A stretch of DNA of 64,000 nt, from the NCBI GenBank assembly GCA_049325535.1, contig JBMOKY010000001.1, positions 157,002 through 221,001 on the forward strand, given 5' to 3'. Below the pieces are notes generated by a model. The model saw only the letters and a list, made by a program, of their open reading frames with translations, did not search any database and was not told the origin of the DNA. Of this stretch, positions 1-64,000 are shown piece after piece (positions within the stretch are counted from its first letter, which is position 1; each line of letters starts with the position of its first letter). The translations under genes were made by a program, and so were the position numbers. This stretch comes from Patescibacteria group bacterium (GTDB taxonomy: Bacteria > Patescibacteriota > Patescibacteriia > UBA10025 > JAHIVO01).

Positions 1-1
1 C

Positions 2-3000
2 TGGGAGGGGTCAAATGAATTTGGATTCCAGCTCCGGCAGTACGACCTGAAACGGTCCAATCAGAATAGCGGCCCGTGTACCAATATCGGCGCGGAAAAC
101 GATCCGGTGATTCAGGCGCAGCTCGGCTCGAATTGGCCGACCTGTCTGGACGGCGGATCAGTCGACCGTGACGGCGACGGTGCGGATGATGAATTCTACA
201 CTCCGGCTACCTGTGATCCGGCCGACGTCGGCGTCAATCCCGACTGTACTGAATTTTATGACGTGAGCGGCAATACCTACTATCTGCTGCGTTCGCGGGT
301 GATCTACGCCGACAGCAACTGTAAATCATACCGCAATACCGTCGATGGCGCGGACATGGTGTATCATATGGTACCGGGTGCCGGAATCAGCTGCCAGGCG
401 CAGTACGCCGGATGCCGCGCGTATAAAGGCAATGCCGGAGACAATGTCCGGCAGATCTACGTGGAGAATTTCGAAACTGGATCAATCGGCGCATGGACCG
501 GCAGCGGCAGCATCAGTACCGAGGCGACGAGCGCCGGCGGGCACTCCATGGCGGTGGCAAACAGCGTACAGATCACGGACGCCGGTTCGCGGCTCGGCTT
601 CCGTTCCGGTAATCAGTATTCCATTTCCTTCTGGGCGAAATCAGCCGTGTCATCGAGCACCACCGTGGCAGTCAGCCTAAATACCGCTCCCGCCATCACC
701 TTTACCGGGTCGGCGGTGGCCGCGGCGGGTCAGTGGAACCGATACACGCTTGGGCCGGTCTTTATCCCGACGGGAGTGGATCCATCGAGTGCTGCGTTGC
801 TTCTCTATAGCAATAACGCTTTTTATGTAGATAATATTGAAATCTCCGAAGTCGCGGAAAATATTTACCGCGTCAAAGATTCATATACCGAGTGCTCCGG
901 GTATGAGGGCTGCGATCTGTACACCGACCGTGACGGCAATCAGAATTATCTCAAATCATTCTCCCGTCTGTGCAGCGAGGATAAGGTCGGTTGTGAAGCT
1001 ATGTTCCATACACACAATTCCACATCACCGGAGGTCAGCTACTTCAATCGAGAGCGCTACCTACTCGGGGACGTGGATAATGACGGCCGCCTGACCAGCC
1101 GTGATGTCAGCCTGCTCAATGCCCGAATAAGTGGCACCGGAACATATGAAACTTTTACCGCCTACACCGTCGGTGACATGAATCGCGATAACGCCGTCAA
1201 TGCGACTGACGTCAGTCTGCTGCAGAACTACGTGAATACCGGCACGGCACCGGCTGAGCCGTACATATTTTATCAGGGTGATGGTATTCCGCGGGATGGC
1301 CTGGTGTTTGTGGTCAACGATCCGGCAAAATCATGCAGCGCGGCCGACAAAGGATGCTCCCGATTCGGGGCGCCGACCGTGAACGCGGACGGCAATGTCA
1401 CCGCGTACAGCGACATTTATCTGATCAACGATCCCGACCGTTACGCCGACAATCTGTGCGTCTTCAGCGAAAACATGTGTGAAGCCTACACGGCTGGTAA
1501 TGGGTCACAGTATTATTTCAAGGATCCGGGACAGAAGCTGTGCCAATTCAAGCGCGTCACCGGCCAGGACGTATCCGGCTGGTACAAACAGGGTACTGAC
1601 CAGGGCGCGCCGGACTGTCCGGTATCTATCGGCATCTGTACCGGCGGTGGAGACAATGACGGCGCGCTGTGCAACGAATCCAGCGACTGTGACAGCGATT
1701 TTTGCAATGCCAATCCGAACGTAGTATCGCAGCCGGCAGACGGCTGGGTAGGCAGCTGCCCAGCGGGCGCATCCGGATGTACTGAATACCGCGATCCAGA
1801 GCAGGTGCAATCCGGTAGTGAAATCGTGTCTCGCAATTACGCTCAGAACAATGGATTTGAAATATTTACCGACGGTTCCGGACCAGAAACCGACGGTCTG
1901 ATCAATACTCCCCTGCCGGATCTTTTTGACCGCTGGTCAAATGACTGGACGACGGCCGGTGTCTGTACCGGCAATGCCAATATCACCTGCAATACCGACC
2001 GCAACTGTTCAGTGGCCGGCGCCGGCACGTGCAATACTACCAGTCGCGCGGCCTGCGGTTTGCGCCTCTTGGCCACTGATGATTCGCACACCGGCGCGGC
2101 TGCCGCGGTGGGCGGGGTATTTGACGCCTGCGGCAAAAGCGTGGATACCACGTATCCGTACTACTCATGTATCGATGGCACTGGTGCTACGGTAGACGGG
2201 CTAGGAGCGGAGATTCCGAATTCCGGTGGCCGTCATGGCTGCATGAACGACAGCGAGTGTCCGGCTACGGCCTACTGTCAGGGTGATCCGGCGTACTACA
2301 GCTGGTATCGGGTGGATACGGATACCATCACGGACAATCGGGCGTTTTCCGTGTCATTTTACGCTAAACTGGATCCAAATGACCCGACATGCAATCCGAC
2401 GGGAGGCAATGATGACGTGTATTTTGGTCTGGTTCGTACGATAGATAATCGTCCGTGGCCCGACCAGCAGGTGGAGTATCGACCTGGTTTCACGTTCAAC
2501 GCGACCAGCGACTGGCAGCGGTTTGAAGGGGTGACGACGTTTGGTTCGACCGACCCTGATGACTGGTACAATACCACCGGTCCGGCGCAGGAACTACAAA
2601 ACCGATTTCAGCTGGTATTCCGGCAGGGTGCTATCGGCTCTGGGCCGGGCACTGAACAGTGCAATATTATATTTGATAGCTTCACCATCGCCGAGACCCT
2701 GGATACGCTGAACTATGTACCCTATTACTATATCAAGGATACGGTGGATACGAAGAGCTGCAATGGCCTGGTGGATCGCAATGAAGGCTGTCGGCTTTTC
2801 AATGACACGTCCCAGTCCAGCCTGACGTATGCCTCCACGCTTTCGGCTGATGGCGAGGCGCCGGTCGGGTGCAGCACGCCCGTCGAGTGCGATTCAAATA
2901 CCGTGGTGAAAGTGACCAAAGACCGCGAGTGCAAACGGTGGCTGGCCTGCGAGACGTCGGTGCAGCAGGAGGATGCCGAGGGTAATATCGAGGAGCTGTG

Positions 3001-6000
3001 TCTGTCGCGGTACGTCTGCGAAGAATTGGACCCCAATACCGGCCAGTGCACGAAAGTCGGCGAATACGAGAGCGTCAATCAGACGTATAACACGCCGACA
3101 TTTGCCAATGTCATAAAAAATTATACCGGTCTTTCGTTGGTTGGTTTGAACTGGGATCGTCGCTGCCAAAATGATCCAAATATCAGCTGTCGCAGTAATG
3201 CCGATTGTGATGGTGGTCTGTGCAGCGACGCGCAAATATATGAAGGCCGCTTGCCTGTGGCCGCCATGCAGGAACTGGGCGCCATCAGCATCCAGGGGGA
3301 ACTGGTAAAAAATGGCGATATGGGCGATAGCGACTATGCTCTGAATCAAAAATTATCATGTCCGCTGTCAGCCGCATCCGGGAGTGGTACCTGTCCGGAT
3401 ACGGGAAATGAAGGCGCCCGGGAAATCCCGCTCGGGTATCTGAATCCAAACTGGATGGCGCGGAACTGGGACGGCGGCATCACCAATATCACCTGGGCCG
3501 AAGAAGACGTCAGTAATGACGGTGCTGTTCCGTCGGCAAATGCTAATCTGGACGAAAATAACGTGGCGCGGGTACGGACCGGTGGTGACGTCGGCGGCGG
3601 CAGCGCTAACTGGAATGGTGTGTCCTACAATCTCGGGCTCGGCGCCCAGCGATCGGAGAGCTACTACGCGTCATTCCGGCTGCGCTGGTCCACGCCACCG
3701 TCGGAATATGACACGGTCCGGGTGCAATTCGCCTATCTGAATACCGGAGGTAGCGAAGTGGAATGGCTGACGCTGGGAGAGATGGCCCCGACGGAAACCT
3801 GGAAGGAATACGTACTCGGTCCGGCCGTCGTCGGCGAGACCAATAGCGGCGCTGGCGTCGATTTTGCCTCAATCCGGCTGCAGTTTGTTCATCACTACAA
3901 TGGTCCGAGCACCGTTCCGGCCGCGGAATTTTACCTGGATGACGTGTCGCTGAAGCCGGTGCTGGAAACCAAGGAGCAGGAGCAGGAACTGCTGGCTCGC
4001 GATTGCCGGCTGTACCCGAATTCCGATTCGCCGTACTGCACCTATATCGACGAAAATAACACGACGTTCAAAGGTTGGGAGGGGTATTGTATCCAGCGTG
4101 ATCCCCGGTACCAGAAATACTGCCTGCAGTGGTGGCCGGTCGATTTGCTCAAAGGCGAGTCAAATGTCTTTAGCTCGCTGAAAGTGACCGGGTACTCTGG
4201 TCGCCGGCCGCTCTACATGTGTCTGCAGTCGGATGGTCAATACAATCGGCCAAAAGATGTCCGCGGGGTCATCGCCACTACGTTTATCGATCGGGCGGTT
4301 AATCATTATTCGAATGAATCGAGTCACGATTGTGTGTCGGGCGACATGCGCGTATCGCCAATACGTAATCTCGATTTCCGCTATCGTGCGCCGATGTCCA
4401 CTGCTATCGCCTCCCAGGAGGGTGGCACCAGCGAGTGCGATGAGGCTGGAGCGATGGCCGGCACCGTGGCCAATTCGAGTATCCATACCAAGACGGGCAT
4501 TGCCGGTACCTGTGATGCCGGAGATGGTGATTCATGTGGGATTTACAATGGCACATTCGATGCAGCTGTCGGCGATCAATACTATAAATGGCAGGTGCAG
4601 GAGATAAATTTCGTGGTCCAGCGGTATTCCCATGATGACTGGGGGTATAATTGCACGACTCTGACTGATGACGGGTATTCGATGATGATACTCAACGAGA
4701 GCAACGGCTGGCATGCCACCTGGTCATGCTCTGGGAATGTGCTGGAAGTCAGGGTTAATTGGAGCGCCGCCAATCAACTACAATCGTATTATGTGCGCGC
4801 CAGCGACGGTAATAATGGTGGTGGTGTCTGGGCGCAGGGTATATTTCATCTGAATGAAATCTGCACACAGCTCGCCTCGGTAGTGTCATTTGATGAGGAT
4901 CACGTCTGGTTCGAGCGCACTGATTCCAGTTCACCCTATCTGCTGCCTGACCTCCTCTATACCTATCATCAGCACACTACGCCTTTTGGCGGCATCGTCC
5001 AGCCCACGCCGGCATACTCCACGCCGGAGAGCTGGCGCTGGGACAGTGGTCTGGGGACCGGACCGCTCCTGGTGCAGAATCAGGCGGATGATACGCTGGC
5101 CCACGGCGGATCGCCGTATAGCTGCGCTGGGGGACTCTGTCGCGGTCGAATGTGCAATTGGAATATCGATAATCCCTGCGCCACACGCGTGCAGCAGCAG
5201 GAGTGCCTACTGGGAGCGAATCCAGATCCAAACAATGGCGATGAGGGGTATTGCATCGGTTTGGGGCAGGGTTTCTGTACGGCCAATGCTGAGATATATT
5301 GCTCCGCGGATGCTGACTGCTTGGTCGGGGCAAATGATTTTGGCCCATGTCAGCTCGGCGGCGGTGGCGCGGCTGGATTGACGACGACTGACCAGGCCAT
5401 CGACCATGTACAACGGCTCTTTGCCCGACCGGTATCAAACGGCGGGAATGTCGCCTGGACATGGGACAATGCCACCGGCCGGTATGGTGCTACCAATGCG
5501 CTTTTGAGCGGATGGATCACTGAATATAATGCTATGCCCGCCTGCCCGTACAATGCGGTCAAAGGATCGGCCGACCGGGCACTCGCTTCATTTCCGGCTG
5601 ATTACTGTGGCGTGCCGCCTACGGTCAGTAATGTATTGTGCGGCGCTGGCGGCAATCCGAGTCAGGGTGGCTGCAGCAATGTCAGCGCCGGACAGGTGAT
5701 TCAGTTGACATTCAATGTCAATGCCGATCCGAACCAAAAACCGGTCAAACTCATTGAGGTTGATTTTGACGGCGACGGGGTGCCGGATTATTCCACGGTG
5801 GGCAGCTATGATTCTGGAAATGTGTATGTGACGCACGAGTACACCACCGGCGGTAATTATTCACCGCGCATCCGCATCGTCGATAACTGGGGCTGGTGTG
5901 GAGTGATTAAGGACGCGGGGTCGAGCTGTCCCACCGGCGACTGCCGCGATACGAGCATCGACGGGTCAGCGTGCGCGTGGATCGGTACCGGTTTGTCCAT

Positions 6001-6016
6001 CAATGTATCTCCTTAA
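2..6016 (+). CDS. Giant secreted Cys-rich multidomain protein, 5'-partial (>2000 aa). It carries CBM4/9-like beta-sandwich modules and a dockerin type-I-like double Ca-binding repeat
   Basis: Frame 2 is open from nt 2; there is no stop upstream of the GTG at 107 that the ORF track uses. Stop is TAA at 6014-6016. Dockerin-like motif DVDNDGRLTSRDVSLL...DMNRDNAVNATDVSLL lies at nt ~1070-1246. Two CBM_4_9-like segments end in FYVDNIEISEV and FYLDDVSLKPV. Cys is abundant. Confidence 0.8.
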   Translation, partial: WEGSNEFGFQLRQYDLKRSNQNSGPCTNIGAENDPVIQAQLGSNWPTCLDGGSVDRDGDGADDEFYTPATCDPADVGVNPDCTEFYDVSGNTYYLLRSRVIYADSNCKSYRNTVDGADMVYHMVPGAGISCQAQYAGCRAYKGNAGDNVRQIYVENFETGSIGAWTGSGSISTEATSAGGHSMAVANSVQITDAGSRLGFRSGNQYSISFWAKSAVSSSTTVAVSLNTAPAITFTGSAVAAAGQWNRYTLGPVFIPTGVDPSSAALLLYSNNAFYVDNIEISEVAENIYRVKDSYTECSGYEGCDLYTDRDGNQNYLKSFSRLCSEDKVGCEAMFHTHNSTSPEVSYFNRERYLLGDVDNDGRLTSRDVSLLNARISGTGTYETFTAYTVGDMNRDNAVNATDVSLLQNYVNTGTAPAEPYIFYQGDGIPRDGLVFVVNDPAKSCSAADKGCSRFGAPTVNADGNVTAYSDIYLINDPDRYADNLCVFSENMCEAYTAGNGSQYYFKDPGQKLCQFKRVTGQDVSGWYKQGTDQGAPDCPVSIGICTGGGDNDGALCNESSDCDSDFCNANPNVVSQPADGWVGSCPAGASGCTEYRDPEQVQSGSEIVSRNYAQNNGFEIFTDGSGPETDGLINTPLPDLFDRWSNDWTTAGVCTGNANITCNTDRNCSVAGAGTCNTTSRAACGLRLLATDDSHTGAAAAVGGVFDACGKSVDTTYPYYSCIDGTGATVDGLGAEIPNSGGRHGCMNDSECPATAYCQGDPAYYSWYRVDTDTITDNRAFSVSFYAKLDPNDPTCNPTGGNDDVYFGLVRTIDNRPWPDQQVEYRPGFTFNATSDWQRFEGVTTFGSTDPDDWYNTTGPAQELQNRFQLVFRQGAIGSGPGTEQCNIIFDSFTIAETLDTLNYVPYYYIKDTVDTKSCNGLVDRNEGCRLFNDTSQSSLTYASTLSADGEAPVGCSTPVECDSNTVVKVTKDRECKRWLACETSVQQEDAEGNIEELCLSRYVCEELDPNTGQCTKVGEYESVNQTYNTPTFANVIKNYTGLSLVGLNWDRRCQNDPNISCRSNADCDGGLCSDAQIYEGRLPVAAMQELGAISIQGELVKNGDMGDSDYALNQKLSCPLSAASGSGTCPDTGNEGAREIPLGYLNPNWMARNWDGGITNITWAEEDVSNDGAVPSANANLDENNVARVRTGGDVGGGSANWNGVSYNLGLGAQRSESYYASFRLRWSTPPSEYDTVRVQFAYLNTGGSEVEWLTLGEMAPTETWKEYVLGPAVVGETNSGAGVDFASIRLQFVHHYNGPSTVPAAEFYLDDVSLKPVLETKEQEQELLARDCRLYPNSDSPYCTYIDENNTTFKGWEGYCIQRDPRYQKYCLQWWPVDLLKGESNVFSSLKVTGYSGRRPLYMCLQSDGQYNRPKDVRGVIATTFIDRAVNHYSNESSHDCVSGDMRVSPIRNLDFRYRAPMSTAIASQEGGTSECDEAGAMAGTVANSSIHTKTGIAGTCDAGDGDSCGIYNGTFDAAVGDQYYKWQVQEINFVVQRYSHDDWGYNCTTLTDDGYSMMILNESNGWHATWSCSGNVLEVRVNWSAANQLQSYYVRASDGNNGGGVWAQGIFHLNEICTQLASVVSFDEDHVWFERTDSSSPYLLPDLLYTYHQHTTPFGGIVQPTPAYSTPESWRWDSGLGTGPLLVQNQADDTLAHGGSPYSCAGGLCRGRMCNWNIDNPCATRVQQQECLLGANPDPNNGDEGYCIGLGQGFCTANAEIYCSADADCLVGANDFGPCQLGGGGAAGLTTTDQAIDHVQRLFARPVSNGGNVAWTWDNATGRYGATNALLSGWITEYNAMPACPYNAVKGSADRALASFPADYCGVPPTVSNVLCGAGGNPSQGGCSNVSAGQVIQLTFNVNADPNQKPVKLIEVDFDGDGVPDYSTVGSYDSGNVYVTHEYTTGGNYSPRIRIVDNWGWCGVIKDAGSSCPTGDCRDTSIDGSACAWIGTGLSINVSP

Positions 6017-9000
6017 TCAGGTGAAGACGTCTTCCATGTTTTACGGGTTGCGACAACGTGTATACTCATTATTTTCTACCAGACCGCGCCGGCGCGTCTG
6101 GCTGGGTATTGGCGTGGTGGTGATGTGCGTGGTGGTGGGCACTCTTGGCATCACTACGCTGGTGGAGGCACAGACAAATACAAATACAAATAGTACCGGA
6201 ACCAGCATCACGGATATCGCGGTGGGTGCCCTGGCCCGTGGTATTTCCAATATACTCATCTGGGTGGCTTCCCTACTGGGGAAACTGCTGGTGGTCATCA
6301 TCGACATATTTATCGATATCGCCCAGTACAATGAATTTTCCACATCGCCGGTGATCGAGCGCGGCTGGACCGTGGTTCGGGATGTGGCCAATATGTTTTT
6401 TGTGCTGGTGCTCTTAGTCATCGCATTTGGCACCATCCTGAAAATAGAATCCTATCGCTACCAGCGTCTGCTGCCAAAACTGGTGATCATGGCGGTGCTG
6501 ATCAATTTTTCTAAACTAATTGCCGGTTTTTTCATAGATTTTTCGCAGGTGGTGATGCTTACATTCGTCAATGCGTTTGCCGATACGGCTGCTCAGAATT
6601 TCACTTCGGTGCTGAAGCTCAGGGAGATGCTGGAATTTTTTAAGACGAACAATGGCCAGCCGCTCCAAACGGTGTCCAATGCTGAGCTGATCGGCGCGCC
6701 GCTTTTAGCGGTTTTTCTCTTGATCATAGCCATCATGGTGATGGTGGTGATGTTGGTGATGATTACCATCCGCCTGATCGCGCTGTGGATACTGGTCGTA
6801 CTGTCGCCATTGGCCTATCTGGCAGCCACCATGCCCATGACCTCGAAATACAGCAGCCAGTGGTGGAGCACGTTTGGCAAATGGGTCACTACCGGTCCGA
6901 TTCTCGGCTTTTTCCTGTGGCTGTCACTGGCGGTGATGACCTCAAATCCCGACTTGATTGGCTCGACCGTTCAAACCGATACGACCATCATTCAGGATTC
7001 ACAGATCAGCGCGTCCATCACCGAGGTGTCCAATTCAAAAAATATGCTCGGGTTCATGCTGGGGATTTCCATGCTGGCCATATCACTGGCCGTGGCGTCC
7101 AGCCTGGGGGGGACGGCTGGCCGCATCGCCGGGCAGTTTTCCGACCGGGTGAAAAAGATGGGGTCACGCACCTTGCGCATCGCCGGAGCGCCGGCCATCG
7201 GCGTGGGCAAAGCCGCCCAATACGGCATCCAGTCCGGCCAGCGTTTCCTCGGCCGGAAGATGCGTGAGAGTGACAGCCGACTGCTCAACATGATGACCCC
7301 GGAATACTGGAAAGGCTGGCAAAAACGCGGTGAACGACTGGGCGAAGAGGCGAAAACTAAAGTGGCCGGACGGGGCGAATATTTCGCCGAACGGTTTTTC
7401 AAAGGCAAGGACGCGGCCATGGATCGCGAGGAAATGGCCGACCGGCAGGTGATCGTATCGCTGCAGGCTGATTTCAATAAAGAAATGGGTGCGGCTGGTG
7501 ATTCGCGGCAGGCCATGATGGACGTTGCCCGTCGCGTGTTCAATACCGGCGGCCATGAGGGTGAAAATCTGCAGCAGGCCTTTCTGGAACTAGCCGCCCG
7601 CAAAGGAAATCTCGATGACGTGTATGAGGGTTTTGCCAGCATGTACAAATCGGACAATACCATGCGCCAGCGGATCAATGACCGGTTTGTCAAAAACGGG
7701 TACAAAACCAGCGAAGTGGAGCAGATGTTTGAAACCCAGGATTCAAACGCATACCGCATGTTTGCTTCGACATTCCTCGGCGTTGATCGTAAATTCGTGG
7801 AGGGTGAAAGGGATGACAAGGGCAATATCATAAAAACGTCCCGCGAGGTGGCCATGGAAAACAAAGGTGACCGGGCTTCTCAGCGAAAATTGCGCGCGCT
7901 GGCTGGACTGTCCGAGACGGTCAAAGGCGTGGGGCACTGGGAGCAGTATATGGCGACCAAAGATACGTCCGATGGTTTTTATTATTTGATGGATGAGCGG
8001 GAACGACGGGATGAAATCAAAGGTGAGGCAAAAAAAATGGGCGCTCGGGATTTCCTACGCACGGTGGCGCCGCACGTCATCCTGCCCCGGGCGTGGGTGG
8101 CTCAGCGCGATGAAAATGGGAAATTGATTGAAGATGAGAAACATGGTGATTATCTCGAGGAAGATAAGAAAAAATTCCTGACCAATGCCGATGGCAGCTA
8201 CCGGCGCGATGCCAATGGCGAATATATGGTACAGGACGAGGCCACTGGTCGGGAGGTAGCCGTTTCAGAGGCCGTGGACGAGAATGGAGAGCGCCGATTC
8301 AAGAAATACCAGCACGCCTTCCAGGCCAGCCCGATGGGTCCCGCAGAAGACAGTGCTGAATTTGAAATGTTCCGTGACCTTTTCGGCGGCCAGCATATCG
8401 CTGAAATGCGGCAGATGCAGTCGCGTATCGCCGATCAGATTATCGGTAAATATTTTGACAGCCTCGGGAACTATATCGCTACCGAAGAAGAAGCCGTCCG
8501 CCGCGGATTTAAGGAGACATTTAAGACAGACCCGAATACAGGCGAAGTGATCACGGACGAGAAAACTGGCAAACCAGTGGTGGAGGTATCAGCCCGGCGT
8601 AACGCGATCAATGATTTCAAGCGATTGTACGAAACCAATCCGGCCATTGTCCGCGGTTTGTATAATCTGAAATACGGAAATAAAGCTGACTCCAAACCAG
8701 CCGGCGGATATCCGTGGGAGGCGGGATATGTGGACCGGATCCAGCCTGAGGAGATTGATCGGCACCGAAAAGTGCTGGCCCAACATATCAATTATTCCGG
8801 GATTCTGGAAGTCGCCCGCGGATCAGATGTCAATCTGGGCGATCCTGCGAATATAAAAAACGTAGCCGACATCCGCAATACTCTGCAAAATACCGATTAT
8901 GCCGGACAAAAGGGCCTGATTTCCCGGGAGCGGGTTTTCCAGATGATGCGAGATATGGATCGGGCGACCAAATGGGATCCAGACCGGGCGAAACCGGGCA

Positions 9001-10787
9001 AGGAGTCCCTGGTCGAAGATCTGCGGGACCAGCTGAAAGAGAAAGAGGCGGAATTAGCTACGGCGAAGAATTCTGAAGAGCGGGCGGAGATCAAAAGTAA
9101 AATTTCCGGATTGCACCGGCAGATCAAGCAGAATACCGGTTACTATTGGGAGGATGTTACCTTGCCAAATGGCGATCCTGATCCAGATCGGCAATATACT
9201 ACCTATGCGCTGGAAGCTGAAGCGATCATCCAGAAAGACGTGGAAGCCAGCTTGTCAAAAGTATTGGCGGAAAAGGTGGGCAAATTGAAGCTGGGAAATG
9301 GCAAAACCATCCTGGATACTGAACTGGCGGCGGGTGAGGCCGCGGCTGAGGAGCGGATACGGGCGGAGAATATTACTGATTCTGGTCGGCGCAAAGAGGT
9401 CAAGGAAGAAGAACAAAAGAAAGCTACCGAGCGGGCAAACAGTAAGATAAAGGATATGGTCAAAGGGATGATGCAGGTAGGCGCTGAGGATGTCGTGCGG
9501 TCACGGTATTTGACTGACGAAGAGCTGGATCAGCAGGCTGAGCGGGAAAAGGTGATGAAAAAGCGAGCGACTGCCGCCCGGACCGAGAAAGTCGAGCCGG
9601 CGCAGGGCCCGATCATCACGCCGAGCAAACCCGTGCCAGTGCCCGAGCAGGCGGTACAGATCCTACAGAGAGGACTGGATACATTCCGCAAGATGGCCAC
9701 GGACGAGTCGGGTCAGATGTCTGATTCTGATACGGAAATGGCTCGGGATATGGAACAGCAGATTGAGGCACTGCGAAACGGCAGCCAAAAAGAAATTGCC
9801 GGGGTACTCGAAAGCCTAGATGATTATATTGAGCATTTACAATGGAGTATCAACGCCTACCCCGACCTTTACTCTGACCCCAATTCTGAGGATGGAATGC
9901 AGATAAGATCAACCTTGCGTGATTTTGAAAAAGCGCGGGACAGCGTTGCGGTTTCATTGGCTTCGGCACGTTCAACTGGTCTGGATGATGAGGCCATCAG
10001 GAAATTGAGCGATGAATTGGTTGATCTGTTGCGGACGCAGCATCAGCAGCAGGATCAAGAGCGACAGTCGGGTCGGGGCGCAGTGCCAGCGGCGGAAAAG
10101 GAGGAAGTGGCACGTAATATCAATCAGATTATGGCGGAGCTCGGTGAACACGTCACCTCCCAGCGCGACAGCATGATCCAGCGGCTGCAATCAGCGGGTA
10201 CCGAAGCTGAGAAGGAGGCCATCCGCCAGCAGATAGATGAATTGAATGCGATGCTGGTCAATCCGCAGATGCAGGCCCAAGCGCAGATACCGACCGCCGA
10301 AGGGCTGAACAATCCTTCGTTTGATTTCGGACTGAAAAATATGGAGAAATTTACCGGTGAACTGAAGAAAACACTGGAGGAAACTACGGATTCACTGAAA
10401 GAATTCCCCAAACTTGCCGCTGACGTGAGCAAGACGCTAAATGAATTTTCCCAGTCGCTCGGGCGTGCCAGTAAAGATCTGACCGGCAATAGCAAGACCA
10501 CCATGGAAAACCTGAATAAGTCAGTGGAAGGCATGCGTAACCAATCATCGCAGTGGGCCGTCGGGTCGCGTACCGCCAGTCCGGCTGAGCAGCAGCAGTT
10601 CCTCTGGAGCATCGTTCAGCTGACTAAGGCTCTGAAAGACCAACAGCGTACTGCCACGACTACTGCCGCCAAAGCCGAAGCGGAAAAGTCAAACCGTCGG
10701 GAACCGGAGCAACCCGGGACAGCATCCGCGACAGACCGGAGGAATCCTCGTCAGCCAAAATCAGACGGCAACCCTGACATTTCCTAA
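6003..10787 (+). CDS. VirB6/TrbL-like polytopic membrane protein with a ~1200-aa charged coiled-coil C-terminal extension (T4SS inner-membrane channel candidate)
   Basis: Cleavable-looking N-terminus followed by 6-7 hydrophobic helices (IWVASLLGKLLVVIIDIFIDI, FFVLVLLVIAFGTI, LVIMAVLINFSKLIAGFFIDF, LLAVFLLIIAIMVMVVMLVMITIRLIALWILVVL, ILGFFLWLSLAVM, MLGFMLGISMLAISLAVA). Then a long Lys/Glu/Arg-rich heptad-like region. The alternative start ATG at 6036 (MFYGL) avoids overlap with the upstream gene. Confidence 0.6.
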   Translation: MYLLNQVKTSSMFYGLRQRVYSLFSTRPRRRVWLGIGVVVMCVVVGTLGITTLVEAQTNTNTNSTGTSITDIAVGALARGISNILIWVASLLGKLLVVIIDIFIDIAQYNEFSTSPVIERGWTVVRDVANMFFVLVLLVIAFGTILKIESYRYQRLLPKLVIMAVLINFSKLIAGFFIDFSQVVMLTFVNAFADTAAQNFTSVLKLREMLEFFKTNNGQPLQTVSNAELIGAPLLAVFLLIIAIMVMVVMLVMITIRLIALWILVVLSPLAYLAATMPMTSKYSSQWWSTFGKWVTTGPILGFFLWLSLAVMTSNPDLIGSTVQTDTTIIQDSQISASITEVSNSKNMLGFMLGISMLAISLAVASSLGGTAGRIAGQFSDRVKKMGSRTLRIAGAPAIGVGKAAQYGIQSGQRFLGRKMRESDSRLLNMMTPEYWKGWQKRGERLGEEAKTKVAGRGEYFAERFFKGKDAAMDREEMADRQVIVSLQADFNKEMGAAGDSRQAMMDVARRVFNTGGHEGENLQQAFLELAARKGNLDDVYEGFASMYKSDNTMRQRINDRFVKNGYKTSEVEQMFETQDSNAYRMFASTFLGVDRKFVEGERDDKGNIIKTSREVAMENKGDRASQRKLRALAGLSETVKGVGHWEQYMATKDTSDGFYYLMDERERRDEIKGEAKKMGARDFLRTVAPHVILPRAWVAQRDENGKLIEDEKHGDYLEEDKKKFLTNADGSYRRDANGEYMVQDEATGREVAVSEAVDENGERRFKKYQHAFQASPMGPAEDSAEFEMFRDLFGGQHIAEMRQMQSRIADQIIGKYFDSLGNYIATEEEAVRRGFKETFKTDPNTGEVITDEKTGKPVVEVSARRNAINDFKRLYETNPAIVRGLYNLKYGNKADSKPAGGYPWEAGYVDRIQPEEIDRHRKVLAQHINYSGILEVARGSDVNLGDPANIKNVADIRNTLQNTDYAGQKGLISRERVFQMMRDMDRATKWDPDRAKPGKESLVEDLRDQLKEKEAELATAKNSEERAEIKSKISGLHRQIKQNTGYYWEDVTLPNGDPDPDRQYTTYALEAEAIIQKDVEASLSKVLAEKVGKLKLGNGKTILDTELAAGEAAAEERIRAENITDSGRRKEVKEEEQKKATERANSKIKDMVKGMMQVGAEDVVRSRYLTDEELDQQAEREKVMKKRATAARTEKVEPAQGPIITPSKPVPVPEQAVQILQRGLDTFRKMATDESGQMSDSDTEMARDMEQQIEALRNGSQKEIAGVLESLDDYIEHLQWSINAYPDLYSDPNSEDGMQIRSTLRDFEKARDSVAVSLASARSTGLDDEAIRKLSDELVDLLRTQHQQQDQERQSGRGAVPAAEKEEVARNINQIMAELGEHVTSQRDSMIQRLQSAGTEAEKEAIRQQIDELNAMLVNPQMQAQAQIPTAEGLNNPSFDFGLKNMEKFTGELKKTLEETTDSLKEFPKLAADVSKTLNEFSQSLGRASKDLTGNSKTTMENLNKSVEGMRNQSSQWAVGSRTASPAEQQQFLWSIVQLTKALKDQQRTATTTAAKAEAEKSNRREPEQPGTASATDRRNPRQPKSDGNPDIS

Positions 10788-10799
10788 TCATACTGATGC

Positions 10800-12125
10800 A
10801 TGGAAACCTTACTCGAAAAAAATATACGTGATATCGTAGCACTGACCCCGGCCGACCTCGTTCGACAGGACATCGCTGATCAGATGGTGGAGGTGGTCTA
10901 TGAATATGAGCGGACAGCTCGTTTTGGTGATCTGAGTAAGCTGGTCAATTTTTTCTCGTCGCGTCTGACGCATGATTTCGAGCGGGCGTATCCGGAGCGG
11001 GCGCAGCTGTACTGGTCACTGCTCATCTGGACGAAATTCGTGGTACTGCATCTCTTGCCGGATGATGACGTGGAGCAATTGATGGCCAAACACCTACTCG
11101 AGGGATTTGATCTGGAGATCGACATCCGCCAGCGGATCAAGCTGCTTTTTCAGCAGAGCTGGGACCCGTATCTGCGGGGGGAAAAGCGCGATCGCCTGCT
11201 GAAGGCTTTTTCGGAAAATGAGCAGCAGCTCTGGCCGGGCAAACTGGAGCTAGGTAACGGGCGGATGGCACCGGCTACTGTATCGAATATACTGCTTGAC
11301 TACAATCGTTTTGCCAAATCTGATGAACCGCGTGGGAGCCTGGAGCAGGCGAGCTATCTGGATCGTAGCCCCAATACCAAAGGTTTGACCGAATCGAATC
11401 GAGCCCGGGTGCTGCAAATCATTCAGCTGTATGATTTTGTCCGCTATCCGCCGATTGAGGAGATGGCACGCGAACAGGTGGTTTCCCCACTGATTCAGAG
11501 CGGTCCGAAAGCCCCAGGCGCCAAACGGGCGCTGCCGGATGAACCGTTGCAAATTCCCGGCCAGGGGGTACCCCTCTCGGCCACGATAGTGGACCCTATG
11601 GAGCGTCTAAAAATTCAGTATCAGACATATCGGGCAAAGCGTCGGCCGGTTCTCGATGCCGAAGATGCGCTGATGGTCGGTACCGGGGGCGATGTCCAGG
11701 CGTTGAAACGCGAACTCGCGGCAGCATCGCGCAACCGGGAAAAATACCGGCTGATCGCCTGTCTGAAGATCTTGGCCCGGGAGCAGGCGCTGGTGACTGC
11801 TGTTCAGTCCAGTCCGGCTTGGCAGCAGGCGACCGCTGATTTCGTAGTCAGGAAATATCGGGATGAAATCAGCGATCGGGAATTGCCCCTGGTGCAGCAG
11901 CAGGCAAAGTCGCGCGCGGACCTGCCGCAGGTACTGGCTGAATTTCTCCAGTATTTGTTACGTGAAAAATTGGAAATGAGCCAGAATGATTCCGCCCTGG
12001 TCGGTGTGGAGATTGGACAATTATTGGGCGGTAGTTTCGAGGGCATGGCCTATGGCAATCAGCAAACCGGTGAATTTGAGTGGGCGCGGTATGCTGTGCG
12101 TGACGGGCAACTCGTTCCCCGGTAG
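10800..12125 (+). CDS. hypothetical protein (441 aa)
   Basis: Long ORF with coding-like composition and no recognisable motif. Confidence 0.6.
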   Translation: METLLEKNIRDIVALTPADLVRQDIADQMVEVVYEYERTARFGDLSKLVNFFSSRLTHDFERAYPERAQLYWSLLIWTKFVVLHLLPDDDVEQLMAKHLLEGFDLEIDIRQRIKLLFQQSWDPYLRGEKRDRLLKAFSENEQQLWPGKLELGNGRMAPATVSNILLDYNRFAKSDEPRGSLEQASYLDRSPNTKGLTESNRARVLQIIQLYDFVRYPPIEEMAREQVVSPLIQSGPKAPGAKRALPDEPLQIPGQGVPLSATIVDPMERLKIQYQTYRAKRRPVLDAEDALMVGTGGDVQALKRELAAASRNREKYRLIACLKILAREQALVTAVQSSPAWQQATADFVVRKYRDEISDRELPLVQQQAKSRADLPQVLAEFLQYLLREKLEMSQNDSALVGVEIGQLLGGSFEGMAYGNQQTGEFEWARYAVRDGQLVPR

Positions 12126-12223
12126 TTGACGTCAATCAATTTTTTCTTGGGTGTCCCGCATGCTCTAGCAGGCATGGAGGTTGATTTTTTGCGTACAATT
12201 TGGCACAATAAGACAAACGCACT

Positions 12224-13846
12224 ATGGGTACGCGACGAGAATCCTATAAGGTAATTGCCCGCGACCATGCCACCATGTTTTTTCATTTGGCGGCATATAT
12301 TGAGGCGACTGCCACCACCTCGCGGCGTATTATCGGTATGCCCGACACCTCGCTGGCGGGCATCACGGAAAATGGTTTTTGGAAATATTCCGCGCAGATG
12401 CGGAAAGCGCTGGCGGCGACTCGGCATACGCTGAAGAAATTGGAGGGCGCGTCGTTTTTCCGCCGGGTCTATGACCAGCAGAAAAAAAGTTGTGCCGCAG
12501 TAGTGCGGCAGACGCGGCAGATTCGGGATGCCCGCATCAGCCAGTGGTCAGATCGACAGCTCGTGGCTGCTTATCGGAGGATCTATAGGCTCTGGGTCGA
12601 GATGAATGCTTGGGGTCAGGTGCCAAATCTGGCTGATTTTGAGCATTTTCTGCTGACGGAAAAAATCATGGGATTTCTGCGCGAACGCTCAAGCGGCAAA
12701 TCGATTTCTCCGGCGGAAGCGTTTGGCGTATTAGTAGCGCCGGTGGAGCGGTCGCCTTTGGCCCGGTATGAAGGAGATTTGTATACTGTGCTTGGCCGTA
12801 TTCAGGCGGATACCGCCGCCCGCAATATGTTCCGTCGGCATGCGACAGCGGATATCGATATCCGACTGCGGTCATTTCCCGTGCTGCAACGCACGGTGAA
12901 TCAGCTGGTGCGGCGGTATGACTGGATGCAGTACCATTATAATGGTCCAACCATACTCAGTCGATCGTATTTCATCGAGCTGCTCGCAAGTGAGATCAGG
13001 CAGGGAGTGGATGCTCGAGCAAAAGCTGCTGCTCAGGCCGCCCATATTCCCCAAACAAAAGCCGAGCAGCGACGAATCGCGGCACTGCTTGGCTTGACTG
13101 ACCATGAGCGGTACTGGGTGTGTGTAGCCCGGACATTTGCTTATCTGAAAGCATTGCGCAAGGATACGGTCTTCATCGGCAGCCGCAATTCCGAGCAGCT
13201 ATTTTCCGAGCTCGGCCGTCGGCTCCACATCAGTCGTACTCAGGCGCGCTACCTGTCGCCGGACGAGGCAGAGCGGTGGCTGCGGCGCGGTCGGGCAGAC
13301 GTCGATCTGGTCAATGACCGGTATCGGCTCAGCGTGATCTATGCTGATGAAAAAAAATTACATATCATCACCGGCGCACCGGCAAAAAAAATGAGCAAGC
13401 TTTTTTATGAAGAACAAGCGCCAAAACATGTGAAAGAACTGACCGGCACATCAGCCTATCCCGGTCGGGTGCGCGGTCGGGTGAAGATCATCATCCATGC
13501 TGATGACATGCAGCGGATGAACCGAGGGGATATCCTGATTTCTCCCGCCACAAATCCAAATGTCGTCCCAGCTATGAAGATTGCCGGCGCGATCGTGACG
13601 GATGAGGGCGGAGTGACCTGTCATGCGGCGATTGTGTCTCGGGAATTGAGAAAACCTTGCGTCATCGGCACGCGGGTGGCCACCAAAGTATTCACAGACG
13701 GCGACCGAGTGGAGGTGGATGCGCAGCGCGGCATCGTTCGTAAACTTCCCGATCAGTCTGTTACTGTATCCCAGCGCCATGTGAAGTTCTCTACCCATCC
13801 CAAGCGTGGCGCGCGGGCGACGAAAGGCGGGGTAAGGAAAATATGA
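12224..13846 (+). CDS. PEP-utilizing-enzyme mobile (swivel phospho-His) domain protein, paralog 1. It resembles the substrate-binding plus His domains of rifampin phosphotransferase/PEP synthase and lacks an ATP-grasp domain
   Basis: C-terminal motif GDILISPATNPNVVPAMKIAGAIVTDEGGVTCHAAIVSRELRKPCVIG, with the catalytic His in a GGxTxHAAIxxREL context. ~400-aa N-terminal domain of unknown fold. ATGA overlap with the next gene. Confidence 0.8.
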   Translation: MGTRRESYKVIARDHATMFFHLAAYIEATATTSRRIIGMPDTSLAGITENGFWKYSAQMRKALAATRHTLKKLEGASFFRRVYDQQKKSCAAVVRQTRQIRDARISQWSDRQLVAAYRRIYRLWVEMNAWGQVPNLADFEHFLLTEKIMGFLRERSSGKSISPAEAFGVLVAPVERSPLARYEGDLYTVLGRIQADTAARNMFRRHATADIDIRLRSFPVLQRTVNQLVRRYDWMQYHYNGPTILSRSYFIELLASEIRQGVDARAKAAAQAAHIPQTKAEQRRIAALLGLTDHERYWVCVARTFAYLKALRKDTVFIGSRNSEQLFSELGRRLHISRTQARYLSPDEAERWLRRGRADVDLVNDRYRLSVIYADEKKLHIITGAPAKKMSKLFYEEQAPKHVKELTGTSAYPGRVRGRVKIIIHADDMQRMNRGDILISPATNPNVVPAMKIAGAIVTDEGGVTCHAAIVSRELRKPCVIGTRVATKVFTDGDRVEVDAQRGIVRKLPDQSVTVSQRHVKFSTHPKRGARATKGGVRKI

Positions 13847-15456
13847 AACACCCGCGATTTTTATATGATGCCGATCCATGGATGCTCGGCGAGGATATCC
13901 CTGATGCCGATGTTTTTTTTGCCCAGATCTGGCAGTCGGCATTTGTGAATGAATTTTCCCGTCCGAGTGGCCGGGCATATCGGAAATTGCTCAATGTCCA
14001 GCGGGGTCAGCACCTCTGGTTTTATTTTGGAGAGCGGGATTCATATGATGCCGGTGAACATATAGCCCGGCGAATCATTGGCGATCCTCAATGGGCGACC
14101 ACTATCAATAAGAATATCGTGCTCTGGGCCGATCGACTGCGCGGATTTGCCGAAACAATCCCCGATGATTCTTTAGCAGCGTTGTCCAATGCGGCGCTGT
14201 GGCGGTGGTATCGAAAACACGACGCGGTACATACGCAATATTATCAATGGTGCTGGATCCCCGTCGGTGCTGACATGTTCCATGACAATCTGACCAATCG
14301 GGTGAAGCGGTATCTCCGACAGCGTACGCCCGAAGATAACATCAATGAATACCTGGTCATATTGACGCAGCCGCGCAAGAAGTCGCTGATCCAAATAGAA
14401 CATGAGGATTTCCTGAAAATCGCCGGGGTGATTTACCGTCATACGAAACAGCGGGACATTTTCAGGAAACTGTATCGGACATTCCAGGAGCAGCAGACCG
14501 CGCCCATGGGTCTCAAAACGCACACTCCCGAGTATGAACGCGTGCTCGAAGAGCGAGTGAAGGGCATGAAAGCTCAAATCCCCTCCTCGATACTCAGACG
14601 TATTGAGCGCCATTACCGGGCGTATTATTATGTGAAATTCATGTGGATCGGCAAAGACGGAGTGTATTCGTTTGACCACTACCTGAAAGAGCTGGTGAAG
14701 CTGATTGGCAGCGGGGTAAACCCGCTTATGGAATTAGCCAGGCTCGGTCGTGAGTTCAGGCGGCAACAGCAGGTGCGACAGCGGCTGATGAAAAAATTGC
14801 GGATCGGACCGAAATGGCGGAAGGTGTTTGATGAGTGGGGCGATTTCATGGTGACCAAGATCTACCGCCGCTATGCCCAGATATATGCCATCTACCGGAT
14901 GCAGCCGATACTGAGGGAGATCGCTCGGCGTATCCGGTTGTCCGATGGGGACGTCCGGTTCATGCTGAAAGATGAAGTGCGCCAGGCGCTGCTGCAGAAA
15001 AAAGTGAACCGCGCTGCCATCCGTTCGCGCAGGAAACTGGCGGTGTATTATTATGAAAAGGGCTTAGAAATGGTATTTACCGGAGCCAGAGCCCGAGCGT
15101 TGGTGAAGCGGGTAGAAAAAATACACACGCATGATGTTCGTGAGGTGACAGGCCAGGTGGGCTGCGTCGGTATGGCTGCCGGCATCGTGAAGTTGGTTTT
15201 TCGTCCATCAGACATGCCCAAGATGAATACCGGGGATATTTTAGTGTCGATCGCCACGGATCCTGATATCGTACCCGCCATGAAAAAAGCAGCAGCCATC
15301 GTGACTGAGCAGGGCGGCATGACGTCGCACGCGGCCATCGTCGCTCGCGAGCTTGGTATCCCCTGCGTCATCGGCACGAAAATCGCCACTAAAGTATTCA
15401 CAGACGGCGACCGGGTGGAAGTGGATGCGACGAAAGGAATTGTGCGGAAGATATGA
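13843..15456 (+). CDS. PEP-utilizing-enzyme mobile (swivel phospho-His) domain protein, paralog 2
   Basis: C-terminal GDILVSIATDPDIVPAMKKAAAIVTEQGGMTSHAAIVARELGIPCVIG. Start overlaps the stop of paralog 1, and the stop overlaps the start of paralog 3. Confidence 0.8.
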   Translation: MKHPRFLYDADPWMLGEDIPDADVFFAQIWQSAFVNEFSRPSGRAYRKLLNVQRGQHLWFYFGERDSYDAGEHIARRIIGDPQWATTINKNIVLWADRLRGFAETIPDDSLAALSNAALWRWYRKHDAVHTQYYQWCWIPVGADMFHDNLTNRVKRYLRQRTPEDNINEYLVILTQPRKKSLIQIEHEDFLKIAGVIYRHTKQRDIFRKLYRTFQEQQTAPMGLKTHTPEYERVLEERVKGMKAQIPSSILRRIERHYRAYYYVKFMWIGKDGVYSFDHYLKELVKLIGSGVNPLMELARLGREFRRQQQVRQRLMKKLRIGPKWRKVFDEWGDFMVTKIYRRYAQIYAIYRMQPILREIARRIRLSDGDVRFMLKDEVRQALLQKKVNRAAIRSRRKLAVYYYEKGLEMVFTGARARALVKRVEKIHTHDVREVTGQVGCVGMAAGIVKLVFRPSDMPKMNTGDILVSIATDPDIVPAMKKAAAIVTEQGGMTSHAAIVARELGIPCVIGTKIATKVFTDGDRVEVDATKGIVRKI

Positions 15457-16802
15457 ACACTATCAAATGGGTCAAACAACTGACTCGAGAAAATACACTA
15501 CTGGATCGCTCGCTCCGGACCGCTGCGTATTATGACAGTGTGCGAAAAATTGGTGCGGCCCGCTTTGCGGAAGCGCTTGTTGTCGGGTTTGGATCGGTTT
15601 CGTCATTTTATTATTCCGCGGCTGACTATAGAAAACAACGCGCCATCATAGCCCGTGAATTCCATGGGCCAAACATGTATCAGATGAGCGAGCAGATGGT
15701 GCATGCATTGGAACAGGCATACCGTTGGAGTCGAGCTGCTCGACGCCAGCACGTATCCGCGCGGCAGTATGCCGATTTTTTCCGGGAGTTTCAGCTTCAT
15801 CACGCTCATGCCCGAGGAGCCATCGTATATGGGTACTGGGGTGAGCCGTCGGCGCGCGCCAGCCTGCGCGCAGCATTACGTCGCCGTTTGTCGGCACGTC
15901 GGAGTGATGCTGTACTTTCCTTGTTGTCTTCCCCGCGCTATGTCCCCGGAGTACTCCAGCGGTTGCGGCGTCTCCCATCCCAGTCAGAGCGCCAGCGTTT
16001 GCAGCTGATGCGATCGATCGGTCTGAGTAAATCGGCCCAGCAAAAGGTGGAGCACATGAGTTGGCTGACATTTTTTTATGAATATGGGGAATTTGTCGCT
16101 GGGCATGTATACCAGACGCTGGTAATGCACCTCCGGCACTTAGCACGAAGCGATAGACAATTCCACGATCTCGAATGGTATGATCCGATTTCACTCAAGC
16201 GCTATTTCCAGGGCAAACGATTATCCCCAGATGAATTAGACAGGCGCCGTGAGTGTTATATCATAGAAATGAAGCACGGTCGATGGAAAATACTGTCAGG
16301 GAAGGCAGCGCGGCAATATTATCACCGATTGTTCGGAAATGACTCTCGCCGTACCGTAGCCGCACCGATAGTGAAAGGTATGACCGCTCAACCGGGCAGG
16401 GTAGTCGGGACAGTGCGAATTGTCATCAGGCGAGCTGACCAGGCTTCAGTTTGCGAGGGTGATATAATCGTTTCGCCCATGACCACCCCTCATCTGATGA
16501 CCGCCGTACGAAAGGCGGCGGCGATAGTAACGGACGAGGGTGGCATGACGGCGCACGCTGCCATCGTCGCTCGTGAGCTGAAGGTTCCGTGCGTTGTCGG
16601 AACAAAAAACGCCACCACGGTATTTAAAGACGGCGATATGGTAGAAGTGGATGCGCAGCGCGGCATCGTCCGCAAACTGCCCGATCAGTCTGAGGTAGTA
16701 AACCAGCGACGTGATGACAGAGCACCGCAGATCCGCGCGAAGTCCCGCACCCGCCGCAGGCGTGGTGTGCGAGCCACTCGTGGAATAGTCAAGAAAGTAT
16801 AA
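15453..16802 (+). CDS. PEP-utilizing-enzyme mobile (swivel phospho-His) domain protein, paralog 3
   Basis: C-terminal GDIIVSPMTTPHLMTAVRKAAAIVTDEGGMTAHAAIVARELKVPCVVG. Its Arg-rich C-terminal tail is shared with paralog 1. Confidence 0.8.
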   Translation: MNTIKWVKQLTRENTLLDRSLRTAAYYDSVRKIGAARFAEALVVGFGSVSSFYYSAADYRKQRAIIAREFHGPNMYQMSEQMVHALEQAYRWSRAARRQHVSARQYADFFREFQLHHAHARGAIVYGYWGEPSARASLRAALRRRLSARRSDAVLSLLSSPRYVPGVLQRLRRLPSQSERQRLQLMRSIGLSKSAQQKVEHMSWLTFFYEYGEFVAGHVYQTLVMHLRHLARSDRQFHDLEWYDPISLKRYFQGKRLSPDELDRRRECYIIEMKHGRWKILSGKAARQYYHRLFGNDSRRTVAAPIVKGMTAQPGRVVGTVRIVIRRADQASVCEGDIIVSPMTTPHLMTAVRKAAAIVTDEGGMTAHAAIVARELKVPCVVGTKNATTVFKDGDMVEVDAQRGIVRKLPDQSEVVNQRRDDRAPQIRAKSRTRRRRGVRATRGIVKKV

Positions 16803-16804
16803 AT

Positions 16805-17386
16805 ATGTTTACTGGTATTATTTCCGCACAATCAAAGGTAATGGGTCACGCAGGCGCCGACGGGAGCATAGTGTTTGCATTTCAGCGGCCGCCGAAGTGG
16901 CACATCAAGAAGGGCGACAGTATTGCCGTCAATGGTATTTGTTCTACGGTGTCGGGCTTGACCCGAACGTCATTTGCGGTTGAGTACATGCCCGAGACAG
17001 TGCACAAGACCACGGTGGCACAGTGGCAGCGCGGGATGGGAGTCAACCTGGAATCGAGTTTACGCTATGGTGATACGCTTGGCGGACACCTGGTGATGGG
17101 GCATATTGATTGCGTCGGTATCGTGCGGCAGGTTGGTCGCCAGGGGCGGTCACGCGCCGTACGCATCGCGATTCCACGGAAGTTTTCGCGATATATCGCC
17201 CCTAAGGGCTCGGTAGCCATCGACGGGGTAAGTCTGACGGTGGTGCGGGCAGGACGCGGCTTTTTTTCCGTCGCATTAGTTGACTACACCCGGCGCCACA
17301 CAACGCTTGGTTTCCTTCGCGAGGGGATGGCAGCCAATATCGAATGTGATATCGTGGGTAAATATTTAGAACAATTAGCAGCATAA
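16805..17386 (+). CDS. ribE: riboflavin synthase (alpha subunit)
   Basis: MFTGII start, NGxCSTV, ETxxKTT, GGHLVMGHID and GSVAIDGVSLTVV motifs, all typical of riboflavin synthase lumazine-binding repeats. Confidence 0.9.
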   Translation: MFTGIISAQSKVMGHAGADGSIVFAFQRPPKWHIKKGDSIAVNGICSTVSGLTRTSFAVEYMPETVHKTTVAQWQRGMGVNLESSLRYGDTLGGHLVMGHIDCVGIVRQVGRQGRSRAVRIAIPRKFSRYIAPKGSVAIDGVSLTVVRAGRGFFSVALVDYTRRHTTLGFLREGMAANIECDIVGKYLEQLAA

Positions 17387-17438
17387 TTCTATGCGGCGAC
17401 TCAAACTGCCTCATATTCAAAAACTATCGGGGAGTACA

Positions 17439-17849
17439 ATGCGCGTTGGGATTGTCGTTTCGGATTTCAATGGTGATATCACCAGCCGATTGCTGCATGG
17501 CGCCACGACCGCACTGCGGAAGTACGGTGTCGTGCCGCGCAATATCACGGTGGTACACGTGCCGGGCGGCTTTGAGATCCCCCTCGCCTGCCAGCGGCTT
17601 GCGCGTACAAAAAAATTCGACGCACTGGTAGCGCTCGGTTGTGTGATCAAGGGCGCCACTGACCATTATTATTACATCGCCGGCGAGGCGTCGCGGGGCA
17701 TCATGCGGGTCATGCTTGACCATGGCATTCCCATCGGATTCGGCGTATTGACTACCCACACGCTCGCGCAGGCGCGGGCACGATCCAGTCAGCGTGATAA
17801 TGCGGGTCGGCATGCGGTTGAAGCGGCGTTGGTGATGGCACTGAAATGA
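17439..17849 (+). CDS. ribH: 6,7-dimethyl-8-ribityllumazine synthase
   Basis: MRVGIVVSDFNGDITSRLLHGA...ITVVHVPGGFEIPLA...ALGCVIKGATDHYYYIAGEASRGI...GFGVLTT. GGGGAG RBS lies 6 nt upstream of the ATG at 17439. The ORF track's longer frame starts at 17391. Confidence 0.9.
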   Translation: MRVGIVVSDFNGDITSRLLHGATTALRKYGVVPRNITVVHVPGGFEIPLACQRLARTKKFDALVALGCVIKGATDHYYYIAGEASRGIMRVMLDHGIPIGFGVLTTHTLAQARARSSQRDNAGRHAVEAALVMALK

Positions 17850-18469
17850 AATCCTCTATCAAACTCATCCTCTGGGATTTTAATGGGGTGACGGTAGTTG
17901 GTGACCACACCTTAACATCAAAACACTTCGGCAAGAAACACCATGCGCCATGGCGGCGGGTATATGCAATTTTGTATACCAAATATTTTAATCAACTGGC
18001 GCTGAATACAATCAGCGAACAGAAAGCGTGGTCAGCGCCCCTGCGGGAATTAGGCTGGCATGAAGACTGGCGGGCGGTACGGCGGTGGCACCTCGGGCAG
18101 CAGCGTCTCCGCACAACCGTGATCGGGTATGTCCAGTCATTGCGGCGTCGCGGATACCAGTGTGTGCTGTTCAGTAAGAATTATGAACCGTGGGTCAAAT
18201 ACCAAGAACGGCGCTTACATTTCAGTCGGTATTTTGACGACGTGCTGAATACGCAGAAATATAACCTGCCGAAAGCCAGCCAGAAAACCATCCGGTTTGT
18301 CTGCCGGCGGTATGCGGTTAAACCCGAGGAGATTATCTATATCGACGATCAGCGGATCAATCTGATTGAAGCGCAAAAGCTCGGCGTACAGATACTGCAC
18401 TATCGTACTTTCAAACAGACTCGTCACCAATTGACGAAGTTACTCCTTCGCTCGGCTACACCCGAGTAG
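17846..18469 (+). CDS. HAD-superfamily-like hydrolase with a variant motif I (DFNGV)
   Basis: N-terminal LILWDFNGVTVVGDH (HAD motif-I-like, second Asp replaced by Asn). C-terminal IYIDDQRINLIEAQKLGV (motif-IV-like DD). ATGA overlap with ribH. Confidence 0.5.
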   Translation: MKSSIKLILWDFNGVTVVGDHTLTSKHFGKKHHAPWRRVYAILYTKYFNQLALNTISEQKAWSAPLRELGWHEDWRAVRRWHLGQQRLRTTVIGYVQSLRRRGYQCVLFSKNYEPWVKYQERRLHFSRYFDDVLNTQKYNLPKASQKTIRFVCRRYAVKPEEIIYIDDQRINLIEAQKLGVQILHYRTFKQTRHQLTKLLLRSATPE

Positions 18470-19172
18470 ATCCTTTCCGGTGTTTTCTCAGGTAGGCGCG
18501 GAAATATGTCCACTTGGCTGTATCCTGGTGCCAGTAGTTCGGGTAGCGCACATACCACCGCATCAGTTGCAGCCCCTCTGCTGAAATAAACCCATGCTGG
18601 TACTGGGCGGTCATGATCTCGTCCAGGCTGCACATGCTCCACAGGCGCACGCGCAAGCTTTTGGTCCAGCGGTCTGCTCCGGGACTTCCCCTATGGGCGA
18701 CCACCATCAGGTCGGTCACGGTAAATCCCGTAGCCCGTACGTTGCGCACGAATTTTTTCTTTGAGGTGCCATTTGCCGTGGCGTCATCGATGATCAGGGC
18801 GCGACTGCCTTTTTTTATACTCGGTACGTTTCCTTCTACCGCCTGTCCCAGGCCGCCTTTTTTCGGATCCTTCCGTACGTACAGGAATGGTTTGCGAAGC
18901 AGTAGAGCCAGCGCGGTAGCAATGGGTATGCCGGCAGTGGCGCAGCCGACGATGACATCGGATGTGATACGGTGCTGCCGGATGATGCGTGCCAATTCAC
19001 GGGCTACTATTTGGATGTTGCCCGGTTTCGTGTACATCTTCCGCATGTCGGGATAGAGCGGAATCCACCACCCGCCGGTGGTCTGGTAGGGGCCGACGGT
19101 AGTGAAATGCGGTGTAGCGCCAAACAGAGAAATGATTTTTTTGTTATGAAAATAGTGTGCGTAGTCAGTCAT
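18456..19172 (-). CDS. pyrE: type I phosphoribosyltransferase, orotate phosphoribosyltransferase-like
   Basis: SDVIVGCATAGIPIATALALLL, PFLYVRKDPKKGGLGQAVEG and the PRPP-binding RALIIDDATANGTS are collinear with OPRTase motifs. Confidence 0.5.
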   Translation of the reverse strand: MTDYAHYFHNKKIISLFGATPHFTTVGPYQTTGGWWIPLYPDMRKMYTKPGNIQIVARELARIIRQHRITSDVIVGCATAGIPIATALALLLRKPFLYVRKDPKKGGLGQAVEGNVPSIKKGSRALIIDDATANGTSKKKFVRNVRATGFTVTDLMVVAHRGSPGADRWTKSLRVRLWSMCSLDEIMTAQYQHGFISAEGLQLMRWYVRYPNYWHQDTAKWTYFRAYLRKHRKGSTRV

Positions 19173-19200
19173 GGGTACAGTATACCACCAGCGGGTAAAT

Positions 19201-19236
19201 AAAAAAGCGCGTCAACCCGAGGGCAGTTGACGCGCT
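19201..19236 (-). terminator. Rho-independent terminator downstream of the 19263..19946 gene
   Basis: Top strand reads AAAAAA-GCGCGTCAAC-CCGAGGGCA-GTTGACGCGC. On the minus strand this is a 10-bp GC-rich stem followed by a T6 run immediately 3' of the gene end. Confidence 0.65.
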
Positions 19237-19262
19237 GATAGGCATGGGGCCGACACGCGCCG

Positions 19263-19946
19263 TTAGCGGCGCGTAATCTTTGCCATTTTGACAAAGTCCA
19301 CGACGCCGTCGGTGTGCCGGTTGCGTTTGACCTCAACCGGTACGTTGTTTTCGTCGAACACGATGTCGTAGGCTTCGCATTCCCACAGGGCGCCGTCGAT
19401 CTCGTCAAGTCGGAAGCGCAGCGGAGCGGTATTACCTCCGCCTGCCCCAGCTTTCCGCTGAGCCAGAACCGCGACCGGTTCGATGCAGCCACCGTGGGAG
19501 AAAATAACCGCCACTTCTCCATCGGCGAGTTCATGTGCAATGCTGCAAATGCGCTCGTAGCCGGCCTCACCTCGCTCGATGAGGTACTCGGCTAGGTTAG
19601 CCTCCGGTTCGAATATCGCTTCCTCGATCGTCAGATTCTTCTGGCAGCCGATTTCCTTCAGCCGGGCAATGATGTCCGGTTTCGGAGTGCCGTTCCATTC
19701 GGGCGGCATCTGGTCGAACGTCGCATCGGTTTCGATGGCGCAGTCACTGATGCCAGCAGCCGGCAGGTAAATGACAGCGGTTTCCTGGGCGCGCGGTGCC
19801 GGAGAAGAGACAACCTTCTTCACCGTGGTCAGGGGGTTCATGCCACCGGCGATTGTTGCCAGGGCGGTACCGAATTTGCTGTCTTTGACAGCATTGGCGC
19901 CATCGATGGTGACCGAGTGACGAACCATACGCACGAGTTTCATCAT
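19263..19946 (-). CDS. histidine phosphatase superfamily (phosphoglycerate-mutase-like) protein
   Basis: N-terminal VRMVRHSVTIDG (RHG-type motif) and C-terminal VIFSHGGCIEP (SHG motif). Confidence 0.55.
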   Translation of the reverse strand: MMKLVRMVRHSVTIDGANAVKDSKFGTALATIAGGMNPLTTVKKVVSSPAPRAQETAVIYLPAAGISDCAIETDATFDQMPPEWNGTPKPDIIARLKEIGCQKNLTIEEAIFEPEANLAEYLIERGEAGYERICSIAHELADGEVAVIFSHGGCIEPVAVLAQRKAGAGGGNTAPLRFRLDEIDGALWECEAYDIVFDENNVPVEVKRNRHTDGVVDFVKMAKITRR

Positions 19947-20098
19947 TTCCTCCTGTCCCAGCCGGGACGGTTTTCAGTTACAGTATTTGTATCGTTTATT
20001 GCCTATTGTATAGATGCCAAGGTGCAAAAAATAACCAGCCATACTAACATGCATTAGCGGATTTGTCAATAGATATAGGCTGTATTACTGACAAATCA

Positions 20099-20140
20099 AA
20101 AAAAAGAACCCCCAGCGTATGCGTGTGCATACGACTGGGG
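20099..20140 (-). terminator. Rho-independent terminator downstream of the 20162..20797 gene
   Basis: Top strand AAAAAAAGAA-CCCCCAGCGTATGC-GTGT-GCATACGACTGGGG. On the minus strand this is a ~13-bp stem followed by a T-rich run. Confidence 0.6.
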
Positions 20141-20161
20141 ATTGTGCAGGGAAAGGGGGGC

Positions 20162-20797
20162 TTATTGGGCCTTGTGCGTGGCGAGGTATCGCTCCTCGAC
20201 CGTTTTGCCGCTTTCGTTGAGGATGAGCTCAACGATCTGGCCCGGCTCCATGAAATGAGCCGGCTGGAGCGGCCTGCCGCAGCTGTTCGGGTGCCGCAGA
20301 CTGTCGATGGTCACCTCCATCCGGGATCCGCTATGGGAGACGGCGAGGATGGTTTTGCCGGGTATGGTGTGGTTGCGCAGCACCGCGGCGCCTTCGTTGC
20401 CGCGCCGCAGCAGCATCGCCGCAACCTCGTGGTTGCGTTCGGCCATGGTGAAGAGGTAGGTCTCGATATTGGAGCCGGTTTCAGCCGCTCCAGACTTGAT
20501 CGACTGAACCAGCTCCGGGTCCTCCTGCGCGAGGTCCCCGAGATCGGGATCGGTGGTGGTGTATCCACCCGAGCCGAACCCGGCCTTGGTGAAGTAGGCG
20601 GTGGCTAGGCAGCGGTCAGCCGGTGAGCTGACACAACCGGCGATTTCGATGCCGGCTGCTTTCAGTTGCTTTGCCTGGGCGATCAGCAGATCAGACTGCC
20701 CATCCTTCAGGATGTTTCCCTCATGCGCGGCATGGCGCATGAACAACACCCGACACTCCGTCTCTTTCAGCTGACGGAATTCTAATGACTCTGACAC
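20162..20797 (-). CDS. histidine phosphatase superfamily protein, paralog of 19263..19946
   Basis: VLFMRHAAHEGN (RHG-type motif) and ILAVSHSGSRME (SHG motif). Confidence 0.6.
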   Translation of the reverse strand: MSESLEFRQLKETECRVLFMRHAAHEGNILKDGQSDLLIAQAKQLKAAGIEIAGCVSSPADRCLATAYFTKAGFGSGGYTTTDPDLGDLAQEDPELVQSIKSGAAETGSNIETYLFTMAERNHEVAAMLLRRGNEGAAVLRNHTIPGKTILAVSHSGSRMEVTIDSLRHPNSCGRPLQPAHFMEPGQIVELILNESGKTVEERYLATHKAQ

Positions 20798-20918
20798 GAT
20801 ACCTCCTACCCTTTGTGAAAGGGTTTTTCTATAGGTTTATGTTTGGTTTTCTATGTGCAAAATGACCTCGTATCGTAGCACGAGGGCGGGTATTTGTCAA
20901 TACCGTGTATGCGGCGTC

Positions 20919-22052
20919 CTATGATTCCTTTTCAGCAGGTTCGGCGGGAGTTTCTTCACGGGGTGACTCTGCTTCAGACTCGTCAGGCGAGCTTTTCAGC
21001 GCTTCATAGTCGGCATCATACTGTTCGGCCATCTCTTCCTGTTCCCGTAGGTGCCGGTCCGCCTGGCGCTTGATCAGCCAGACGCTGATCGTCCACCAGG
21101 GAAAGAAATTGACGATGGGGATGAATTCGGCGAGCGTGACTGCCATGAACCGTGCCCAGAATTTTCTGATCAGCCAGCGTTTCAGCCAGATGCCCTGATT
21201 TGCCACCACGACGAGTAGGATGCTGGTGATGACGATCTGAAGAATCGTCGATGAGAACCCCGCGTCGAATAATTCAGTGAGCAGGTCCCACAAGTCTTTG
21301 GTGATGGCCAGCGTCAGTACCAGCAGGTAAGCGGTGAAACTGCCGGTGGCGATCCGTTCCCGCAATCCTTCACCCACCCGTCCAGCGACCGCTACAGCCA
21401 GTTTTTGCTTGCCTTTGAGTTCTCCCGATTGGATGCGCTTAAGGGTTTGGGCATCAGGGTTATTGGCCAGATCGAGGTCGGGACTGTCCACCATTTTTGC
21501 CATCCGTTCCAGGGTTGAATTGTATGATTTTGATTGGCGAAGCTGGTTGATGCGCTGCTGGGCCATCTGATCGCTCCAGTTTTGTTCCCGGGCGTCAGGA
21601 CTCATCTCCGGTGATTCATCCGCCGACGCTTCTGATTGCTGCGCTGTGGTCGTCTCTGGAACGCGAACCGGGCTGCTCACTTGTGAGCGGGCAGCTTCGG
21701 CGTTTTTCTGTGTATCGTCCGTGTCGGCATCCGGCTGCTTGACGTTCTTTATGGAAAATGAAACCGAAGTACCCAGCTCGGGGATTTCCAGGGCGGGTGT
21801 AGGTTTTTTATTTTGCTCTTCCTGTTTTTTTTGCCGTTTGGCTGCATCGCCGCCTGGGTCAGGCGCGTTTTTTTCTGCCGGCTTCTCCTTGAGCTGGTCA
21901 ATCTGAATGGTGCGGCCTTTTTCCTCGCCAATTTCCGGCGGCTGTGCGGCTGGCTGTATTTTCTTTACTCGTTCGCTTTGCTCTTCTGACTGGTTGTATT
22001 TTTCGGTCTCTGTTTCAGCCATAATGTTTATATCATACCATTTTTTACGCAA
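20919..22052 (-). CDS. hypothetical membrane protein with a ~230-aa highly charged low-complexity N-terminal region and C-terminal TM helices
   Basis: N-terminal half is E/K/Q/P-rich. The C-terminus has 3-4 hydrophobic helices (YLLVLTLAI, ILQIVITSILLVVVA, FMAVTLAEFIPIVNFFPWWTISVWLI). Confidence 0.55.
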   Translation of the reverse strand: MRKKWYDINIMAETETEKYNQSEEQSERVKKIQPAAQPPEIGEEKGRTIQIDQLKEKPAEKNAPDPGGDAAKRQKKQEEQNKKPTPALEIPELGTSVSFSIKNVKQPDADTDDTQKNAEAARSQVSSPVRVPETTTAQQSEASADESPEMSPDAREQNWSDQMAQQRINQLRQSKSYNSTLERMAKMVDSPDLDLANNPDAQTLKRIQSGELKGKQKLAVAVAGRVGEGLRERIATGSFTAYLLVLTLAITKDLWDLLTELFDAGFSSTILQIVITSILLVVVANQGIWLKRWLIRKFWARFMAVTLAEFIPIVNFFPWWTISVWLIKRQADRHLREQEEMAEQYDADYEALKSSPDESEAESPREETPAEPAEKES

Positions 22053-22094
22053 ATATTCAAGTGTACGGTAATTTATAATCGAGTATGACGATGT

Positions 22095-22123
22095 TTGATT
22101 TTATCGTGAAATTATGCTATAAT
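22095..22123 (+). promoter_or_regulatory. sigma70-like promoter (TTGATT-17 nt-TATAAT) upstream of the ATP-grasp gene
   Basis: TTGATT at 22095-22100, a 17-nt spacer and TATAAT at 22118-22123, ~58 nt upstream of the start at 22181, in a divergent intergenic region. Confidence 0.45.
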
Positions 22124-22180
22124 GAAGCCACTTAGTTTTGCATTTTTAACAGTGTATAAGTAGAACTCGCGGATTATTTT

Positions 22181-23131
22181 TTGATGAAGGAATTTGTACT
22201 CCCATTTAATAAATTGGGAAGGCGGCATGTCAGCCAGGCGGGTGGAAAAGGGGCCAATCTCGGTGAATTGACTGGACAGGGTGTCCCGGTGCCCCCTGGG
22301 TTTGTGGTATTACGGAGCGCATTTGACCGATTTATCAGGGAAACCGACATCATTATCGAGATTGACAAATGGCTGCACCAAGTCAATCCGAAGGATATGA
22401 CATCGATTGATCGGGCATCGCATACGCTGCGAGATGTTTTCCGCCGCACGCCGTTTCCGAGCGATCTTGCTTCAGTCATAGAGACGGCTTATAGCCGGCT
22501 GCACGCGTCTTCCGTTGCCGTCCGGTCATCTGCTACCGCCGAGGATTCCAGTATCGCTTCATGGGCGGGCGAACTCGAGTCATTCATGTTCATCACCAAA
22601 AAAAACCTTCTGGACACCGTGAAAACGTGCTGGTCATCCCTTTTTACCCCGCGGGCGATATTTTACCGATTTGAAAAAAAACTGCACCGCACGCCCGTGT
22701 CCGTGGCGGTCGTGGTTCAAGCGATGGTCAATTCCGAAGTATCGGGCATCACCTTTACTGTTCATCCCGTGAGTAACGACCACGGGCAGATGGTCATCGA
22801 AGCAGGGTGGGGCCAGGGTGAATCGATCGTTTCTGGTGCCATCACCCCTGATACCTATATTTTTGACCGGGTGACCGGCACTATCCTGGATATCAATGTC
22901 TCGGAACAACGGCAGATGATCGTGCGTGGGCGCAGCGGAACAGGAACAAAAAAAGTCTCTGTGCCAAAAAAACAGAAGGTACGCCAAAAGCTTACTGGTG
23001 CTCAAATCACGCATCTGGCCGCACTGTGTCAGAAGATTGAAAAACACTACGGCGCCCCGCAGGATATCGAATGGGTGCTGATAAAAAATAAATTTTACAT
23101 CGTCCAAACGCGTCCGATAACGACGCTGTAG
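22181..23131 (+). CDS. PPDK_N / PEP-synthase-type ATP-grasp nucleotide-binding domain protein, stand-alone (316 aa)
   Basis: LGRRHVSQAGGKGANLGEL...GVPVPPGFVV matches the N-terminal PEP/pyruvate-binding ATP-grasp domain of PEP synthase, PPDK and rifampin phosphotransferase. No swivel-His or substrate domain lies in the same ORF. Confidence 0.8.
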   Translation: MMKEFVLPFNKLGRRHVSQAGGKGANLGELTGQGVPVPPGFVVLRSAFDRFIRETDIIIEIDKWLHQVNPKDMTSIDRASHTLRDVFRRTPFPSDLASVIETAYSRLHASSVAVRSSATAEDSSIASWAGELESFMFITKKNLLDTVKTCWSSLFTPRAIFYRFEKKLHRTPVSVAVVVQAMVNSEVSGITFTVHPVSNDHGQMVIEAGWGQGESIVSGAITPDTYIFDRVTGTILDINVSEQRQMIVRGRSGTGTKKVSVPKKQKVRQKLTGAQITHLAALCQKIEKHYGAPQDIEWVLIKNKFYIVQTRPITTL

Positions 23132-23139
23132 GAAACTCC

Positions 23140-24510
23140 ATGCCACACACGCAATCAAACGACGAATGGCAAGACGGCTTCTTGGTCAAGGATCCAAGCG
23201 GCAGTTTTCGCAAAGTTACTGGAATGGATTTTATTGATGCCGATGCACCAATCCCGACAGTTGCTCCCGCCGCACCCCGGCCTGCTACTCCGCCACCGCC
23301 CCCTCGACCTGCCGCACCGGTATCAGCCCCGCGAAAGACTCCGCCGCCACCACCAACTCGAATGACTCCGGTGGCGCCGATTATGCCTCCTGCCCCACTC
23401 CAACCCCAGAAGCCAATCGCTGAGATGGGCATGGCTCCTTCGCCATTTATGGATCACGAAGACGCTGAAGAGATTAAACAGCATACGGCTGAACTACAGC
23501 AGATGGTGGCTCAGCCCGGACTGGACGTTTCGGTTACTATCAATGCCATCATCGAGCGGATTTTACGTGAGTATCGCCTGACCTTCGATACTGATGTGAT
23601 GCTGAAACGGTTTATCAAAGTCGTTGAGTCGCGATTTCGCGAGATTCGAAATTCACTGGAGACGGCCGATGTACTGCAGCGTCCGGAAAAAATCGGCGGA
23701 CTTGGGCTGCCGAGGGAAACCGTGCAGCAGATCATGGCTACGGTTGACGCTGAGATTGACGGATTGCATATGAAGAAAAGGTTGCCCGCTGTCCCGGCGC
23801 CCAAACCCAAAGCGCCATCCGCACGGGCCGTATCTACGGCTCCGCAGTCGCTGTACGCCGCGCCACCTCCGGCTTTTGTCCCTCGTCCCGGCGGCGCCGC
23901 ACCGAAACCGTCACCGACGGCACCACAACCATCGGCGATACAGCAAACATCAGATTTGGCCAAAGAAATAAAAGAGGAATTAACCCGGATTCCGCAGAAG
24001 CCCGCGGTGATTCCACCGGCACCTCCGGTTCCGCCGCCGGCACCAGCACCGAGCATATCTCCGGCCGCAGCGCCTGCCGCGAGCGAACCGCATGAACTGT
24101 ATGGTCAATCCCAGGGGGATATGCCGCGCATCCGTCCGGTGCAGCCAAATAAACCATACATGATTGACATCAAACAGCCGAGCGCAGTGGTCGGTCCGGT
24201 GGATGAGATACGGCAGATTGACCTGAAAGAATTTCGTCGTATGGGTACCAATCCCGGGGATTCGGCAGATCGGGTGTATGAAAAAATCGAACTATTGGAA
24301 GAAGAGTCCTGGGATATGCGCATGCAGGGTGTCCGAGCTTGGCGTCAGTCGCCATTATTTACCCTCTATGTGACTATCGGCCGGGCCAGCATGGAATCCG
24401 GCAATCCAGTCGACAGCGTCATCAGCAAACGCCAGCAGGCTGGTGAGCCGACGCTGCTTCCGGAGGAGTTTATGGCCGTCAACGCCTTAAATGCGAAATT
24501 AACCGTTTAG
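23140..24510 (+). CDS. hypothetical proline-rich protein (456 aa)
   Basis: Several PAxP/PPPP tracts and no TM segment. It sits immediately upstream of the T4SS-like genes. Confidence 0.55.
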   Translation: MPHTQSNDEWQDGFLVKDPSGSFRKVTGMDFIDADAPIPTVAPAAPRPATPPPPPRPAAPVSAPRKTPPPPPTRMTPVAPIMPPAPLQPQKPIAEMGMAPSPFMDHEDAEEIKQHTAELQQMVAQPGLDVSVTINAIIERILREYRLTFDTDVMLKRFIKVVESRFREIRNSLETADVLQRPEKIGGLGLPRETVQQIMATVDAEIDGLHMKKRLPAVPAPKPKAPSARAVSTAPQSLYAAPPPAFVPRPGGAAPKPSPTAPQPSAIQQTSDLAKEIKEELTRIPQKPAVIPPAPPVPPPAPAPSISPAAAPAASEPHELYGQSQGDMPRIRPVQPNKPYMIDIKQPSAVVGPVDEIRQIDLKEFRRMGTNPGDSADRVYEKIELLEEESWDMRMQGVRAWRQSPLFTLYVTIGRASMESGNPVDSVISKRQQAGEPTLLPEEFMAVNALNAKLTV

Positions 24511-24511
24511 T

Positions 24512-24943
24512 ATGCAACAGTTTATCGTTCCGCAATTTCTCGATGTCGAAAGCAAGATTATCGGACCCCTCACTGTCCGGCAGTTCATCACTTTTTTGAT
24601 CGGCGCGGGGATGATTTTCCTCGTTTTCAAACTGGCAACTTTTTGGGCGGCGGCTATCGAGGGTGTGCTGATTTTCGCTTTGACCGGCGTCTTTGCCTTT
24701 GCCAAGATCAATGGCCGGCCCTTCCACCATTTCTTGCTGAATCTGCTGCAGACGGTGCGCCGACCAACCTTGACCGTCTGGCACAAAAACTATGAACTGA
24801 GCAAAGTAAAAGAGGAAAAAGAAAAACAACCACCCGCCCGTCCACACAAAAAACAGCGACTGACCGAATCCCGACTAACCGAACTGTCGCTGGTAGTCGA
24901 TACGGGCGGCGCGTATCAGGAAGGCCTCGACGAGCTCAAATAA
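24512..24943 (+). CDS. PrgI/VirB3-like small T4SS membrane protein (candidate)
   Basis: 143 aa. N-terminal VPQFLDVESKIIGPLTVRQFITFLIGAG is followed by two hydrophobic helices. It lies directly upstream of the VirB4 homolog, as in Gram-positive-type T4SS. Confidence 0.45.
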   Translation: MQQFIVPQFLDVESKIIGPLTVRQFITFLIGAGMIFLVFKLATFWAAAIEGVLIFALTGVFAFAKINGRPFHHFLLNLLQTVRRPTLTVWHKNYELSKVKEEKEKQPPARPHKKQRLTESRLTELSLVVDTGGAYQEGLDELK

Positions 24944-24953
24944 AATATTCTCT

Positions 24954-25631
24954 ATGGCTACGGAATCTACTACAAAAACAGCTACCACTCCTTCCACCCA
25001 GCAGTACATGAATATCCTGGAGGTGAAGGATAATACGGTTATCCTCAAGGATGGAACGCTCCGAGCGGTCATTTTGGTATCGTCTATCAATTTCGCCCTG
25101 AAGTCGGAAGATGAACAAAATGCCGTCATGCAGGGATACGTTCAATTCCTCAATTCCATAGAGTTCCCTTTACAGATATTGATTCAGTCGCGGAAGCTCA
25201 ATATTGACGATTATCTTGAGCGACTGAAAGCCGTCGAGAAGGAGCAGACCAATGAGCTGCTGAAAATCCAGACGCGTGAGTATCGTCAGTACATCCAGGA
25301 ATTGGTTTCCCTGGCTGACATCATGAGCAAACGGTTTTATATCGTAGTGCCTTTTTCCGGCGGCACTATCAAGTCAAAAGGTTTTTTTACCCGGTTCAAG
25401 GAAGTGCTGACCCCGACAAATATCATCACCATCAAACAAAAGAAATTTGAAAAAAACCGCATCGAGCTGGCCAAGCGGATGGAGTATATCATTGATGGGC
25501 TGAGTTCAATCGGATTGAAGGCGGTCCAGCTCGACACGCAGAGTTTGATCGAGCTGTATTACAATACCTATAATCCGGATACGTACGACCAGCAGCCGCT
25601 CGTCGACGTGAGTAAACTCAATGTCGAATAA
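24954..25631 (+). CDS. VirB4/TrbE-family ATPase, N-terminal domain fragment (225 aa)
   Basis: YMNILEVKDNTVILKDGTLRAVILVSSINFALKSEDEQ is typical of VirB4 N-termini. It ends 2 nt before the start of the ATPase ORF, in a different frame. Confidence 0.55.
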   Translation: MATESTTKTATTPSTQQYMNILEVKDNTVILKDGTLRAVILVSSINFALKSEDEQNAVMQGYVQFLNSIEFPLQILIQSRKLNIDDYLERLKAVEKEQTNELLKIQTREYRQYIQELVSLADIMSKRFYIVVPFSGGTIKSKGFFTRFKEVLTPTNIITIKQKKFEKNRIELAKRMEYIIDGLSSIGLKAVQLDTQSLIELYYNTYNPDTYDQQPLVDVSKLNVE

Positions 25632-25633
25632 CT

Positions 25634-27550
25634 ATGGTTGAACTGTACCGCGCCACCCAGTCGGTTCCGACTGAGACTCCGCCCGAGCTGAGTCAGCAGG
25701 AAAAGGAACAGCTGGCCCGCGAACAACTCGAGGAAAAAAAGGAACTGCTCCAATCGGAGAAGATATATCGCCGTGGCGTGATGACGGTCAGGGATCTGAT
25801 CGCGCCCGCGTCCATGAAGATCGAATCTCGTTACCTCGAGCTTGGATCGCAGTATGTACGGACGGTATTTGTCGTGGCCTACCCTCGGTATATCCGCGTG
25901 GGGTGGTTCGCGCCGGTGATCAATCTGAATGTACCACTGGACATTTCCATGTATTTTTATCCAGTCAATTCGGAAATCATTCTGAAGCAGCTCCGGAATA
26001 AAGTCGGTGCGCTGGAGGCGCAAATACTGGCTGATGCGGAAAAGGGCGCCCCGCGTGATCCGATCCGCGAAACGGCGCTGCGGGACATCGAAAAACTCCG
26101 CGACGACCTGACCCAGGGCATCGAGCGTTTTTTCCAATTCGCCCTGTATGTGACCATGTACGCCAATACGAAGGAAGACTTGGACAAAATGACGGAAAAA
26201 GTGGAATCGCTCTTCGGATCGAGATTAGTCTATACCAAACGCGTGCTCTATCAGGCGGAACAGGGATTTATGTCGACCCTGCCCCTCTCGACGGATGAGC
26301 TGAATATCACGTTTAATATGGCCAGTTCGCCGGTCGCGTCATCATTTCCGTTTATTTCATCGGAATTGACCTCGGATAATGGTATTCTCTATGGCATCAA
26401 CCGGCATAATAATAGCCTGGTGCTGTTTGACCGGTTTTCCTTGCAAAATGCGAATTCTGTGGTGTTCGCCACCTCGGGTGCCGGTAAAAGTTACGCCGTC
26501 AAACTGGAGATTTTGCGGAGTATGATGCTGGGCACTGACGTCATCGTCATCGACCCGGAAATGGAATACAAATATTTGTCCGATGCCGTGGGCGGTACCT
26601 ATATCAATATTTCCCTGAGCTCGGACAGCAAGATCAATCCTTTTGATTTGCCCCGACCCACCCGTCGTGATGAAAAAGTTTCGGATATCATCCGTTCGGC
26701 GGTCATCACTCTGAAGGGCCTGCTGCGGCTGATGCTGGGGCAGTTTACCCATGAAGAGGATTCTATCATTGACCGTGCCCTGATCGAGACGTATGCCAAA
26801 AAAGACATCACCGCCGACGCTGATCTGACGCGCGTCGAGCCACCGCTGTTTAAGGATTTTGAGGAAGTGCTGGAGGGCATGGTCGGTGCCGATGAACTGG
26901 TCACTCGACTGAAAAAATATACCGAGGGCACCTTTGCCGGACTGCTGAATAATCCTACGAATGTGGAGATGAAAAATCAGCTGGTGGTATTTTCCGTGCG
27001 CGATCTGGAGGATGAGCTGAAACCGATCGGTATCCAGGTGATCGTGTCATATATCTGGAACACGGTCCGCTCGCAACTGAAGAAGCGTCTGATGGTCATC
27101 GACGAAGCCTGGTGGCTGATGCAGCAGGAAGATTCAGCCAAATTCATATTTGCCCTGGTGAAGCGGTGCCGTAAATACTACCTGGGAGTGACGACGATTA
27201 CCCAGGACGTGAACGACTTCCTGCGCTCGCCCTACGGCCAGGCCATCGTCACAAATTCGGCTATCCAGCTGCTGATGAAGCAGTCGCCGGCGGCTATCGA
27301 TCTGATTGCCAAGACGTTTCTGCTGACCGAAGGCGAAAAATACCTGCTGCTGGAGTGTGGCGTCGGTGAGGGAATATTTTTCGCCGGGTCCAAACATGCC
27401 GCCATCAAAGTCGTCGCCTCATACACCGAGGATCAGATCATCACTTCCGATCCGCGCCAGCTGCTGGAAATCGAGCAGGCAAAAAAAGAGTTTATCGAAT
27501 CCCAGAAAGAAGCGGCAACCGAAGCTGCTGAAGCCGCCTTTACGGGTTAA
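25634..27550 (+). CDS. VirB4/TrbE/PrgJ-family T4SS ATPase (C-terminal ATPase portion, 638 aa)
   Basis: Walker A SVVFATSGAGKSYAVK and Walker B MVIDEAWWLMQQ. Combined with the upstream fragment it is 863 aa, which is full VirB4 length. Confidence 0.8.
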   Translation: MVELYRATQSVPTETPPELSQQEKEQLAREQLEEKKELLQSEKIYRRGVMTVRDLIAPASMKIESRYLELGSQYVRTVFVVAYPRYIRVGWFAPVINLNVPLDISMYFYPVNSEIILKQLRNKVGALEAQILADAEKGAPRDPIRETALRDIEKLRDDLTQGIERFFQFALYVTMYANTKEDLDKMTEKVESLFGSRLVYTKRVLYQAEQGFMSTLPLSTDELNITFNMASSPVASSFPFISSELTSDNGILYGINRHNNSLVLFDRFSLQNANSVVFATSGAGKSYAVKLEILRSMMLGTDVIVIDPEMEYKYLSDAVGGTYINISLSSDSKINPFDLPRPTRRDEKVSDIIRSAVITLKGLLRLMLGQFTHEEDSIIDRALIETYAKKDITADADLTRVEPPLFKDFEEVLEGMVGADELVTRLKKYTEGTFAGLLNNPTNVEMKNQLVVFSVRDLEDELKPIGIQVIVSYIWNTVRSQLKKRLMVIDEAWWLMQQEDSAKFIFALVKRCRKYYLGVTTITQDVNDFLRSPYGQAIVTNSAIQLLMKQSPAAIDLIAKTFLLTEGEKYLLLECGVGEGIFFAGSKHAAIKVVASYTEDQIITSDPRQLLEIEQAKKEFIESQKEAATEAAEAAFTG

Positions 27551-27561
27551 TCACCATACCT

Positions 27562-28236
27562 ATGGCTCAATTTAATCTCGACCGACGTCAGATGCTGTAT
27601 ATAGCCGGATTGCTCCTGCTCCTTGTGGCGGTGGGTTTCGGCATATGGTTTTTGTATTTCCGCTCGACTGACGAGCCGACAAATACCAATCAGACCCCGG
27701 CGACCAATGCGCCGGTGGAAACCGTCAATGCCACTATCCCCACCACAAACGTCAATACTGCGGCACCGGCGCCTGAGTCGGTGGAGCTGACCCGGGTGTC
27801 CAATCTTTTTGCCGAACGGTTTGGCAGCTACACGTCCGTATCCGGATTTGAAAATATGATCAATCTGAAGCCCTACATGACCCTCAAAATGCAGCAAACC
27901 GCCGATGATTTCATCAAACGCCAGCCGGCGGTAACGGCCGAAACCCCCTATACTGAGGTGGTCACCAAGGTGGTTTCCACATCCATCACCGATCAGAATT
28001 CCAGCCAGGCTACGGTGCGTCTGAGCACCCAGCGCGTGGAGTCAGGAGACGAAATGGAACAGAATACCGTGTACTATCAGGATATCATCCTCACGCTGCA
28101 GCGGGCCGATGATATCTGGCTGGTCGATACAGCTACGTGGCAGGATGTGGGCGTGACAGCTCCTGATGACACCCCGCTGGATTCAAATGTAAATACCGAC
28201 GATATCCTCGATGATATCGTCAATGGCGAACAATAG
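27562..28236 (+). CDS. bitopic membrane protein, VirB8/PrgL-like candidate
   Basis: 224 aa with a single N-terminal TM (YIAGLLLLLVAVGFGIWFLYF) and a periplasmic/extracellular domain. Position next to VirB4 is the main support. Confidence 0.3.
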   Translation: MAQFNLDRRQMLYIAGLLLLLVAVGFGIWFLYFRSTDEPTNTNQTPATNAPVETVNATIPTTNVNTAAPAPESVELTRVSNLFAERFGSYTSVSGFENMINLKPYMTLKMQQTADDFIKRQPAVTAETPYTEVVTKVVSTSITDQNSSQATVRLSTQRVESGDEMEQNTVYYQDIILTLQRADDIWLVDTATWQDVGVTAPDDTPLDSNVNTDDILDDIVNGEQ

Positions 28237-28264
28237 CCCTCAGATTTTTTTAGCGATACGATCC

Positions 28265-29365
28265 ATGCGTAGCACGAAAAAATTCTTTGCCATCGGTGTC
28301 CTGGCAGCGCTCCTGCTGCCGCTGGTGGTTTTTGCGCAGACGTCGCCCAATGTCACCAATGACCCGTGCAAGATAGATGATTTTACTAAAGCCATCCGGC
28401 TGCAGATAGAGATCCCGGGCGTGACACAGACACCGGGAGTGCCGTTTGTGGACGGGCACTATGTGAAAAATTTAGGGTGCTACATCGTCGGTATCTACCG
28501 GTATTTCGTCGGGGTGGCCGGGATCCTGGCGACGGTATTTATCATGTATGGCGGTGTCCGCTATATCATTTCATTTGGCAATCCCGGATCGCTCCAGAGT
28601 GCCAAGGAAACCATCGAGAGTGCGCTGGTCGGACTGCTCATCGCCATCAGTTCCTATATGATTTTGTATTTTATCAATCCCAATCTGACGCGGTTTGATC
28701 TGGTCAATGTGACCGGTATCGCCAAATACGAAGATACCTGGTGTGAAGACCGCGAGCGGCCGGTGACGCCAGTCCAGGAGGGCGCGGTTAATTGCGGTAA
28801 TGTCGGCACTGAACAGGTGGAGGAGGGCACCGTGGCCAGCGCTGAATCAATAAAGTGCTTCTATCATGGTACTGATTGCTCCGATGTCGGGGAAACGTGC
28901 GTGCCTATTTCGGGCAGTGGGGCAGATCAAACATTTGAATGTCGGCTCATCTACGGCGATCAAACCTTATGCAAGGAAAAAGATCGTATCACTACCTGCG
29001 GTTTCCTGTGGCATGCGGGTGAAGCGGATCAGTGTGTCGGGCTTTCCTGTGGCGAAAATCGAGTCTGTGTTGGTGTTTTAGAAAATTCCAAGGCGACTCT
29101 CGAATGCGTTCAGTCCTGGCCAATCCTGTACCCCGTAGATAATAAGATGTACAATGCCGTGGTCGATGACTCGCTGGGCTGTGGTTATATCCGGTATGAT
29201 GACAGTTTTGGTTCGGTTACCAATCTAAAGATTGGCAGTGAATGTGAAGATAGGAAATCATGCGTAATTATGCCTCAAACTAGATATAATTTTTATGGCC
29301 CCACTGATTTGCGACCTCCTGATGCGACAATCGTTGGGGCATTTGTTAGTTTTGATTGCCAGTAA
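28265..29365 (+). CDS. secreted Cys-rich protein with a twin-helix hydrophobic module (VirB2/TrbC pilin-like or membrane hairpin)
   Basis: Signal peptide MRSTKKFFAIGVLAALLLPLVVFAQ. Module GVAGILATVFIMYGGVRYIISFGNPGSLQSAKETIESALVGLLIAISSYMILYFINPNL, then a ~220-aa Cys-rich C-terminal domain. The ORF track's longer frame starts at 28211. Confidence 0.65.
   Translation: MRSTKKFFAIGVLAALLLPLVVFAQTSPNVTNDPCKIDDFTKAIRLQIEIPGVTQTPGVPFVDGHYVKNLGCYIVGIYRYFVGVAGILATVFIMYGGVRYIISFGNPGSLQSAKETIESALVGLLIAISSYMILYFINPNLTRFDLVNVTGIAKYEDTWCEDRERPVTPVQEGAVNCGNVGTEQVEEGTVASAESIKCFYHGTDCSDVGETCVPISGSGADQTFECRLIYGDQTLCKEKDRITTCGFLWHAGEADQCVGLSCGENRVCVGVLENSKATLECVQSWPILYPVDNKMYNAVVDDSLGCGYIRYDDSFGSVTNLKIGSECEDRKSCVIMPQTRYNFYGPTDLRPPDATIVGAFVSFDCQ
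28517..28690 (+). repeat. copy A of a duplicated twin-helix module (nucleotide level)
   Basis: Identical to 31272-31336 at ~63 of 65 nt (atcctggcgacggtatttatcatgta[t/c]ggcggtgtccgctatatcat[t/c]tcatttggcaatc), plus the downstream shared ggactgctcatcgcc. Confidence 0.7.
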
Positions 29366-29436
29366 TTGACAGGCAAATACGGGGCTATCTGAATTTTTGT
29401 CTCATTAATCCATGTTCTGAATTCTTATAAAACAAT

Positions 29437-30702
29437 ATGAACCGTCGAGTATTACTCATCATCGCTTTTATCCTGATCGTCATCGTGTTTGGCGCGCTGA
29501 TTTATTTCGTATTTTTGCGCGATCTCTTTGGCCCGGATACAAATGCAAATAATGCCAATACCCCGACCAATCAGGTGACCAATGGCGTACTGCCGAATAC
29601 CAACAGTGCGACCAATGGCGTGCCGGTCAATGGCCTGACCAATGTAAACCGGCTGGTGAACATCGAACCGACAACCAATATCAATGCCGGTCCGGATCAA
29701 ATCGCCCAAGGCGGGGAGACGCTGGCCGGGTATGTGGCCTCGGCTGATGCCGAGGGAGTGTCGACTACTCCGGATGGAAATGGCATCCGATTTTATGACC
29801 GGGATCAGGGACTCTTTTTCATGCTGGATTCGCTGGGTACGAAAGTAAAACTATCCGAGCAGCTTTTTCCCCAGGCGGAGAGCATCGTCTGGGCGCCCAA
29901 GAGCAACAAAGCCATCGTCACCTATCCTGACCAGAGCAAGATCGTCTATGATTTCGACCGACAGAGTCAGGTGACCCTGCCGCGGGAATGGACCGACGTC
30001 GCCTTCAATCCAAACGGCGACAAACTCGCTTTCAAAAATGAATCAACAAATACCGATGACCGGTGGCTGGCCATATCCAATGCCGACGGTTCCCAAGTAC
30101 AGGGCATCGAACCGCTGGGGGACAACGGTAATAATGTCGACGTGAATTGGTCGCCGACCGGGCAGGTGGTGGCCACCTATCGCGAGGCGCAAAATGCCAG
30201 CCAGCAAGAGGTTTATTTGGTCGGTACTCAGGGGGAAAATTTCAAATCAATCCCCACCGATGGCCGGGGGTTTGAGGGTACCTGGTCTCCCGATGCCAGC
30301 CAGCTGCTCTACAGCGTGTACAATGCCGATTCCCGCTATAATCCCGTGCTCTATCTGGTGGACGCGTCTGGGGACAGTACCGGCGGTAATACGGTGAATT
30401 TGGGTTTGCAGACGTGGTCATTCAAATGCGCTTTTGCCCACGGCAGCCCGGCCGCTTACTGCGCGGTCCCGCGTTTTCTGCCTGATGGTTCCGGTATCGT
30501 CCCGGAAGTCGCGACCAATACCAATGATCTCATTTACCGGATCAATACTGATACTGGCATCCGCACGTTGGTGGCTATGCCATCGCTTGCCTCGGGAAAC
30601 GAAAATTACACGGTGGTCAATGTCGTCATGTCAAATGACGATCGCCGACTGTACTTCACCGACGCCAATACCGGTAATATTTATTCGATCCAACTTCAAT
30701 AA
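29437..30702 (+). CDS. membrane-anchored TolB-like PD40 beta-propeller protein
   Basis: N-terminal TM LLIIAFILIVIVFGALIYFVFL. PD40-like blades DVAFNPNGDKLAF, VDVNWSPTGQVVATY, FEGTWSPDASQLLYSV. Confidence 0.6.
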   Translation: MNRRVLLIIAFILIVIVFGALIYFVFLRDLFGPDTNANNANTPTNQVTNGVLPNTNSATNGVPVNGLTNVNRLVNIEPTTNINAGPDQIAQGGETLAGYVASADAEGVSTTPDGNGIRFYDRDQGLFFMLDSLGTKVKLSEQLFPQAESIVWAPKSNKAIVTYPDQSKIVYDFDRQSQVTLPREWTDVAFNPNGDKLAFKNESTNTDDRWLAISNADGSQVQGIEPLGDNGNNVDVNWSPTGQVVATYREAQNASQQEVYLVGTQGENFKSIPTDGRGFEGTWSPDASQLLYSVYNADSRYNPVLYLVDASGDSTGGNTVNLGLQTWSFKCAFAHGSPAAYCAVPRFLPDGSGIVPEVATNTNDLIYRINTDTGIRTLVAMPSLASGNENYTVVNVVMSNDDRRLYFTDANTGNIYSIQLQ

Positions 30703-32168
30703 TGGTTCCCATGTCACACCGATTCCTCATCCTGTTCATCGGATTACTCGGCGTATGGTCAGTCGTGGGGGGAGTACTGCCAGCCGATGCCCAACAGGAG
30801 GCGTGCTGTGTCCGCGGACCGGGTGACTGCTATCAAAAGCTCGATTATGAAGACATCGCCGCTTGTGCCGGCGGGTATTCACTGCAATTGCAGGCCTGTT
30901 CGACGATAAAAACTTGCCAAGCGGCATCGACGACCCAAGTACTGTGCTGTGTGTGTCGGGCCGGTGTGGGGGATTACTCCAATGGAACGTGTTTTGGTCC
31001 CCAGACTCAGACGCAACCCTGCGGACCGTCTACCGCACCGTGCGAGCAGAGTACGGAGGCCTGTACAGAAATAGATTTATGCAAGGAGTGGGCGGCAAAA
31101 ACAGAGACCCTCGACATCCCGGAGGACAATCCCCGGCTGGTTTGGTTCACCCCGCAGGTGACTATTCCTGGTTCGCAGTTGTTTAATCAGGGAACTCCCA
31201 TCTCCATCACCGGAGCGACGCTCGGGGAATATATCGTAGCGGTGTATTTCTTCCTGGTGAGCTCGGCTGGCATCCTGGCGACGGTATTTATCATGTACGG
31301 CGGTGTCCGCTATATCATCTCATTTGGCAATCAGTCAAAAATCGCCGCGGCCCAGGAAACGATCACCTCAGCGCTGATGGGACTGCTCATCGCCGTGGCA
31401 TCATATATGATACTACTGACCATCAATCCGAATCTGGTGAAATTTGACGGTATCAATGCCGAGCGTCAATTTCCGGTGGTGCAGCAGGAACGGGCGCAGA
31501 TCACGGAAAAAGCCGCCGGGTATTCGGTCACGGCCAATGTCTCGCGTTTTGACGGGTGCCTGACCGAAGCGGCTACGCTCAATGGCGTCAATCGCGACTG
31601 GCTGAAAGCACTGATGCTGGTGGAATCCGCGGGCAACCCGTCGGCAAAATCGCCTGCCGGCGCCTACGGGCTGCTACAGTTGCTGCCGACCACTGCCCAG
31701 CAGTATTCACCGAGCGTGACGGCGCAGCAACTACTCAATCCCGCTATCAATATCAGGATTGCCGCCCAGTATTATAAAGATTTACTGTATCATACCTGTC
31801 CGACCAAAGCGAAATACAAGAGCGGCAAATCAGTCCCGTGCTATCCGGACCAGACCCAGTGCAAACGGGGAGACGTGAAATACGCCAATGCCGCCTATAA
31901 TGGCGGTGTGGGTGCCAACTGTTCCAGTGTCACCTGTCCGGGCCAGACCTGGTGGGAGTGCGTGGAAAATGCCGGTTATGCTGAGACGCGGAACTATGTA
32001 GTGAAGGTACAGGCAGCATATGATAAAATCCAGCAATCGAAGCAAAACCCAGGGCAGTTCCCGCTCTACGTCTGGCAGGATGCGGGCGCGCCAACATGTA
32101 ATGAGCTGCAGGCACAGCCCACGTCCATGGTGCCGATGCTCAGTTTTCCCCTGGTCTATACCATGTAA
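30702..32168 (+). CDS. secreted Cys-rich protein fused to the twin-helix hydrophobic module and a C-terminal SLT lytic transglycosylase domain (VirB1/PrgK-like)
   Basis: Signal peptide, a ~150-aa Cys-rich region, module AGILATVFIMYGGVRYIISFGNQSKIAAAQETITSALMGLLIAVASYMILLTINPNL, then SLT motifs LMLVESAGNPSAKSPAGAYGLLQLLPTTAQQY and AAYNGGVG. Confidence 0.75.
   Translation: MVPMSHRFLILFIGLLGVWSVVGGVLPADAQQEACCVRGPGDCYQKLDYEDIAACAGGYSLQLQACSTIKTCQAASTTQVLCCVCRAGVGDYSNGTCFGPQTQTQPCGPSTAPCEQSTEACTEIDLCKEWAAKTETLDIPEDNPRLVWFTPQVTIPGSQLFNQGTPISITGATLGEYIVAVYFFLVSSAGILATVFIMYGGVRYIISFGNQSKIAAAQETITSALMGLLIAVASYMILLTINPNLVKFDGINAERQFPVVQQERAQITEKAAGYSVTANVSRFDGCLTEAATLNGVNRDWLKALMLVESAGNPSAKSPAGAYGLLQLLPTTAQQYSPSVTAQQLLNPAINIRIAAQYYKDLLYHTCPTKAKYKSGKSVPCYPDQTQCKRGDVKYANAAYNGGVGANCSSVTCPGQTWWECVENAGYAETRNYVVKVQAAYDKIQQSKQNPGQFPLYVWQDAGAPTCNELQAQPTSMVPMLSFPLVYTM
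31265..31440 (+). repeat. copy B of the duplicated twin-helix module
   Basis: See 28517..28690. Near-identical 65-nt core, ~80% identity over ~175 nt. Confidence 0.7.
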
Positions 32169-32239
32169 GCGTCAATCCTATTCCGAAAATAACTACAATA
32201 TATTCTTGTTCAAACTGTGACGCCCAATTCCCCAAGTGG

Positions 32240-33529
32240 ATGGGGCGTTGTTCAGAATGTGGGCAGTGGGGTACCCTGGCTAAACATGAGGTGGTGCGCC
32301 AAGCGAAGCGCGGTGCAACCGCGCATGCCCCGGCCGGCACGGTACAGTCGCTCGCTGATATATCGAGTGAGACGGCGCGGCGCATCGTCACCGGCGTCAG
32401 GGAATTTGACCGGGTGCTCGGCGGCGGAATCGTGCCGGGGGGATTATTACTGGTGGGCGGCGACCCCGGCATCGGCAAATCGACATTGATCCTGCAGATC
32501 GGCGGTCGATTGGCGGAGGGTGGACAGGAGGTACTGTATATTTCCGGTGAGGAGTCAGCTGTCCAAGTAAAAGATCGGTTTCAGCGCCTCGGATTGAAAA
32601 CACCGAATCTCAAATTTCTCGGAGAGACAGATATCGACGTGGTGTGCAGTACGGTCCAGCAACAGCGACCGGCGTTGGTGGTATTGGATTCTATTCAGAC
32701 GGCTCATACGGCCGACGTGGATGCGGAGCCGGGGAGTATCGGCCAGCTCAGAGCCTCAACCGGTAAGCTCGTCGGCCTGTCGAAAGAGTGGAGCGTTCCC
32801 ATCATTGTCATCGGCCATGTGACTAAACAGGGTGCGGTAGCCGGGCCGCGTACCCTGGAGCATATGGTTGACGTGGTCTTGTACCTGGAGGGCGACCAGC
32901 ATCATAATTTTCGGGTACTGCGCGCGGTCAAAAATCGTTTCGGTTCGACGGCGGAGGTAGGGGTGTTTGATATGCATCAGGACGGCTTGCATGAGGTGAA
33001 AAATCCCTCGCAGCTATTTCTGGCGGATCGGCAGCAGCAGGCAGGATCGGTGGTGACCGCGGTCATCGAGGGTTCACGGGCTTTTTTGGTCGAGGTGCAG
33101 GCGCTGGTATCCCGTTCAAATTTCGGCTACCCTCAGCGGCGATCGGTCGGATTCAGCCTGAATCGGCTGCAAGTATTGATAGCGGTATTGATGAAAAAAG
33201 CAGGATTGTTCCTGGGTAATCAGGATGTTCATGTCAGCATTGCCGGCGGATTTCACGTGGCTGAGCCGGCGGTGGATCTGGCGGTCTGTATGGCTATCGC
33301 TTCGGCGTTTAAAAATAAACCCTTAGCCGCAACCACGGTGGTGATCGGAGAGGTGGGTTTAGGCGGCGAGCTTCGTTCTGTCAGCGGATTGGACAAGCGA
33401 TTAGAAGAAGCGAAAGCGCTCGGATTTACCGAAGTCGTTATGCCGGCGATGCGCCAGATGCGTGCACCGGCTGGATTACAATTTCTCACCGAATCATCGG
33501 CGAGCGATGCAATTCGCAATTACCTGTAG
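32240..33529 (+). CDS. radA: DNA repair protein RadA/Sms
   Basis: CSECGQWGT zinc-finger half, RecA-like Walker A GDPGIGKSTL, KNRFG motif (AVKNRFGSTAEVGVFDM) and a Lon-like C-terminal domain. The in-frame upstream codons encode YSCSNCDAQFPKW, the first CxxC, with no ATG/GTG/TTG. The true start is therefore probably a non-canonical codon near 32180-32200. Confidence 0.85.
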   Translation: MGRCSECGQWGTLAKHEVVRQAKRGATAHAPAGTVQSLADISSETARRIVTGVREFDRVLGGGIVPGGLLLVGGDPGIGKSTLILQIGGRLAEGGQEVLYISGEESAVQVKDRFQRLGLKTPNLKFLGETDIDVVCSTVQQQRPALVVLDSIQTAHTADVDAEPGSIGQLRASTGKLVGLSKEWSVPIIVIGHVTKQGAVAGPRTLEHMVDVVLYLEGDQHHNFRVLRAVKNRFGSTAEVGVFDMHQDGLHEVKNPSQLFLADRQQQAGSVVTAVIEGSRAFLVEVQALVSRSNFGYPQRRSVGFSLNRLQVLIAVLMKKAGLFLGNQDVHVSIAGGFHVAEPAVDLAVCMAIASAFKNKPLAATTVVIGEVGLGGELRSVSGLDKRLEEAKALGFTEVVMPAMRQMRAPAGLQFLTESSASDAIRNYL

Positions 33530-33532
33530 TAA

Positions 33533-35596
33533 TCACTCCAGATGGATGGTCTGATAGAAATCCCGGAGCCGTTTTTGAATATCGGGAAATTGTTTGAGTT
33601 CTGGGTCGACAGCAATCAATTGGGTAGCACATTCCTTTGCCTGCGCGATGATTGGGTAATCGGCGAGCGTGGCGATTTTTAATTCGGGAAAACCAGATTG
33701 CCTGAGGCCATATAATTCGCCCGGGCCGCGTAATTCCAGATCTTTTTCCGCGAGCTCGAAACCATTAGCACTGGTGACTAGGGCCTGGAGTCGTTCTGTC
33801 GTTTTTTCGCTGGTAGTTTCGGTAAAGACCAGACAATATGATTGGTGTGCGGCGCGGCCCACCCGGCCGCGGAATTGGTGAAGCTGGGCCAGGCCAAAGC
33901 GTTCCGCGCCTTCGATCATCATGATGGAGGCGTTTGGCACGTCGATGCCGACCTCCACCACGGCGGTAGCGACCAGTATATCAGTCCGATGCTGGGAAAA
34001 ATCATCCATTGCCTGCGTTTTGTCCGTCGCTTTCAGTTTGCCATGCACCAGCCCCAGGTGAAGGTCGGGAAACACCTCTTTCCGTAGGTGGTCGTATTCA
34101 GCGGTGGCGGCACGGACACCGAGTTTGTCCGATTCCTCGATCAGTGGACAGATGACAAATGCTTGTCGGCCCGCCGCTATTTCCTTACGGATAAATCCGT
34201 AAGCGGCGTCGCGTTTTTCCGGCGGAACGATATGGGTCATGATTTTTTTTCGGCCCGGGGGTAGTCGGAGGATGGTGCTGATATCGAGATCGCCATAGAC
34301 GGTGAGCGCCAGCGATCGCGGGATGGGCGTGGCGGTCATAGAGAGCAGGTGCGGCGTGGCGGCAGCGGATTTGAGCTTGAGCTGTTTGCGTTGGTCGACG
34401 CCGAATCGGTGTTGTTCGTCGATAACCACCAGGCCGAGTGAGGCAAATTCGACCGTGTCCTGAATCAGGGCGTGAGTGCCGATGACCATATGTACCGACC
34501 CCGCCTGTATGGCAGCGGCGATTGTTTGTTTGGATACTTGTTTGCCGTCCAGCCATCGCTGGCTGTGGGTCAGCAGAGCGACCGAGTTGCCTACATCTTT
34601 GGTAATACGTGAAATCGTTTGGTGGTGCTGGAGCGCCAGAATTTCGGTTGGTGCCATCAGTGCCGTCTGATATCCCGCGGCGATGACATTGAGCATGGCG
34701 ATAGTCGCCACCACTGTTTTGCCCGATCCGACATCACCCTGGAGCAGACGGTTCATCGGATATGCGTGTGTCAGATCCTTCAGGATAGTCCAGGTTGCCT
34801 GGCGCTGGTCCTCAGTCAGCCGGAAGGGCAGTCGTGCCACGAATTCTTTGGTTAGACTTTCATTAAATGCTATGGCCGGCGCGATTTCCTGGCGCACGCG
34901 GTGCCGCAATGACTGGGCCTGTAATTGTACCAGCAGAAGTTCATTGAATTTCAGACGGGTGCGTGCCTGCGCCAGTGTTTTTTTATTGGTAGGAAAGTGT
35001 ACCTCACGGAGTGCTTGCCCCAGAGATATCAGACCGTATTTCTTGAGTACCTCATCTGGCAGCCATTCGGGGATATGCTGAGCCAACGGCAGAATCATTT
35101 TTATGAGGTAGCGGAGCTGTTTTTCAGTCAGCCGCTCGGTGAGTGAATATATCGGGACAATCCGCGCCGTATGGGTCTGTTCTTTTTTCGCTTTTTCATA
35201 TGATGGGCCGGCCAGTTGCAATCCATATTGAGTCATTTCGGCCTTGCCAGAAAAATACGCGGTATCGCCCTGGGCGAGCAGTTTGGTGATAAATGGCTGA
35301 TTGAACCAGACTGCTTTGATACTGCCAGTATCATCAGATATGATCGCCTCAGTCACGTACATGCGCCGGCGGTATGCTCGTTTGTTCGCGATCAAGGTTA
35401 CCTGACCGCGGATGGTCATGACTACGCCCTGCCGTATGTCGCGAATGGGCACAATGCTGCTGTAATCGTCGTAGCGGAATGGGAAGTGCCAAAGTAAATC
35501 CTGCACGGTGTGCAGACCGAGCTTACTGAAGCGTTTGGCCAGCACCTCGCCGATGCGCGGGAGCTGGTGGATAGGGGTTTCAAGTGTGATCGTCAT
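33533..35596 (-). CDS. recG: ATP-dependent DNA helicase RecG
   Basis: N-terminal LPRIGEVLAKRFSKLGLHTVQDLLWHFPFRYDDYS, helicase motifs GDVGSGKTVVA and DEQHRFG, and C-terminal QLHQFRGRVGR. Confidence 0.9.
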   Translation of the reverse strand: MTITLETPIHQLPRIGEVLAKRFSKLGLHTVQDLLWHFPFRYDDYSSIVPIRDIRQGVVMTIRGQVTLIANKRAYRRRMYVTEAIISDDTGSIKAVWFNQPFITKLLAQGDTAYFSGKAEMTQYGLQLAGPSYEKAKKEQTHTARIVPIYSLTERLTEKQLRYLIKMILPLAQHIPEWLPDEVLKKYGLISLGQALREVHFPTNKKTLAQARTRLKFNELLLVQLQAQSLRHRVRQEIAPAIAFNESLTKEFVARLPFRLTEDQRQATWTILKDLTHAYPMNRLLQGDVGSGKTVVATIAMLNVIAAGYQTALMAPTEILALQHHQTISRITKDVGNSVALLTHSQRWLDGKQVSKQTIAAAIQAGSVHMVIGTHALIQDTVEFASLGLVVIDEQHRFGVDQRKQLKLKSAAATPHLLSMTATPIPRSLALTVYGDLDISTILRLPPGRKKIMTHIVPPEKRDAAYGFIRKEIAAGRQAFVICPLIEESDKLGVRAATAEYDHLRKEVFPDLHLGLVHGKLKATDKTQAMDDFSQHRTDILVATAVVEVGIDVPNASIMMIEGAERFGLAQLHQFRGRVGRAAHQSYCLVFTETTSEKTTERLQALVTSANGFELAEKDLELRGPGELYGLRQSGFPELKIATLADYPIIAQAKECATQLIAVDPELKQFPDIQKRLRDFYQTIHLE

Positions 35597-35693
35597 ATAG
35601 GTATTGTAACATAAACTAGTCTGGCGGAATAAAAAAACAAGGCAGTGCGGTGAGCGCTGCCTTGAATTTAGGTTTGTGCATATCCGGTCGATA

Positions 35694-36347
35694 TCAGGTC
35701 GCCGGGGTGAGCTGAACGGTCGAATCGACGACGGTCAGTCGGTGTACAGCCGTGATGGGCTTCCTTCCTTCCGTCAGTCGGCGATGGCCGCGTTCGTTGC
35801 GGTCGTAGGCCATGATCAGGTGTCCGTGGGCATCGCGGAAGGGTGTCCGTCCGCTGAAATTGATGCTCAGGGTGTATCGTCCGTCGACAGGCTCGTTGTT
35901 TTCGAAGAACGGGTTGCGATAGGCTCGTACATCCCAGATAGCCTCGCTGACCAGCCGGTCGTAGAGTTTGCTGCACCGGTTCAGGTAGTCGAGTGCCCCG
36001 TCCTCAATTTCGACCCGGTCTGCCGGTCCCCAGAAAAATCTGATCACCCAGAATTTTCCGCCGAATTCCATTTTCCGTTCTTGCAGGTAGGCGTCGTAGA
36101 GACGGTATCCTGCCCGTGTCAGATCATGGGGGAGTCCCTTACCGGACACCAGTCTGGTCGGTCCGATGAACTGAGTTCCGGGGATCCGTTTGCCGGTGAG
36201 TGGTACGGCTGCTTCTTCGGCGAGTTTTCGACAGGCCTCCGGCAACTTGCTGATTTCGGTAGTGTGGAACTGTACCATCACATGCTCGACAGTTTCATCG
36301 AGTAGGCCGTATACCTGCGTCGCCATGCTTGTAACCTCCTGTGACAT
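35694..36347 (-). CDS. hypothetical protein (217 aa)
   Basis: ORF with coding-like composition and no recognisable motif. Confidence 0.5.
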   Translation of the reverse strand: MSQEVTSMATQVYGLLDETVEHVMVQFHTTEISKLPEACRKLAEEAAVPLTGKRIPGTQFIGPTRLVSGKGLPHDLTRAGYRLYDAYLQERKMEFGGKFWVIRFFWGPADRVEIEDGALDYLNRCSKLYDRLVSEAIWDVRAYRNPFFENNEPVDGRYTLSINFSGRTPFRDAHGHLIMAYDRNERGHRRLTEGRKPITAVHRLTVVDSTVQLTPAT

Positions 36348-36465
36348 GCTATACCTCCGTGACTGTGTGACTGTATGGATAGTTGTTTTTGGGTACGATA
36401 GTAAGAACGAAACGAACAGAATACGATATCAGAAAATATCCCTGATGTCAAGGGGAGGGGTGGGT

Positions 36466-36542
36466 TGGTGCGCCCGGCAGGAGTCGAACCTACGGCCTCA
36501 AGCTCCGCAAGCTTGCGCTCTATCCAGCTGAGCTACGGGCGC
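36466..36542 (-). tRNA. tRNA-Arg (anticodon reads as GCG)
   Basis: Reverse complement folds as GCGCCCG-TA-GCTC-AGCTGGATA-GAGC-G-CAAGC-TTGCGGA-GCTTG-AGGCC-GTAGG-TTCGACT-CCTGC-CGGGCGC-A-CCA. Arg-type D-arm and encoded CCA. Confidence 0.8.
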
Positions 36543-36727
36543 ACGATGAGATGATATTGCGGGTTTCATTCCGTTACGCGACGGATCCACAACTCATTAT
36601 TTTTTTTCTCTCATTCTGATACGGCTGATGTTCTAGCCATATGAAATTCTCGATCTTTGCACTACTGTCTCATATCTGACATACCACGTCAAGCATGCTG
36701 TATCCATTTACTGACGATCGGTTGCTG

Positions 36728-37246
36728 CTATATTTTAAACATGCGGCCGAAACCGTCAGAAAATGATTCATTTTCTTTTTCCACGTCTTCGACGAGATGC
36801 TTGCCTAATATTTTTCGAACCTCAAGCGGGTTTTGATTCTGCAGGAACACCGAGAGCGACGGTCGGAATCCCTTAAATTCCAGATACAGCATCTTTACTT
36901 CTGGCGGTTCGTAAATAATCCAAAAACTTTTTATGTCTGACCATCGATAGTATGATCGGCTACCGAGCTGGATGCCGCGTTCACGAATCGCAATCTCCAG
37001 CTGGGCTGGTTTTCGGCGCCCACGGAGGTAGATGATCAGGCCAAATAGGAGAATCAGTACAAGGAAAAGATAGTTGTGCGTAATCAATCCAAAAATAACC
37101 AAGCCAATCGTTATACTGATGGCAATGACATACCACCAAAAACCGCGACGGTACGGAACAAACTCCGGAAATTCCCAGTGCAGTAAATCTGCGCCCAGGT
37201 CCGGTGGTTGTACCGTATTATTTTCTTCTTTTTGAACGTCGGCCAT
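36728..37246 (-). CDS. hypothetical membrane protein (172 aa, 2 TM)
   Basis: WWYVIAISITIGLVIFGLI and LFLVLILLFGLIIYL hydrophobic helices. Confidence 0.55.
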   Translation of the reverse strand: MADVQKEENNTVQPPDLGADLLHWEFPEFVPYRRGFWWYVIAISITIGLVIFGLITHNYLFLVLILLFGLIIYLRGRRKPAQLEIAIRERGIQLGSRSYYRWSDIKSFWIIYEPPEVKMLYLEFKGFRPSLSVFLQNQNPLEVRKILGKHLVEDVEKENESFSDGFGRMFKI

Positions 37247-37419
37247 AGTGATGGCAGATAAATGATTATGTATGCATTTCTGGCTGAGGCCGGGAGAATG
37301 TTGGCAACCCGTCGATTAGCTGCCGGCCTGCCTATTAAGGAGACCTCGCTCCAGATCTTCTCATCCCTACGCCCTGCTGGGGAGTTGCAGGATACTGCTC
37401 CTCATTCACTTTGTTCAAT

Positions 37420-37506
37420 CGGAGGCGGAGGGATTCGAACCCCCGAGACCGTTGCCGGCCTAACGGTTTTCAAGACCGTCCCATTCAACCACTCTGGCAC
37501 GCCTCC
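37420..37506 (-). tRNA. tRNA-Ser (anticodon TGA), type II with long variable arm
   Basis: Reverse complement GGAGGCGTGCCAGAGTGGTTGAATGGGACGGTCTTGAAAACCGTTAGGCCGGCAACGGTCTCGGGGGTTCGAATCCCTCCGCCTCCG. Anticodon loop CTTGAAA. Confidence 0.85.
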
Positions 37507-37512
37507 ATTGGC

Positions 37513-37650
37513 GGAGAGTGCGGGACTCGGTCACCCGTCAGTTGCCTGACGGCAATTGCGGTCGACCCCGCCTCGCGGTCTGCCCATAAGCAGACATTGC
37601 TCCGGCTTTCTCGTCCCGTCACCCCACACGTAGGTGTGGGGTTCACTCTC
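37513..37650 (-). other. tRNA-Ser-derived / tRNA-like structured element (~138 nt) with acceptor-like termini and non-canonical internal hairpins
   Basis: Reverse complement starts GAGAGTGAACCCCACACCTACGTGTGGGG and ends GGGTGACCGAGTCCCGCACTCTC. Its 3' end is nearly identical to that of tRNA-Ser(GCT). Internal hairpins include CCGTCAG-GCAA-CTGACGG (GNRA-type loop). Confidence 0.3.
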
Positions 37651-37661
37651 AAAAATAGATA

Positions 37662-37750
37662 CGGAGAGTGCGGGACTCGAACCCACAAGCGGCTTTTTAC
37701 ACCGCTACGGTTTAGCAAACCGCTGCCTTACCAATTCGGCACAACTCTCC
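37662..37750 (-). tRNA. tRNA-Ser (anticodon GCT), type II
   Basis: Reverse complement GGAGAGTTGTGCCGAATTGGTAAGGCAGCGGTTTGCTAAACCGTAGCGGTGTAAAAAGCCGCTTGTGGGTTCGAGTCCCGCACTCTCCG. Anticodon loop TTGCTAA. Confidence 0.85.
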
Positions 37751-37776
37751 ATGACGCTATGTAATCTGACGGCGTT

Positions 37777-38451
37777 TTATGAATTGCCGTGGGCAAGTAC
37801 CAGGCCCCAGACGCGGTGCACGCCATGCCGCTTGAGAACCGTTGCGCAGGCCGCCAGGGTAGCGGTTGTGGTAGCAACGTCGTCTATGAGTATAACATTT
37901 TTCAGTGTTTTTTTAAAGTCCACGCCGATGGTAAATGCTTCTTCCATATTTTTCCAACGTTCCGCCCGATTCATTTGCGCCTGCTGGCCGGTATATCGCG
38001 CACGTTTGAGTGCCTGAGACATCAGGGGCATGGCAAAGGCGGTTGCCACCAGCCGGGCAATGCGTTCCGATTGGTTGAAGCCCCGTTCGCAGAAACGCCG
38101 TCGGTGGAGCGGCACCGGAACGATTGATGTTTCTGGAACGTGCAGTATACGACTTGCAGCGCTCTTGTCAATCCGTAAGAGCGCCTCAGTCATGATGGAG
38201 CCGAGTGTGTCGGCAATAGCGCCGATGCCATTATATTTTGCCGTATGAATCAGCGCGTGTATAATCGGCTGGTCATACGTGGTAAGCGCAAAAACACCAT
38301 CGAGTGGCACATCCACAGGAATCGGTCGTGGAGTGAGCTGGATGGCGTGATGACATTGCCGGCAAAGCCAGGCGCCGGTTTGGCCGCAGCCGAGACAGTG
38401 GATGGGGAAGAGACAATCGGCAAGCCAAGTATAGAGCGTGTGTACAAACAT
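37777..38451 (-). CDS. comF: ComF-family phosphoribosyltransferase (competence protein ComFC-like)
   Basis: N-terminal Cys4 CLGCGQTGAWLCRQC and C-terminal PRTase motif VILIDDVATTTATL. Confidence 0.8.
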   Translation of the reverse strand: MFVHTLYTWLADCLFPIHCLGCGQTGAWLCRQCHHAIQLTPRPIPVDVPLDGVFALTTYDQPIIHALIHTAKYNGIGAIADTLGSIMTEALLRIDKSAASRILHVPETSIVPVPLHRRRFCERGFNQSERIARLVATAFAMPLMSQALKRARYTGQQAQMNRAERWKNMEEAFTIGVDFKKTLKNVILIDDVATTTATLAACATVLKRHGVHRVWGLVLAHGNS

Positions 38452-38503
38452 ACAAACCTTCCGGTTAACACAACGGGGAAGGTTTTCTTGATGGAGGGCT
38501 GAA

Positions 38504-41014
38504 TTATTTTATGACGATGTCGTTTCCTTTGGCGGTCACCTGCACAGTGGTTCCTGCTTGCAGCGTGCCGGCTAGCATCCGTTCGGCGATGGTATTTTCG
38601 ATATGTTCCTGCACGTGACGCCGGATGGCCCGGGCACCCTGGTTCGGTTGGAAGCTCTGTTCGGCGATAGCGTGTGCTGCGGCAGCACTGACTGATATTT
38701 TTATATTCTGTTTGGACAGTTTTTCCTGCAGCGCGGCAATCTGCAGCGCAACGATTTTTGTGAGCGTCCGTTTGTCCAGCGGTCGGTACACGATTATTTT
38801 ATCTATCCGGTTCAATAGTTCCGGGCGAAAGGTTTTTTCCAGATCCTGGAGTACTCGTTCCTTGATTTGCGCGTACTGCTTTTCTGCGTTTTCTTTGTCC
38901 ACTTTATTGTCAGCAGCAAATCCTATTTCCGCCCCTTTATTCAGATTGTGGATGCCGATATTGGACGTCATGATGATGATCGTATTTTTGAAATTGACGG
39001 TCCGCCCGGTCGCATCGGTGACATGCCCGTCTTCGAGGATTTGCAGCAGGATATTAAATACCTCTGGGTGGGCTTTTTCGATTTCATCGAAGAGTACTAC
39101 GGAGTAGGGTTTTCGCCGTACCGGTTCGGTCAATTTATTGCCCTCCTTATAGCCGACGTACCCAGCCGGCGCGCCGAGCAATTTCGACATATTGAACCCT
39201 TCGGCGAATTCTGACATATCGATGCGGATCAGCGCGTGCTCGTCTTCAAAAACCGTCCGTGCCAGCACCTTGGCCGTTTCCGTCTTACCGACGCCTGATG
39301 GTCCGAGAAACATGAACGAGGCAATCGGCCGGTTTGGGTCGGCTAATCCAACACGGGATCGGCGAATGCAGTCGGCGATGGCCTTCAGGGATTCATCTTG
39401 CCCGAGAACTGCGTCGCTCAATTCTTTTTCCAAATTGAGCAACCGTTGTTTTTCCTCGACAACCAGCTCGTGCAGCGGAATTTTGGTGATGCGCGAAATA
39501 ACCTCAGCTATGTCAGTGCGGGTTATCTTTCCGATGAATCGCTGGGCGGTTTGATCCTGTTTTTGGCGAAGCAGCGCCAGGCGTTCAATCAGTTTATTCT
39601 CTTGCGCTTTGGTCTGAAGTGCACGTTCGAAATTTTCTTTGTTGACCAGTGAATTTTTTTCATCCCGGATGCGCTCAATTTCTTTTTCCGTCTGATGGAT
39701 TTCCTTGAGCAGACCGTCGCTCTTGTGGGCAATCTTTATTTTCGAGGCGGCCTCATCGATCAGATCGATAGCTTTATCCGGTAAAAATTTATCCTGGATA
39801 TAGCGGGCGCTCATTTCCACCGCGGCTTGTATGGCGTCATCGCCGATGTGCACCAGATGGTATCGTTCATAATTTTCTTTTATGCCACGCAGCACCTCCG
39901 TGGTTTCTTCGGGCGTCGCCTCCTCGATGATGATAGGCTGGAAACGCCGCTCCAGTGCAGGATCTGATTCGATATGTTTGCGGTATTCATCGAGAGTGGT
40001 GGCGCCGATGGTGCGGATCTCACCCTTCGCCAGCGCTGGTTTCAGAATATTGGCCGCATCCATGGATCCGGCGGCTGACCCGGTACCGATGATCGTGTGA
40101 AGTTCGTCAATAAAAATGATGATGTGTGGATCTTTTTTTATCTCATCGATTATTTGTTTGAATCGGCCTTCAAATTCACCGCGATAAATAGTGCCCGCTA
40201 CCACCAGACTGAGATCAAGTTTGAGCACTCGTTTGTTGAGCAGTATGTCGGGCACATCACCCTGGATGATCTTTTTTGCCAATCCTTCGACGATGGCGGT
40301 TTTGCCGACGCCCGGTTCGCCGATGAGCACGGGATTATTTTTAGTCCGGCGAGAGAGGATATGGATCAAGCGTTCAATTTCCGCCGTGCGTCCAATGACC
40401 GGATCGATGCCTTTTTGCAGTTTGGCGTCAGTCAGGTCAGTGGCAAAAAAATCCAACGCCGGGGTTTTAGAATCATCCTTTTGCTTGTCTTCTTTCTCCA
40501 GTTCCTTGGCCTGCTCAAACATTTGCGTCAAATCAGGGAACCGGGATGTGCTACGCATGACCGAATCGAGATGTGAACTAATGGTGTTCAAATTTATATT
40601 ATTTTGTTCCCAGAGATCAACCATGGCCGGTGTATTCATCTGGATCAAACTCTCCAGAAGGTGTTCGGTACCGATGTATTTATGGTTATTTTGGTGGGCG
40701 ACCAAGGCGGCTTTTTCGATGGCTTTTTTTGTGTGAACGGAAAAAGTCACCGATTGGGGCTTGATCATGGCTGACGGCTGCTGGTCGCGAAGCGGTGATT
40801 GGTTATTTTTCAGGATGACAGTTCTCACCCGTTCGGTGGTCAGCCCTGATTTGACCAAGATTTCGGCGGCGATACTTCCTTTCTGCATGATCAGGCCATA
40901 GATGAGGTGTTCAGGATTGATGAAGGCCGTACCCAGGGAGACACACAGTTCGCGCGCTTTTTTTAGTGCGTTTTTCAGGTGGGTAGTGAATTTTTCTGTG
41001 ATCTTATTGTCCAT
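38504..41014 (-). CDS. clpC: Clp-family AAA+ chaperone ATPase, ClpC-type (two NBDs, double Clp_N, short M-domain)
   Basis: Walker [16 protein letters not shown] (aa ~232) and [15 protein letters not shown] (aa ~571). The ~339-aa spacing fits ClpC better than ClpB. Clp_N repeats at the N-terminus, 836 aa. Confidence 0.8.
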
Positions 41015-41279
41015 CGGTGTGTCTAGTATACGAATTTGTCGGGTGTATCGTCAAGGTAAACCACAAACGTGCATTGCACCCGAAAACAGCCGCGGATAGC
41101 ACCGCTGGCGCGTCGATGGTGCGCAGCCCGCATTTCAGGAAATCAGCAATCCGGTGATGATGGCGATGACTGCGGCGATGGCAGTCGTAATGAGTATCCC
41201 GAGTGAGATTTTCGTGGCGGTTGAGGTTTTTGTTTCAGTAATGGTTTCGATGGAGGGTGGCATATTTAAAGATGCGCTA

Positions 41280-42152
41280 TTACATGGCACGGAGTGCTTC
41301 GATGCGTTTGGCAATCGGCGGGTGGGTGGAAAAAAGATTGAAGGCGCCGCTTTTCAGGGGATTGGCGATAAATAGATGCGCAGTTGATTTAGTAGCTCGC
41401 TCTATGACACTGCCTTGGTCTCGGATTTTTTCTAGTGCCCGCGCCAGGCCCTCAGGGTAGCGGGTCAGCAGAACGCCCGAAGCATCCGCCAGATACTCTC
41501 TCCGGCGGGATACGGCAAATTTAATCAGTGGCGCCAAAACCGACGCTACAATCAGCAGCACCAGCCCGATTGCCAGCAGCGGCGTCCCCTCCCGTTTGCT
41601 TCTGCCCCCGGCAAATCCGAGACGCCAGAATAAGTCAGATAGCATGATGATGGTGCCGATGATGATGATGACGAGGGTCATGTAGCGGATGTCATAATTA
41701 CCGATGTGCGACAGCTCATGGGCGATGACCCCTTCCAGCTCTTCATTTTCCAGTTTTTGGATCGCGCCTTCAGTGATGGCTATGGATGCGTGTTTGGGGT
41801 CGCGACCAGTGGCGAAGGCATTGATATCCGGATCAGGAATGATATAGACTTTTGGCGCTGGCAAGCCAGCGGTGAGGGCTAGATTTTCCACCATGCGCAC
41901 CACGTATGGGTTTGCCTCTTTGGTAATAGGAACAGCGCCGGACAAACTGAGGGCTATTTTATCGCCGGTATAGTACCCGAAGAGGGCGGTGATGGTTGCG
42001 TATACCCCGGCGATGATCAGAAAAAACGATCCGCCGTCAGCATAATATCGGTCCAGAAAATATCCGATGGCGCCGAGTATTATGAGGCTCAGGATGACGA
42101 GGAGCCAGGAACGCCTCTTGTTCGCTGCAATGTGGGTGTATATAGTGGCCAT
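41280..42152 (-). CDS. htpX: zinc metalloprotease HtpX (M48)
   Basis: N-terminal TM helices, HELSHIGNYD (HExxH) and downstream REYLADASG. Confidence 0.85.
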   Translation of the reverse strand: MATIYTHIAANKRRSWLLVILSLIILGAIGYFLDRYYADGGSFFLIIAGVYATITALFGYYTGDKIALSLSGAVPITKEANPYVVRMVENLALTAGLPAPKVYIIPDPDINAFATGRDPKHASIAITEGAIQKLENEELEGVIAHELSHIGNYDIRYMTLVIIIIGTIIMLSDLFWRLGFAGGRSKREGTPLLAIGLVLLIVASVLAPLIKFAVSRRREYLADASGVLLTRYPEGLARALEKIRDQGSVIERATKSTAHLFIANPLKSGAFNLFSTHPPIAKRIEALRAM

Positions 42153-42209
42153 AGTTGAAATCGCGCGACTTGTGGTGAAGACGCGCGATGCGAAGGGTAA
42201 ATTGGGTGG

Positions 42210-42767
42210 TTAAAATTTGACCGCGACCGGCTCTCGCTCGCCTGCTTCTTCGATTTCGAAAAATTCGAATTTCTGGAATCCGAGCATGCCAGCAACCATG
42301 TTGTTGGGGAATACTTCAATTTTCGTATTGAAGTCACGCACGTTGCCATTGTAAAAGCGTCGCGCAGCCTGAATTTTGTTTTCAGTATCGGCGAGCTCGT
42401 CCTGTAGTTTGAGAAAGTTCTCGTTTGCTTTTAGTTGCGGATAATTTTCCGAGACAGCGAACAAGCTTTTCAGTGTATCCGAGAGCATGTTTTCTGCCTG
42501 GCCCTTTTCTGCGATACCCTGTGCACTCATGGCCTGTGAACGGGCTTGGGTGACCTTTTCAAATAACTCACGCTCGTGAGTAGCATACCCTTTGACTGTT
42601 TCGACCAAATTTGGAATCAGGTCATAGCGGCGTTTGAGTTGGACGTCGATATCCGCCCAGGCTTCCTTCGTCTGGTTACGAAATCGAATGAGGCCATTGT
42701 ACACGCCGATCAGCCACAGAATGGCGACCGCGAGTATCCCTATCACTATCCAGGCAATTGGTGACAT
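42210..42767 (-). CDS. lemA: LemA family protein
   Basis: N-terminal TM followed by the conserved GVYNGLIRFRNQTKEAWADIDVQLKRRYDLIPNLVETVKGYATHE. Confidence 0.85.
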   Translation of the reverse strand: MSPIAWIVIGILAVAILWLIGVYNGLIRFRNQTKEAWADIDVQLKRRYDLIPNLVETVKGYATHERELFEKVTQARSQAMSAQGIAEKGQAENMLSDTLKSLFAVSENYPQLKANENFLKLQDELADTENKIQAARRFYNGNVRDFNTKIEVFPNNMVAGMLGFQKFEFFEIEEAGEREPVAVKF

Positions 42768-42794
42768 ATGGTTGTTTAAAAAAATATTAGATCT

Positions 42795-43307
42795 TTAATT
42801 AGATACCGGGGAAATGAGAAGTGTAAAACTAAGGGCGGAAATTACGTTTTGATCAGAGATGTCAGTGTCGGATTGGAATGTCACCCGCTGGCCGGTGAGC
42901 AGGTCGCCTATGGAAATTTCCTGGCGATTTGCCCCCTCACTATCGGCTGATGAAGAGGTAACGTCCCAGCGGATCACGGGTATGTCATCACCGATACGAA
43001 CCGTTACTGTTTTTTGAATTGTGTCATTACCCTCGCGGATAGGAATTTGTATAGTGACCTGGCGATCCGAGGTGTGTACCTCCTGGATGACGCCGGACCA
43101 GCTGAATGTACGTGCTCCGAGAACTACCGGGTGTGCCGAGGGGACGCTGACTACCGGTATTGGTGAGGTTTCTTTATCAGAACGATTGCTGGCTACAAAA
43201 TAACTGATCGATGCCGCGGCCACAATCAACACCATGATAGCGATTGAACCGTACACCGCTGGTTTTGACCAGCCATAGATATTGTCTTTTGAGGTTCTCA
43301 GAGGCAT
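42795..43307 (-). CDS. hypothetical membrane-anchored protein (170 aa)
   Basis: Single TM SIAIMVLIVAAASISYFVA and no recognisable motif. Confidence 0.5.
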   Translation of the reverse strand: MPLRTSKDNIYGWSKPAVYGSIAIMVLIVAAASISYFVASNRSDKETSPIPVVSVPSAHPVVLGARTFSWSGVIQEVHTSDRQVTIQIPIREGNDTIQKTVTVRIGDDIPVIRWDVTSSSADSEGANRQEISIGDLLTGQRVTFQSDTDISDQNVISALSFTLLISPVSN

Positions 43308-43319
43308 CGAAGTATCAGT

Positions 43320-43354
43320 TGACTTTATGGCTAAATTATGTTACTATTAAGTGG
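43320..43354 (+). promoter_or_regulatory. candidate sigma70 promoter (TTGACT-17 nt-TACTAT) in the AT-rich region upstream of the giant-protein array
   Basis: TTGACT at 43320-43325 and TACTAT 17 nt downstream. The region also carries inverted repeats (GTTGA-N4-TCAAC, TTGCAA). Confidence 0.3.
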
Positions 43355-43473
43355 AATTTGAGCTCCGCAATGTATTGTAATTATTGCAATTAAATGTTGA
43401 TTTGTCAACAATTGTCTGAGAAAAGCATTTGCGGGAATATATAGAAAAAAGCCGGTAATTAGGGGGTATTATT

Positions 43474-46400
43474 GTGCAAAACTCAATAAAAAATAAGACC
43501 TCATTCATTAATAGGGCTAATATTGGCCTATTTTTTATTTTTTTCTTTTTATTAGCCTTTTTTTTGGCAGATAGTGTATTTGCACAGCTTGACCCCAGCG
43601 CTCCTCCACCCGAGAATAATACCCCGGAGCTCATCCGTATAGATGAAACAAGCCAGGCAAAGAGCGGAGCGCTGCGTTTTGGTACTGACGATGCTACCTC
43701 ACCATTCACTTACCAGCTGGAGGTATTGGGATCCGGCGCCCAATTGAGTAATGCCATGGTGGATAATGAACTGTCGGTCAACCAATCAAACCGTACGCTT
43801 TTTGTGGATCCGGTTACTCATCGGGTGTGTGTCGGGGAATGCATCGATGATGCTGATTCGGTGCTGCAGGTCGGTGATGGTCGAGTGCATGTATCAGGGG
43901 TGGATGATACGGGCATCCAGGGGATGAGCCAGGCTGATATCGGACTGTACGGCTCTGGCGCGACCTATGGAGTCCAGGGGGTTTCCTCAAATCCTTTGGG
44001 CTATGGCATGTGGGCTGTCAGCACATTGAGTTCGGCGCTGATCGGGTCGCATACCGGGGTCGTGCCCGCATACAGTTCAGTGGCAGGGTTTAGTGATACT
44101 GGAGTTGCCATCTATGGTGCAAATACAAACCTAAACAATTTATGGTCATCATATTTTTCAGGGATAGTCGAGTCGAGTGAAATAATTTCAGCGGCAAAAG
44201 TACTTGCGACTGAACCTGGTCAGTCGTTCATCCCCTACACAGCGGGACAGTTGGCTGGGCAGTATTTTACTCAGTATTATCCAGGTCGTCTCGCCACCGA
44301 TGGCCGTTTTCTCTGGATAGCCCAGATGGGCAACTATCATGACTATTTACTGCAGGTGGATAAGGGAACCGGAACCATCATTGCTCGATTTGCACTGGGG
44401 CCAGCTCAGGATTTGATATACGACCCTGTTCACCAGTACATTTGGCAGGCCTCGGAGACGTATTCGGGCAGCATTGGGTATGTGGACGTGACTACGGGTA
44501 CTGGTGCGCGCCGCACTGTCCGCGATACTGATGGTCATGGCACATGCCCATTTGGCTTTATCGTGCGCGATCCAAATGATGCGGATATTCTCTGGGCATT
44601 GCAGTCTGGAGGAAACTGTTTTGGTCGTGATTATTATGATCGACTGCTCAAATTAAGCATTGCGGATTTAGCTGATAATCCGACGACCTGGGAACCGCTT
44701 GCCCGCTATGACATCGTGCACGATGAAGCTCCGACCGCACCCTTTACCGAAGGTCCTCGTGCCCTCACATTTGATACTGACACCAATACGGTGTGGGCAG
44801 CTTTTTTAAATAATGATGCCGTCTATAGAATAGATGCCGCCGATCCGGGAAACGGCGACACGCTGGTTACCTCAGCCGATTATACACGATATGACGTACC
44901 GGGCCCGACTGACCTCGCGGTTGATCCAGACCATCAGTATGTATGGGTATCAGCTGACGACAGTGGCACCGATAATGATGGGGCGTACTATATTGATATC
45001 TCTGCCGGGACAGTATCAGGCCGGATCATTACCGCCACCGGCGCAGTCGGACCTCAGGCGATCACCTATGACGGGACGAATGTGTGGGTGGCAACATATG
45101 ACGGGAGCACTGGCGTGGCTGACCGGTTCTCTGCCGGAAGCCCCGGGGCCGTCACCCATTTCTCCATTTCGGGAAACCGGTCGTATCGCGATATCCTGTA
45201 TGATCCGGTAGTGGAGGAGGTGTGGGTCCCGAGTTGGTATGGCAATTCGGTCAGCGGACTGAGCGTCAGCGACGGCAGCGTCCAACAGTTCTATGATTAT
45301 AGTGCTCGGGGATTTTCCGTACGGCATCATGACGGTACGTACGTCTGGCTGACGCGTAACGCTGAGGTATATAAGGTGCGGGCTGCAGACGGATTCATCG
45401 TATTTCGGGTGTCACTCGCCGGTACGCCGAGCGACGTGCTTTTTGATGCCAATGCCGTTTGGGTCACCGACAGCGACTCGGATATGGTATATAAACTTGA
45501 TCCCTATGACGGGTCGACAGTCTGCTCTCTGAGTTTGCAGGCTGGTGATGCACCGGTGAGTATCGTATTTGATGGGCGGACGTACTGGCTTACTGCCACG
45601 GGTTCGGGAGATGTAGTACAGGTAAGCAATACCTGCGGTGAATTGCAGCGGATACACGTGACCGCCACACCGCAGTCGCTGGGGCGCATAGTATACAATG
45701 GTAGCTATCTGTGGGTGGTTGCCAGCGCCGATAATGGCCTGATCAATATCAATCCCGCGACGGGCAATGCCGTGCTGTGGGATAACCTGGTTGGCGTAGA
45801 GCCGAGCGACATTTTTTATGATAATTATAATTATTGGGTGGCAAATCGGGGCACTAATTCCGTCACCGCATTTTATCTGACCGATGCCAAGCATTGTTCA
45901 CTTGATCAGTCGATGACGTGCAGCACGGACGCTGATTGCGGATCAAACGGCGGTTGTTTTGCCGATCCGCAATCGCGAGGCAGTTTCTCAGTGGGAAACG
46001 AGCCGGTGGCTGTCACTTTTGACGGTACGTACGTGTGGACGGCAAATGCATCAGGCAGCAGTCTGACTCGGCTGCTGGCGGCCGATCCGACAGTCCGTGA
46101 AGATGTTCCGCTTACTTTCTCACCTTTGGGATTATTGTTTGATAAGACGTACCTGTGGAGTACCGGTACCGGGAGTGCCGGGGATGTCGGTTTGGTAAAA
46201 TTATTCAGCGGGGTCGGGTATGGTACTGATTCGACAACCGATGGGTTAGCGCTCCAATCCGCGAGTCCCCTCACCTGGCAGCGCGGAAGCTACAGCATAT
46301 CCGGCGACGCCCGGGTGGGACAGTCAGTGAATATCGCGGGCGATCTGGATGGTGATAATAATTGGGGCGAGGCAGCAAGTGGTGATGCGATATTTAATAC

Positions 46401-47463
46401 GAATCTGGTGGTCTGGGACGGCATCAATGCATTACCTGATGGCGGGCATGACGTGCAGGCACTCATTCGAGCGTCTGACGGGTCGCTCTATGCTGGTGCG
46501 GTGACCGTGGCCGGCGCTCGCGTATTTAAATCGACGGACAATGGGGCTAGCTGGGTCAATACCGGTGGGCCAGCCAGCGGTACCCAGATTGATGCGCTGT
46601 ATGAGGCGAGCAATGGTGACCTATATGCCGGTACTGGTGGCGGCAACATCGGGTATATTTTCCGCAGCACTGACCAGGGAGCGACGTGGCCATTACTCCG
46701 CATGCTCAATGGCCAGGGTCCGGTCACGGCATTTCTCGAAGATGATGCTGATAATTTATATGCCGCGGCAGGTTTTGGCGCGACCGCGTATGTCTATAAA
46801 TCAACGGATGGGGGCGGCACGTGGAACAATACCGGGGCCATCGCCAATGCCACAAATATTTATGATTTGATACAGATCGATGACGGATCAATTTTAGCAG
46901 CCACCGGAAATGTCAACGGTAATGTGATGAGGACGACTGATCGGGGAGCCACCTGGATCGATACGGGTAATCTAGCCGGCGTGGATATCGTCCATGATAT
47001 CATCCAAGCAGCGGATGGATCGCTCTATGCCGGCGTGCATACCGGAGTCAGTGGTAATGTCGTATTTCGGTCCACGAATCGCGGCACCTCATGGGGATTG
47101 GTCGGCGCGGCTCCCGGCGCGGTTCAGGGATACTCTCTGACGCAGACCAGCGACGGTGCGCTGTACCTGGGTGCCGCTGTCGGGGTTGGGTCGAGTCAGC
47201 TGTATCGGTCGGCAAACAATGGCACTTCCTGGACAGAGGTATCAGGCCTGCCGGGCGGCGCCACCGCGTACGTCATCGTCAGTTCAGACGGGGCGCCGCG
47301 CTATAATCTGTATGTTGGTTTGTCGAGTACGAGCGGCGTCGCATCCGGTGAATTCGGTCCGCTACCTGCTGGTACGTACAATTGTCCCGAGGGGCATTTT
47401 GTGACCAATATCGAAACCAATGATTCGGACCAAGTCGTATTAATAGAGTGTCGACCACTTTAA
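43474..47463 (+). CDS. giant secreted surface protein, family A member 1 (1329 aa). It has YVTN/NHL-like beta-propeller repeats, a C-terminal BNR/Asp-box (sialidase-like) repeat array and a conserved C-terminal Cys-loop tag
   Basis: GTG start with an AGGGGG RBS. Signal peptide, then N-terminal QAKSGALRF and NRTLFVDP motifs. Repeats FDGTYVWTANASG and FDGRTYWLTATGSGD. BNR repeats STDNGASW, STDQGATW, STDGGGTW, TTDRGATW, STNRGTSW, SANNGTSW. Ends NCPEGHFVTNIE...ECRPL. Confidence 0.8.
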   Translation: MQNSIKNKTSFINRANIGLFFIFFFLLAFFLADSVFAQLDPSAPPPENNTPELIRIDETSQAKSGALRFGTDDATSPFTYQLEVLGSGAQLSNAMVDNELSVNQSNRTLFVDPVTHRVCVGECIDDADSVLQVGDGRVHVSGVDDTGIQGMSQADIGLYGSGATYGVQGVSSNPLGYGMWAVSTLSSALIGSHTGVVPAYSSVAGFSDTGVAIYGANTNLNNLWSSYFSGIVESSEIISAAKVLATEPGQSFIPYTAGQLAGQYFTQYYPGRLATDGRFLWIAQMGNYHDYLLQVDKGTGTIIARFALGPAQDLIYDPVHQYIWQASETYSGSIGYVDVTTGTGARRTVRDTDGHGTCPFGFIVRDPNDADILWALQSGGNCFGRDYYDRLLKLSIADLADNPTTWEPLARYDIVHDEAPTAPFTEGPRALTFDTDTNTVWAAFLNNDAVYRIDAADPGNGDTLVTSADYTRYDVPGPTDLAVDPDHQYVWVSADDSGTDNDGAYYIDISAGTVSGRIITATGAVGPQAITYDGTNVWVATYDGSTGVADRFSAGSPGAVTHFSISGNRSYRDILYDPVVEEVWVPSWYGNSVSGLSVSDGSVQQFYDYSARGFSVRHHDGTYVWLTRNAEVYKVRAADGFIVFRVSLAGTPSDVLFDANAVWVTDSDSDMVYKLDPYDGSTVCSLSLQAGDAPVSIVFDGRTYWLTATGSGDVVQVSNTCGELQRIHVTATPQSLGRIVYNGSYLWVVASADNGLININPATGNAVLWDNLVGVEPSDIFYDNYNYWVANRGTNSVTAFYLTDAKHCSLDQSMTCSTDADCGSNGGCFADPQSRGSFSVGNEPVAVTFDGTYVWTANASGSSLTRLLAADPTVREDVPLTFSPLGLLFDKTYLWSTGTGSAGDVGLVKLFSGVGYGTDSTTDGLALQSASPLTWQRGSYSISGDARVGQSVNIAGDLDGDNNWGEAASGDAIFNTNLVVWDGINALPDGGHDVQALIRASDGSLYAGAVTVAGARVFKSTDNGASWVNTGGPASGTQIDALYEASNGDLYAGTGGGNIGYIFRSTDQGATWPLLRMLNGQGPVTAFLEDDADNLYAAAGFGATAYVYKSTDGGGTWNNTGAIANATNIYDLIQIDDGSILAATGNVNGNVMRTTDRGATWIDTGNLAGVDIVHDIIQAADGSLYAGVHTGVSGNVVFRSTNRGTSWGLVGAAPGAVQGYSLTQTSDGALYLGAAVGVGSSQLYRSANNGTSWTEVSGLPGGATAYVIVSSDGAPRYNLYVGLSSTSGVASGEFGPLPAGTYNCPEGHFVTNIETNDSDQVVLIECRPL

Positions 47464-50400
47464 TTCGGCGTATGCGCATATTGCGAATCACAATTCAACC
47501 AGTGGTCAGCATAGGTATATGTGTGCTCATCGCTGCCGGCATCATCGTGCTCGCGGCACCGGTAGTGAGCGCTGCTTGGTTTCCTCCGTCGGCCCAACCC
47601 CCAGCGGGCAATGTTTATGCGCCGCTGAATACTAGCGCCGATAGCCAGGCAAAAGCCGGTAATCTGCTGCTGGACCCATACTATAATCCGTATGGGGAAC
47701 TTCCCGAAATCAATTACCCGCTGGAAGTGCGCGGTTCGCGCAATGCGTATATCAATGATTTGACCGTCACCTCTGACGGTATACTGGCGGTGGATACGGA
47801 TACGTTGTATGTCGATGGCGGCTCCCATGGCGTGGGTATAGGACTGACTGAACCTGAGACATTACTCGATATCGCCGGTGGTCTGCTGATCGGCAGCGCT
47901 TCCAGCGGCATTACCGGTTCGGCACTGGTCACCAGCAGCTCACTCAGTTATGGAGCGCTTGGCGTTTCGCTGACCGATGGTTTGACCTCGGTGCTCGGGA
48001 CAGGCACTGGCGTGGGTGTGTATGGCCTCCATACTGCTGGCGGGACAGGAATCCGCGCGGAGAGCGTGTCAGCCTCAGGTGCAGTCGGGAGCAGTGCAGC
48101 GCCGCTTGACCGGGCAGCTCCGGTGAAAGTAGCTGGGGTATACGGGCGCGCGCTCGGACTCGGTTCGTGGGCCGGGTATTTCGCTGAACAGACCGTGACA
48201 TCTGCCGAAGCGTATGCGCACGGATTCGTACCAAATCGCCAGGGGTATTCCCAGTATCCCTATACTATCGGTTGGGAAACCAGGGAGATAACGTCGAGTG
48301 CGCGCATCCAGCCAGAGACGATATTGTATGACGGTCGGTGGGTGTGGTTGCACAATTCCGTGACCTGGGCCAATGATCCGAATATTTTATTGATTGACCC
48401 GAGTAATGGCGCCATCAGCGAAGATTTTCGCCTGGTCAATGGCAGCGGAGTGGCGGCGCATGGCATGTCCCAGATGATTTTGGCTGGCGGGTATATCTGG
48501 ACAGCGAACTGGTGGGACGATGCGTATGGAGTATCCCGCGTAGACCCGAATGACCCGACGCATACTGCTACTCATTTTGCGGTGGGAAACCATTTCGGCG
48601 GCGGAGATGATGGTGCGCTCCGATTGGCCTATGACGATTTTACCACTGGTGGGCCCTATATCTGGACGGTGAATGGACCGGATAGCGCTACTTGGGACTA
48701 CACCCTCACTCGACTACGTCCGGCTGATGGTACCTATATCAATTTCCAGCTGAATCCAGTGGGTGGCCAGTCGTGTCTGTCTTATGATTGGAATCGCTGT
48801 ATCGATGGTATCGATAATGATGGAGATGGCAACATCGACCGTGGCATCTGCAGTAATCCGTCGTACACCACACAGGCAACCTGTGAGACCAACGGCGGTA
48901 CGTGGACACCGGGTGATACAGAGTGTATCAATAATGCCGGAACTGATACGGGCAATAGTCCGACCGGGGCGTATCCGGCGGGCGACGAGCGACTGGGTAT
49001 GTATGAGCCAAACGGACCATCCGGTATTACGGTCCAGCCAAATCTCATCGATCCGACCAATCCTACGATTTGGGTATCGTTTAGCGGGGTCGTGCCCAGC
49101 AATCCGACGAGGTATGAAGGAGAAGCGATCGCGAAATTCAGCGGATTAAACCCGACTGACACCGCGCTGCAGGAGGTGTATTGTCCTGGTCCGGCGACTG
49201 AACCAGATGCCATCACCAATGGCGACGGGTACATCTGGATTGGGTCGAGCGCGCATTACTCCAAATACCAGGGGAATGATGGACTCGACCGGTTCGATCC
49301 GGTGGCAGAAACCTTTACCCATTTTCCCGCTTCAGCGGGTATAGAGCGGATCGCGTATGATGACCAGTCCGCTGGTGGGCCGTATATTTGGGGGCAGAAT
49401 TTTTGGGAGATTATGCAGTTTAATCCGGACGGTTCCATGGCGCATTTGCATAATTTGCCGGACGGAATTGCTGATTTTACATTTGATTATTCATCCGGCA
49501 ATGAGCCGTATTTTTGGGCATCCCAGTCGATCACAGGAGGTCTGAGTCGGACAGCTATAGCCGCTCCATATGACTCCATTACCTATACTCCAAAAGGGTC
49601 ATACTCTGACGACATCGTGTTTGATGGCACCTATATCTGGTCGACGAATTCGACTGCAAATACCGTGAGTCGGTACCGGGCTTCGGATGGGCAGAAGGTG
49701 GGGGATTATTTTGCCGGGTGGTATCCGCGATATATCACATTTGACGGCAGCTCGCTGTGGGTGACGCATCTGAATGAGGGCGGACCGACTGAACTCGCTC
49801 AGCTGGATGCTTCGACTGGTGAACTCATCGGTGATTATGATTATGGTGCGGTGAGTAATCCTACGGGAAATGATATTCTTTTCGATGGTACATACGTCTG
49901 GATAGCCGATTTCAACAATAATCGACTGCGGCGAATCGATCCGGCTACGTGCAGTGCCGGTGTCTGCGCCAAAACTGACATTGCGGTACCGTTTGGACCC
50001 CGCGCCATCGCTTTTGACGGTAATTCTATTTGGGCGATACAGCACTACGCTACAGGACTCGGGCGTAATAGTTTTTCTCGTATTCACCGGGATACCGGCG
50101 CCGTGCTCAATACCTATACCATCCCAAACGCGTATAACGCCGATGGGAATCTCCGTTCGTTATTGTTTGATGGCACATACCTATGGATGGGCGCGCAGTA
50201 TCGGGATGCCCAAGGAATGAGTCTCTATAAAGTACGGCCGAATGATGGATCGGTCGCCGCACGGGTCACGCTCTATAATGAGCCGGGCGTGTGTTCGGGC
50301 GGTGATCGGAATCGTCTGTACTGCACGACCAATGCCCAGTGTACCGGTGGTGGCGCCTGTTCAGCTACGGCTACAAACGTCAGTGCCCTGACATTCGACG

Positions 50401-51152
50401 GTACTCATGTGTGGGCGGTACAGGAACGCGCCAGCTATGTCCGCGAGTGCACTGACGGCAGAGATAATGACGGTGATGGATTGACTGACTACGCGGCGGT
50501 CGGTGGAGACCCGAGTTGCGCTGATAGTGACGATGTTCATGAAACTGACAGCAGTGATTTTTTCGGCACGACGACTGACATCGAGTGTGCCGACAGAATA
50601 GATAATGACGGGAACGGTTTATGTGATTGGGATGGCGCTGCTGGTTCCCCGGGCTGCAGCGGCAAACCAGATCCAGGATGTTCCGGCCCCACTGATATCA
50701 GCGAGCAGACCCGGCAGAGCGCTGGGTATCTCAGCCGAGTCAATGCGGGTACGGATCAGCGTATCGAAAGTATTTACTATGCTGCGTATTGTAATCCGAA
50801 CAGCCTGGCGTTTGACGGATCGAGCATTTGGATCAATCAGACGACAAATAACTGTGATAATTTTATCCTCCACCAGTATTTCGCGGGGACCGGCTCTGGT
50901 CAGGCGGATCTGGAGGGATTGGCGAACCTGCAGACCACGGTGCCGGGACGGTCGCAGAGCGGCAGCGCCGCCAGCTATGGAGAGGCAACGGTTGGGCGAT
51001 CACTGATGGTGACCGGTGACTTGCGTGTGGTGGAAAATGTGTGGGGTGGTAGTGCCGATGCCGTGCCTGATTTTGGGCAGTCCTGCACCGATGGAGAATT
51101 TGTCAAAGGTATTGACACGCAGAATAAACAATTACATTGTCGGCCGCTCTAA
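47448..51152 (+). CDS. giant secreted surface protein, family A member 2 (1234 aa), with propeller repeats, DNDGDG Ca-binding-type Cys motifs and the same C-terminal tag
   Basis: N-terminal SQAKAGNLLLDP and DTLYVDGGSHGVGIG, GxYG repeats, FDGTYIWSTNSTANT, CIDGIDNDGDGNID, CTDGRDNDGDGLTDY. Ends SCTDGEFVKGIDTQNKQLHCRPL. An alternative start at 47471 avoids overlap. Confidence 0.8.
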   Translation: MSTTLIRRMRILRITIQPVVSIGICVLIAAGIIVLAAPVVSAAWFPPSAQPPAGNVYAPLNTSADSQAKAGNLLLDPYYNPYGELPEINYPLEVRGSRNAYINDLTVTSDGILAVDTDTLYVDGGSHGVGIGLTEPETLLDIAGGLLIGSASSGITGSALVTSSSLSYGALGVSLTDGLTSVLGTGTGVGVYGLHTAGGTGIRAESVSASGAVGSSAAPLDRAAPVKVAGVYGRALGLGSWAGYFAEQTVTSAEAYAHGFVPNRQGYSQYPYTIGWETREITSSARIQPETILYDGRWVWLHNSVTWANDPNILLIDPSNGAISEDFRLVNGSGVAAHGMSQMILAGGYIWTANWWDDAYGVSRVDPNDPTHTATHFAVGNHFGGGDDGALRLAYDDFTTGGPYIWTVNGPDSATWDYTLTRLRPADGTYINFQLNPVGGQSCLSYDWNRCIDGIDNDGDGNIDRGICSNPSYTTQATCETNGGTWTPGDTECINNAGTDTGNSPTGAYPAGDERLGMYEPNGPSGITVQPNLIDPTNPTIWVSFSGVVPSNPTRYEGEAIAKFSGLNPTDTALQEVYCPGPATEPDAITNGDGYIWIGSSAHYSKYQGNDGLDRFDPVAETFTHFPASAGIERIAYDDQSAGGPYIWGQNFWEIMQFNPDGSMAHLHNLPDGIADFTFDYSSGNEPYFWASQSITGGLSRTAIAAPYDSITYTPKGSYSDDIVFDGTYIWSTNSTANTVSRYRASDGQKVGDYFAGWYPRYITFDGSSLWVTHLNEGGPTELAQLDASTGELIGDYDYGAVSNPTGNDILFDGTYVWIADFNNNRLRRIDPATCSAGVCAKTDIAVPFGPRAIAFDGNSIWAIQHYATGLGRNSFSRIHRDTGAVLNTYTIPNAYNADGNLRSLLFDGTYLWMGAQYRDAQGMSLYKVRPNDGSVAARVTLYNEPGVCSGGDRNRLYCTTNAQCTGGGACSATATNVSALTFDGTHVWAVQERASYVRECTDGRDNDGDGLTDYAAVGGDPSCADSDDVHETDSSDFFGTTTDIECADRIDNDGNGLCDWDGAAGSPGCSGKPDPGCSGPTDISEQTRQSAGYLSRVNAGTDQRIESIYYAAYCNPNSLAFDGSSIWINQTTNNCDNFILHQYFAGTGSGQADLEGLANLQTTVPGRSQSGSAASYGEATVGRSLMVTGDLRVVENVWGGSADAVPDFGQSCTDGEFVKGIDTQNKQLHCRPL

Positions 51153-51161
51153 TACAGAGAT

Positions 51162-53546
51162 ATGCTATACCGAATGTTAATACAATCAAGATTAGCCACT
51201 CGTATTTTTGGTGTACTGCTTGTCGTCGTCTGCGGAATGATGCTGGGCATTCCTCTAGCGCGGGCTGAGTGGCGCGAGCCGACGTTGCCCCCACCGCAGC
51301 AGGTATTTCCTGCACCACTGACCACGGGCGCTGAAAATCAGGCAAAAGCCGGATATGTATTGATCGACCCGGTGTACAATCCGAACGAACAGACGTCGCT
51401 CAATTTTGATCCGCAACGGCCACTCGATGTACGGGGTGAAGGAGGTAAATTTTCCACGCCGGCAGTCTACAGCGATGTACTCCGCGTCGATACCAGCACC
51501 TTATTCGTCGACGCGCTGGCTGATTGGGTGGGCGTCGGTACCGATATCCCGCTTGCCGGATTCAAATTGGTGGTAGATGAGGGGACGGTACAAGTAGGCA
51601 CCCCCACGCGCCCGATAGCCGGTCCGGCTGTCCGTGCGTATAGTGCTGACAGCGTGGGCCTGTATGGTGATGCCGGCGCCACTGGATCTGCTGGGGTGTA
51701 TGGATTGTCAGAAATCGCCAATGGTGCGGCCATCCGCGGGGAAAGCGCTACCGATGTCGGCGTGCGCGGGGAAAGCGCCAGCGGTATCGGGATTTATGCA
51801 GTCAGTCAGTCCCTGAATAATGCCGCTGTCTACGGTGAAAACACCAGTGGTGGCTGGGCAGGCTATTTTGAGGGGCGACTCGGCAGCGTGGCTGATGTGA
51901 TCGCTCGTCGATTCCTCGCTACCTATCCTCAGACGTCACTCGTCCCATTTAGCCATCCGCGCCGTTCAGCCGAGTATTGGGTTTCGACCGGGGAGATTGC
52001 TGGTTCATTTGAACCGAGTATGGTATTTGATGGGTCGTACGTGTGGATCGGCAATAAGACTGAAGATGCCGCCGGCAATAATGTATATAAAGTCCGTCCG
52101 GTTGATGGAGTCATCGTGGCGCGGTACCATATTGAGGGCACGCTGCCGACCATCCGATCATTGGCGTTTGACGGGCGGTATATCTGGGCTACCAGCACCG
52201 GTTCGGGTGACAATTCGGTGGTAAAATTTGATCCATCGAGCGGCCAGTCGCTGGCGATTTGCTCGACGATCAGTCCTGACCGGCCGATCGGTTCGGACTG
52301 GGGGGCAAAACCAGAATTTGGCGTTATTCATACTATCGCTGGATCGTCCTATCTCTGGACGGCGAACTGGGACGGAGGCGACGTGACAAAAATTGACTCA
52401 AATTGTCAGGTTGTCGGTGAGTATCCGCTGGGGACGCAGGGTACCGGTGTGCATCTGAATCGTCTGAATGACGCTGGGTATTTTCTGCGGCCGATAGATA
52501 TCACCGCGTCGAAAGACACTATCTGGGTACTGACCCCCTCACTGTGCGGCACGACGCCACCGGATACCACCGAGGCCTGCCGGGCGGACGCTGCCTGTGC
52601 GCCGGGTGCCTGTCAGCTCAATCCAAATAATCTCGTCGGGATCGACCCAGACACGGGCGTCGTGGAAGTTCGCTATGCCACCGGTATTTCTGATCCATGG
52701 AAGATGCTTTTTGATGGCATCTATATGTGGGTGATCTCATGGAGCGATACCGGCGGTCAAGATATTTCAAAAATACGGGTATCTGACGGCACAATCATGC
52801 CTGGCTATCCCAAGCAGCTCACCTTTACGCCCATTGCCATGGCATTTGACGGTACACACCTCTTGGTCAGCACGGCTGGCACCACGACCCATGGGGCCGG
52901 ACTGTATCGCATTTCTGTGGCCACCGACGTCATCGAAGAATTTGACTCAACCTTGTCATCAAACAGCAATGATGGAGAATCACTCTATGACGGCAAGCAT
53001 CTGTGGGCCGTGTCCGGGTGTACCAGCGGTGGAGACTGCGGCAATGGCGCCAACCGCCCGCTATTACTGACAAAAGTTTTCATCGGCGCGCGAACTGATC
53101 ACCCGGATTTGGGAACTGTGGTCCAGCTGGTCGATGCGGCCGGGACATGCTCGGTGACGACCGCTCGCCAGTGCATCTATGATTGGCACTGTCCGGGAGG
53201 TGAAACCTGCACTTCGGACGCGGCGATCCAGGACGGCAATATCCGCATTTCCGGTTCGCTGACCGTGAATCATGGGTACTGTCAGGCCGGGGCGGCCACC
53301 TATTTCAGCCGGCCGTGCACCTCCGATGCCGCGTGCAGTGATTTGGCCGGCGGACATTGCACGGGCGGTAACATGCGCATCGGTTCCGATGTTGATGCGG
53401 CCGGGAATACCTGGGCGGGGAGCGATGAAGCAGTTCCGATTGGTGATCCGGGTGCCGGGGACTGCCCGACAGACGGGACATTTGTCAAAGGCATCACCCT
53501 CGACGGCAACAGCAGGATATCGTCATTTACCTGTCGCGGGTTATAA
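51162..53546 (+). CDS. giant secreted surface protein, family A member 3 (794 aa)
   Basis: N-terminal NQAKAGYVLIDP and STLFVDALADWVGVGT. Repeats FDGSYVWIGNK and FDGRYIWATSTGSGDN. Ends DCPTDGTFVKGITLDGNSRISSFTCRGL. Confidence 0.8.
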   Translation: MLYRMLIQSRLATRIFGVLLVVVCGMMLGIPLARAEWREPTLPPPQQVFPAPLTTGAENQAKAGYVLIDPVYNPNEQTSLNFDPQRPLDVRGEGGKFSTPAVYSDVLRVDTSTLFVDALADWVGVGTDIPLAGFKLVVDEGTVQVGTPTRPIAGPAVRAYSADSVGLYGDAGATGSAGVYGLSEIANGAAIRGESATDVGVRGESASGIGIYAVSQSLNNAAVYGENTSGGWAGYFEGRLGSVADVIARRFLATYPQTSLVPFSHPRRSAEYWVSTGEIAGSFEPSMVFDGSYVWIGNKTEDAAGNNVYKVRPVDGVIVARYHIEGTLPTIRSLAFDGRYIWATSTGSGDNSVVKFDPSSGQSLAICSTISPDRPIGSDWGAKPEFGVIHTIAGSSYLWTANWDGGDVTKIDSNCQVVGEYPLGTQGTGVHLNRLNDAGYFLRPIDITASKDTIWVLTPSLCGTTPPDTTEACRADAACAPGACQLNPNNLVGIDPDTGVVEVRYATGISDPWKMLFDGIYMWVISWSDTGGQDISKIRVSDGTIMPGYPKQLTFTPIAMAFDGTHLLVSTAGTTTHGAGLYRISVATDVIEEFDSTLSSNSNDGESLYDGKHLWAVSGCTSGGDCGNGANRPLLLTKVFIGARTDHPDLGTVVQLVDAAGTCSVTTARQCIYDWHCPGGETCTSDAAIQDGNIRISGSLTVNHGYCQAGAATYFSRPCTSDAACSDLAGGHCTGGNMRIGSDVDAAGNTWAGSDEAVPIGDPGAGDCPTDGTFVKGITLDGNSRISSFTCRGL

Positions 53547-53553
53547 TTATCAT

Positions 53554-55011
53554 ATGATGAAATTTACACTCACTCATACGTATCGCCTCGGTCTGTTTAT
53601 CGCCTGCTTGTGCTTGGTAATTGCTGGGGTGGTGGCTATCGTCCTGGTATCTGATACGCAGGTCGAACCCCGGGCGGGTCTCCGCATTGACCCATCGGTA
53701 CTGTCGCACATACGAACGTACACCGACAGCACGGCTGACGATGGCGTACACACACGGATAGTGTACCCGTTGCCTCAGCAGTACCTCGATGTGACCGGCT
53801 CATATGTGCCGATAGATACCGCCATCGTGACTGACGGTGAAGCCGGATTTCAAAATGTTACTAATGGTTACCAGACACGCTTCACCATAGACGGCGGTAT
53901 GCCACGGACCACGATTGATATCCCTGGCGGGCGAAGGATTACCCTTTCTCCGGAAGTGGGAGTGTCATCCGATGCCGTTGTCACCTCTGATGTTATTTCA
54001 TATACAGGGACGACCGATGGACTGAAACTGGAACAGGAGGTCGGATTGGCATCACTGACACAGCGGCTGATGATCACATCGGGGGTAAATCCATTTCCGC
54101 TGCGCGTGGGATATGATATGACGCGGGTCTCCCTGCAGGATGCTCGATACGGCGGATGGTATGCGCGCGCCGCAGATACCGGTGATGTGGTTTTGGTCAT
54201 ACCGGAACCGATTATGTTTGAGTATATCTCTGATGAAGACCTGGATACGCAACCATCATATCTGTGGTCCGAGTTCATTGTCACTCACGACAGCGCGGGC
54301 ATGACGATCGACGTAGACGAGTCCGGTCGCGGCTGGCTCGACAGTGTCGAGGGTGAGGCAATATTGGAAATCCGCTATCAGCATCCTCTGTATGCCATGC
54401 AGCCCGGGCAGCTCTACCGTCCGGGCACGACTACTGATGATCAGATATCGAGCGATCCGCTTGCCAGCAAATATAAGGTGGGACATTTTTGGAATGTCGG
54501 CGCGGCAGGCTGTCCTTCGTGTGAAATCGAATATCAATTTAGCGGAGCGGCGAATCTATATATTGACGATGATACACGTACCATCCTGCGCCAGGCGGAT
54601 GCAGCCCATCTCGCGCTCTCCCTGCACCGGTCTGGTTCAGCAGTCGAATCAATACTTCCTGAGCAGACTGAGCTGCAGATACGATTTGGATTTGCCGGAT
54701 GGTCGCTGCTGGCGTCACCCGCTGCCGTCTGGCGGGTAGGACATGAGCTACCGATGGGTGCAGTTGTGTCAGCCGCCGCTTTGCCTACTGATCCGCCCAA
54801 AACGTTTCCGAATTGCGCCGCTGATCCGGATTCGTGCCGGGTGGTGCTGAAATTTCCCTCACCCGAGACGATTGCTCGCTCCGGCCATCTACAGTTGTAC
54901 CTCGACCCAGGTGAATTGTTTGCTCAGGAACCGGGGAAGTTTTATGGTCTCTATCTATTCGGTCCGGAATCGACCCAAGCGCCACATCTGGTGATTAGCT
55001 ACACTCCATAA
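53554..55011 (+). CDS. TM-anchored surface protein, family B (486 aa), paralogous to the N-terminus of the next giant ORF
   Basis: Start MMKFTLTHTYRLGLFIACLCLVIAGVVAIVLV. The ORF track's longer frame begins inside the upstream gene. DPSVLSHIRTYTD...PQQYLDVTGSYVPIDTAIV aligns with DPLVLAHTSNV...AQQYLTNDPGVFAPIDSSII of the 55013 protein. Confidence 0.7.
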   Translation: MMKFTLTHTYRLGLFIACLCLVIAGVVAIVLVSDTQVEPRAGLRIDPSVLSHIRTYTDSTADDGVHTRIVYPLPQQYLDVTGSYVPIDTAIVTDGEAGFQNVTNGYQTRFTIDGGMPRTTIDIPGGRRITLSPEVGVSSDAVVTSDVISYTGTTDGLKLEQEVGLASLTQRLMITSGVNPFPLRVGYDMTRVSLQDARYGGWYARAADTGDVVLVIPEPIMFEYISDEDLDTQPSYLWSEFIVTHDSAGMTIDVDESGRGWLDSVEGEAILEIRYQHPLYAMQPGQLYRPGTTTDDQISSDPLASKYKVGHFWNVGAAGCPSCEIEYQFSGAANLYIDDDTRTILRQADAAHLALSLHRSGSAVESILPEQTELQIRFGFAGWSLLASPAAVWRVGHELPMGAVVSAAALPTDPPKTFPNCAADPDSCRVVLKFPSPETIARSGHLQLYLDPGELFAQEPGKFYGLYLFGPESTQAPHLVISYTP

Positions 55012-55012
55012 T

Positions 55013-58000
55013 ATGTCACGTCGCACCATCATCATCATACGCATCTGCGGCGCTCTCGCCATTCTCGGCGTGCTGGCGCTCGGCGTGCTGCTGGCTATAT
55101 TCAGTCAGCAGGATCATACGGTGCGGAAAGCCGATCCGGAGCAGGTGGCGGATCCTCTGGTGCTGGCCCATACGTCAAATGTCGCCGCCGAACGGCGCAA
55201 TGAAGACGGTACGGTGTCAGTGGAATATTCTCTCTTTGCTCAGCAGTATCTGACGAACGATCCGGGTGTTTTCGCGCCGATTGATTCATCGATTATCCCT
55301 TCGTACCGGCCGGAATACGACTATGAGAATACGACCAACGTGATGCATACGTATTTCAGCGACGACAGCAGCCGGGAGGACTTTATCGTGCATACGGTAC
55401 CCGGCGGACGCCGGGTGTCATTCCGGTACGTCGGAGCGCAGCCGGGGAAGTGGGACGTTGATGGCAGCATGGCCACGTTTGCGGATCTGTTTCCGGGCGT
55501 GGACGCGGTGTACACTATCCGGAATGACGCGCTGATTGAGGAGCTGGTCGTCCGGGATGAAGCCACCGCTCTGGCGCTGGGATCAGTCACGCAGGAAATC
55601 AAGCTCGATGGGCTGTACTATAAAGAGCAGGCAGACGGATCGATCACTCTCCATGATGCGGAGACGCGCCATGGCGTATTTGTCATTCCGGCGCCACTGA
55701 TGTACGAATTGGATTCATCCGAGCCGCTGATGTCCGATAAATTGCACTATGACATCGAGGAGGTCGATGACGCCACTATTATCCTGCATAAAGTCATCGA
55801 TCCAAAGGGAAAACTATGGATGCAGGCGGCGAAGTATCCGATCGTCGTCGATAATTCGTACCTGGGCTGGTTTGACAATAACATGTTTGGTGAAGCGCGG
55901 CGCAGCCGGCCAAACGGATCGAGTGCGTATTCATATACGTTCACGTCTCCTGGTTCAGATTTCAATCGGACTGGCACCTGGCGGACTGATCCGCCTCAGA
56001 GCTGTTCGTCATGCTATTCGTTTTGGGATTACCGTTATTATTATAGCTTTATTACGGGCGTGAATGAGATGCCCGGTAACTATAGTTTTGATACCAGCCA
56101 GGTCATCGGCGGCAAACTGTGGCTGTACGGCTACCGCTCGGGCGGCGTGGTCAATCAGGTGGAGCTGCCGACCAATTATGTGGTCAATGTGTACGCCGGG
56201 CCAAACATATGGGCAAATATTTCTGACCCGGCGGCGCTGTGGGGGTATACCAGCGTAATGAATTTGACGTACCAGTTTCCGGTAACCACCCTGCCCAATG
56301 CCGCTACCCAGAACTGCTATGGCAATCCCTCATCATGTGAAATCGCCATCCCCTTGGATATCAGCGATTTGTCGCTGTCGCAGACCCCGACTGGCCGTAC
56401 CCAGTTCATATTGGAAGATACCTGGAATACGTATTATCAAAATGGATTCCTCGGCATGTGGACGCTTCGTCAATTTTTCAGTACTACGCCTCCCTATCCC
56501 CGGCTGGAGATCATCTATCTGCCCCGGCCGGTGATCCGCGTGGATCCGCAGGCGGGAACGAGCACCACATCACTGGAAGTGCAGATAGATGATGATTTTA
56601 CTGATGAGACCGAATACCGGCTCGAGCGCTCCCTGGCCGGCTCCAGTGGGCCCTGGACCCAAATCTGCGCCAGCATGTCTACCGGCGGTTCAGGATCGTG
56701 CGGTACAGGCATCACCTATGATTGTACCGGCGTCACCGTCGCGGGAACTACCGGATACTGCAGTATCATCGACAATCTGAGCCAGAGCAGCGGATTGACT
56801 CAGTATTCTGACCGGCATGTCTGGTACCGCGCCCGCGTCCAGCGGACTGATCCAGTACCCGGTGAATCATATGTTTCGAGCTATAGCAATGTCGAACATG
56901 ACTATACATTGGCGGCGCTGGCCACGAGCGCTCCGTCAGTGACCGTGGAGTCGTGGTCATCGATCAAGATATGGCCAGCGTCTGGCATGGGGGATGAATA
57001 CACCAATCAGCGGTCGTATTTTGCCTCCGATGCCGAGCCGACCAAATATTGTATCGGGTTATGGACGTATCCCGCATATCCGAACTGGAATTATTCCCCA
57101 ACTAGTGATATTCGCTATGTTGACGATCCGCCATCGGCAAATAGCACCGTCTATACCAATGTTCCGAGCGGGACGAGCAGCGGACGAGATTTGATCAATA
57201 ATGGCACTTTCCCGGGTGATCCGCGCTGTCTTACATTTTACCAGTGGGTGTGGTTCCCCTTGATCAATCCTTTCTATGCGTCTGGTGAGTGGACCGACTA
57301 CGCCTACCTCAAACCGAATGCACTATATGCGGTCGGCACCTTCTCCCAAAACACCCGGGACAATACGGTCAATAATCCTGGCGTACAGAATTTTGTGGAA
57401 ATCTACACGCGGGCGCGCACTCCGTCTGCTCCAAATAATCCCATAGGCGCCAATAATACCAGTACCACGCTACAGATCGCGCTCAATAGCACGCCTCAGT
57501 CCAGCCCGACGACGGCGCCCTGGACCAATCCAGCGTCAACCCAGTACAACATACAAATACAGCAGGGGGGATCGTGGTATTATCTATCCACTGCCGGCGG
57601 CAGTTCACGATTAGGCTCGCCCCAATGGGGTGACAGCACCGCTTGGAACGGTACTACCGGACGCACCATCACCGGACTCAGTCCGGCTACCTGCTATAAT
57701 TTCCGGTCTCAGTCCAGAAATGCCGATGGGGTAATCGGTGAAACCGCGGCGGCGCAGTGGTCAAATACTGCCCAGTACTGCACTCCGCTCAGTCCGCCGT
57801 CGGCACCTGACGTGCAGTGCGGCTACAGCACTGATATCGGTGTGGGCTACTACTGTGACGTGACTCTCCACGATACCGCTAATCCGTCGCCGCCATACTT
57901 TTACAAAGTACAGCGGTCGTACAATAATTCTGTTTGGACGAATATCAACGGCGGCACCCTGACCAACGGTACGCCCCTGACATACATCAATACCTATTGG

Positions 58001-61000
58001 TCGCAGACAGTACAGAACAATGGCACTATTCGTTTTAGGAATTTATCATGCAGTGCCGGGGTGAACCGGCTGTATTTCCGGGTGTTTGCCTCCATCAGCG
58101 GAAGCGACAGTGATACGTCCATTTCTACGGCATCACCGGTCCGGGTGGACGTGTTGCCCCCGTGCCAGCCTGGCCAGCCTACCTATGCCGGTCCAAAAGG
58201 ATATGATTTCATCAATTGGAACTGGACGGCGCCCGCTACCATCCAGGCCATCACCGATCGAGATTTCTATGATTTTAGTCTCGGTCTGTATGCCAATGCC
58301 GGACTAGCTAATCCCTGGACGCAAACCGGCCTGCTGCCGAATACTGCTCATCGAGTTATGGTGCGCGCGTGTGACGCGGGCAATGCCAATAATGGTTTTG
58401 TCGAACGGTGTGGCCAGTGGTCTGTTTACTCTATATATAATTACACGTATGCAGCGCCGCCAAATGTCGATGTGTCGTGTGATTATGGCAGCGCGCTGGA
58501 TGATTATTTCTGCCGGGTCACCCTGACAGAAGCGTCGCCCCCGAATCCAAGCAGTCCCATTACTTCATATAAAGTAGATCATTGCAATGGCACCACTGCT
58601 TTTGATTGTGAAGGATTTGGAGCAACCTGGGCTTCCGTCGTGCCGCCGGGGTACTTTGCTCCTACTGGGTGGTTCAGTAAAAATTGGAATACGGAAGTCA
58701 CATTTACGTTTTCGGAAAGTAATCTGAGTTTCCAATCGTTCATGTCGTGCCAGCCGGATCATACATACCAATTTTTCCGGGTGTCGGTCAGGAATAGTAA
58801 TGGTGAAATAGAGCCGCTCTTCATCATAGGCGGGCCGTATGATACGCTGCCGCCGTGCCAACCGCAGAATCTCAACCATACGAATCAGAATCTGACCAGT
58901 TTGCGCTGGACGTGGACGGCGCCGTCGGGCGGGGAAACGGTATCCCAGTACACCGGCAGCACTTCCGGTTGCGGCACCAGTACCACGCCCTATACCACGC
59001 CAAACGCGTACCGTGACCAGAGTGGCACGCAGATCAATGCGCTGTGCACCGTGGAAGTCGGAGCACAGGATGCCCGGTCCCGTGTCGGCAGGAAAGTGAG
59101 CACCTCGGCGTATACATCGATCCAGGCGGTGACGGACATTTTATTTAATGATGTCCGAACAAATGAAATATCTATCCAGGCGAATTCTTCCACGGGAATA
59201 TTTTCAAATCTCGGAGCCGGATCAGCCGCCACGGGCGGCCCGGCCGGCATTCGATTCCGCAATAACCCGGTCGGCCCGGGCGGTGGTGGCGGCACATCAT
59301 TTACCTCTTGGGCAAATTCTGTGGCCGCAACTGACAGCGGTTTGTCGGCAAACCGTAACTATTGTTATCAAGCCAGCTCGCGCAATGGCAATGGAGATTA
59401 TAATCCATTATCACCCAATAATTACCAGCCAGTACCCGCTCAGTGCCGCTATACCCTGGCGGCTGTCCCGACTGCGCCGTTGCTGATCCGTGCCGAGGAT
59501 GGCACCTCGGCAAATATCACCGTGCGGACCAATGACGGCAATCCGCAGAGCAGCCCGGCCACGCAGTACGCGCTCTGCGTGACTAAATACGCGGCAGATG
59601 GGACGAAAGAGTTCGAGCGCTATGCCCGGCAGAATGGCAGCATCGATTTCTCCGGCCCGAGTTTCCAGTGCGCTTCTGGCGACGACTCGGGGCATTGGGG
59701 CACTTTTGACCAGTGGGGGGACAATAACGGCGTGGACATCGCGCTTGACCCGTCGAGTAAATATGATTTTGCCCTGAAAGCGCGCAATGGCGACGGGCCT
59801 ATCATCGAAAGTTCTGGTTGTGAAGAGGGTAATACCTGTATCGAGACGACGTTTGGTCCGAAGGCGACGTTGTTCCTGGTGCGGAATAACATTGTCGGTT
59901 GGGCTTGGTCATCGAATCTCGGCTGGATATCTACCAATTGTCTGAATCTCTATAATGTGACGGGATTTGGATTCAGCTGCAGCTCGGCCGAGGACTGGGG
60001 CGTGAATACGTATTTTGAAGCGTCGCGTAATATCAATCCGGTGGGTGGCTATGCCTGGGCGTCTTCCGGGCGGACCATCCCGGCTCAGCGCTGGACTGAC
60101 ATTGCTCAGGTGAATACGGTCCAGCCGGCCCAGACGAATTCGCATACGTCGGCGGACACAAATGTATTTGTCGATTCGTTCGGCCGACCACACCGTATCT
60201 GGGCGCAAGCCTGGCCTGGGTCAGGCGACAATCAGGATATTTTCTATCAGCGGTGGAATGGCCGCGAGTGGGTGACAGCGGGCGGGGCACTCGGCGCGGA
60301 AAATATCTCACAAACAGTAGCGGCATCCAGCCAGCCGACCATCGCATTTGATAACGATGAAAACCCGCATATCGCCTGGGTTGAGGGGACAAATGTCTGG
60401 GTGCTGCACTGGAATCCGACGGCCAATAATGGATTTGGCGGATGGGTATCGCCAACGGGTACGCTGTATCAGCCTGGATTTACTGATGTAAACACGACGC
60501 GGATCAATGTCTCGTCCATTACCGGAGTTGGGCCGGTCGATGGGCATCCCGCGCTCGTGGTTGACGCGGCCAATCATGATCATGTGGCTTTAGCCCACCT
60601 GACTGGTGGTGTGTACTCGGTGTACTATACGGAGTGGAGTGGCAGTGACTGGACGCGACCGGGCGGCGCGGCTGGATATGATGATATCAGCGGGGCATTG
60701 ACGTCGGTCGATCCGCAGCCGTCACTCGACGTGGAGCAGGGTTCGGGATATCCTTTTATCGTCTGGAGTGATGCCGTCAATCAGATTTTATACCGGCGTT
60801 GGGATGGTGCCGCATGGACAGCGGCGACGACCGTCAACGGCAGCACGACCAATGTGCAGAGCCCGAAGATTGTCGTCGATCATACCAATATCCCCCATAT
60901 CGCCTGGGGCAGCGCCACCGGCGTCCGCTATATTCGCTGGAATGCAACGGCTGGGGCCTGGGAATCGATTGATGGCGCCATGCCCGCGGATACCAGCCTG

Positions 61001-64000
61001 AATTATGATGTAGAACTCGGTACAGCTCGTACCTCAATCGGTTTGCGGGTGGATGCCCAGCGCCAGCCGCACCTCATCGGGTATGCCAGCGGAAATCCAC
61101 AGAAGATTTATTATCGCACCTGGGACCCCGCGGCAAAAGCCGCCGCCGGTGGATGGGTGACGGTTTCGGGCGCCACGGGGGCGGGACTGAACGACGAGAA
61201 TGTTGAGGTCGCCAGCCGGAGCGCTGCCGACATCCGCGGGGTTACATTTGATATTAACGGAGAAGGCGATCCATTTGTCATGTGGAGCGAAAATAGCGGC
61301 AGCTCGTGGGACGTATTTTATCGGTCATGGGATTCCGGGTACGGCGAGAGCGGCGCCGGGTGGATCAGTTTCAATACCAATGTCTGCGCCAATAACACGC
61401 AGAAGGGGTGCGCTGATAATTTTGACTGTAGTGGCGCGGCATGTATCGAGAGCGCTGGTACCCCGCCCCAGACGACCGACTGGACCGTGGCATGGGCGGA
61501 TATCGGCACGGCTCTCGGGTCAAATGAGGTCCAGGATTTCGTGTACGATGACGTGACTCCGGGTGGGCCGTATTTCTGGGTGACTTTTGACACGACTGCG
61601 GACAGCATCCAGCAGGTGCGAGCCAGTGACCTGACGGTGGTCGATACCATCGATCTCAATCCGTACGGAGCAGATGACGTAGCCGGTATCGAACTCGATA
61701 CCGTCACCGCCGGCGGGCCGTATCTGTGGGCTACTGCCTGGGAATCGAATCAAGTATTGCGCATACGTATAGCCGATCAGGCGGTGCTCAGTCGGACTCT
61801 GTCATCGTGTTTCAATGGTGGCCTCGGGGAGTATGATACCGATTGCAATCCGAATGGAATCGTCTTTGACCCGGTGACGGCGGATATCTGGGTGACCAAT
61901 CAGGAAGGGGGCAATCTCCACGGCAGTATCAGCCGGATCGAACCGACGACTAATACTGAATTAAACTGCGACGGCACTGTCCCCGGCGGCTCACCAAATC
62001 ACTGCGGCATCTGCTCTGATCCGGCTCATACCACCGAGAGTGCCTGTATCGCCGCCAATCCGGCAAATAACTGGTGGGGAGTGGGGAATAATCCGGTGAG
62101 TCTGCAGCTCGATCTCACCACCCAGTCGCTCTGGACAGGGGATCTGAATGGCCGCCGGTTTGCCAAACTCGACGTGACCACCGGTCAGGTGACGGAATTG
62201 AGCTTGCCTGCTGGGTATGCATATGCGATTTTCGGCCATGCCCGTGTCGGAGCAAATCTCTATGTGCCCCTGACTTCGTATTCCACTCATCCGCTGGGTG
62301 AGTTTGGCACCGGCGCTATCATGATCATCGATCCGGTGACGGCCACTATCATTGATGTGGTGGACATTGGGTTTCCTCGGTATCCGCAGGGGATCGCCTA
62401 TGACGGCAGATATCTCTGGCTTTCCAGCTGGTTTACCACGGGTACGTGTACCAATGACGCTACACTATATTGTAGCGATGGTGGCGATAGTAACGACGGC
62501 GTATGTTCCGGCGGGACCAATAACGGCGCCAGTTGTTATTTCGATTATGGATGTCCGGGCGGGGCGTGTATCCGGCCGGACTGCAGCAGTGTCGGCGGAG
62601 GGTGCAGCAATTCGCAAACCCGCATCTTCCAGTATGAGGCTTCGAGTCTGAAGCTCGTGGATTCGTACGAGGTGTCTCCGACGGATTGGCACCGGTCATA
62701 TAAAGTACTTTTTGCCGATGACGCCATTTGGGTAAATAGTTTGGTCGGATATTTGGCAAAAATTTCACTGGGTACCAGCGAGGGAATGGGATATGGGTAT
62801 TGCTATGATCAGGCAGGCGTGAACGGCAAACGCTACGGCCAGTGTTCCGACGGGGTGGGCGATTGTGTCGCCGATATTGATTGTGCCGCAGGTGAAAATT
62901 GTATCTATTATACATGTGCCAATCATGCCGATTGCCCAAATTATGTACCGACGGGAGCCGATGAGCAGTGCAAAGCCATCGCTACCGCCAGCTTTAGCGG
63001 TATCACCCGGGAAGTGTCCGGCTGGGGTCGCATCCTGTCACTGAAAGCAGCTGGCGAGGCGCAGGGATTTGATGACTGGGGCTGGATCCGATTGGGCGGG
63101 CCATATGACGACCATCAATCCCAATCAGGACAGTACACGCTGTCCGGTACGGAGATTGATTCGCAGCAATTCCTGGGTGACCCGGATGTCAATCCGACCG
63201 ATGTGCAGCTATACACGCTGTTTGGTTGGGGATGGCAGGGTATGCTTATTCCTTCGTCACGAAATAATTCGGTGTGGCTGCCGCATATGAATATCACTGA
63301 AACTGGCAGGGCCGCAGACGACACGCAACGTAATTATGGTTCCCCATCTATTGTTATTGACTCCATCGGTGATCCGCACATGGCCTGGTCAGAATACGAT
63401 GCGGCTAACGCGTCATATGACATATATTATGCCCGGCAGAAACGGGGCAGATGGGAGACCGTAGCCGGTACGGCGTATGTGCCCGGCACCACGGATCCTC
63501 TCGCGTCTGGATTGAACGTGAGTAATGCCAATGGGACGGACGTCTTCTGGCCGAGCCTCAAACTAAATGCAGCTGATGAACCGTATCTGGTCTGGCAGCA
63601 GGGAGGTACCTATGCTGATGGAGGTGAGGTGTATTTCATGCGTTGGGACAGCGCCAGCAGCGGCTGGACCACCCCGGAAAAAATCGATGATGGTGGGACG
63701 CCTGATTTGGCGCTGGATCAAGCAGCCAATCCCCATGTGGCCTACCGCCATGGTACCGGAGCGAATCTGCATGTGTTTTATCGAGTCAGATTGGCCGGCG
63801 CGTGGGTAGATCCTGATGGTGGAACAGATGATCAGCAGGTCGACGTCGGAGCAGTCGGTGGTGCGGCTGGTTTTCCGAAAATTGCCGTGACTACCGGAAC
63901 TCCCGGTATTCCTAGTGTGGTTTGGGTACATGGTACCGGAATCTACTACCGTCAGTGGAGCGCAGCTTCGTCCACATGGCTTACCGCCAGCGGCGATGCA
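55013..64000 (+). CDS. giant TM-anchored surface protein, family B, 3'-partial (>=2996 aa). It has FN3-like modules, YVTN-like propeller repeats and a repeated ~50-aa PHIAW...YYRW module
   Basis: ATG at 55013 lies 1 nt after the stop of the upstream gene. I translated frame 2 by hand from 55013 to 64000 and found no stop. The supplied ORF track lists no frame-1 or frame-2 ORFs at all in this span, presumably because no stop occurs inside the window. N-terminal TM MSRRTIIIIRICGALAILGVLALGVLLAIF. Motifs INWNWTAPATIQAITDRDF, LRWTWTAPSGG, AYDGRYLWLSSW, DENPHIAWVEG and HTNIPHIAWGS. Confidence 0.75.
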   Translation, partial: MSRRTIIIIRICGALAILGVLALGVLLAIFSQQDHTVRKADPEQVADPLVLAHTSNVAAERRNEDGTVSVEYSLFAQQYLTNDPGVFAPIDSSIIPSYRPEYDYENTTNVMHTYFSDDSSREDFIVHTVPGGRRVSFRYVGAQPGKWDVDGSMATFADLFPGVDAVYTIRNDALIEELVVRDEATALALGSVTQEIKLDGLYYKEQADGSITLHDAETRHGVFVIPAPLMYELDSSEPLMSDKLHYDIEEVDDATIILHKVIDPKGKLWMQAAKYPIVVDNSYLGWFDNNMFGEARRSRPNGSSAYSYTFTSPGSDFNRTGTWRTDPPQSCSSCYSFWDYRYYYSFITGVNEMPGNYSFDTSQVIGGKLWLYGYRSGGVVNQVELPTNYVVNVYAGPNIWANISDPAALWGYTSVMNLTYQFPVTTLPNAATQNCYGNPSSCEIAIPLDISDLSLSQTPTGRTQFILEDTWNTYYQNGFLGMWTLRQFFSTTPPYPRLEIIYLPRPVIRVDPQAGTSTTSLEVQIDDDFTDETEYRLERSLAGSSGPWTQICASMSTGGSGSCGTGITYDCTGVTVAGTTGYCSIIDNLSQSSGLTQYSDRHVWYRARVQRTDPVPGESYVSSYSNVEHDYTLAALATSAPSVTVESWSSIKIWPASGMGDEYTNQRSYFASDAEPTKYCIGLWTYPAYPNWNYSPTSDIRYVDDPPSANSTVYTNVPSGTSSGRDLINNGTFPGDPRCLTFYQWVWFPLINPFYASGEWTDYAYLKPNALYAVGTFSQNTRDNTVNNPGVQNFVEIYTRARTPSAPNNPIGANNTSTTLQIALNSTPQSSPTTAPWTNPASTQYNIQIQQGGSWYYLSTAGGSSRLGSPQWGDSTAWNGTTGRTITGLSPATCYNFRSQSRNADGVIGETAAAQWSNTAQYCTPLSPPSAPDVQCGYSTDIGVGYYCDVTLHDTANPSPPYFYKVQRSYNNSVWTNINGGTLTNGTPLTYINTYWSQTVQNNGTIRFRNLSCSAGVNRLYFRVFASISGSDSDTSISTASPVRVDVLPPCQPGQPTYAGPKGYDFINWNWTAPATIQAITDRDFYDFSLGLYANAGLANPWTQTGLLPNTAHRVMVRACDAGNANNGFVERCGQWSVYSIYNYTYAAPPNVDVSCDYGSALDDYFCRVTLTEASPPNPSSPITSYKVDHCNGTTAFDCEGFGATWASVVPPGYFAPTGWFSKNWNTEVTFTFSESNLSFQSFMSCQPDHTYQFFRVSVRNSNGEIEPLFIIGGPYDTLPPCQPQNLNHTNQNLTSLRWTWTAPSGGETVSQYTGSTSGCGTSTTPYTTPNAYRDQSGTQINALCTVEVGAQDARSRVGRKVSTSAYTSIQAVTDILFNDVRTNEISIQANSSTGIFSNLGAGSAATGGPAGIRFRNNPVGPGGGGGTSFTSWANSVAATDSGLSANRNYCYQASSRNGNGDYNPLSPNNYQPVPAQCRYTLAAVPTAPLLIRAEDGTSANITVRTNDGNPQSSPATQYALCVTKYAADGTKEFERYARQNGSIDFSGPSFQCASGDDSGHWGTFDQWGDNNGVDIALDPSSKYDFALKARNGDGPIIESSGCEEGNTCIETTFGPKATLFLVRNNIVGWAWSSNLGWISTNCLNLYNVTGFGFSCSSAEDWGVNTYFEASRNINPVGGYAWASSGRTIPAQRWTDIAQVNTVQPAQTNSHTSADTNVFVDSFGRPHRIWAQAWPGSGDNQDIFYQRWNGREWVTAGGALGAENISQTVAASSQPTIAFDNDENPHIAWVEGTNVWVLHWNPTANNGFGGWVSPTGTLYQPGFTDVNTTRINVSSITGVGPVDGHPALVVDAANHDHVALAHLTGGVYSVYYTEWSGSDWTRPGGAAGYDDISGALTSVDPQPSLDVEQGSGYPFIVWSDAVNQILYRRWDGAAWTAATTVNGSTTNVQSPKIVVDHTNIPHIAWGSATGVRYIRWNATAGAWESIDGAMPADTSLNYDVELGTARTSIGLRVDAQRQPHLIGYASGNPQKIYYRTWDPAAKAAAGGWVTVSGATGAGLNDENVEVASRSAADIRGVTFDINGEGDPFVMWSENSGSSWDVFYRSWDSGYGESGAGWISFNTNVCANNTQKGCADNFDCSGAACIESAGTPPQTTDWTVAWADIGTALGSNEVQDFVYDDVTPGGPYFWVTFDTTADSIQQVRASDLTVVDTIDLNPYGADDVAGIELDTVTAGGPYLWATAWESNQVLRIRIADQAVLSRTLSSCFNGGLGEYDTDCNPNGIVFDPVTADIWVTNQEGGNLHGSISRIEPTTNTELNCDGTVPGGSPNHCGICSDPAHTTESACIAANPANNWWGVGNNPVSLQLDLTTQSLWTGDLNGRRFAKLDVTTGQVTELSLPAGYAYAIFGHARVGANLYVPLTSYSTHPLGEFGTGAIMIIDPVTATIIDVVDIGFPRYPQGIAYDGRYLWLSSWFTTGTCTNDATLYCSDGGDSNDGVCSGGTNNGASCYFDYGCPGGACIRPDCSSVGGGCSNSQTRIFQYEASSLKLVDSYEVSPTDWHRSYKVLFADDAIWVNSLVGYLAKISLGTSEGMGYGYCYDQAGVNGKRYGQCSDGVGDCVADIDCAAGENCIYYTCANHADCPNYVPTGADEQCKAIATASFSGITREVSGWGRILSLKAAGEAQGFDDWGWIRLGGPYDDHQSQSGQYTLSGTEIDSQQFLGDPDVNPTDVQLYTLFGWGWQGMLIPSSRNNSVWLPHMNITETGRAADDTQRNYGSPSIVIDSIGDPHMAWSEYDAANASYDIYYARQKRGRWETVAGTAYVPGTTDPLASGLNVSNANGTDVFWPSLKLNAADEPYLVWQQGGTYADGGEVYFMRWDSASSGWTTPEKIDDGGTPDLALDQAANPHVAYRHGTGANLHVFYRVRLAGAWVDPDGGTDDQQVDVGAVGGAAGFPKIAVTTGTPGIPSVVWVHGTGIYYRQWSAASSTWLTASGDA

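Follow-up and report, generated by a model that had tools for sequence, protein, structure and literature searches.

The locus

The window analysed here, a 64-kb stretch of a Patescibacteria genome of about 1.15 Mb, contains three tandem genes that end in a phosphohistidine swivel domain and, some distance away, a gene that encodes an ATP-grasp domain alone. In rifampin phosphotransferase (RPH) these parts belong to a single chain. The locus therefore raises the question of whether these are the remnants of a broken gene or the working parts of a phosphotransfer system in which one ATP-binding subunit serves several partners.

Three tandem genes with a swivel domain

The three genes are all on the forward strand and will be called S1 (12224-13846, 540 aa), S2 (13843-15456, 537 aa) and S3 (15453-16802, 449 aa). 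Neighbouring genes overlap by 4 nt (ATGA) at both junctions, so the coupled ORFs starting at 12224, 13843 and 15453 in the first-pass annotation were recovered as described. Pfam scans found in each a single C-terminal PEP-utilizers domain (PF00391), at aa 433-503 in S1 (E 6e-23), 462-532 in S2 (E 2e-27) and 335-404 in S3 (E 1e-26), and no PPDK_N domain in any of them, confirming both the shared swivel and the absence of an ATP-grasp domain noted before. The E-values for PF00391, and for PF01326 in the ATP-grasp gene below, rule out chance as the source of these assignments. The swivel motifs are GGVTCHAAIVSREL in S1 (including GGVTCHAAIV; catalytic His467, codon 13622-13624), GGMTSHAAIVAREL in S2 (His496, codon 15328-15330) and GGMTAHAAIVAREL in S3 (His368, codon 16554-16556). 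All are intact GGxT[S/C]HAA-type motifs, with 41 (S2), 73 (S1) and 81 (S3) residues between the catalytic histidine and the C-terminus. The end of S1 is a basic tail of about 30 aa and that of S3 a disordered basic tail (aa 414-449).

In front of the swivel S1 has a substrate-binding domain similar to the RIF-binding domain of RPH (about aa 1-405), S2 an RPH-like central domain of about 435 aa and S3, the shorter paralogue, a domain of about 305 aa; the length given earlier, ~400 aa, is thus not uniform. S1 and S2 share 31% identity across 436 aa, and hhalign aligned S3 with the S2 family (E 9e-56, covering S3 93-413), so that the three are true paralogues beyond the swivel domain. Their N-terminal domains are mutually 31-35% identical or unalignable. 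The AF2 models of S2 (pLDDT 88.9) and S3 (pLDDT 85.3) had RPH-Lm as the top Foldseek match in the PDB (5fbt, E 2e-13, TMq 0.53, and 5fbu, E 6e-13, respectively), over the RIF-binding and swivel domains (about 560-600 aligned columns), and phmmer aligned aa 305-534 of S2 with RPH 629-863. The first-pass annotation would have been contradicted by N-terminal domains unlike those of RPH or PEP synthase; S2 and S3 resemble RPH-Lm, and S1 is connected to them by its identity to S2.

S2 has more than 1000 homologues. Among the best 120, which come from Patescibacteria and DPANN archaea, identity ranges from 51 to 98%, almost always across the full length, and 119 lack an ATP-grasp domain. The match at 98% is the same gene in a near-identical strain. 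Even across both domains of life (Patescibacteria versus DPANN archaea) S2 is about 50-70% identical, and in some orthologues an HTH_3 or HTH_20 domain is added at the N-terminus. Judging from their orthologues, S1 (44-65% identity, about 510 aa) and S3 (a subfamily of 405-415 aa, 41-55% identity) belong to Patescibacteria subfamilies narrower than that of S2. The catalytic histidine was retained in 216/216 swivel domains examined in related loci. The N-terminal domains from these loci were very diverse: 133 of 182 remained singletons when clustered at 35% identity and 70% coverage, and two members of one cluster never share an array.

A stand-alone ATP-grasp gene

The ATP-grasp gene (22184-23131, forward strand), 5.4 kb distant from the S genes, belongs to another transcription unit, a T4SS-like operon of which it is the first gene; its product is the predicted ATP-binding and histidine-charging subunit. 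PF01326 is its only domain (E 7e-95, profile positions 3-311 of 328). The protein aligns end to end with the isolated ATP-grasp domain of RPH-Lm (5hv6, E 5e-62), the alignment ending at RPITTL, which is the domain boundary, and it also matches 9goj (387 aa, deposited as 'phosphoenolpyruvate synthase', E 3e-46). Its top 120 matches form a family of stand-alone proteins of 309-350 aa, 57-70% identical, all with PF01326 only. A stand-alone PPDK_N protein had been proposed at 22181..23131 with 316 aa, and this stands except for the start, which is likely the ATG at 22184 (315 aa) and not the TTG at 22181, because both the gene caller and the RPH alignment begin at MK. Upstream, a sigma-70-like sequence (22095-22123, forward strand; TTGATT-17 nt-TATAAT with a TG extension) matches 10/12 consensus positions, as the proposed near-consensus promoter should, but it is a consensus match only, and the region shows no clear excess of sites of this kind (17 versus 11.2 +/- 3.8 in shuffles). 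No further PPDK_N or swivel copies were found within the window.

Arrays and fusions in other genomes

S-type genes occur in Patescibacteria and DPANN archaea in arrays of up to 10. Unfused arrays have one ATP-grasp gene per 2-9 S genes (L012, L017, L039, L044, L084, L090); in L084 and L090, among others, an orthologue of the present one is embedded in the array, and in these two it is 53-55% identical and the loci have no T4SS genes. In other lineages both parts are fused, always with a single ATP-grasp and with 1-8 S modules. The largest is a 3761-aa ORF from a Woesearchaeota MAG (L034) with one PPDK_N and eight PEP-utilizers domains; others have four (L025, L035) or three (L059) S modules joined to the ATP-grasp, and protein P0045 consists of an S2 orthologue followed by an ATP-grasp. 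The fused ATP-grasp of L034, L025 and L035 is orthologous to the present one. In a set of the 150 best cluster representatives, a single ATP-grasp together with 1-6 S modules was present in 40, and two ATP-grasps in none. These Rosetta-stone fusions support one ATP-grasp serving several modules. The one-to-many layout places the locus in a very large family, spread among ultra-small bacteria and archaea, for which we found no description in the literature.

Gene neighbourhood

S3 is followed after 2 nt by ribE (16805-17386, forward strand; NF006767 riboflavin synthase, 196.8 bits, cut-off 155) and, 4 nt further, by ribH (17391-17849, forward strand; TIGR00114 lumazine synthase, 147.9 bits, cut-off 84.6), which overlaps by 4 nt a gene for a HAD-family protein (17846-18469, forward strand; PF13419, E 8e-11). 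The co-transcription with ribE/ribH suggested previously is thus real as gene packing but not conserved, since these genes adjoin S arrays in this genome only and in 0 of about 90 related loci. They are probably operon passengers that came to separate the S array from its HAD partner. The HAD protein has D-F-N as motif I, with the nucleophile Asp present and the general acid/base Asp absent, and D-x-N/Y/S was found in every aligned array-linked copy. A 50% identical orthologue forms a fusion with an S gene in L082 but is a gene of its own in L083, a homologue lies within the L090 array, and HAD genes adjoin the arrays in L018, L026, L085, L092 and L093. We take this atypical HAD to be a genuine partner of the S arrays, with a role that a shared ATP-grasp does not explain.

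Divergent from the ATP-grasp gene is u377 (20919-22052, reverse strand), which had no match in Pfam, NCBIfam or PADLOC. At the corresponding place L092 and L093 have homologues of 40% and 31% identity, which makes u377 a conserved syntenic neighbour of uncertain membership in the system. Downstream of the ATP-grasp, after 9 nt, come u456, PrgI, TraC-like and VirB4/TraG genes, and L092 and L093 show the same overall order (S array, HAD, u377 on the minus strand, ATP-grasp, T4SS-like operon), so that an operon of this kind with the ATP-grasp at its head is conserved in this clade. The window also contains PRTase and His_Phos_1 genes. PADLOC matched none of the 10 proteins submitted (S1-S3, HAD, PRTase, both His_Phos_1, u377, ATP-grasp and g441) to an anti-phage defence system.

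Comparison with known dikinases

The split-kinase principle is already known from HpeHI of Rhodococcus, CreHI of Corynebacterium and PpsAB of Thauera, two-component RPH-like dikinases in which, as here, an RPH-type ATP-grasp subunit is separate from a subunit with a RIF-binding-like domain and a C-terminal swivel histidine (PMC12167813). The presumed chemistry is shared as well, ATP + X + H2O -> AMP + X-P + Pi by way of His~P; in HpeH the H581Q substitution abolishes activity, and HpeH alone transfers phosphate from 4-phosphoacetophenone to acetovanillone (PMC12167813). Both components are recognisable at our locus, one by PF01326 alone and the full-length alignment with 5hv6, the other by the Foldseek matches of S2 and S3 and the similarity of S1 to S2. 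The known systems are, however, 1:1 pairs in aromatic-catabolism clusters acting on phenolics, whereas the ratio here is 1:3, at a distance of 5.4 kb and among rib, HAD, PRTase, His_Phos_1 and T4SS-like genes. No aromatic-catabolism genes are nearby, so the known substrates are not transferable. PpsA/HpeH-type NCBIfam models (PRK08296) match the S proteins in the swivel part only, and Pfam scans of the ORFs in the window found no PpsC-like CBS subunit.

RPH-Lm (5FBS, 5FBT, 5FBU, 5HV1) is built from the same three parts, and no other structure matches S2, S3 or the ATP-grasp better, but it is one chain of about 865 aa and its substrate domain is only 12-17% identical to the S proteins. Against the RPH equivalogs NF041857 and NF000283 (cut-offs 999 and 1700 bits) S1-S3 scored 44-72 and the ATP-grasp 204-281 bits, so far below that rifamycin specificity is not inferable. 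PEP synthase (PpsA) and pyruvate phosphate dikinase share the ATP-grasp and swivel-His domains, and PpsA is the closest in sequence to the S swivels (8a8e, E 4e-28). Nevertheless, Pfam found no PEP/pyruvate-binding TIM-barrel (PEP-utilizers_C) in these genes, which excludes PEP or pyruvate chemistry for them, and the scores with the PEP synthase models TIGR01418 and NF005057 were low (108-122 bits for the S genes, 303-315 for the ATP-grasp; cut-offs 739.75 and 598). Genuine PpsA, of 750-800 aa, is separately present in CPR and DPANN loci (L048-L081). PTS Enzyme I (TIGR01417, cut-off 341.7 bits), which also has an HPr-binding subdomain and a PEP-binding C-terminal domain, matched the swivel part only (E 2e-13 to 3e-08). 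GWD/PWD are also water dikinases in which substrate-binding modules precede the His domain, and the S-then-ATP-binding order of P0045 and L019 resembles GWD, but GWD is a single plant or algal protein with CBM45 starch-binding modules and S1-S3 have no CBM. The prodiginine ligases PigC/RedH/HapC are RPH-like three-domain proteins in which the same ATP-grasp and swivel-His machinery activates an oxygen for condensation; their NCBIfam models matched the S genes (E 1e-15 to 1e-21) and the ATP-grasp (1e-66 to 1e-67), but they are single-chain and here there are no pyrrole pathway genes.

A probable split dikinase and its alternatives

We consider it probable (about 0.75) that the locus encodes an ATP-dependent water dikinase of the RPH type in split form, whose single ATP-binding subunit is shared by three alternative phosphocarrier/substrate subunits. 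The first-pass annotation had already proposed an ATP-grasp acting in trans on three phosphotransfer modules, and the RPH-like folds and the fusions support it. The analysis shows which domains are present and how they fold, that the catalytic motifs are intact, and how far the genes are conserved, syntenic and fused; charging in trans, dikinase chemistry and distinct substrates are inferred. Points against this reading are the placement of the ATP-grasp 5.4 kb away in another transcription unit headed by it, the swivel-only match to the PpsA/HpeH-type models and the atypical HAD, which it leaves unexplained. Decay of a once-fused RPH or PEP synthase gene into functionless fragments is effectively refuted. 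Fused homologues do exist (P0045 and the A-S-S-S proteins), and these had been expected to expose the genes as fragments, yet S1, S2, S3 and the ATP-grasp each have their own conserved family of same-length orthologues, all ORFs are intact with ends that coincide with domain boundaries, the catalytic motifs are intact and there is no TIM-barrel remnant.

An unlikely possibility, although one to be taken into account, is that S1-S3 are RPH-like resistance kinases against antibiotics of the host or community, their N-terminal domains being a detoxification repertoire. RPH as best structural match of S2 and S3, the hyperdiverse N-terminal domains and rph-like matches in a CPR resistome survey (PMC8651080) agree with it; the low RPH equivalog scores do not, nor does the lack of a link to mobile resistance contexts, and the conservation of S2 between Patescibacteria and DPANN is more in keeping with a conserved metabolite than with a variable drug. 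The operon and its order kept in L092 and L093 could suggest that the ATP-grasp is part of the T4SS-like apparatus and that S1-S3 use another donor, through small-molecule phosphotransfer as with HpeH alone or an ATP-grasp elsewhere. This is improbable given the orthologue inside T4SS-free arrays and the covalent fusions to S modules. We know of no T4SS component that requires a PPDK_N domain. Phosphorylation of riboflavin-pathway intermediates or flavins by S1-S3 is no more credible: it would explain the tight packing of S3, ribE, ribH and HAD, the riboflavin pathway uses a HAD phosphatase, and an EamA-flavokinase gene follows the array in L084, but the rib linkage is confined to this genome, the HAD orthologue accompanies rib-free arrays (L082/L083, L090, L093) without its catalytic acid/base Asp, and the window has no FMN riboswitch and no other rib gene. 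Finally, a signalling device in which the swivel His~P passes to the HAD Asp or controls DNA binding seems very improbable. It is true that array-linked HADs retain the nucleophile Asp but in no case the acid/base Asp of hydrolysis, that in one instance a HAD and an S gene are fused, and that some S2 orthologues have HTH domains; but HTH fusions are equally typical of salvage enzymes doubling as repressors (BirA, NadR), no S module lacks its large, pocket-forming RPH-like domain, and to our knowledge a phosphorelay from a swivel His~P is without precedent.

Proposed cycle and physiological role

By analogy with RPH, PpsAB and HpeHI, the split dikinase would work as follows. The ATP-grasp protein would bind Mg-ATP, and the swivel domain of S1, S2 or S3 would dock on it so that His467, His496 or His368 could attack the beta-phosphate, with release of the gamma-phosphate as Pi and departure of AMP. 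The His~P swivel would then return to its own helical N-terminal domain and phosphorylate the acceptor bound there. Since the N-terminal domains differ so much, each subunit should have its own acceptor, and that of S2 is probably a conserved, housekeeping-type metabolite. PigC/RedH/HapC serve only as a reminder that phosphorylation could yield an activated intermediate that is transient. As to physiology, the system may trap or activate small molecules that the cell scavenges; this is our best guess, and the inactivation of xenobiotics comes second.

Organization of the locus

The genes of the three swivel-histidine paralogues S1 (12224-13846, catalytic His467), S2 (13843-15456, His496) and S3 (15453-16802, His368) lie on the forward strand, where the first-pass annotation had correctly placed them, with ATGA overlaps of 4 nt at both the S1/S2 and S2/S3 junctions. 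In the Pfam scan each protein lacked an ATP-grasp and had a single PEP-utilizers swivel domain at its C-terminus (PF00391, E 6e-23 to 2e-27), with the GGxT[C/S/A]HAAIV motif intact in all three. Downstream of S3, on the same strand, come ribE (after a 2-nt gap) and ribH (4-nt gap), together at 16805-17849, and the gene of a HAD-family protein (17846-18469, 4-nt overlap). The gene caller starts ribE and ribH later (16841 and 17439) than do the ORFs with full-length matches to the NCBIfam profiles. Between the S operon and the ATP-grasp gene lies a reverse-strand block of four genes (18456-22052); it codes for an orotate-PRTase-like protein (scoring below the family cut-off), two His_Phos_1 paralogues of 227 and 211 aa (weak matches) and an unknown 377-aa protein. 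A His_Phos_1 gene is also found downstream of the S array in the Kerfeldbacteria loci L082 and L083.

The ATP-grasp gene (22184-23131, forward strand) encodes a stand-alone PPDK_N protein with no other domain (PF01326, E 7e-95), as had been proposed, although its start is probably the ATG at 22184 and not the TTG at 22181. Upstream of it there is a promoter-like TTGATT-17-TGnTATAAT (22095-22123), a type of match without clear enrichment in the region. No further copy of PPDK_N or of the swivel domain was found across the 64-kb window. The window has a G+C content of ~54% and a gene content typical of Patescibacteria (CPR): metabolic genes are few, and there are giant surface proteins of the CBM/dockerin type, a T4SS-like cluster, RecG and ClpB. 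Upstream of the array (107-12125) are very large predicted proteins of 1969 aa (CBM_4_9 plus a dockerin domain, 3112 aa in the gene call for the contig) and 1594 aa, followed by one of 441 aa; the last two gave no family match. This arrangement recurs before the array in L082 and L083.

Relationship to rifampin phosphotransferase

The ATP-grasp protein aligned over its entire length with the isolated ATP-grasp domain of the Listeria rifampin phosphotransferase (RPH; 5hv6, E 5e-62), and its C-terminal end RPITTL coincides with the end of that domain, the limits of the RPH domains being 1-314, 327-754 and 767-865 (PMC4844700). Sequence comparison indicates that S1, S2 and S3 are paralogous beyond the swivel domain, with 31% identity over 436 aa between S1 and S2, 35% over 258 aa between S2 and S3, and an E value of 9e-56 in the profile-profile comparison of the S3 and S2 families. 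AlphaFold2 models built on the family alignments were confident (pLDDT 88.9 for S2 and 85.3 for S3), and their best matches in a Foldseek search of the PDB were structures of the Listeria RPH (E 2e-13 and 6e-13, respectively), with 560-600 aligned columns spanning both the RIF-binding and swivel domains and a TMq of about 0.5. The expected likeness of the N-terminal domains to RPH is thus borne out. PPDK, pyruvate kinase and Enzyme I matched these models in the swivel part only, and so did the PpsA-like NCBIfam models the S proteins, leaving out their N-domains. All scores were far below the curated NCBIfam cut-offs for PEP synthase and RPH, and no PEP/pyruvate TIM-barrel domain was present in the Pfam and NCBIfam scans of these proteins. 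A true PEP synthase or PPDK can be ruled out since the TIM-barrel domain is missing and, given the structural matches to RPH and the low family scores, we assign the proteins an RPH-like architecture outside the RPH and PpsA equivalog families. A basic C-terminal tail (VRKLPDQS...RG.RAT.G.V.K) is common to S1 (13744-13846) and S3 (16680-16802) and absent from S2 and from the S3 orthologues; disorder is predicted for it in S3. At its end the canonical C-terminus and the ATGA junction are repeated (ATKGxVRKI*; repeat 13817-13847 versus 15427-15457), which is suggestive of unequal recombination or gene conversion between the tandem paralogues.

The central idea of the first-pass annotation, a split RPH-like system, is supported and has direct precedent in known two-part forms of RPH: in HpeHI, CreHI and PpsAB an ATP-grasp subunit is accompanied by a subunit joining RIF-binding-like and swivel domains, and they work via a pyrophospho- or phospho-His intermediate (PMC12167813). 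The kind of system is therefore not categorically new. However, split RPH-like dikinases have been characterised so far only as 1:1 pairs phosphorylating phenolics in free-living degraders, whereas here one ATP-grasp accompanies three S genes and no aromatic-catabolism genes are found near them. The swivel-only fit of the PpsA-like NCBIfam models is a third difference from this precedent. Our literature search turned up no paper describing arrays of this kind from CPR or DPANN, nor any account of a one-to-many organisation, of megaproteins joining one ATP-grasp to several S modules, or of the extent of the CPR/DPANN expansion. The search gave just two related items, a survey of the CPR resistome that lists rph-like matches (PMC8651080) and a 2026 preprint according to which about 90-100% of the highly reduced Nanobdellota lacking glycolysis have 'PEP synthase (K01007)' (bioRxiv 10.64898/2026.05.13.725050). 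Genuine PpsA-length genes do exist among the CPR and DPANN loci L048-L081, for example in the DPANN locus L063 (768 aa). A role in anti-phage defence was discarded, as there were no PADLOC matches among the ten proteins scanned (S1-S3, the ATP-grasp and six neighbours).

Arrays, fusions and diversity of the S modules

In about 90 related loci fetched for comparison, S-type genes form tandem arrays, with as many as ten members in L010, nine in L037 and in L012 (plus one ATP-grasp), eight in the Kerfeldbacteria L082 and L083, and six each, plus one ATP-grasp, in L084 and L090. Single-polypeptide homologues, many of them fused, are common. The largest, a 3761-aa ORF of the Woesearchaeota MAG JAFGGS010000004.1 (L034:2381-13666), has one PPDK_N and eight PEP-utilizers domains; L025:6284-12268 and L035:4526-10585 join an ATP-grasp to four S modules, L059:5876-10075 joins one to three and is followed by four separate S genes, and further giant ORFs with one PPDK_N and multiple S modules are found at L005:384-4319, L030:8246-11947 and L027:1749-5213. 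In all these giant ORFs a single N-terminal PPDK_N precedes 2-8 RPH-like substrate/swivel modules, and every swivel domain keeps the catalytic histidine. The order is the opposite in the protein P0045, an S2 orthologue followed by the ATP-grasp. The best 150 cluster representatives comprised 60 single S proteins, 50 with two or three S modules and 40 with one ATP-grasp and 1-6 S modules; none had two ATP-grasps.

The S2 family has more than 1000 homologues, typically with full-length identities of 50-70%, that span many lineages of Patescibacteria as well as Nanoarchaeota and Woesearchaeota (mean column identity of the family alignments 61-64%). The orthologues of S1 showed identities of 44-65%, those of S3 (405-415 aa) of 41-55%. 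The search with S1 gave 2,630 clusters at 50% identity (E<=1e-30), a count that takes in swivel domains generally. The top 120 matches of the stand-alone ATP-grasp are all of 309-350 aa, with PF01326 only, and 57-70% identical. While the catalytic histidine is kept in all 216 swivel domains of the related loci, the N-domains are extremely diverse: when clustered at 35% identity and 70% coverage, 133 of 182 were singletons, the only widespread cluster was that of S2, and no array compared had two members of one cluster. Taken together, the arrays, the single-ATP-grasp fusions, the kept histidine and the diverse N-domains argue that one ATP-grasp would normally charge many different S modules that are not redundant. 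Some S2 orthologues carry an N-terminal HTH for DNA binding, of two distinct types (HTH_3 at aa 12-65 of P0079, HTH_20 at aa 7-57 of P0047, and also P0066, P0085 and P0087), which suggests that in some lineages the enzyme may double as, or be coupled to, a transcription regulator.

Genomic context and alternative interpretations

The window shows synteny to Kerfeldbacteria-like genomes, sharing the order giant CBM protein, homologue of the window protein g441, S array including the S2 orthologue, HAD and, on the opposite strand, His_Phos_1. In L092 and L093 the whole order of the window is found: S array, HAD, a homologue of the window protein u377 (reverse strand), ATP-grasp and T4SS-like genes, so that the 'detached' ATP-grasp is a conserved feature of the clade and no accident. 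Directly after it come u456, PrgI, TraC-like, VirB4/TraG, pilin, SLT and RadA-like genes. The operon led by the ATP-grasp (window 22184-32168; L092:10001-19781; L093:10001-19762) includes an unknown protein of 443-460 aa, PrgI, TraC-like, a VirB4/TraG P-loop protein, pilin, a beta-propeller and an SLT-pilin, with RadA-like after it, and its order is kept in the three Patescibacteria genomes although their ATP-grasp proteins are only 62-67% identical. This might speak for an ATP-grasp belonging to the T4SS-like system, a reading that we consider less likely; in L084 and L090 the ATP-grasp gene lies inside the S array with no T4SS genes. Gene fragments or pseudogenes were rejected as an explanation: the homologues fused into one chain are many, but S1, S2, S3 and the ATP-grasp each belong to an orthologue family of their own.

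A flavin-specific system would fit the adjoining ribE and ribH and is likewise less likely. Among the about 90 loci these genes adjoin the S array in this genome only, and we take them to have been inserted there, after S3 and before the HAD gene; neither an FMN riboswitch nor other riboflavin-pathway genes were found in the 64-kb window. On these grounds we rejected the idea that the system has a conserved role tied to riboflavin synthesis. The HAD is a recurrent partner of the S arrays: in L082 (19046-19690) it forms a fusion with an S gene, and it lies inside the arrays of L083 (19046-19690) and L090 (14695-15309) and at the end of that of L093. HAD genes also adjoin the arrays of L018 (15419-16015), L026 (9413-10039), L085 and L092. 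The second Asp of motif I is the general acid/base of HAD phosphatases. In the aligned array-linked copies motif I is D-x-N, D-x-Y or D-x-S and not D-x-D, the nucleophile Asp being retained and the general acid/base Asp gone. Such a HAD may accept phosphate, act as a slow phosphatase, or have no phosphatase function. The retained Asp would be compatible with a His-to-Asp relay, which we find less likely for a system whose S modules resemble RPH across the substrate-binding domain too. Other phosphate-handling neighbours of S genes were an acylphosphatase directly 3' of the last S gene (L090:20344-20616) and an EamA-flavokinase fusion after the array (L084:20636-21617). A Metallophos phosphoesterase follows the S2 orthologue in L085 (11834-12430), and in L087 another precedes the S2-ATP-grasp fusion at a distance of one gene. 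Because the partners vary between loci (HAD, His_Phos_1, acylphosphatase, Metallophos, flavokinase, aminotransferase), no substrate is proposed from gene neighbours.

Proposed reaction and significance

We favour a dikinase in which one shared ATP-grasp serves S1, S2 and S3, with a probability of roughly three in four. By homology the overall reaction would most likely be ATP + acceptor + H2O -> AMP + acceptor-phosphate + Pi, in which the ATP-grasp subunit would present ATP and the swivel histidine of S1, S2 or S3 would carry the beta-phosphate to an acceptor in the N-domain of its own subunit. For S2 we favour a common metabolite as the putative substrate, on the basis of its conservation across bacteria and archaea and its occasional HTH fusions; the hyperdiversity of the other modules would be compatible with xenobiotic handling as well. 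A broader reading, which is possible if on balance doubtful, is that Patescibacteria and DPANN have an undescribed modular platform of one ATP-grasp 'charger' and 2-10 diversifying RPH-like modules (arrays, or megaproteins of up to 3761 aa), with S2 kept in bacteria and archaea alike and the atypical HAD (Asp nucleophile, no acid/base Asp) as standing partner.

The split RPH-like machinery is here one-to-many and greatly expanded in organisms with the smallest known metabolisms. Three to ten such genes must bring something important, since they are kept in ~1-Mb genomes and one of them is 50-70% identical between bacteria and archaea. The current annotation of these genes as 'PEP-utilizing enzyme' or 'PEP synthase' can mislead metabolic reconstructions. 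The megaproteins allow a direct approach to the question how many swivel domains are served by a single nucleotide site, and the substrates could explain the capture of cofactors, nucleosides, lipids or host metabolites by CPR and DPANN, or antibiotic resistance. If the modular platform is real, its combinatorial kinase architecture would be unprecedented for dikinases, and it would be a main route for metabolically minimal symbionts to trap, activate or neutralise host-derived small molecules.

Follow-up and report, generated by a model that had tools for sequence, protein, structure and literature searches.

The closest described relatives of the locus analyzed here are the T4SSs of Patescibacteria. 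A survey of 2425 VirB4 proteins of the clade found TrsD, PrgI, VirB6, and VirB2 arrays and no relaxase (PMC12102498). According to the same work, loci of the class ABY1 lie in a comF/recG/radA context, VirB8 homologs are detected almost only in ABY1, and T4CP homologs are distant from virB4 in most Patescibacteria genomes. In Southlakia epibionticum, transformation requires ComEC and type IV pili (PMC10633639, PMC12857230). Epibiotic growth cannot proceed without the T4SS and its pilins, while comEC is dispensable (PMC10633639); a nucleic-acid cargo of the T4SS, if there is any, would therefore not pass through ComEC. The hypotheses put forward in the literature are DNA uptake or host interaction, and not conjugation (PMC10633639, PMC12102498, PMC11665869).

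We analyzed a window of 64,000 nucleotides (contig JBMOKY010000001.1, positions 157,002 to 221,001 of the forward strand) and found that the locus at 24512-32168 is a real, complete T4SS cluster on the chromosome of an ultra-small Patescibacteria (CPR) bacterium. The best explanation, which we consider very probable, is a T4SS typical of Patescibacteria, chromosomal and vertically inherited, that derives from monoderm MPF_FATA conjugation machinery and has the arrangement reported for ABY1. The system has already been published (Wang 2023, Cell, PMC10633639; Quinonero-Coronel 2025, Microb Genom, PMC12102498), so the reading is not new, and the original prediction, made from the DNA letters alone, interpreted a known system correctly. 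The details that go beyond the main text of PMC12102498, in which the terms 'propeller', 'TolB', 'PD40', and 'SLT' do not occur, are a pilin-SLT fusion, an anchored propeller, the Pro-rich and '441' families, and a 12.35-kb metabolic insertion.

Table 1. Genes of the T4SS cluster and its neighbors, in window positions
Feature	Position	Strand	Basis of assignment
Giant surface protein, at least 1969 aa	107..6016	+	CBM_4_9 and dockerin domains
Extended VirB6/TrbL-like protein, 1594 aa	6003..10787	+	Homolog Pfam matches, fold, synteny
'441' protein, 441 aa, uncharacterized	10800..12125	+	Synteny between VirB6 and Pro-rich gene
Pro-rich cytoplasmic protein, 456 aa, two conserved domains	23140..24510	+	Synteny
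VirB3 equivalent (PrgI family), small membrane protein	24512..24943	+	Pfam PrgI
TrsD/TraC-like protein, VirB4 N-terminal domain as its own ORF	24954..25631	+	VirB4 profile N-termini
VirB4 ATPase, monoderm (MPF_FATA, CD1110-like) type	25634..27550	+	NCBIfam, Pfam, PDB
VirB8-like bitopic protein	27562..28236	+	N-terminal TM and NTF2-like predicted fold
VirB2-like pilin-domain protein, Cys-rich C-terminal extracellular domain	28211..29365	+	Pfam T4SS_pilin
Bitopic beta-propeller (TolB/PD40-like)	29437..30702	+	Partial TolB profile match
Pilin-SLT fusion (VirB1-like lytic transglycosylase)	30702..32168	+	Pfam SLT and T4SS_pilin
RadA/Sms recombination helicase	32240..33529	+	Pfam AAA_25, ChlI, Lon_C architecture
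RecG helicase, conserved neighbor	33533..35596	-	Pfam RecG_wedge, DEAD, Helicase_C, RecG_dom3_C
172-aa membrane protein, weak bPH/DUF5673-like domain	36728..37246	-	TM segment, homolog matches, synteny
ComF (ComFC-type), zinc-ribbon region and phosphoribosyltransferase domain	37777..38451	-	TIGR00201

Gene order and conservation

The cluster recurs in all 80 related Patescibacteria genomes with which it was compared. VirB4 is 70-93% identical across these loci, which points to strong purifying selection on the core gene, and the accessory proteins reach only 21-52%. The 5' order, giant protein-VirB6-('441')-Pro-rich-VirB3-TrsD-VirB4-VirB8, is conserved. On the 3' side of VirB8, the genomes have either pilin-propeller-pilin-SLT-RadA/RecG/172-aa protein/ComF or an inverted block. 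A single in-place inversion converts one arrangement into the other, so the two do not count as separate lines of evidence that linkage is selected for. Here the genes lie on the + strand where the original prediction had placed them; its sequence of SLT before propeller had to be revised, as the order after virB4 is VirB8-like, pilin, propeller, pilin-SLT. Gene spacing is tight between 22181 and 33529 (-26 to +71 nt), and a single promoter-like site is found at 22095-22123.

The conserved cluster exceeds 24512-32168, reaching upstream to 23140, and to 6003 if VirB6 is counted. With at least 12 conserved genes, pilins included, it is larger than 'minimal', as it had been called; the other half of that description, its chromosomal nature, is borne out by the synteny across 80 loci. 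The components named in the original prediction are all supported by HMM matches, predicted folds, or synteny; its list had missed the two pilin-domain proteins, the Pro-rich protein, and comF. Pfam profile searches for T4CP, relaxase, and integrase families among window ORFs of at least 120 aa gave no match, and no such family recurs across the 80 related neighborhoods. A nearby relaxase, VirD4, or integrase had been predicted to be lacking, and the search found none in the window. The statement on VirD4 applies to the window only; a T4CP gene may lie elsewhere in the same genome (cf. PMC12102498).

The inner apparatus

The locus encodes the monoderm-type inner apparatus in full, namely VirB3 (PrgI), the TrsD-like ORF with the VirB4 ATPase, a VirB8-like protein, and an extended VirB6. 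The PrgI/VirB3-like protein scores 33.4 bits with Pfam PrgI (cutoff 27), also matches TcpE weakly, and has a hydrophobic segment at residues 25-43; its gene is found in 78/80 related loci. VirB4 had been predicted as one gene, and while the ATPase is confirmed, the single gene is not what we found, for the N-terminal domain is a separate ORF in a different reading frame, a split kept in 80/80 relatives. This TrsD-like ORF aligns with the N-terminal part of VirB4 profiles (NF045975, E 9.4e-12; conju_CD1110, positions 17-119) as well as TrsD NF041427 (E 5.7e-5), and its precomputed annotation is PF26593, TraC-like. The ATPase ORF covers profile positions 153-730 of NCBIfam conju_CD1110 with 363.6 bits (cutoff 325), scores 99.5 bits with Pfam P-loop_TraG, has the VirB4 domain 4AG5 as its top PDB match (E 4e-46), and contains in translation, as predicted, a Walker A motif, ATSGAGKS, and a Walker B motif, LMVIDEAW. 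It has at least 8000 homologs; the 120 matches listed are 75-92% identical, and the named ones among them are Patescibacteria but for a few.

The bitopic VirB8-like candidate has a single N-terminal TM segment (residues 12-30), an Asn/Thr-rich linker, and an NTF2-like domain (about 68-196) that is modeled by AF2 with a pLDDT of about 90. The top Foldseek PDB matches of the model are the PrgL VirB8 domain 7AED (E 1.1e-5) and CagV 6IQT, with the R388 VirB8-containing entries 8RTD and 8RTA, Rickettsia VirB8, and TcpC also at E <= 1.5e-3; NTF2 is a widespread fold, and in the same search generic proteins of this type reach about 3e-4. The gene lies directly 3' of virB4 in 69/80 loci.

The VirB6-like protein has a polytopic N-terminal part of about 380 aa, with seven hydrophobic segments at residues 32-366, followed by a hydrophilic, charged C-terminal region of about 1200 aa. 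Of the Pfam checks proposed for the locus, those for PrgI and SLT were positive directly, whereas TrbL PF04610 did not match the VirB6-like protein itself and was matched by 11 of the 18 homologs that align with this protein at E 1e-35 to 1e-124. The top four PDB matches to an AF2 model of residues 1-420 are all R388 TrwI/VirB6 (E 3e-3 to 7e-3, prob 1.0), and the next has E > 0.1. In 46/80 relatives the VirB6 gene has the same orientation as virB4 and lies at most 10 kb 5' of it; the gap to the Pro-rich gene that follows is often 0-25 nt. These observations indirectly support the prediction of an extended VirB6 here. Both the VirB6 and the VirB8 assignment are predictions that draw on fold matches of modest score. 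In this lineage, a 12.35-kb insertion of metabolic genes splits VirB6 from the core.

Pilin-domain proteins, propeller, and transglycosylase

Two VirB2-like pilin-hairpin proteins with Cys-rich ectodomains are encoded, one of them fused to the VirB1-like SLT. The first likely starts at 28265, which gives 366 aa, the same length as the gene calls in the related loci L005 and L006. It scores 31 bits with Pfam T4SS_pilin PF18895 (cutoff 26.6) and has a signal/TM segment followed by a two-helix hairpin, with 18 Cys, none inside the hairpin. The second is composed of a signal peptide, a Cys-rich domain, a VirB2-like hairpin 68% identical to that of the first over 80 residues, and the predicted SLT domain, in this order. 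Its scores are 61.1 bits for Pfam SLT and 21.6 bits for T4SS_pilin, the ES, GLLQ, and AYNGG motifs are all present, and its PDB matches are of the Slt70 type. Pilin and SLT form a single ORF in 13/43 loci. A weak match to the Mycoplasma ICE Mbov_0395 pilin-like family (E 0.008) was also seen.

The membrane-anchored propeller, whose stop overlaps the pilin-SLT start by 1 nt, is another conserved member. The TolB-like prediction agrees with a partial TIGR02800 TolB match (E 2.5e-9) and a weak PD40 match, and the protein has an N-terminal TM segment (residues 5-23) and an Asn-rich linker. Its gene adjoins pilin genes in 37 loci.

Upstream and downstream neighbors

Two further members of the conserved cluster, the Pro-rich and '441' proteins, are uncharacterized. 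The Pro-rich gene, which stops 1 nt ahead of the PrgI start, is directly 5' of PrgI in 75/80 loci. Neither the protein nor its 28 homologs match Pfam, and no TM segment is predicted. A search with its last 117 aa matched 2263 cluster representatives (E <= 1e-3), and in the 150 listed of these the match is at or near the C-terminus. The protein appears to be a component associated with the T4SS core. The '441' protein is a conserved, fast-evolving neighbor with no Pfam match; tblastn detects its gene in 12 loci at the VirB6/Pro-rich interval, and by BLASTP (E 4e-10) it resembles one protein of another family, which occupies this position in 19 loci. The giant protein, whose ORF is open to the 5' end of the window (from base 2) and whose gene overlaps the VirB6 start by 14 nt, matches Pfam CBM_4_9 (E 1.6e-13) and Dockerin_1 (E 3.4e-9). 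A large homologous or analogous ORF is immediately 5' of VirB6 in 19 + 18 related loci, and we regard the protein as a candidate adhesin that presumably belongs to the system.

The housekeeping flanks named in the original prediction, radA and recG, are supported by Pfam and are linked to the cluster in 33 loci and present in 38, respectively. radA is 71 nt 3' of the pilin-SLT gene on the same strand and is presumably linked to the T4SS in function. Homologs of the 172-aa protein weakly match DUF5673 (10/23) or bPH_7 (three), and its gene is beside recG, and comF where detected, in 26 loci. ComF matches TIGR00201 comF (E 4.6e-29) and GntX (E 2.2e-26). An MPG DNA glycosylase gene occurs in the same neighborhood in 7 loci. 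The comF/recG/radA linkage may simply be a conserved housekeeping neighborhood.

Possible functions

The system is probably not a conjugation machine. We tentatively favor import of host nucleic acid, as in H. pylori ComB and archaeal Ced, with both direction and cargo inferred. The combination of VirB4, VirB6, and a VirB2-like pilin without a T4CP resembles Ced and ComB (cf. PMC12102498, PMC11665869). VirB3-anchored VirB4 would hexamerize on a VirB6/VirB8 membrane platform and power the extraction of the pilin-hairpin proteins and their polymerization into a tube or short pilus, and the hairpin-tethered SLT would open the cell wall locally. The structure would touch the host bacterium and move macromolecules, and imported ssDNA could be passed to ComFC, RadA, and RecG, encoded alongside. 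A point for import is that in 31 related loci comF comes directly after the VirB8-like gene in the same orientation, mostly overlapping it or within about 60 nt (29 gaps measured, range -688 to +220 nt). Counting against it, in most classes, including Paceibacteria and Microgenomatia, dnaA/dnaN and not competence genes are near virB4 (PMC12102498).

The main alternative, in our estimate somewhat less probable than import, is a T4SS that injects or releases proteins manipulating or lysing the host bacterium, on the models of Dot/Icm, Cag, the Xanthomonas killing T4SS, and Streptococcus suis 89K. Relaxase-less T4SSs are mostly protein translocators (PMC12857230), Wang et al., given the lack of relaxase and coupling proteins, prefer protein export or an 'alternative capacity' (PMC10633639), and giant secreted or surface proteins flank the cluster. 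However, known effector translocators mostly depend on a T4CP, which the window lacks, and the distant T4CP of S. epibionticum is non-essential; moreover, the genes that recur in the 80 neighborhoods are DNA-processing genes, and none is effector-like.

It is less probable still that VirB2-like filaments with Cys-rich ectodomains only attach the epibiont and translocate nothing. The large Cys-rich ectodomains of both pilin-hairpin proteins, the DsbA-like gene within the cluster in 21 relatives, the essential pilin arrays of S. epibionticum (PMC10633639), and tubular structures at the host interface of another Patescibacterium would suit such an organelle, but these organisms already have type IV pili for adhesion and motility, the extended VirB6 channel subunit has been kept in tight linkage, and a packed VirB2 helix may not accommodate the large domains fused to both pilins. 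An ordinary or decaying ICE, its relaxase, T4CP, and integrase outside the window or recently lost, is highly improbable: VirB4 does score as 'conjugal transfer ATPase, CD1110 family' and a minority of Patescibacteria have relaxases (109 in 103 genomes), but housekeeping-gene synteny is kept across 80 divergent genomes with VirB4 under purifying selection, GC at 22-32 kb is 0.51-0.55 versus 0.47-0.58 in the rest of the window, and no integrase adjoins the tRNA genes at 36466-37751.

Comparison with known systems

H. pylori ComB and archaeal Ced/Ted are like this locus in having a T4SS core of VirB4-like ATPase, polytopic VirB6-like protein, and VirB2-like pilins with no relaxase/T4CP gene nearby; here, comF, radA, and recG adjoin the T4SS genes. 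ComB differs in being a diderm MPF_T system with VirB7, VirB9, and VirB10. Membership in Ced was rejected because VirB4 scores only 38 bits against CedB (cutoff 700). Known Saccharibacteria transformation proceeds via ComEC and type IV pili.

With the monoderm MPF_FATA set (pCF10 Prg, pIP501 Tra, pGO1 Trs, the C. difficile CTn CD1110 family, and Mycoplasma ICE), the locus shares a VirB4 above the CD1110 equivalog cutoff, PrgI, TrsD, a PrgL-like VirB8 fold, VirB6, and a cell-wall hydrolase. It differs in lacking a relaxase, T4CP, PrgB-type adhesin, and mobile-element context, and in its VirB2-like pilin hairpins, which are generally absent in monoderm systems (PMC12857230).

The Saccharimonadia cluster has its own 6-gene pilin array, with peptidase/lysozyme genes instead. 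From the Patescibacteria-clade T4SS as a whole (PMC12102498; S. epibionticum SEML1_0006-0019, PMC10633639), the locus shows no essential difference: both are chromosomal, with no relaxase/T4CP nearby, and share an MPF_FATA-like VirB4 with a separate TrsD-like ORF, PrgI/VirB3, TrbL/VirB6, PF18895 VirB2-like pilins near virB4, and, as in ABY1, VirB8 and the comF, recG, and radA context.

Core components of the T4SS

The VirB4 ATPase that the original prediction had recognized by its Walker A motif and DEAW box matched the NCBIfam model 'VirB4-like conjugal transfer ATPase, CD1110 family' at 363.6 bits (curated cutoff 325) over profile positions 153-730 of 752, and both motifs are present (ATSGAGKS, read from the translation, and Walker B LMVIDEAW). 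The second-best model was that of the Mycoplasma ICE VirB4 (270 bits), with the MPF_T/F models scoring far below; Pfam P-loop_TraG matched at 99.5 bits, and the closest solved structure was the Thermoanaerobacter VirB4 C-terminal domain 4AG5 (E 4e-46), R388 TrwK matching as well. At least 8000 VirB4 homologs were scored, and the 120 closest listed share 75-92% identity and come, where the source is named, from Patescibacteria (Kerfeldbacteria, Nomurabacteria, Parcubacteria group) bar a few. The exact protein was also found on seven metagenome contigs with its neighbours unchanged. By profile score and homolog identity, this VirB4 appears to be of the MPF_FATA type and to group with the Patescibacteria VirB4 proteins.

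For comparison we used 80 GTDB species-representative genomes carrying the same cluster, from the Kerfeld-, Uhr-, Buchanan-, Komeili- and Falkowbacteria, all of which we take to belong to GTDB class ABY1, and from further Patescibacteria. The VirB4 ATPase ORF lacks the N-terminal ~150 profile positions, and these come from the 225-aa ORF just before it, which lies in a different frame and matched the N-terminal parts of three VirB4 models, the TrsD model and PF26593 (TraC-like). VirB4 is split into two ORFs, and since this TrsD-like ORF adjoins virB4 in all 80 related loci, the split is not a sequencing error. The predicted PrgI/VirB3-like protein likewise held up, with PF12666 at 33.4 bits against a gathering cutoff of 27, and it is present in 78 of the 80 loci.

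Coordinates of the T4SS genes and their neighbours in the window
Feature	Coordinates	Strand	Remark
Giant CBM_4_9 + dockerin protein	107-6016, ORF open to base 2	+	overlaps VirB6 start by 14 nt
VirB6-like protein, 1594 aa	6003-10787	+	transitive TrbL homology and fold
PPDK_N domain protein (stand-alone, ATP-grasp)	22181-23131	+	8 nt upstream of T4SS core operon
Pro-rich protein, 456 aa	23140-24510	+	no Pfam/PDB match
PrgI (VirB3)	24512-24943	+	PF12666
TrsD-like protein, 225 aa	24954-25631	+	VirB4-profile N-terminal matches
VirB4 ATPase	25634-27550	+	conju_CD1110
Bitopic VirB8-like protein, 224 aa	27562-28236	+	NTF2-like predicted fold
Pilin-domain protein	28211/28265-29365	+	T4SS_pilin PF18895
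Propeller	29437-30702	+	partial TolB match
Pilin-SLT	30702-32168	+	Pfam SLT and T4SS_pilin hairpin
RadA	32240-33529	+	conserved neighbour
recG	33533-35596	-	conserved neighbour
217-aa ORF	35694-36347	-	no Pfam match
tRNA-Arg(GCG), tRNA-Ser(TGA), tRNA-Ser(GCT)	within 36466-37751	-	between recG and comF
172-aa membrane protein	36728-37246	-	weak DUF5673/bPH signal
comF	37777-38451	-	conserved neighbour

The VirB8-like candidate has a TM segment at residues 12-30, and sequence and profile searches of Pfam and PDB gave no significant match. Its AlphaFold model, which was built from five sequences and rests on a shallow alignment since a word-indexed homolog search gave only five relatives, reached pLDDT ~90 over residues 68-196. 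The best PDB matches of the model were PrgL of pCF10 (E 1.1e-5) and CagV, with an R388 T4SS chain (8RTD) also among the top and R388 VirB8, a Rickettsia VirB8-like protein and TcpC at E <= 1.5e-3. The NTF2 fold is widespread, with unrelated NTF2 proteins scoring ~3e-4 against the same model, so the VirB8 call rests on the fold, the bitopic topology and the position directly after virB4 together. Taken in this way, the evidence agrees with the bitopic VirB8-like candidate first proposed, VirB8 proteins being its best structural matches, and we consider it a probable VirB8 family member with a predicted NTF2-like extracytoplasmic domain in a T4SS cluster.

In the 1594-aa protein, originally proposed as a polytopic VirB6/TrbL-like protein, about seven hydrophobic segments fall within the first 370 residues and a long charged tail makes up the rest. 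Direct Pfam/NCBIfam searches, whether with the whole protein or with the N-terminal 420 aa by themselves, returned no TrbL/VirB6 match, and the assignment therefore needed transitive homology and a fold match; a homolog profile run against PDB sequences found no VirB6 either. The homologs (E down to 1e-124) often have precomputed PF04610 (TrbL) or PF19590, and Pfam TrbL was matched individually by 11 of the 18 that were aligned (best E 1.2e-6). When a model of residues 1-420 (pLDDT 71) was compared with PDB, the four best matches were all TrwI/VirB6 chains from the R388 T4SS (probability 1.0, E 3e-3 to 7e-3, ~293 columns aligned), and the fifth already had E > 0.1. The VirB6-like gene lies on the same strand within 10 kb upstream of virB4 in 46 of the 80 related loci and ends 0-25 nt before the Pro-rich gene in at least 18. 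Homologs, fold and synteny together uphold the proposal.

The gap between the VirB6-like gene and the core operon (the plus-strand genes from the Pro-rich gene onward) is 12.35 kb in the window and holds the gene of a 441-aa protein, three tandem PEP-utilizer-domain genes, ribE/ribH, and HAD, PRT, histidine-phosphatase and PPDK_N genes. In each of the three tandem paralogs (12224-16802; 540, 537 and 449 aa) a PEP-utilizers mobile domain forms the C-terminal end and the N-terminal region is unannotated, and the stand-alone PPDK_N gene lies 5 kb from them; together these proteins look like a split PPDK/PEP-synthase-like phosphotransfer system. The closest relatives L009, L012 and L014-L016 have both PEP-utilizer and PPDK_N genes, locus L008 has PPDK_N alone, and L007, the closest relative, has only a 377-aa ORF homolog in this gap. 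On the 5' side of the VirB6-like gene, about 37 related loci have a large ORF in the position of the giant CBM_4_9/dockerin protein, a possible T4SS-linked adhesin.

Pilin domains, lytic transglycosylase and propeller

The overall reading of the original prediction was supported and its component list stood with corrections, as two pilin domains, one of them fused to the SLT, had been missed. The first, in a gene that the prediction omitted, is a T4SS_pilin domain (VirB2-like, PF18895) with 31 bits against a cutoff of 26.6. The second lies in the SLT protein (PF18895, 21.6 bits) and is 68% identical to the first over 80 residues; because it is the same two-helix hairpin, the SLT protein is a pilin-SLT fusion, as it is in 13 of the 43 related loci where the protein was detected. 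The VirB1-like SLT lytic transglycosylase itself was correctly predicted (Pfam SLT at 61 bits, with the catalytic ES, GLLQ and AYNGG motifs present), and so was the TolB-like propeller, which has a partial TolB match (E 2.5e-9) and an N-terminal TM segment.

A signal/TM segment is present in each of the two pilin-hairpin proteins, as are Cys-rich regions outside the hairpin (18 and 22 Cys), a composition that would fit extracellular, disulfide-bonded domains tethered by the hairpin. Relatives carry a DsbA-like thioredoxin gene (L037:17724-18404; Thioredoxin_4 E 6e-26, weak TraF match), beside the propeller gene in most cases and absent from the window's cluster, whose product would suit such Cys-rich pilin ectodomains. 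The pilin-domain protein also weakly matched the Mycoplasma ICE 'Mbov_0395 family pilin-like conjugal transfer protein' (E 0.008, 15.9 bits, cutoff 40), a hint that some monoderm MPF_FATA systems may already possess VirB2-like hairpins, which would then not be borrowed from diderm systems.

Conserved gene order and unannotated families

The window is gene-dense, and the plus-strand genes from 22181 to 33529 are joined by junctions of -26 to +71 nt. A promoter/terminator scan found promoters not enriched over shuffles, with one plausible promoter at 22095-22123. The order common to the compared loci is giant protein, VirB6, (441-aa protein), Pro-rich protein, VirB3, TrsD, VirB4 and VirB8. Downstream, 34 loci are arranged as in the window (pilin, propeller, pilin-SLT and RadA, with recG, the 172-aa gene and comF on the opposite strand), and 31 have the downstream block inverted, with comF directly after the VirB8-like gene. 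This adjacency occurs in about half of the related loci, and where the gap was measured (29 loci) the two genes mostly overlap or lie within ~60 nt, with a range of -688 to +220 nt. The two arrangements are a single in-place inversion apart, and we therefore rejected them as independent evidence of selection on comF/recG/radA linkage. As predicted, the context is chromosomal with housekeeping flanks (radA, recG), which are conserved in relatives, and the synteny is vertical. From the window and the 80-genome comparison, the conserved list comprises at least 12 genes. Clustering of ORFs without a window homolog over the 80 neighbourhoods returned the DsbA-like thioredoxin (21 loci), an MPG DNA glycosylase (7), a 23S-IVS protein, an M23 peptidase (4) and a Cas2/PaaX-like protein.

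Two of the conserved families, those of the Pro-rich and 441-aa proteins, are unannotated. The C-terminal 117 aa of the Pro-rich protein matched 2263 cluster representatives at E <= 1e-3, with the aligned part at or near the C-terminus among the 150 matches listed, and the protein and 28 homologs had no Pfam or PDB match; it is a candidate for an undescribed cytoplasmic T4SS partner. The 172-aa membrane protein has weak DUF5673/bPH matches only, and its gene neighbours recG (and comF where detected) in 26 related loci of both arrangements. The nearby 217-aa ORF has a homolog in one of the 80 related loci (L007) and is overlapped by a 209-aa ORF on the opposite strand, making its coding status uncertain. 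Further 3' on the plus strand (43474-64000) lies a run of very large secreted/surface proteins, most with an N-terminal hydrophobic segment (1329 aa with BNR/Sortilin repeats, 1234 aa, 794 aa and 579 aa), the last ORF, of more than 3002 aa with fn3, running off the 3' end of the window.

Possible functions of the locus

What we observed of the mechanism is the component set and its conservation. By established T4SS biology, a VirB3-anchored VirB4 on a VirB6/VirB8 platform would drive the assembly of VirB2-like subunits, and the tethered SLT would open the cell wall. As to direction and cargo, we tentatively favor nucleic-acid import, at somewhat under even chances, because of the genomic linkage to comF, radA and recG, a part list that like those of ComB and Ced lacks a T4CP, and the inability of Patescibacteria of this kind to make nucleotides. 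However, the comF/recG/radA neighbourhood may be conserved housekeeping, dnaA/dnaN rather than competence genes lie near virB4 in most other classes, and transformation in Saccharibacteria runs via ComEC, itself dispensable.

In its fullest form, which is possible but rather doubtful, the import reading would make the ABY1 T4SS a ComB/Ced-like importer that takes up host nucleic acid via a VirB2-like tube and VirB6 channel and hands it to ComFC/RadA/RecG, bypassing ComEC and supplying nucleotides and recombination substrates, with the Pro-rich family as a new cytoplasmic subunit replacing the coupling protein. If this were true, the handover would be direct, to proteins whose genes lie in or beside the same operon, and it would explain why the T4SS is essential and nearly universal in organisms without nucleotide synthesis. 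The comF/VirB8-like adjacency and the extended part list offer concrete handles on the hypothesis of nucleic-acid import.

Recent reviews put forward delivery of effectors and uptake of nucleotides or DNA as hypothetical functions of these T4SSs (2025 FEMS review, PMC12857230; 2024 PNAS perspective, PMC11665869). Effector export is, in our judgment, a somewhat less likely account of this locus than import, and a purely adhesive pilus is improbable. A 2026 preprint on a Patescibacterium feeding on host RNA describes tubular structures where it meets the host, which may be T4SS pili.

That the locus is an ICE remnant is very improbable, and we rejected this reading because mobility genes were not found and the synteny is vertical: no relaxase, coupling-protein or integrase family of Pfam matched any plausible window ORF of at least 120 aa (including the 3' ORF of more than 3002 aa), and the GC content of 22-32 kb (0.51-0.55) is inside the range of the rest (0.47-0.58). 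T4SS-DNA_transf, TraG-D_C, TrwB and FtsK_SpoIIIE had no match within the 64-kb window, no recombinase matched there, the tRNA genes have no adjacent integrase, and no mobility family was recurrent among the 80 related neighbourhoods. These searches bear out, for the window, the predicted lack of VirD4, relaxase and integrase and, with no mobile-element signature found in the window, the view that the system does not serve conjugation. GC content dips to 0.473 at 42001-44000 (0.51-0.58 elsewhere), around the place where a LemA gene and a 170-aa ORF lie and the 1329-aa protein begins.

Comparison with known systems

The relaxase, coupling protein (VirD4/TcpA) and integrase of a conjugative T4SS or ICE were not found within the window, though a distant coupling-protein gene may lie elsewhere in the genome. 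The locus is not a member of the ComB/Ced DNA-import systems by sequence (CedB 38.4 bits against a cutoff of 700, CedD 18.8 bits), though the system may work like them. In contrast, the VirB4 type, TrsD-like ORF, PrgI, VirB6/TrbL, PF18895 pilin, chromosomal context and lack of a nearby relaxase are all those of the Patescibacteria-clade T4SS, and the locus is a member of this described, MPF_FATA-derived family.

Patescibacteria make up a large part of bacterial diversity, and their T4SS is the first secretion system of its kind shown to be essential for its carrier's own growth (PMC12857230, PMC11665869). Epibiotic growth of Southlakia epibionticum requires a Gram-positive-like T4SS that has pilins and lacks recognisable coupling or relaxase proteins (Wang et al. 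2023, PMC10633639). A survey of 3035 genomes placed 2425 VirB4 proteins in a Patescibacteria clade nested in MPF_FATA and reported TrsD, PrgI, VirB6, PF18895 pilins, rare relaxases, T4CP genes far from virB4, VirB8 homologs nearly confined to class ABY1, and ABY1 loci that 'commonly include' comF, recG and radA (Quinonero-Coronel et al. 2025, PMC12102498). As the system belongs to a described family it is already known, everything essential at the locus having been published, and its interest is modest. The main text of the 2025 survey does not discuss the pilin-SLT fusion, the membrane-anchored propeller, the DsbA-like gene of relatives or the two unannotated conserved families; the first three, with the 441-aa and Pro-rich families, are incremental points that may be worth pursuing. 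The window adds no new kind of system and provides a clean, complete example of an ABY1-type locus.

Follow-up and report, generated by a model that had tools for sequence, protein, structure and literature searches.

Evidence for recent gene conversion of a predicted VirB2-like pilin hairpin in two Cys-rich proteins, one bearing a lytic transglycosylase, of a Patescibacteria type IV secretion locus

Concerning the type IV secretion systems (T4SSs) of Patescibacteria, the searchable text of recent papers describes arrays of VirB2-like pilins, which in Southlakia epibionticum are essential for epibiotic growth (PMC12102498, PMC10633639, PMC12857230). In the accessible parts of Quinonero-Coronel et al. 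2025 (PMC12102498) and Wang et al. 2023 (PMC10633639) these pilins are treated as small, highly divergent paralogues (mean identity 25%, maximum 54%), and VirB1 is given as absent from most VirB2-bearing genomes. The locus analysed in the current study lies in a 64,000-nucleotide stretch (the window) of an uncultured, ultra-small Patescibacteria genome, the nearest relative of which is Ca. Kerfeldbacteria. Like the described arrays it is chromosomal, encodes PF18895 proteins and adjoins virB4, virB3/prgI and a TraC-like gene, but its two proteins of 366-488 aa carry large ectodomains, one of them a VirB1-type enzyme, and their hairpins are 66% identical overall and 100% identical in a 20-aa core. 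Several paralogues adjoining virB4, with conserved transmembrane (TM) helices and variable exposed parts, are also a feature of the VirB2 arrays of Anaplasma/Rickettsiales, for which surface-organelle variation was proposed; there, however, the variability resides in short hypervariable termini of small pilins, the host is a eukaryote, and neither swaps of whole enzymatic or Cys-rich domains nor a hydrolase fusion occur (PMC3556328).

With the TrbC/VirB2/TraA pilins (PF04956) the present proteins, although much larger, share a signal peptide followed by two hydrophobic helices, a short basic turn and both ends outside. In type IV pili, a conserved hydrophobic assembly helix is common to major and minor pilins with different globular domains, and in Neisseria gene conversion between the pilE and pilS copies diversifies the exposed part of the pilin. 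This comparison is an analogy only, since fold and machinery are unrelated and conversion here would homogenise the part that is buried or in the membrane. VirB1 in its canonical form is soluble and periplasmic, and in monoderm versions SLT is usually found together with CHAP and one N-terminal TM segment. The second protein of our locus resembles VirB1 and the specialised lytic transglycosylases (monoderm TraG(pIP501), PrgK, TcpG-type) in having a family-1 SLT domain with a catalytic Glu-Ser motif within a T4SS cluster, the presumed task being local peptidoglycan opening (the general VirB1 role is reviewed in the searchable part of PMC12102498), but differs in that a Cys-rich N-domain and a pilin hairpin precede the SLT, which has a Cys-containing insertion.

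The cluster is a chromosomal Patescibacteria VirB3/VirB4 type IV secretion system, with all genes on the forward strand. Directly upstream of the first gene of interest (gene A), and overlapping or closely spaced, are genes for a PrgI/VirB3-like small membrane protein of 143 aa (24512-24943; PF12666 PrgI on the identical gene in assemblies L001/L002, syntenic in L003-L008), a TraC-like N-terminal VirB4 fragment of 225 aa (24954-25631; PF11130 TraC_F_IV weak, PF26593 TraC-like), which is also a separate gene in the six syntenic loci with contigs reaching so far (L003-L006, L008), and a VirB4-type ATPase of 638 aa (25634-27550; PF19044 P-loop_TraG 2.2e-28, AAA_10, CagE_TrbE_VirB weak). They are followed by a conserved 224-aa protein with an N-terminal TM segment (27562-28236), which has no Pfam match and holds the same position in L003-L006, L008 and L168. 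Between gene A and the second gene (gene B) lies a 421-aa TolB/Tricorn-like beta-propeller protein with an N-terminal TM/signal segment (29437-30702; TIGR02800 TolB 2.5e-9, under the model cutoff), the stop codon of which overlaps the start of B by 1 nt and the position of which is kept in all syntenic loci. Synteny of the cluster extends to seven other genomes, and no relaxase or coupling protein was found among the chromosomal cluster genes that were read.

Genes A (28211/28265-29365) and B (30702-32168) are both present as open reading frames on the forward strand. BLASTN of one against the other returned a single significant match (148 nt, 78% identity, E 1e-29) and BLASTP aligned 54 of 80 identical residues (E 4e-31), with nothing significant beyond this module. 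In the alignment of all relatives the module is free of gaps throughout its 84 aa (A 28466-28717, B 31215-31466); the two copies are direct repeats offset by 2749 nt, and neither tblastn nor the module HMM found a third in the window. The near-identical DNA core that the sequence-only reading had reported is confirmed as 61 nt (A 28523-28583, B 31272-31332) with two mismatches, both synonymous (Y TAT/TAC, I ATT/ATC), its location having been correct and its register shifted, trivially, by one base. Taken as a whole, that earlier interpretation is partly supported: the domain order given for both proteins is right, but the same Cys-rich domain has not moved across the module, as no homology was detected between the C-terminal Cys-rich domain of A and the N-terminal one of B (HHalign probability 0.1%).

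Gene A encodes 366 aa from its likely start at 28265, or 384 aa from an alternative upstream start at 28211, and its close homologues are named 'pilin' by NCBI. It is composed of a signal peptide, a short N-ectodomain, the hairpin and a 215-aa C-ectodomain. The signal peptide (28265-28336), MRSTKKFFAIGVLAALLLPLVVFA, with QT following the cleavage site, was delimited from a hydropathy peak at aa 25-43 (384-aa numbering), a basic n-region and a VFA-Q site, and forms helix 5-22 of the structure model; the cleavage site is inferred from these features rather than from a dedicated prediction tool. The hairpin, which aligns without gaps with 19 other modules, consists of a helix, a 4-residue turn and a helix (AlphaFold residues 70-102 and 107-137 of the trimmed protein, pLDDT 84-91). 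The C-terminal ectodomain (28718-29362) holds 16 Cys and is beta-rich (model strands 155-365), and no known fold was matched to it.

Gene B encodes 488 aa, comprising a signal peptide, a Cys-rich N-ectodomain, the hairpin and an SLT lytic transglycosylase (PF18895, PF01464, structure model). The N-terminal ectodomain (30792-31106) contains 14 Cys with CC/CCVC motifs, its CC..C..CCVC pattern being conserved in the alignment and its model showing small strands, while the hairpin helices span 171-206 and 211-241 (AlphaFold, pLDDT 82-91). The SLT domain (31542-32111; PF01464, 61.1 bits) was modelled with pLDDT >95 and matched Slt, MltE, MltF, MltC and MltD in Foldseek (E 5e-6 to 1e-3); E308-S309, Q326 and A397-A398-Y399-N400-G402 are invariant across 36 homologues, and its Cys-containing insertion bears an invariant TWWEC-type motif. 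By sequence and model, the C-terminus of B is an intact, active-looking family-1 lytic transglycosylase, which bears out the earlier description of this domain as VirB1-like.

The proposal that the module is VirB2/TrbC-pilin-like is likewise supported. Gene A scored 31.0 bits against PF18895 (T4SS_pilin; gathering cutoff 26.6) and the isolated B module 26.7 bits, full-length B falling below the threshold at 21.6 bits, and all 14 modules tested matched this family. Of 121 relatives retrieved by the same module search, 13 matched TrbC (PF04956; best E 1.5e-13), as did another member of the module family at E 2e-5, the window's own modules reaching only E 0.11. As no sequence relative of the module was detected among solved structures, including solved pilins, and Foldseek returned no PDB match better than E 0.67 for the whole A protein, the VirB2 assignment rests on the Pfam profiles, by which the module is identified as a PF18895 'T4SS_pilin' hairpin of VirB2-like plan, a signal peptide plus two helices. 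Both hairpins were predicted with confidence by AlphaFold. A generic signal-anchor, named earlier as what would refute the proposal, does not describe the module, since each protein has a separate signal-peptide-like N-terminal segment besides its two TM helices. The helix-turn-helix is free of Cys in both proteins, all 18 residues of A and all 22 of B being located elsewhere, and the topology is best explained as N-out/C-out, by which A exposes its Cys-rich beta domain outside the membrane.

Fusions of the hairpin to a hydrolase were regarded as unusual by the sequence-only reading, and they are so against textbook T4SSs but not within Patescibacteria, where they are conserved and widespread. 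PF18895 plus SLT occurs in at least 33 homologue clusters, further fusions in the module family involve Phage_lysozyme, CHAP, M23 and SLT, and among 121 further module representatives about a quarter carry some peptidoglycan hydrolase (18 SLT, 8 VanY/M15, 1 M23, 1 NlpC/P60, 1 3D). The term 'shuffled' is also apt for the wider family rather than for the A/B pair, as other loci are true module-centred mosaics. In L106, gene 2 matches gene 3 at 98.2% identity from the N-region through the module, and gene 1 at 98.5% from the module through the C-region, genes 1 and 3 having the module alone in common; in L110, L114, L107 and L126, modules 94-100% identical stand beside unrelated C-domains; and in L168 a single hybrid gene fuses an A-type N-region and module to SLT. 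A pilin hairpin and a wall-cutting enzyme in one gene are therefore a recurrent Patescibacteria design, and no description of such a fusion, of a homogenised hairpin core or of module recombination was found in the searchable text of PMC12102498 and PMC10633639.

It is probable, though far from assured, that A and B share a conversion-homogenised pilin hairpin and join one T4SS pilus or platform, with B as a VirB1-like subunit. They would be paralogous subunits of a chromosomal Patescibacteria T4SS with one VirB2-like hairpin block in common, the central ~45 codons of which would be repeatedly homogenised by non-reciprocal recombination between the direct repeats, most recently in this genome at a time close enough for synonymous sites to be still nearly identical. 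The matched hairpin would bring both proteins into the same pilus or membrane platform, where B would be a tethered wall-cutting subunit that exposes its Cys-rich domain and, across the hairpin, its lytic transglycosylase, and A would have an adhesin-like or structural role. The converted state would be preserved by selection for a matched core, and across the family the module would be the crossover point for swapping N- and C-terminal ectodomains. Polymerisation of PF18895 proteins, with hairpins bearing 100-215-aa ectodomains on one or both ends packing like VirB2, is putative, and conversion may instead be the neutral result of recombination in the sole sufficiently similar stretch, with no selection for matching.

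A possible but rather unlikely alternative is that the hairpin is a mere membrane anchor or docking element for unrelated exo-domains (hydrolases, Cys-rich binders), holding them at the cytoplasmic membrane or at the VirB3/VirB4 platform without ever polymerising, concerted evolution arising from a common binding partner or from mechanistically easy conversion. Ectodomains that are large against the ~70-aa mature VirB2, enzymes in many relatives that act on the cell's own wall near the membrane, and the 2-8 hairpins per polypeptide of some members, which are more reminiscent of a polytopic membrane protein than of a pilus subunit, would fit such an anchor, and membrane anchoring is typical of Gram-positive VirB1-like hydrolases. 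Each protein already has a signal peptide, however, and a single TM segment would suffice for anchoring, whereas conservation is highest in the hairpin, which is also the part with specific PF18895/TrbC character (invariant GG, G before the turn, INPNL cap). Moreover, the essential pilin arrays of S. epibionticum are taken by reviewers as a sign of a pilus (PMC10633639, PMC12857230).

The conversion on which the shared-hairpin reading draws was assessed by comparing the number of conserved degenerate codons identical between A and B with the expectation from genome codon usage. In the tract (A 28517-28651, module columns 17-62; B 31266-31400), 27 of 33 codons were identical against 12.9 expected (p<5e-5), with no excess in the flanks (2/7 against 2.9 and 7/12 against 6.1); this combination indicates recent gene conversion of the tract in this genome, as judged from codon statistics. 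Excess was also seen in the tracts of L004 (20/37, p 0.008) and L005 (21/38, p 0.009), while flanks pooled over genomes gave 21/50 against 22.1 and 29/82 against 34. Within the tract, the 6-codon turn region (28583-28600 and 31332-31349) differs at 14 of 18 nt, which one simple conversion tract does not account for.

Comparison of 20 modules from 10 syntenic genomes revealed that the central ~45 residues group by genome and the edges of the module by gene type (permutation 0/200000). Central-segment identity was 0.75 for A-B within genomes against 0.56 across genomes and 0.61 and 0.55 for orthologues, and in the 5' flank 0.42 for A-B against 0.65 and 0.62 for orthologues; the nearest neighbour was the own-genome paralogue for 13 of 20 central segments but for 2/20 and 0/20 flanks. 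The earlier suggestion of gene conversion or module exchange is thereby placed on firmer ground than the sequence alone had offered.

That no recombination occurred, the identity reflecting purifying selection on a hydrophobic helix plus codon bias or protein co-evolution alone, is very improbable and, for the window, largely refuted by the codon excess in the tract. Few parts of the family are as conserved as the 20-aa core, and the tracts of L003, L006 and L007 are similar in protein but random at synonymous sites, without an identical-codon excess, so that old conversion followed by purifying selection and protein-level co-evolution are inseparable there. In the window, however, 5 of 7 equally conserved residues in the 5' flank use different codons; orthologues with the same residues match codons across genomes at the random level (0.33-0.39 against 0.32), so the nucleotides are not constrained as such; and the nucleotide identity of 92-96% in L106, L110 and L114 is restricted to the module.

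There is virtually no likelihood that the duplicated core is a product of misassembly (a collapsed or chimeric repeat), a concern of the earlier reading. A third, public assembly is interrupted exactly at the B copy (L089 ends at window 31214, L090 starts at 31302), but a genuine repeat is expected to cause just such a break. Both genes are contained in each of two independent Logan assemblies (L001, L002; 98.7% identity with the window across 12 kb), and these show the same pair of mismatches in the core. The copies are in frame inside different conserved genes, and at least nine more genomes, from unrelated projects, have the same A/B arrangement.

Gene A (28211-29365, + strand; an ORF of 366-384 aa with the likeliest start at 28265, MRSTKK...) and gene B (30702-32168, + strand; an ORF of 488 aa) share a single significant nucleotide match (BLASTN, 148 nt, 78% identity, E 1e-29), and their proteins are identical at 54 of 80 aligned residues (BLASTP, E 4e-31). 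Once relatives were added, the shared module was found to extend without gaps over 84 residues, at 28466-28717 in A and 31215-31466 in B. The near-identical core that had been picked out in the sequence-only reading is real, as 28523-28583 and 31272-31332 differ by two mismatches, both of which are synonymous, while the coordinate pairs first proposed are one base off, given a spacing of 2749 nt between the two module copies, which is immaterial. No third copy of the module was found within the window. An assembly artefact, which had been named as the possible undoing of this observation, is ruled out since two independent assemblies of the same organism (L001 and L002, which match the window at 98.7% identity across 12 kb) span both genes and carry the same two mismatches. 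A third assembly splits at B's copy, one contig ending at 31214 (L089) and the next starting at 31302 (L090); real repeats produce breaks of just this kind.

Both genes belong to a co-directional cluster in which most neighbours overlap or are separated by a few dozen nt at most. The cluster is headed by a gene for a proline-rich protein of 456 aa (23140-24510), followed by a PrgI/VirB3-like gene (24512-24943), a TraC-like N-fragment (24954-25631), a VirB4 ATPase (25634-27550) and a 224-aa membrane protein (27562-28236) immediately upstream of gene A; PrgI, the TraC-like gene and VirB4 are located upstream at a distance of 0.7-3.7 kb and share the strand, which is the context expected of the T4SS pilin family PF18895. 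A TolB/Tricorn-like beta-propeller is encoded between A and B (29437-30702), its stop codon overlapping the start of B by 1 nt, and gene B is followed by radA and then by recG, the latter on the opposite strand. The cluster is syntenic in seven loci of public assemblies (L003-L008 and L168): the same gene order, together with the same housekeeping neighbours, is present in a Ca. Kerfeldbacteria MAG (L003), with proteins of 56-62% identity, and in a further four assemblies from Patescibacteria (L004, L005, L006 and L008), while a short contig (L007) retains the A-to-recG part only. It corresponds to the chromosomal Patescibacteria T4SS of Quinonero-Coronel et al. 2025 (PMC12102498). The counterpart system and its pilin array are essential to Southlakia epibionticum when it grows as an epibiont (PMC10633639; review PMC12857230).

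Some further features of the cluster deserve mention. VirB4 is present as two adjacent genes, the TraC-like N-part (24954-25631) and the ATPase (25634-27550), and since this split is maintained in the six syntenic loci that cover the region (L003-L006, L008 and L001/L002, the last pair being from the same organism) it represents a genuine arrangement rather than a pseudogene. The beta-propeller carries an N-terminal hydrophobic segment, is always located between two pilin genes and is translationally coupled to B. The possibility that 23140-24510 encodes a VirB6-like protein was rejected, as the product is proline-rich, matches no family and has no obvious transmembrane helices; a gene of similar length with no recorded family occupies the same position in L003-L006 and L008, and nothing resembling a polytopic VirB6 protein was recognised in the examined part of the cluster.

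The module is assigned to PF18895 (T4SS_pilin; gathering threshold 26.6 bits) by profile score, at 31.0 bits for A and, for B, at 21.6 bits with the whole protein and 26.7 bits with the isolated module; the family was matched by all 14 modules from seven genomes (best E 6.6e-10). The initial proposal of a VirB2/TrbC-like hairpin is therefore upheld as regards PF18895 and is weaker as regards TrbC itself, as the window's modules do not reach the PF04956 (TrbC/VirB2) threshold of 27.9 bits, two of the 14 modules matching at E 0.11. Since, of 121 other module proteins, 13 do match PF04956 (best E 1.5e-13), and another distant member of the family matches TrbC at E 2e-5 (25 bits), the family forms a bridge to VirB2, to which the modules of the window are related indirectly. 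In NCBIfam, A matches nothing but NF045849, a pilin-like family of Mycoplasma ICEs, and this below threshold (E 0.008). Searching all PDB sequences with the module profile returned chance matches only (E >= 0.58; transmembrane helices of opioid receptors and a phage sheath protein), and a Foldseek search of the PDB with the whole A model gave nothing below E 0.67, a helical hairpin being too generic to be linked to TraA/VirB2 in this manner.

Each protein has, by hydropathy, a separate N-terminal signal-peptide-like segment (...VFA|QT in A and ...ADA|QQ in B) with two hydrophobic helices downstream of it, an arrangement which is at odds with a generic signal-anchor. AlphaFold models the latter as a helix-turn-helix with a short turn at residues 70-102/107-137 of A, numbered from the start at 28265, and 171-206/211-241 of B (pLDDT 82-91), so that the signal peptide, two helices and short turn typical of PF18895 are all represented. 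All cysteines lie outside the hairpin (18 of 18 in A and 22 of 22 in B), and this placement agrees with a predicted N-out/C-out topology in which the turn is cytoplasmic, as in VirB2-type pilins. The two proteins differ from TrbC/VirB2 pilins in size, the latter being essentially a hairpin derived from a precursor of approximately 100-120 aa, whereas A and B, at 366-384 and 488 aa, bear ectodomains of 105-235 aa.

As had been suggested from the sequence, the C-terminal 200 residues of B constitute a VirB1-like, family-1 lytic transglycosylase (PF01464 SLT, residues 286-405, 61.1 bits against a gathering threshold of 21.3 bits, E 9.7e-17). The catalytic motifs are retained (LMLVESAGNP...GLLQL...AAYNGG, i.e. 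the Glu in E-S, GLxQ and AYNxG), with E308, S309, Q326, A397, A398, Y399, N400 and G402 invariant, and G401 of AAYNGG nearly so, in 36 homologues. The model, of pLDDT >95 over residues 281-470, predicts a goose-lysozyme-like SLT fold, and Foldseek matched it to Slt (6fc4, 5.4e-6) and MltE (4hjy, TM-score normalised to target 0.62) as well as to MltF, MltC and MltD. The remaining ectodomains are cysteine-rich: the N-terminal one of B contains 14 Cys, whose CC...CCVC pattern is conserved, while the C-terminal one of A contains 16 Cys in a beta-rich model for which the Foldseek search with whole A gave no PDB fold match. No homology between the two was detected by HHalign (probability 0.1%), on which basis a single Cys-rich domain switching sides of the module is rejected; a short strand of the form 'x-I-x-I-P-G', located ahead of helix 1, is possibly common to both proteins (HHalign probability 68%). 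Since the Cys-rich domains are unrelated and the hairpin alone is shared, the notion of 'shuffled' domains is literally wrong for this pair, and it is at the level of the family that module exchange holds.

The history of the module was assessed by comparing A- and B-type modules from ten genomes with the syntenic cluster. Across the first 17 residues, A and B show an identity of 0.42 within a genome and 0.39 between genomes, against 0.65 (A-A) and 0.62 (B-B) for orthologues, as would be expected if this part of the two modules were old paralogues. The central 45 residues, here termed the tract, follow the genome instead, with an A-B identity of 0.75 within and 0.56 between genomes, against 0.61 (A-A) and 0.55 (B-B) for orthologues, a pattern reached in 0 of 200,000 permutations. 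The nearest neighbour was the paralogue from the same genome for 13 of 20 tracts, 2 of 20 5' flanks and none of the 20 3' flanks; the tract thus groups by genome whereas the flanks group by orthology, and the ends of the module are specific to each type (A ...ILYFINPNLTRFD, B ...ILLTINPNLVKFD).

For seven of these genomes, identical codons at conserved degenerate residues were counted and compared with the expectation from the codon usage of each genome. The tract of the window has 27 of 33 identical codons where 12.9 are expected (p <5e-5), while its flanks have 2 of 7 (expected 2.9) and 7 of 12 (expected 6.1), so that the excess of synonymous identity is confined to the tract and the flanks are normally diverged, as gene conversion predicts. 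Excesses were also observed in L004 (20/37, expected 12.6, p 0.008) and L005 (21/38, expected 13.5, p 0.009), while the counts in L003 (16/39, expected 13.9, p 0.28), L006 (11/29, expected 9.5, p 0.34) and L007 (8/24, expected 8.5, p 0.65) gave no significant excess; pooled over genomes, neither the 5' flanks (21/50, expected 22.1) nor the 3' flanks (29/82, expected 34.0) showed any excess. The simplest reading of these comparisons would be episodic gene conversion between direct copies, recent in the genome of the window and older elsewhere, after which the protein identity is kept by selection, either purifying or for matching, once synonymous sites have randomised. The gene conversion that had been proposed from the two window copies is thereby supported, both by the codon excess of the window tract and by the permutation across ten genomes. 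In genomes lacking the codon signal, protein-level co-evolution alone could also have produced the likeness of the two tracts. A functional element at the nucleotide level is rejected, because orthologous tracts share codons between genomes at a random level only (0.33-0.39 against 0.32 expected), and the nucleotides themselves are therefore unconstrained.

The tract of the window is interrupted at the turn, whose six codons (28583-28600 and 31332-31349) differ at 14 of 18 nt amid near-identical DNA; in most of the other genomes these positions rank with those most alike between the two paralogues. Two conversion tracts, patchy repair, later replacement or diversifying selection may each account for this patch.

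Exchange centred on the module is apparent elsewhere in the family. Adjacent paralogues in four other loci (L110, L114, L107 and L126) have modules that are 94-100% identical (84-95% at the nucleotide level), with C-terminal domains at background similarity (0.23-0.32). Three tandem pilin-module genes in L106 (4170-7236) form a mosaic in which gene 2 is 98.2% identical in nucleotides to gene 3 over the N-region and module (560 nt) and 98.5% identical to gene 1 over the module and C-domain (743 nt), genes 1 and 3 having the module alone in common (244 nt, 91%). Each shared block contains 10-11 mismatches, which speaks against duplication by the assembler. In L168 (3538-4659, GCA_043798785.1) a single hybrid gene combines an A-type N-region and module with an SLT domain, and a separate A gene is absent from the otherwise syntenic cluster. 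Together, these mosaics and the paralogue modules show that the hairpin acts as a recombination junction in the family.

The fusion of a pilin-like module to a cell-wall hydrolase, which had been considered unusual, is so relative to textbook T4SSs and yet is not rare, since PF18895 and PF01464 occur together in 33 of 56 homologue clusters of B (precomputed annotation) and several further clusters align over the whole length; NCBI names these homologues 'lytic transglycosylase domain-containing protein' only. The same module precedes an SLT domain in L107 (6718-7773) and a Peptidase_M23 domain in L128 (3195-6233), while in L114 (4481-6831), where the modules of adjacent paralogues are 100% identical in amino acids, it precedes a phage-type lysozyme in one case and a weakly matching CHAP domain in the other. 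The module family comprises 17,122 representatives at 50% identity (E <= 1e-3), 1,391 of them with E <= 1e-10, and about a quarter of 121 sampled representatives bear a peptidoglycan hydrolase (18 SLT, 8 VanY/M15-type and one each of M23, NlpC/P60 and 3D). A profile search of contigs with the B-type alignment picked SLT motifs of a generic kind, and most of its matches were Slt genes unrelated to B; the module was present only in L010 and L012, each with a pilin and pilin-SLT pair, and in L011, which has a truncated pilin-SLT gene (L009 repeats L004). Many relatives contain 2-8 hairpin copies per polypeptide (proteins P0080, P0082, P0086, P0095 and P0104, among others), P0080 combining several hairpins with an SLT domain, and these could be polytopic 'poly-pilin' proteins.

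Based on these findings, we consider it probable that A and B co-assemble via the hairpin, in combination with gene conversion. Both proteins would be inserted by way of Sec, leaving their ends on the outer side of the membrane, and the shared hairpin would permit their uptake by the VirB3/VirB4 machinery into one pilus or platform. B would thereby place a VirB1-like activity where the apparatus crosses peptidoglycan, be it that of its own wall or possibly that of the host, while A would supply a disulfide-rich surface domain, and the need for compatible hairpins would allow converted states to persist. Concerted evolution of the hairpin predicts that the paralogues are physically present in one assembly, and it marks approximately 45 residues that need to match. 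The main rival, in which the hairpin is an anchor or docking element only and never polymerises, is favoured by the large ectodomains of A and B and by the relatives with 2-8 hairpins per chain; we regard it as rather unlikely. Equally to be held with reserve, and in our estimation doubtful, is an elaboration of the co-assembly reading in which the hairpin would be the polymerising core of a heteropolymeric T4SS pilus in which exposed cassettes would be interchangeable between subunits (lytic transglycosylase, lysozyme, CHAP, M23/M15 peptidases and Cys-rich binders). Such a pilus would be enzymatically armed to cut the wall of the host bacterium or that of the cell itself, with recombination at the hairpin swapping cassettes, which would both keep subunits compatible and yield new ectodomain combinations.

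The T4SS, the PF18895 pilins and the multi-pilin arrays have already been published. The conserved fusion of a pilin to a lytic transglycosylase, and pilin-hydrolase fusions generally, appear undescribed in the searchable literature, as do the homogenised hairpin core and the module-centred mosaics; no mention of pilin-hydrolase fusions was found in the searchable text of PMC12102498 or of other papers. Patescibacteria account for a considerable part of bacterial diversity, and no T4SS other than theirs, with its pilin genes, has so far been shown to be essential for the growth of its owner (PMC10633639, PMC12857230). Most genomes with VirB2 lack VirB1 according to the 2025 survey (PMC12102498). 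Since a hydrolase is present in about a quarter of the sampled module proteins, genes of the pilin family may conceal the "missing VirB1" in many T4SS clusters of Patescibacteria, and a module that serves as a junction for new ectodomain combinations is a possible mechanism for rapid change of the host-facing surface.

Beyond the cluster, the 55-64 kb region was considered as an ORF-free oddity, which was rejected as it holds a single giant ORF running off the end of the window: one stop-free frame of at least 2996 codons (55012-64000, + strand) that continues past the window end and is absent from the list of ORFs of at least 160 aa. Five other giant ORFs, of 794-1969 aa, are located at 107-6016, 6003-10787, 43474-47463, 47448-51152 and 51162-53546, and the giant genes of the window probably encode surface proteins.
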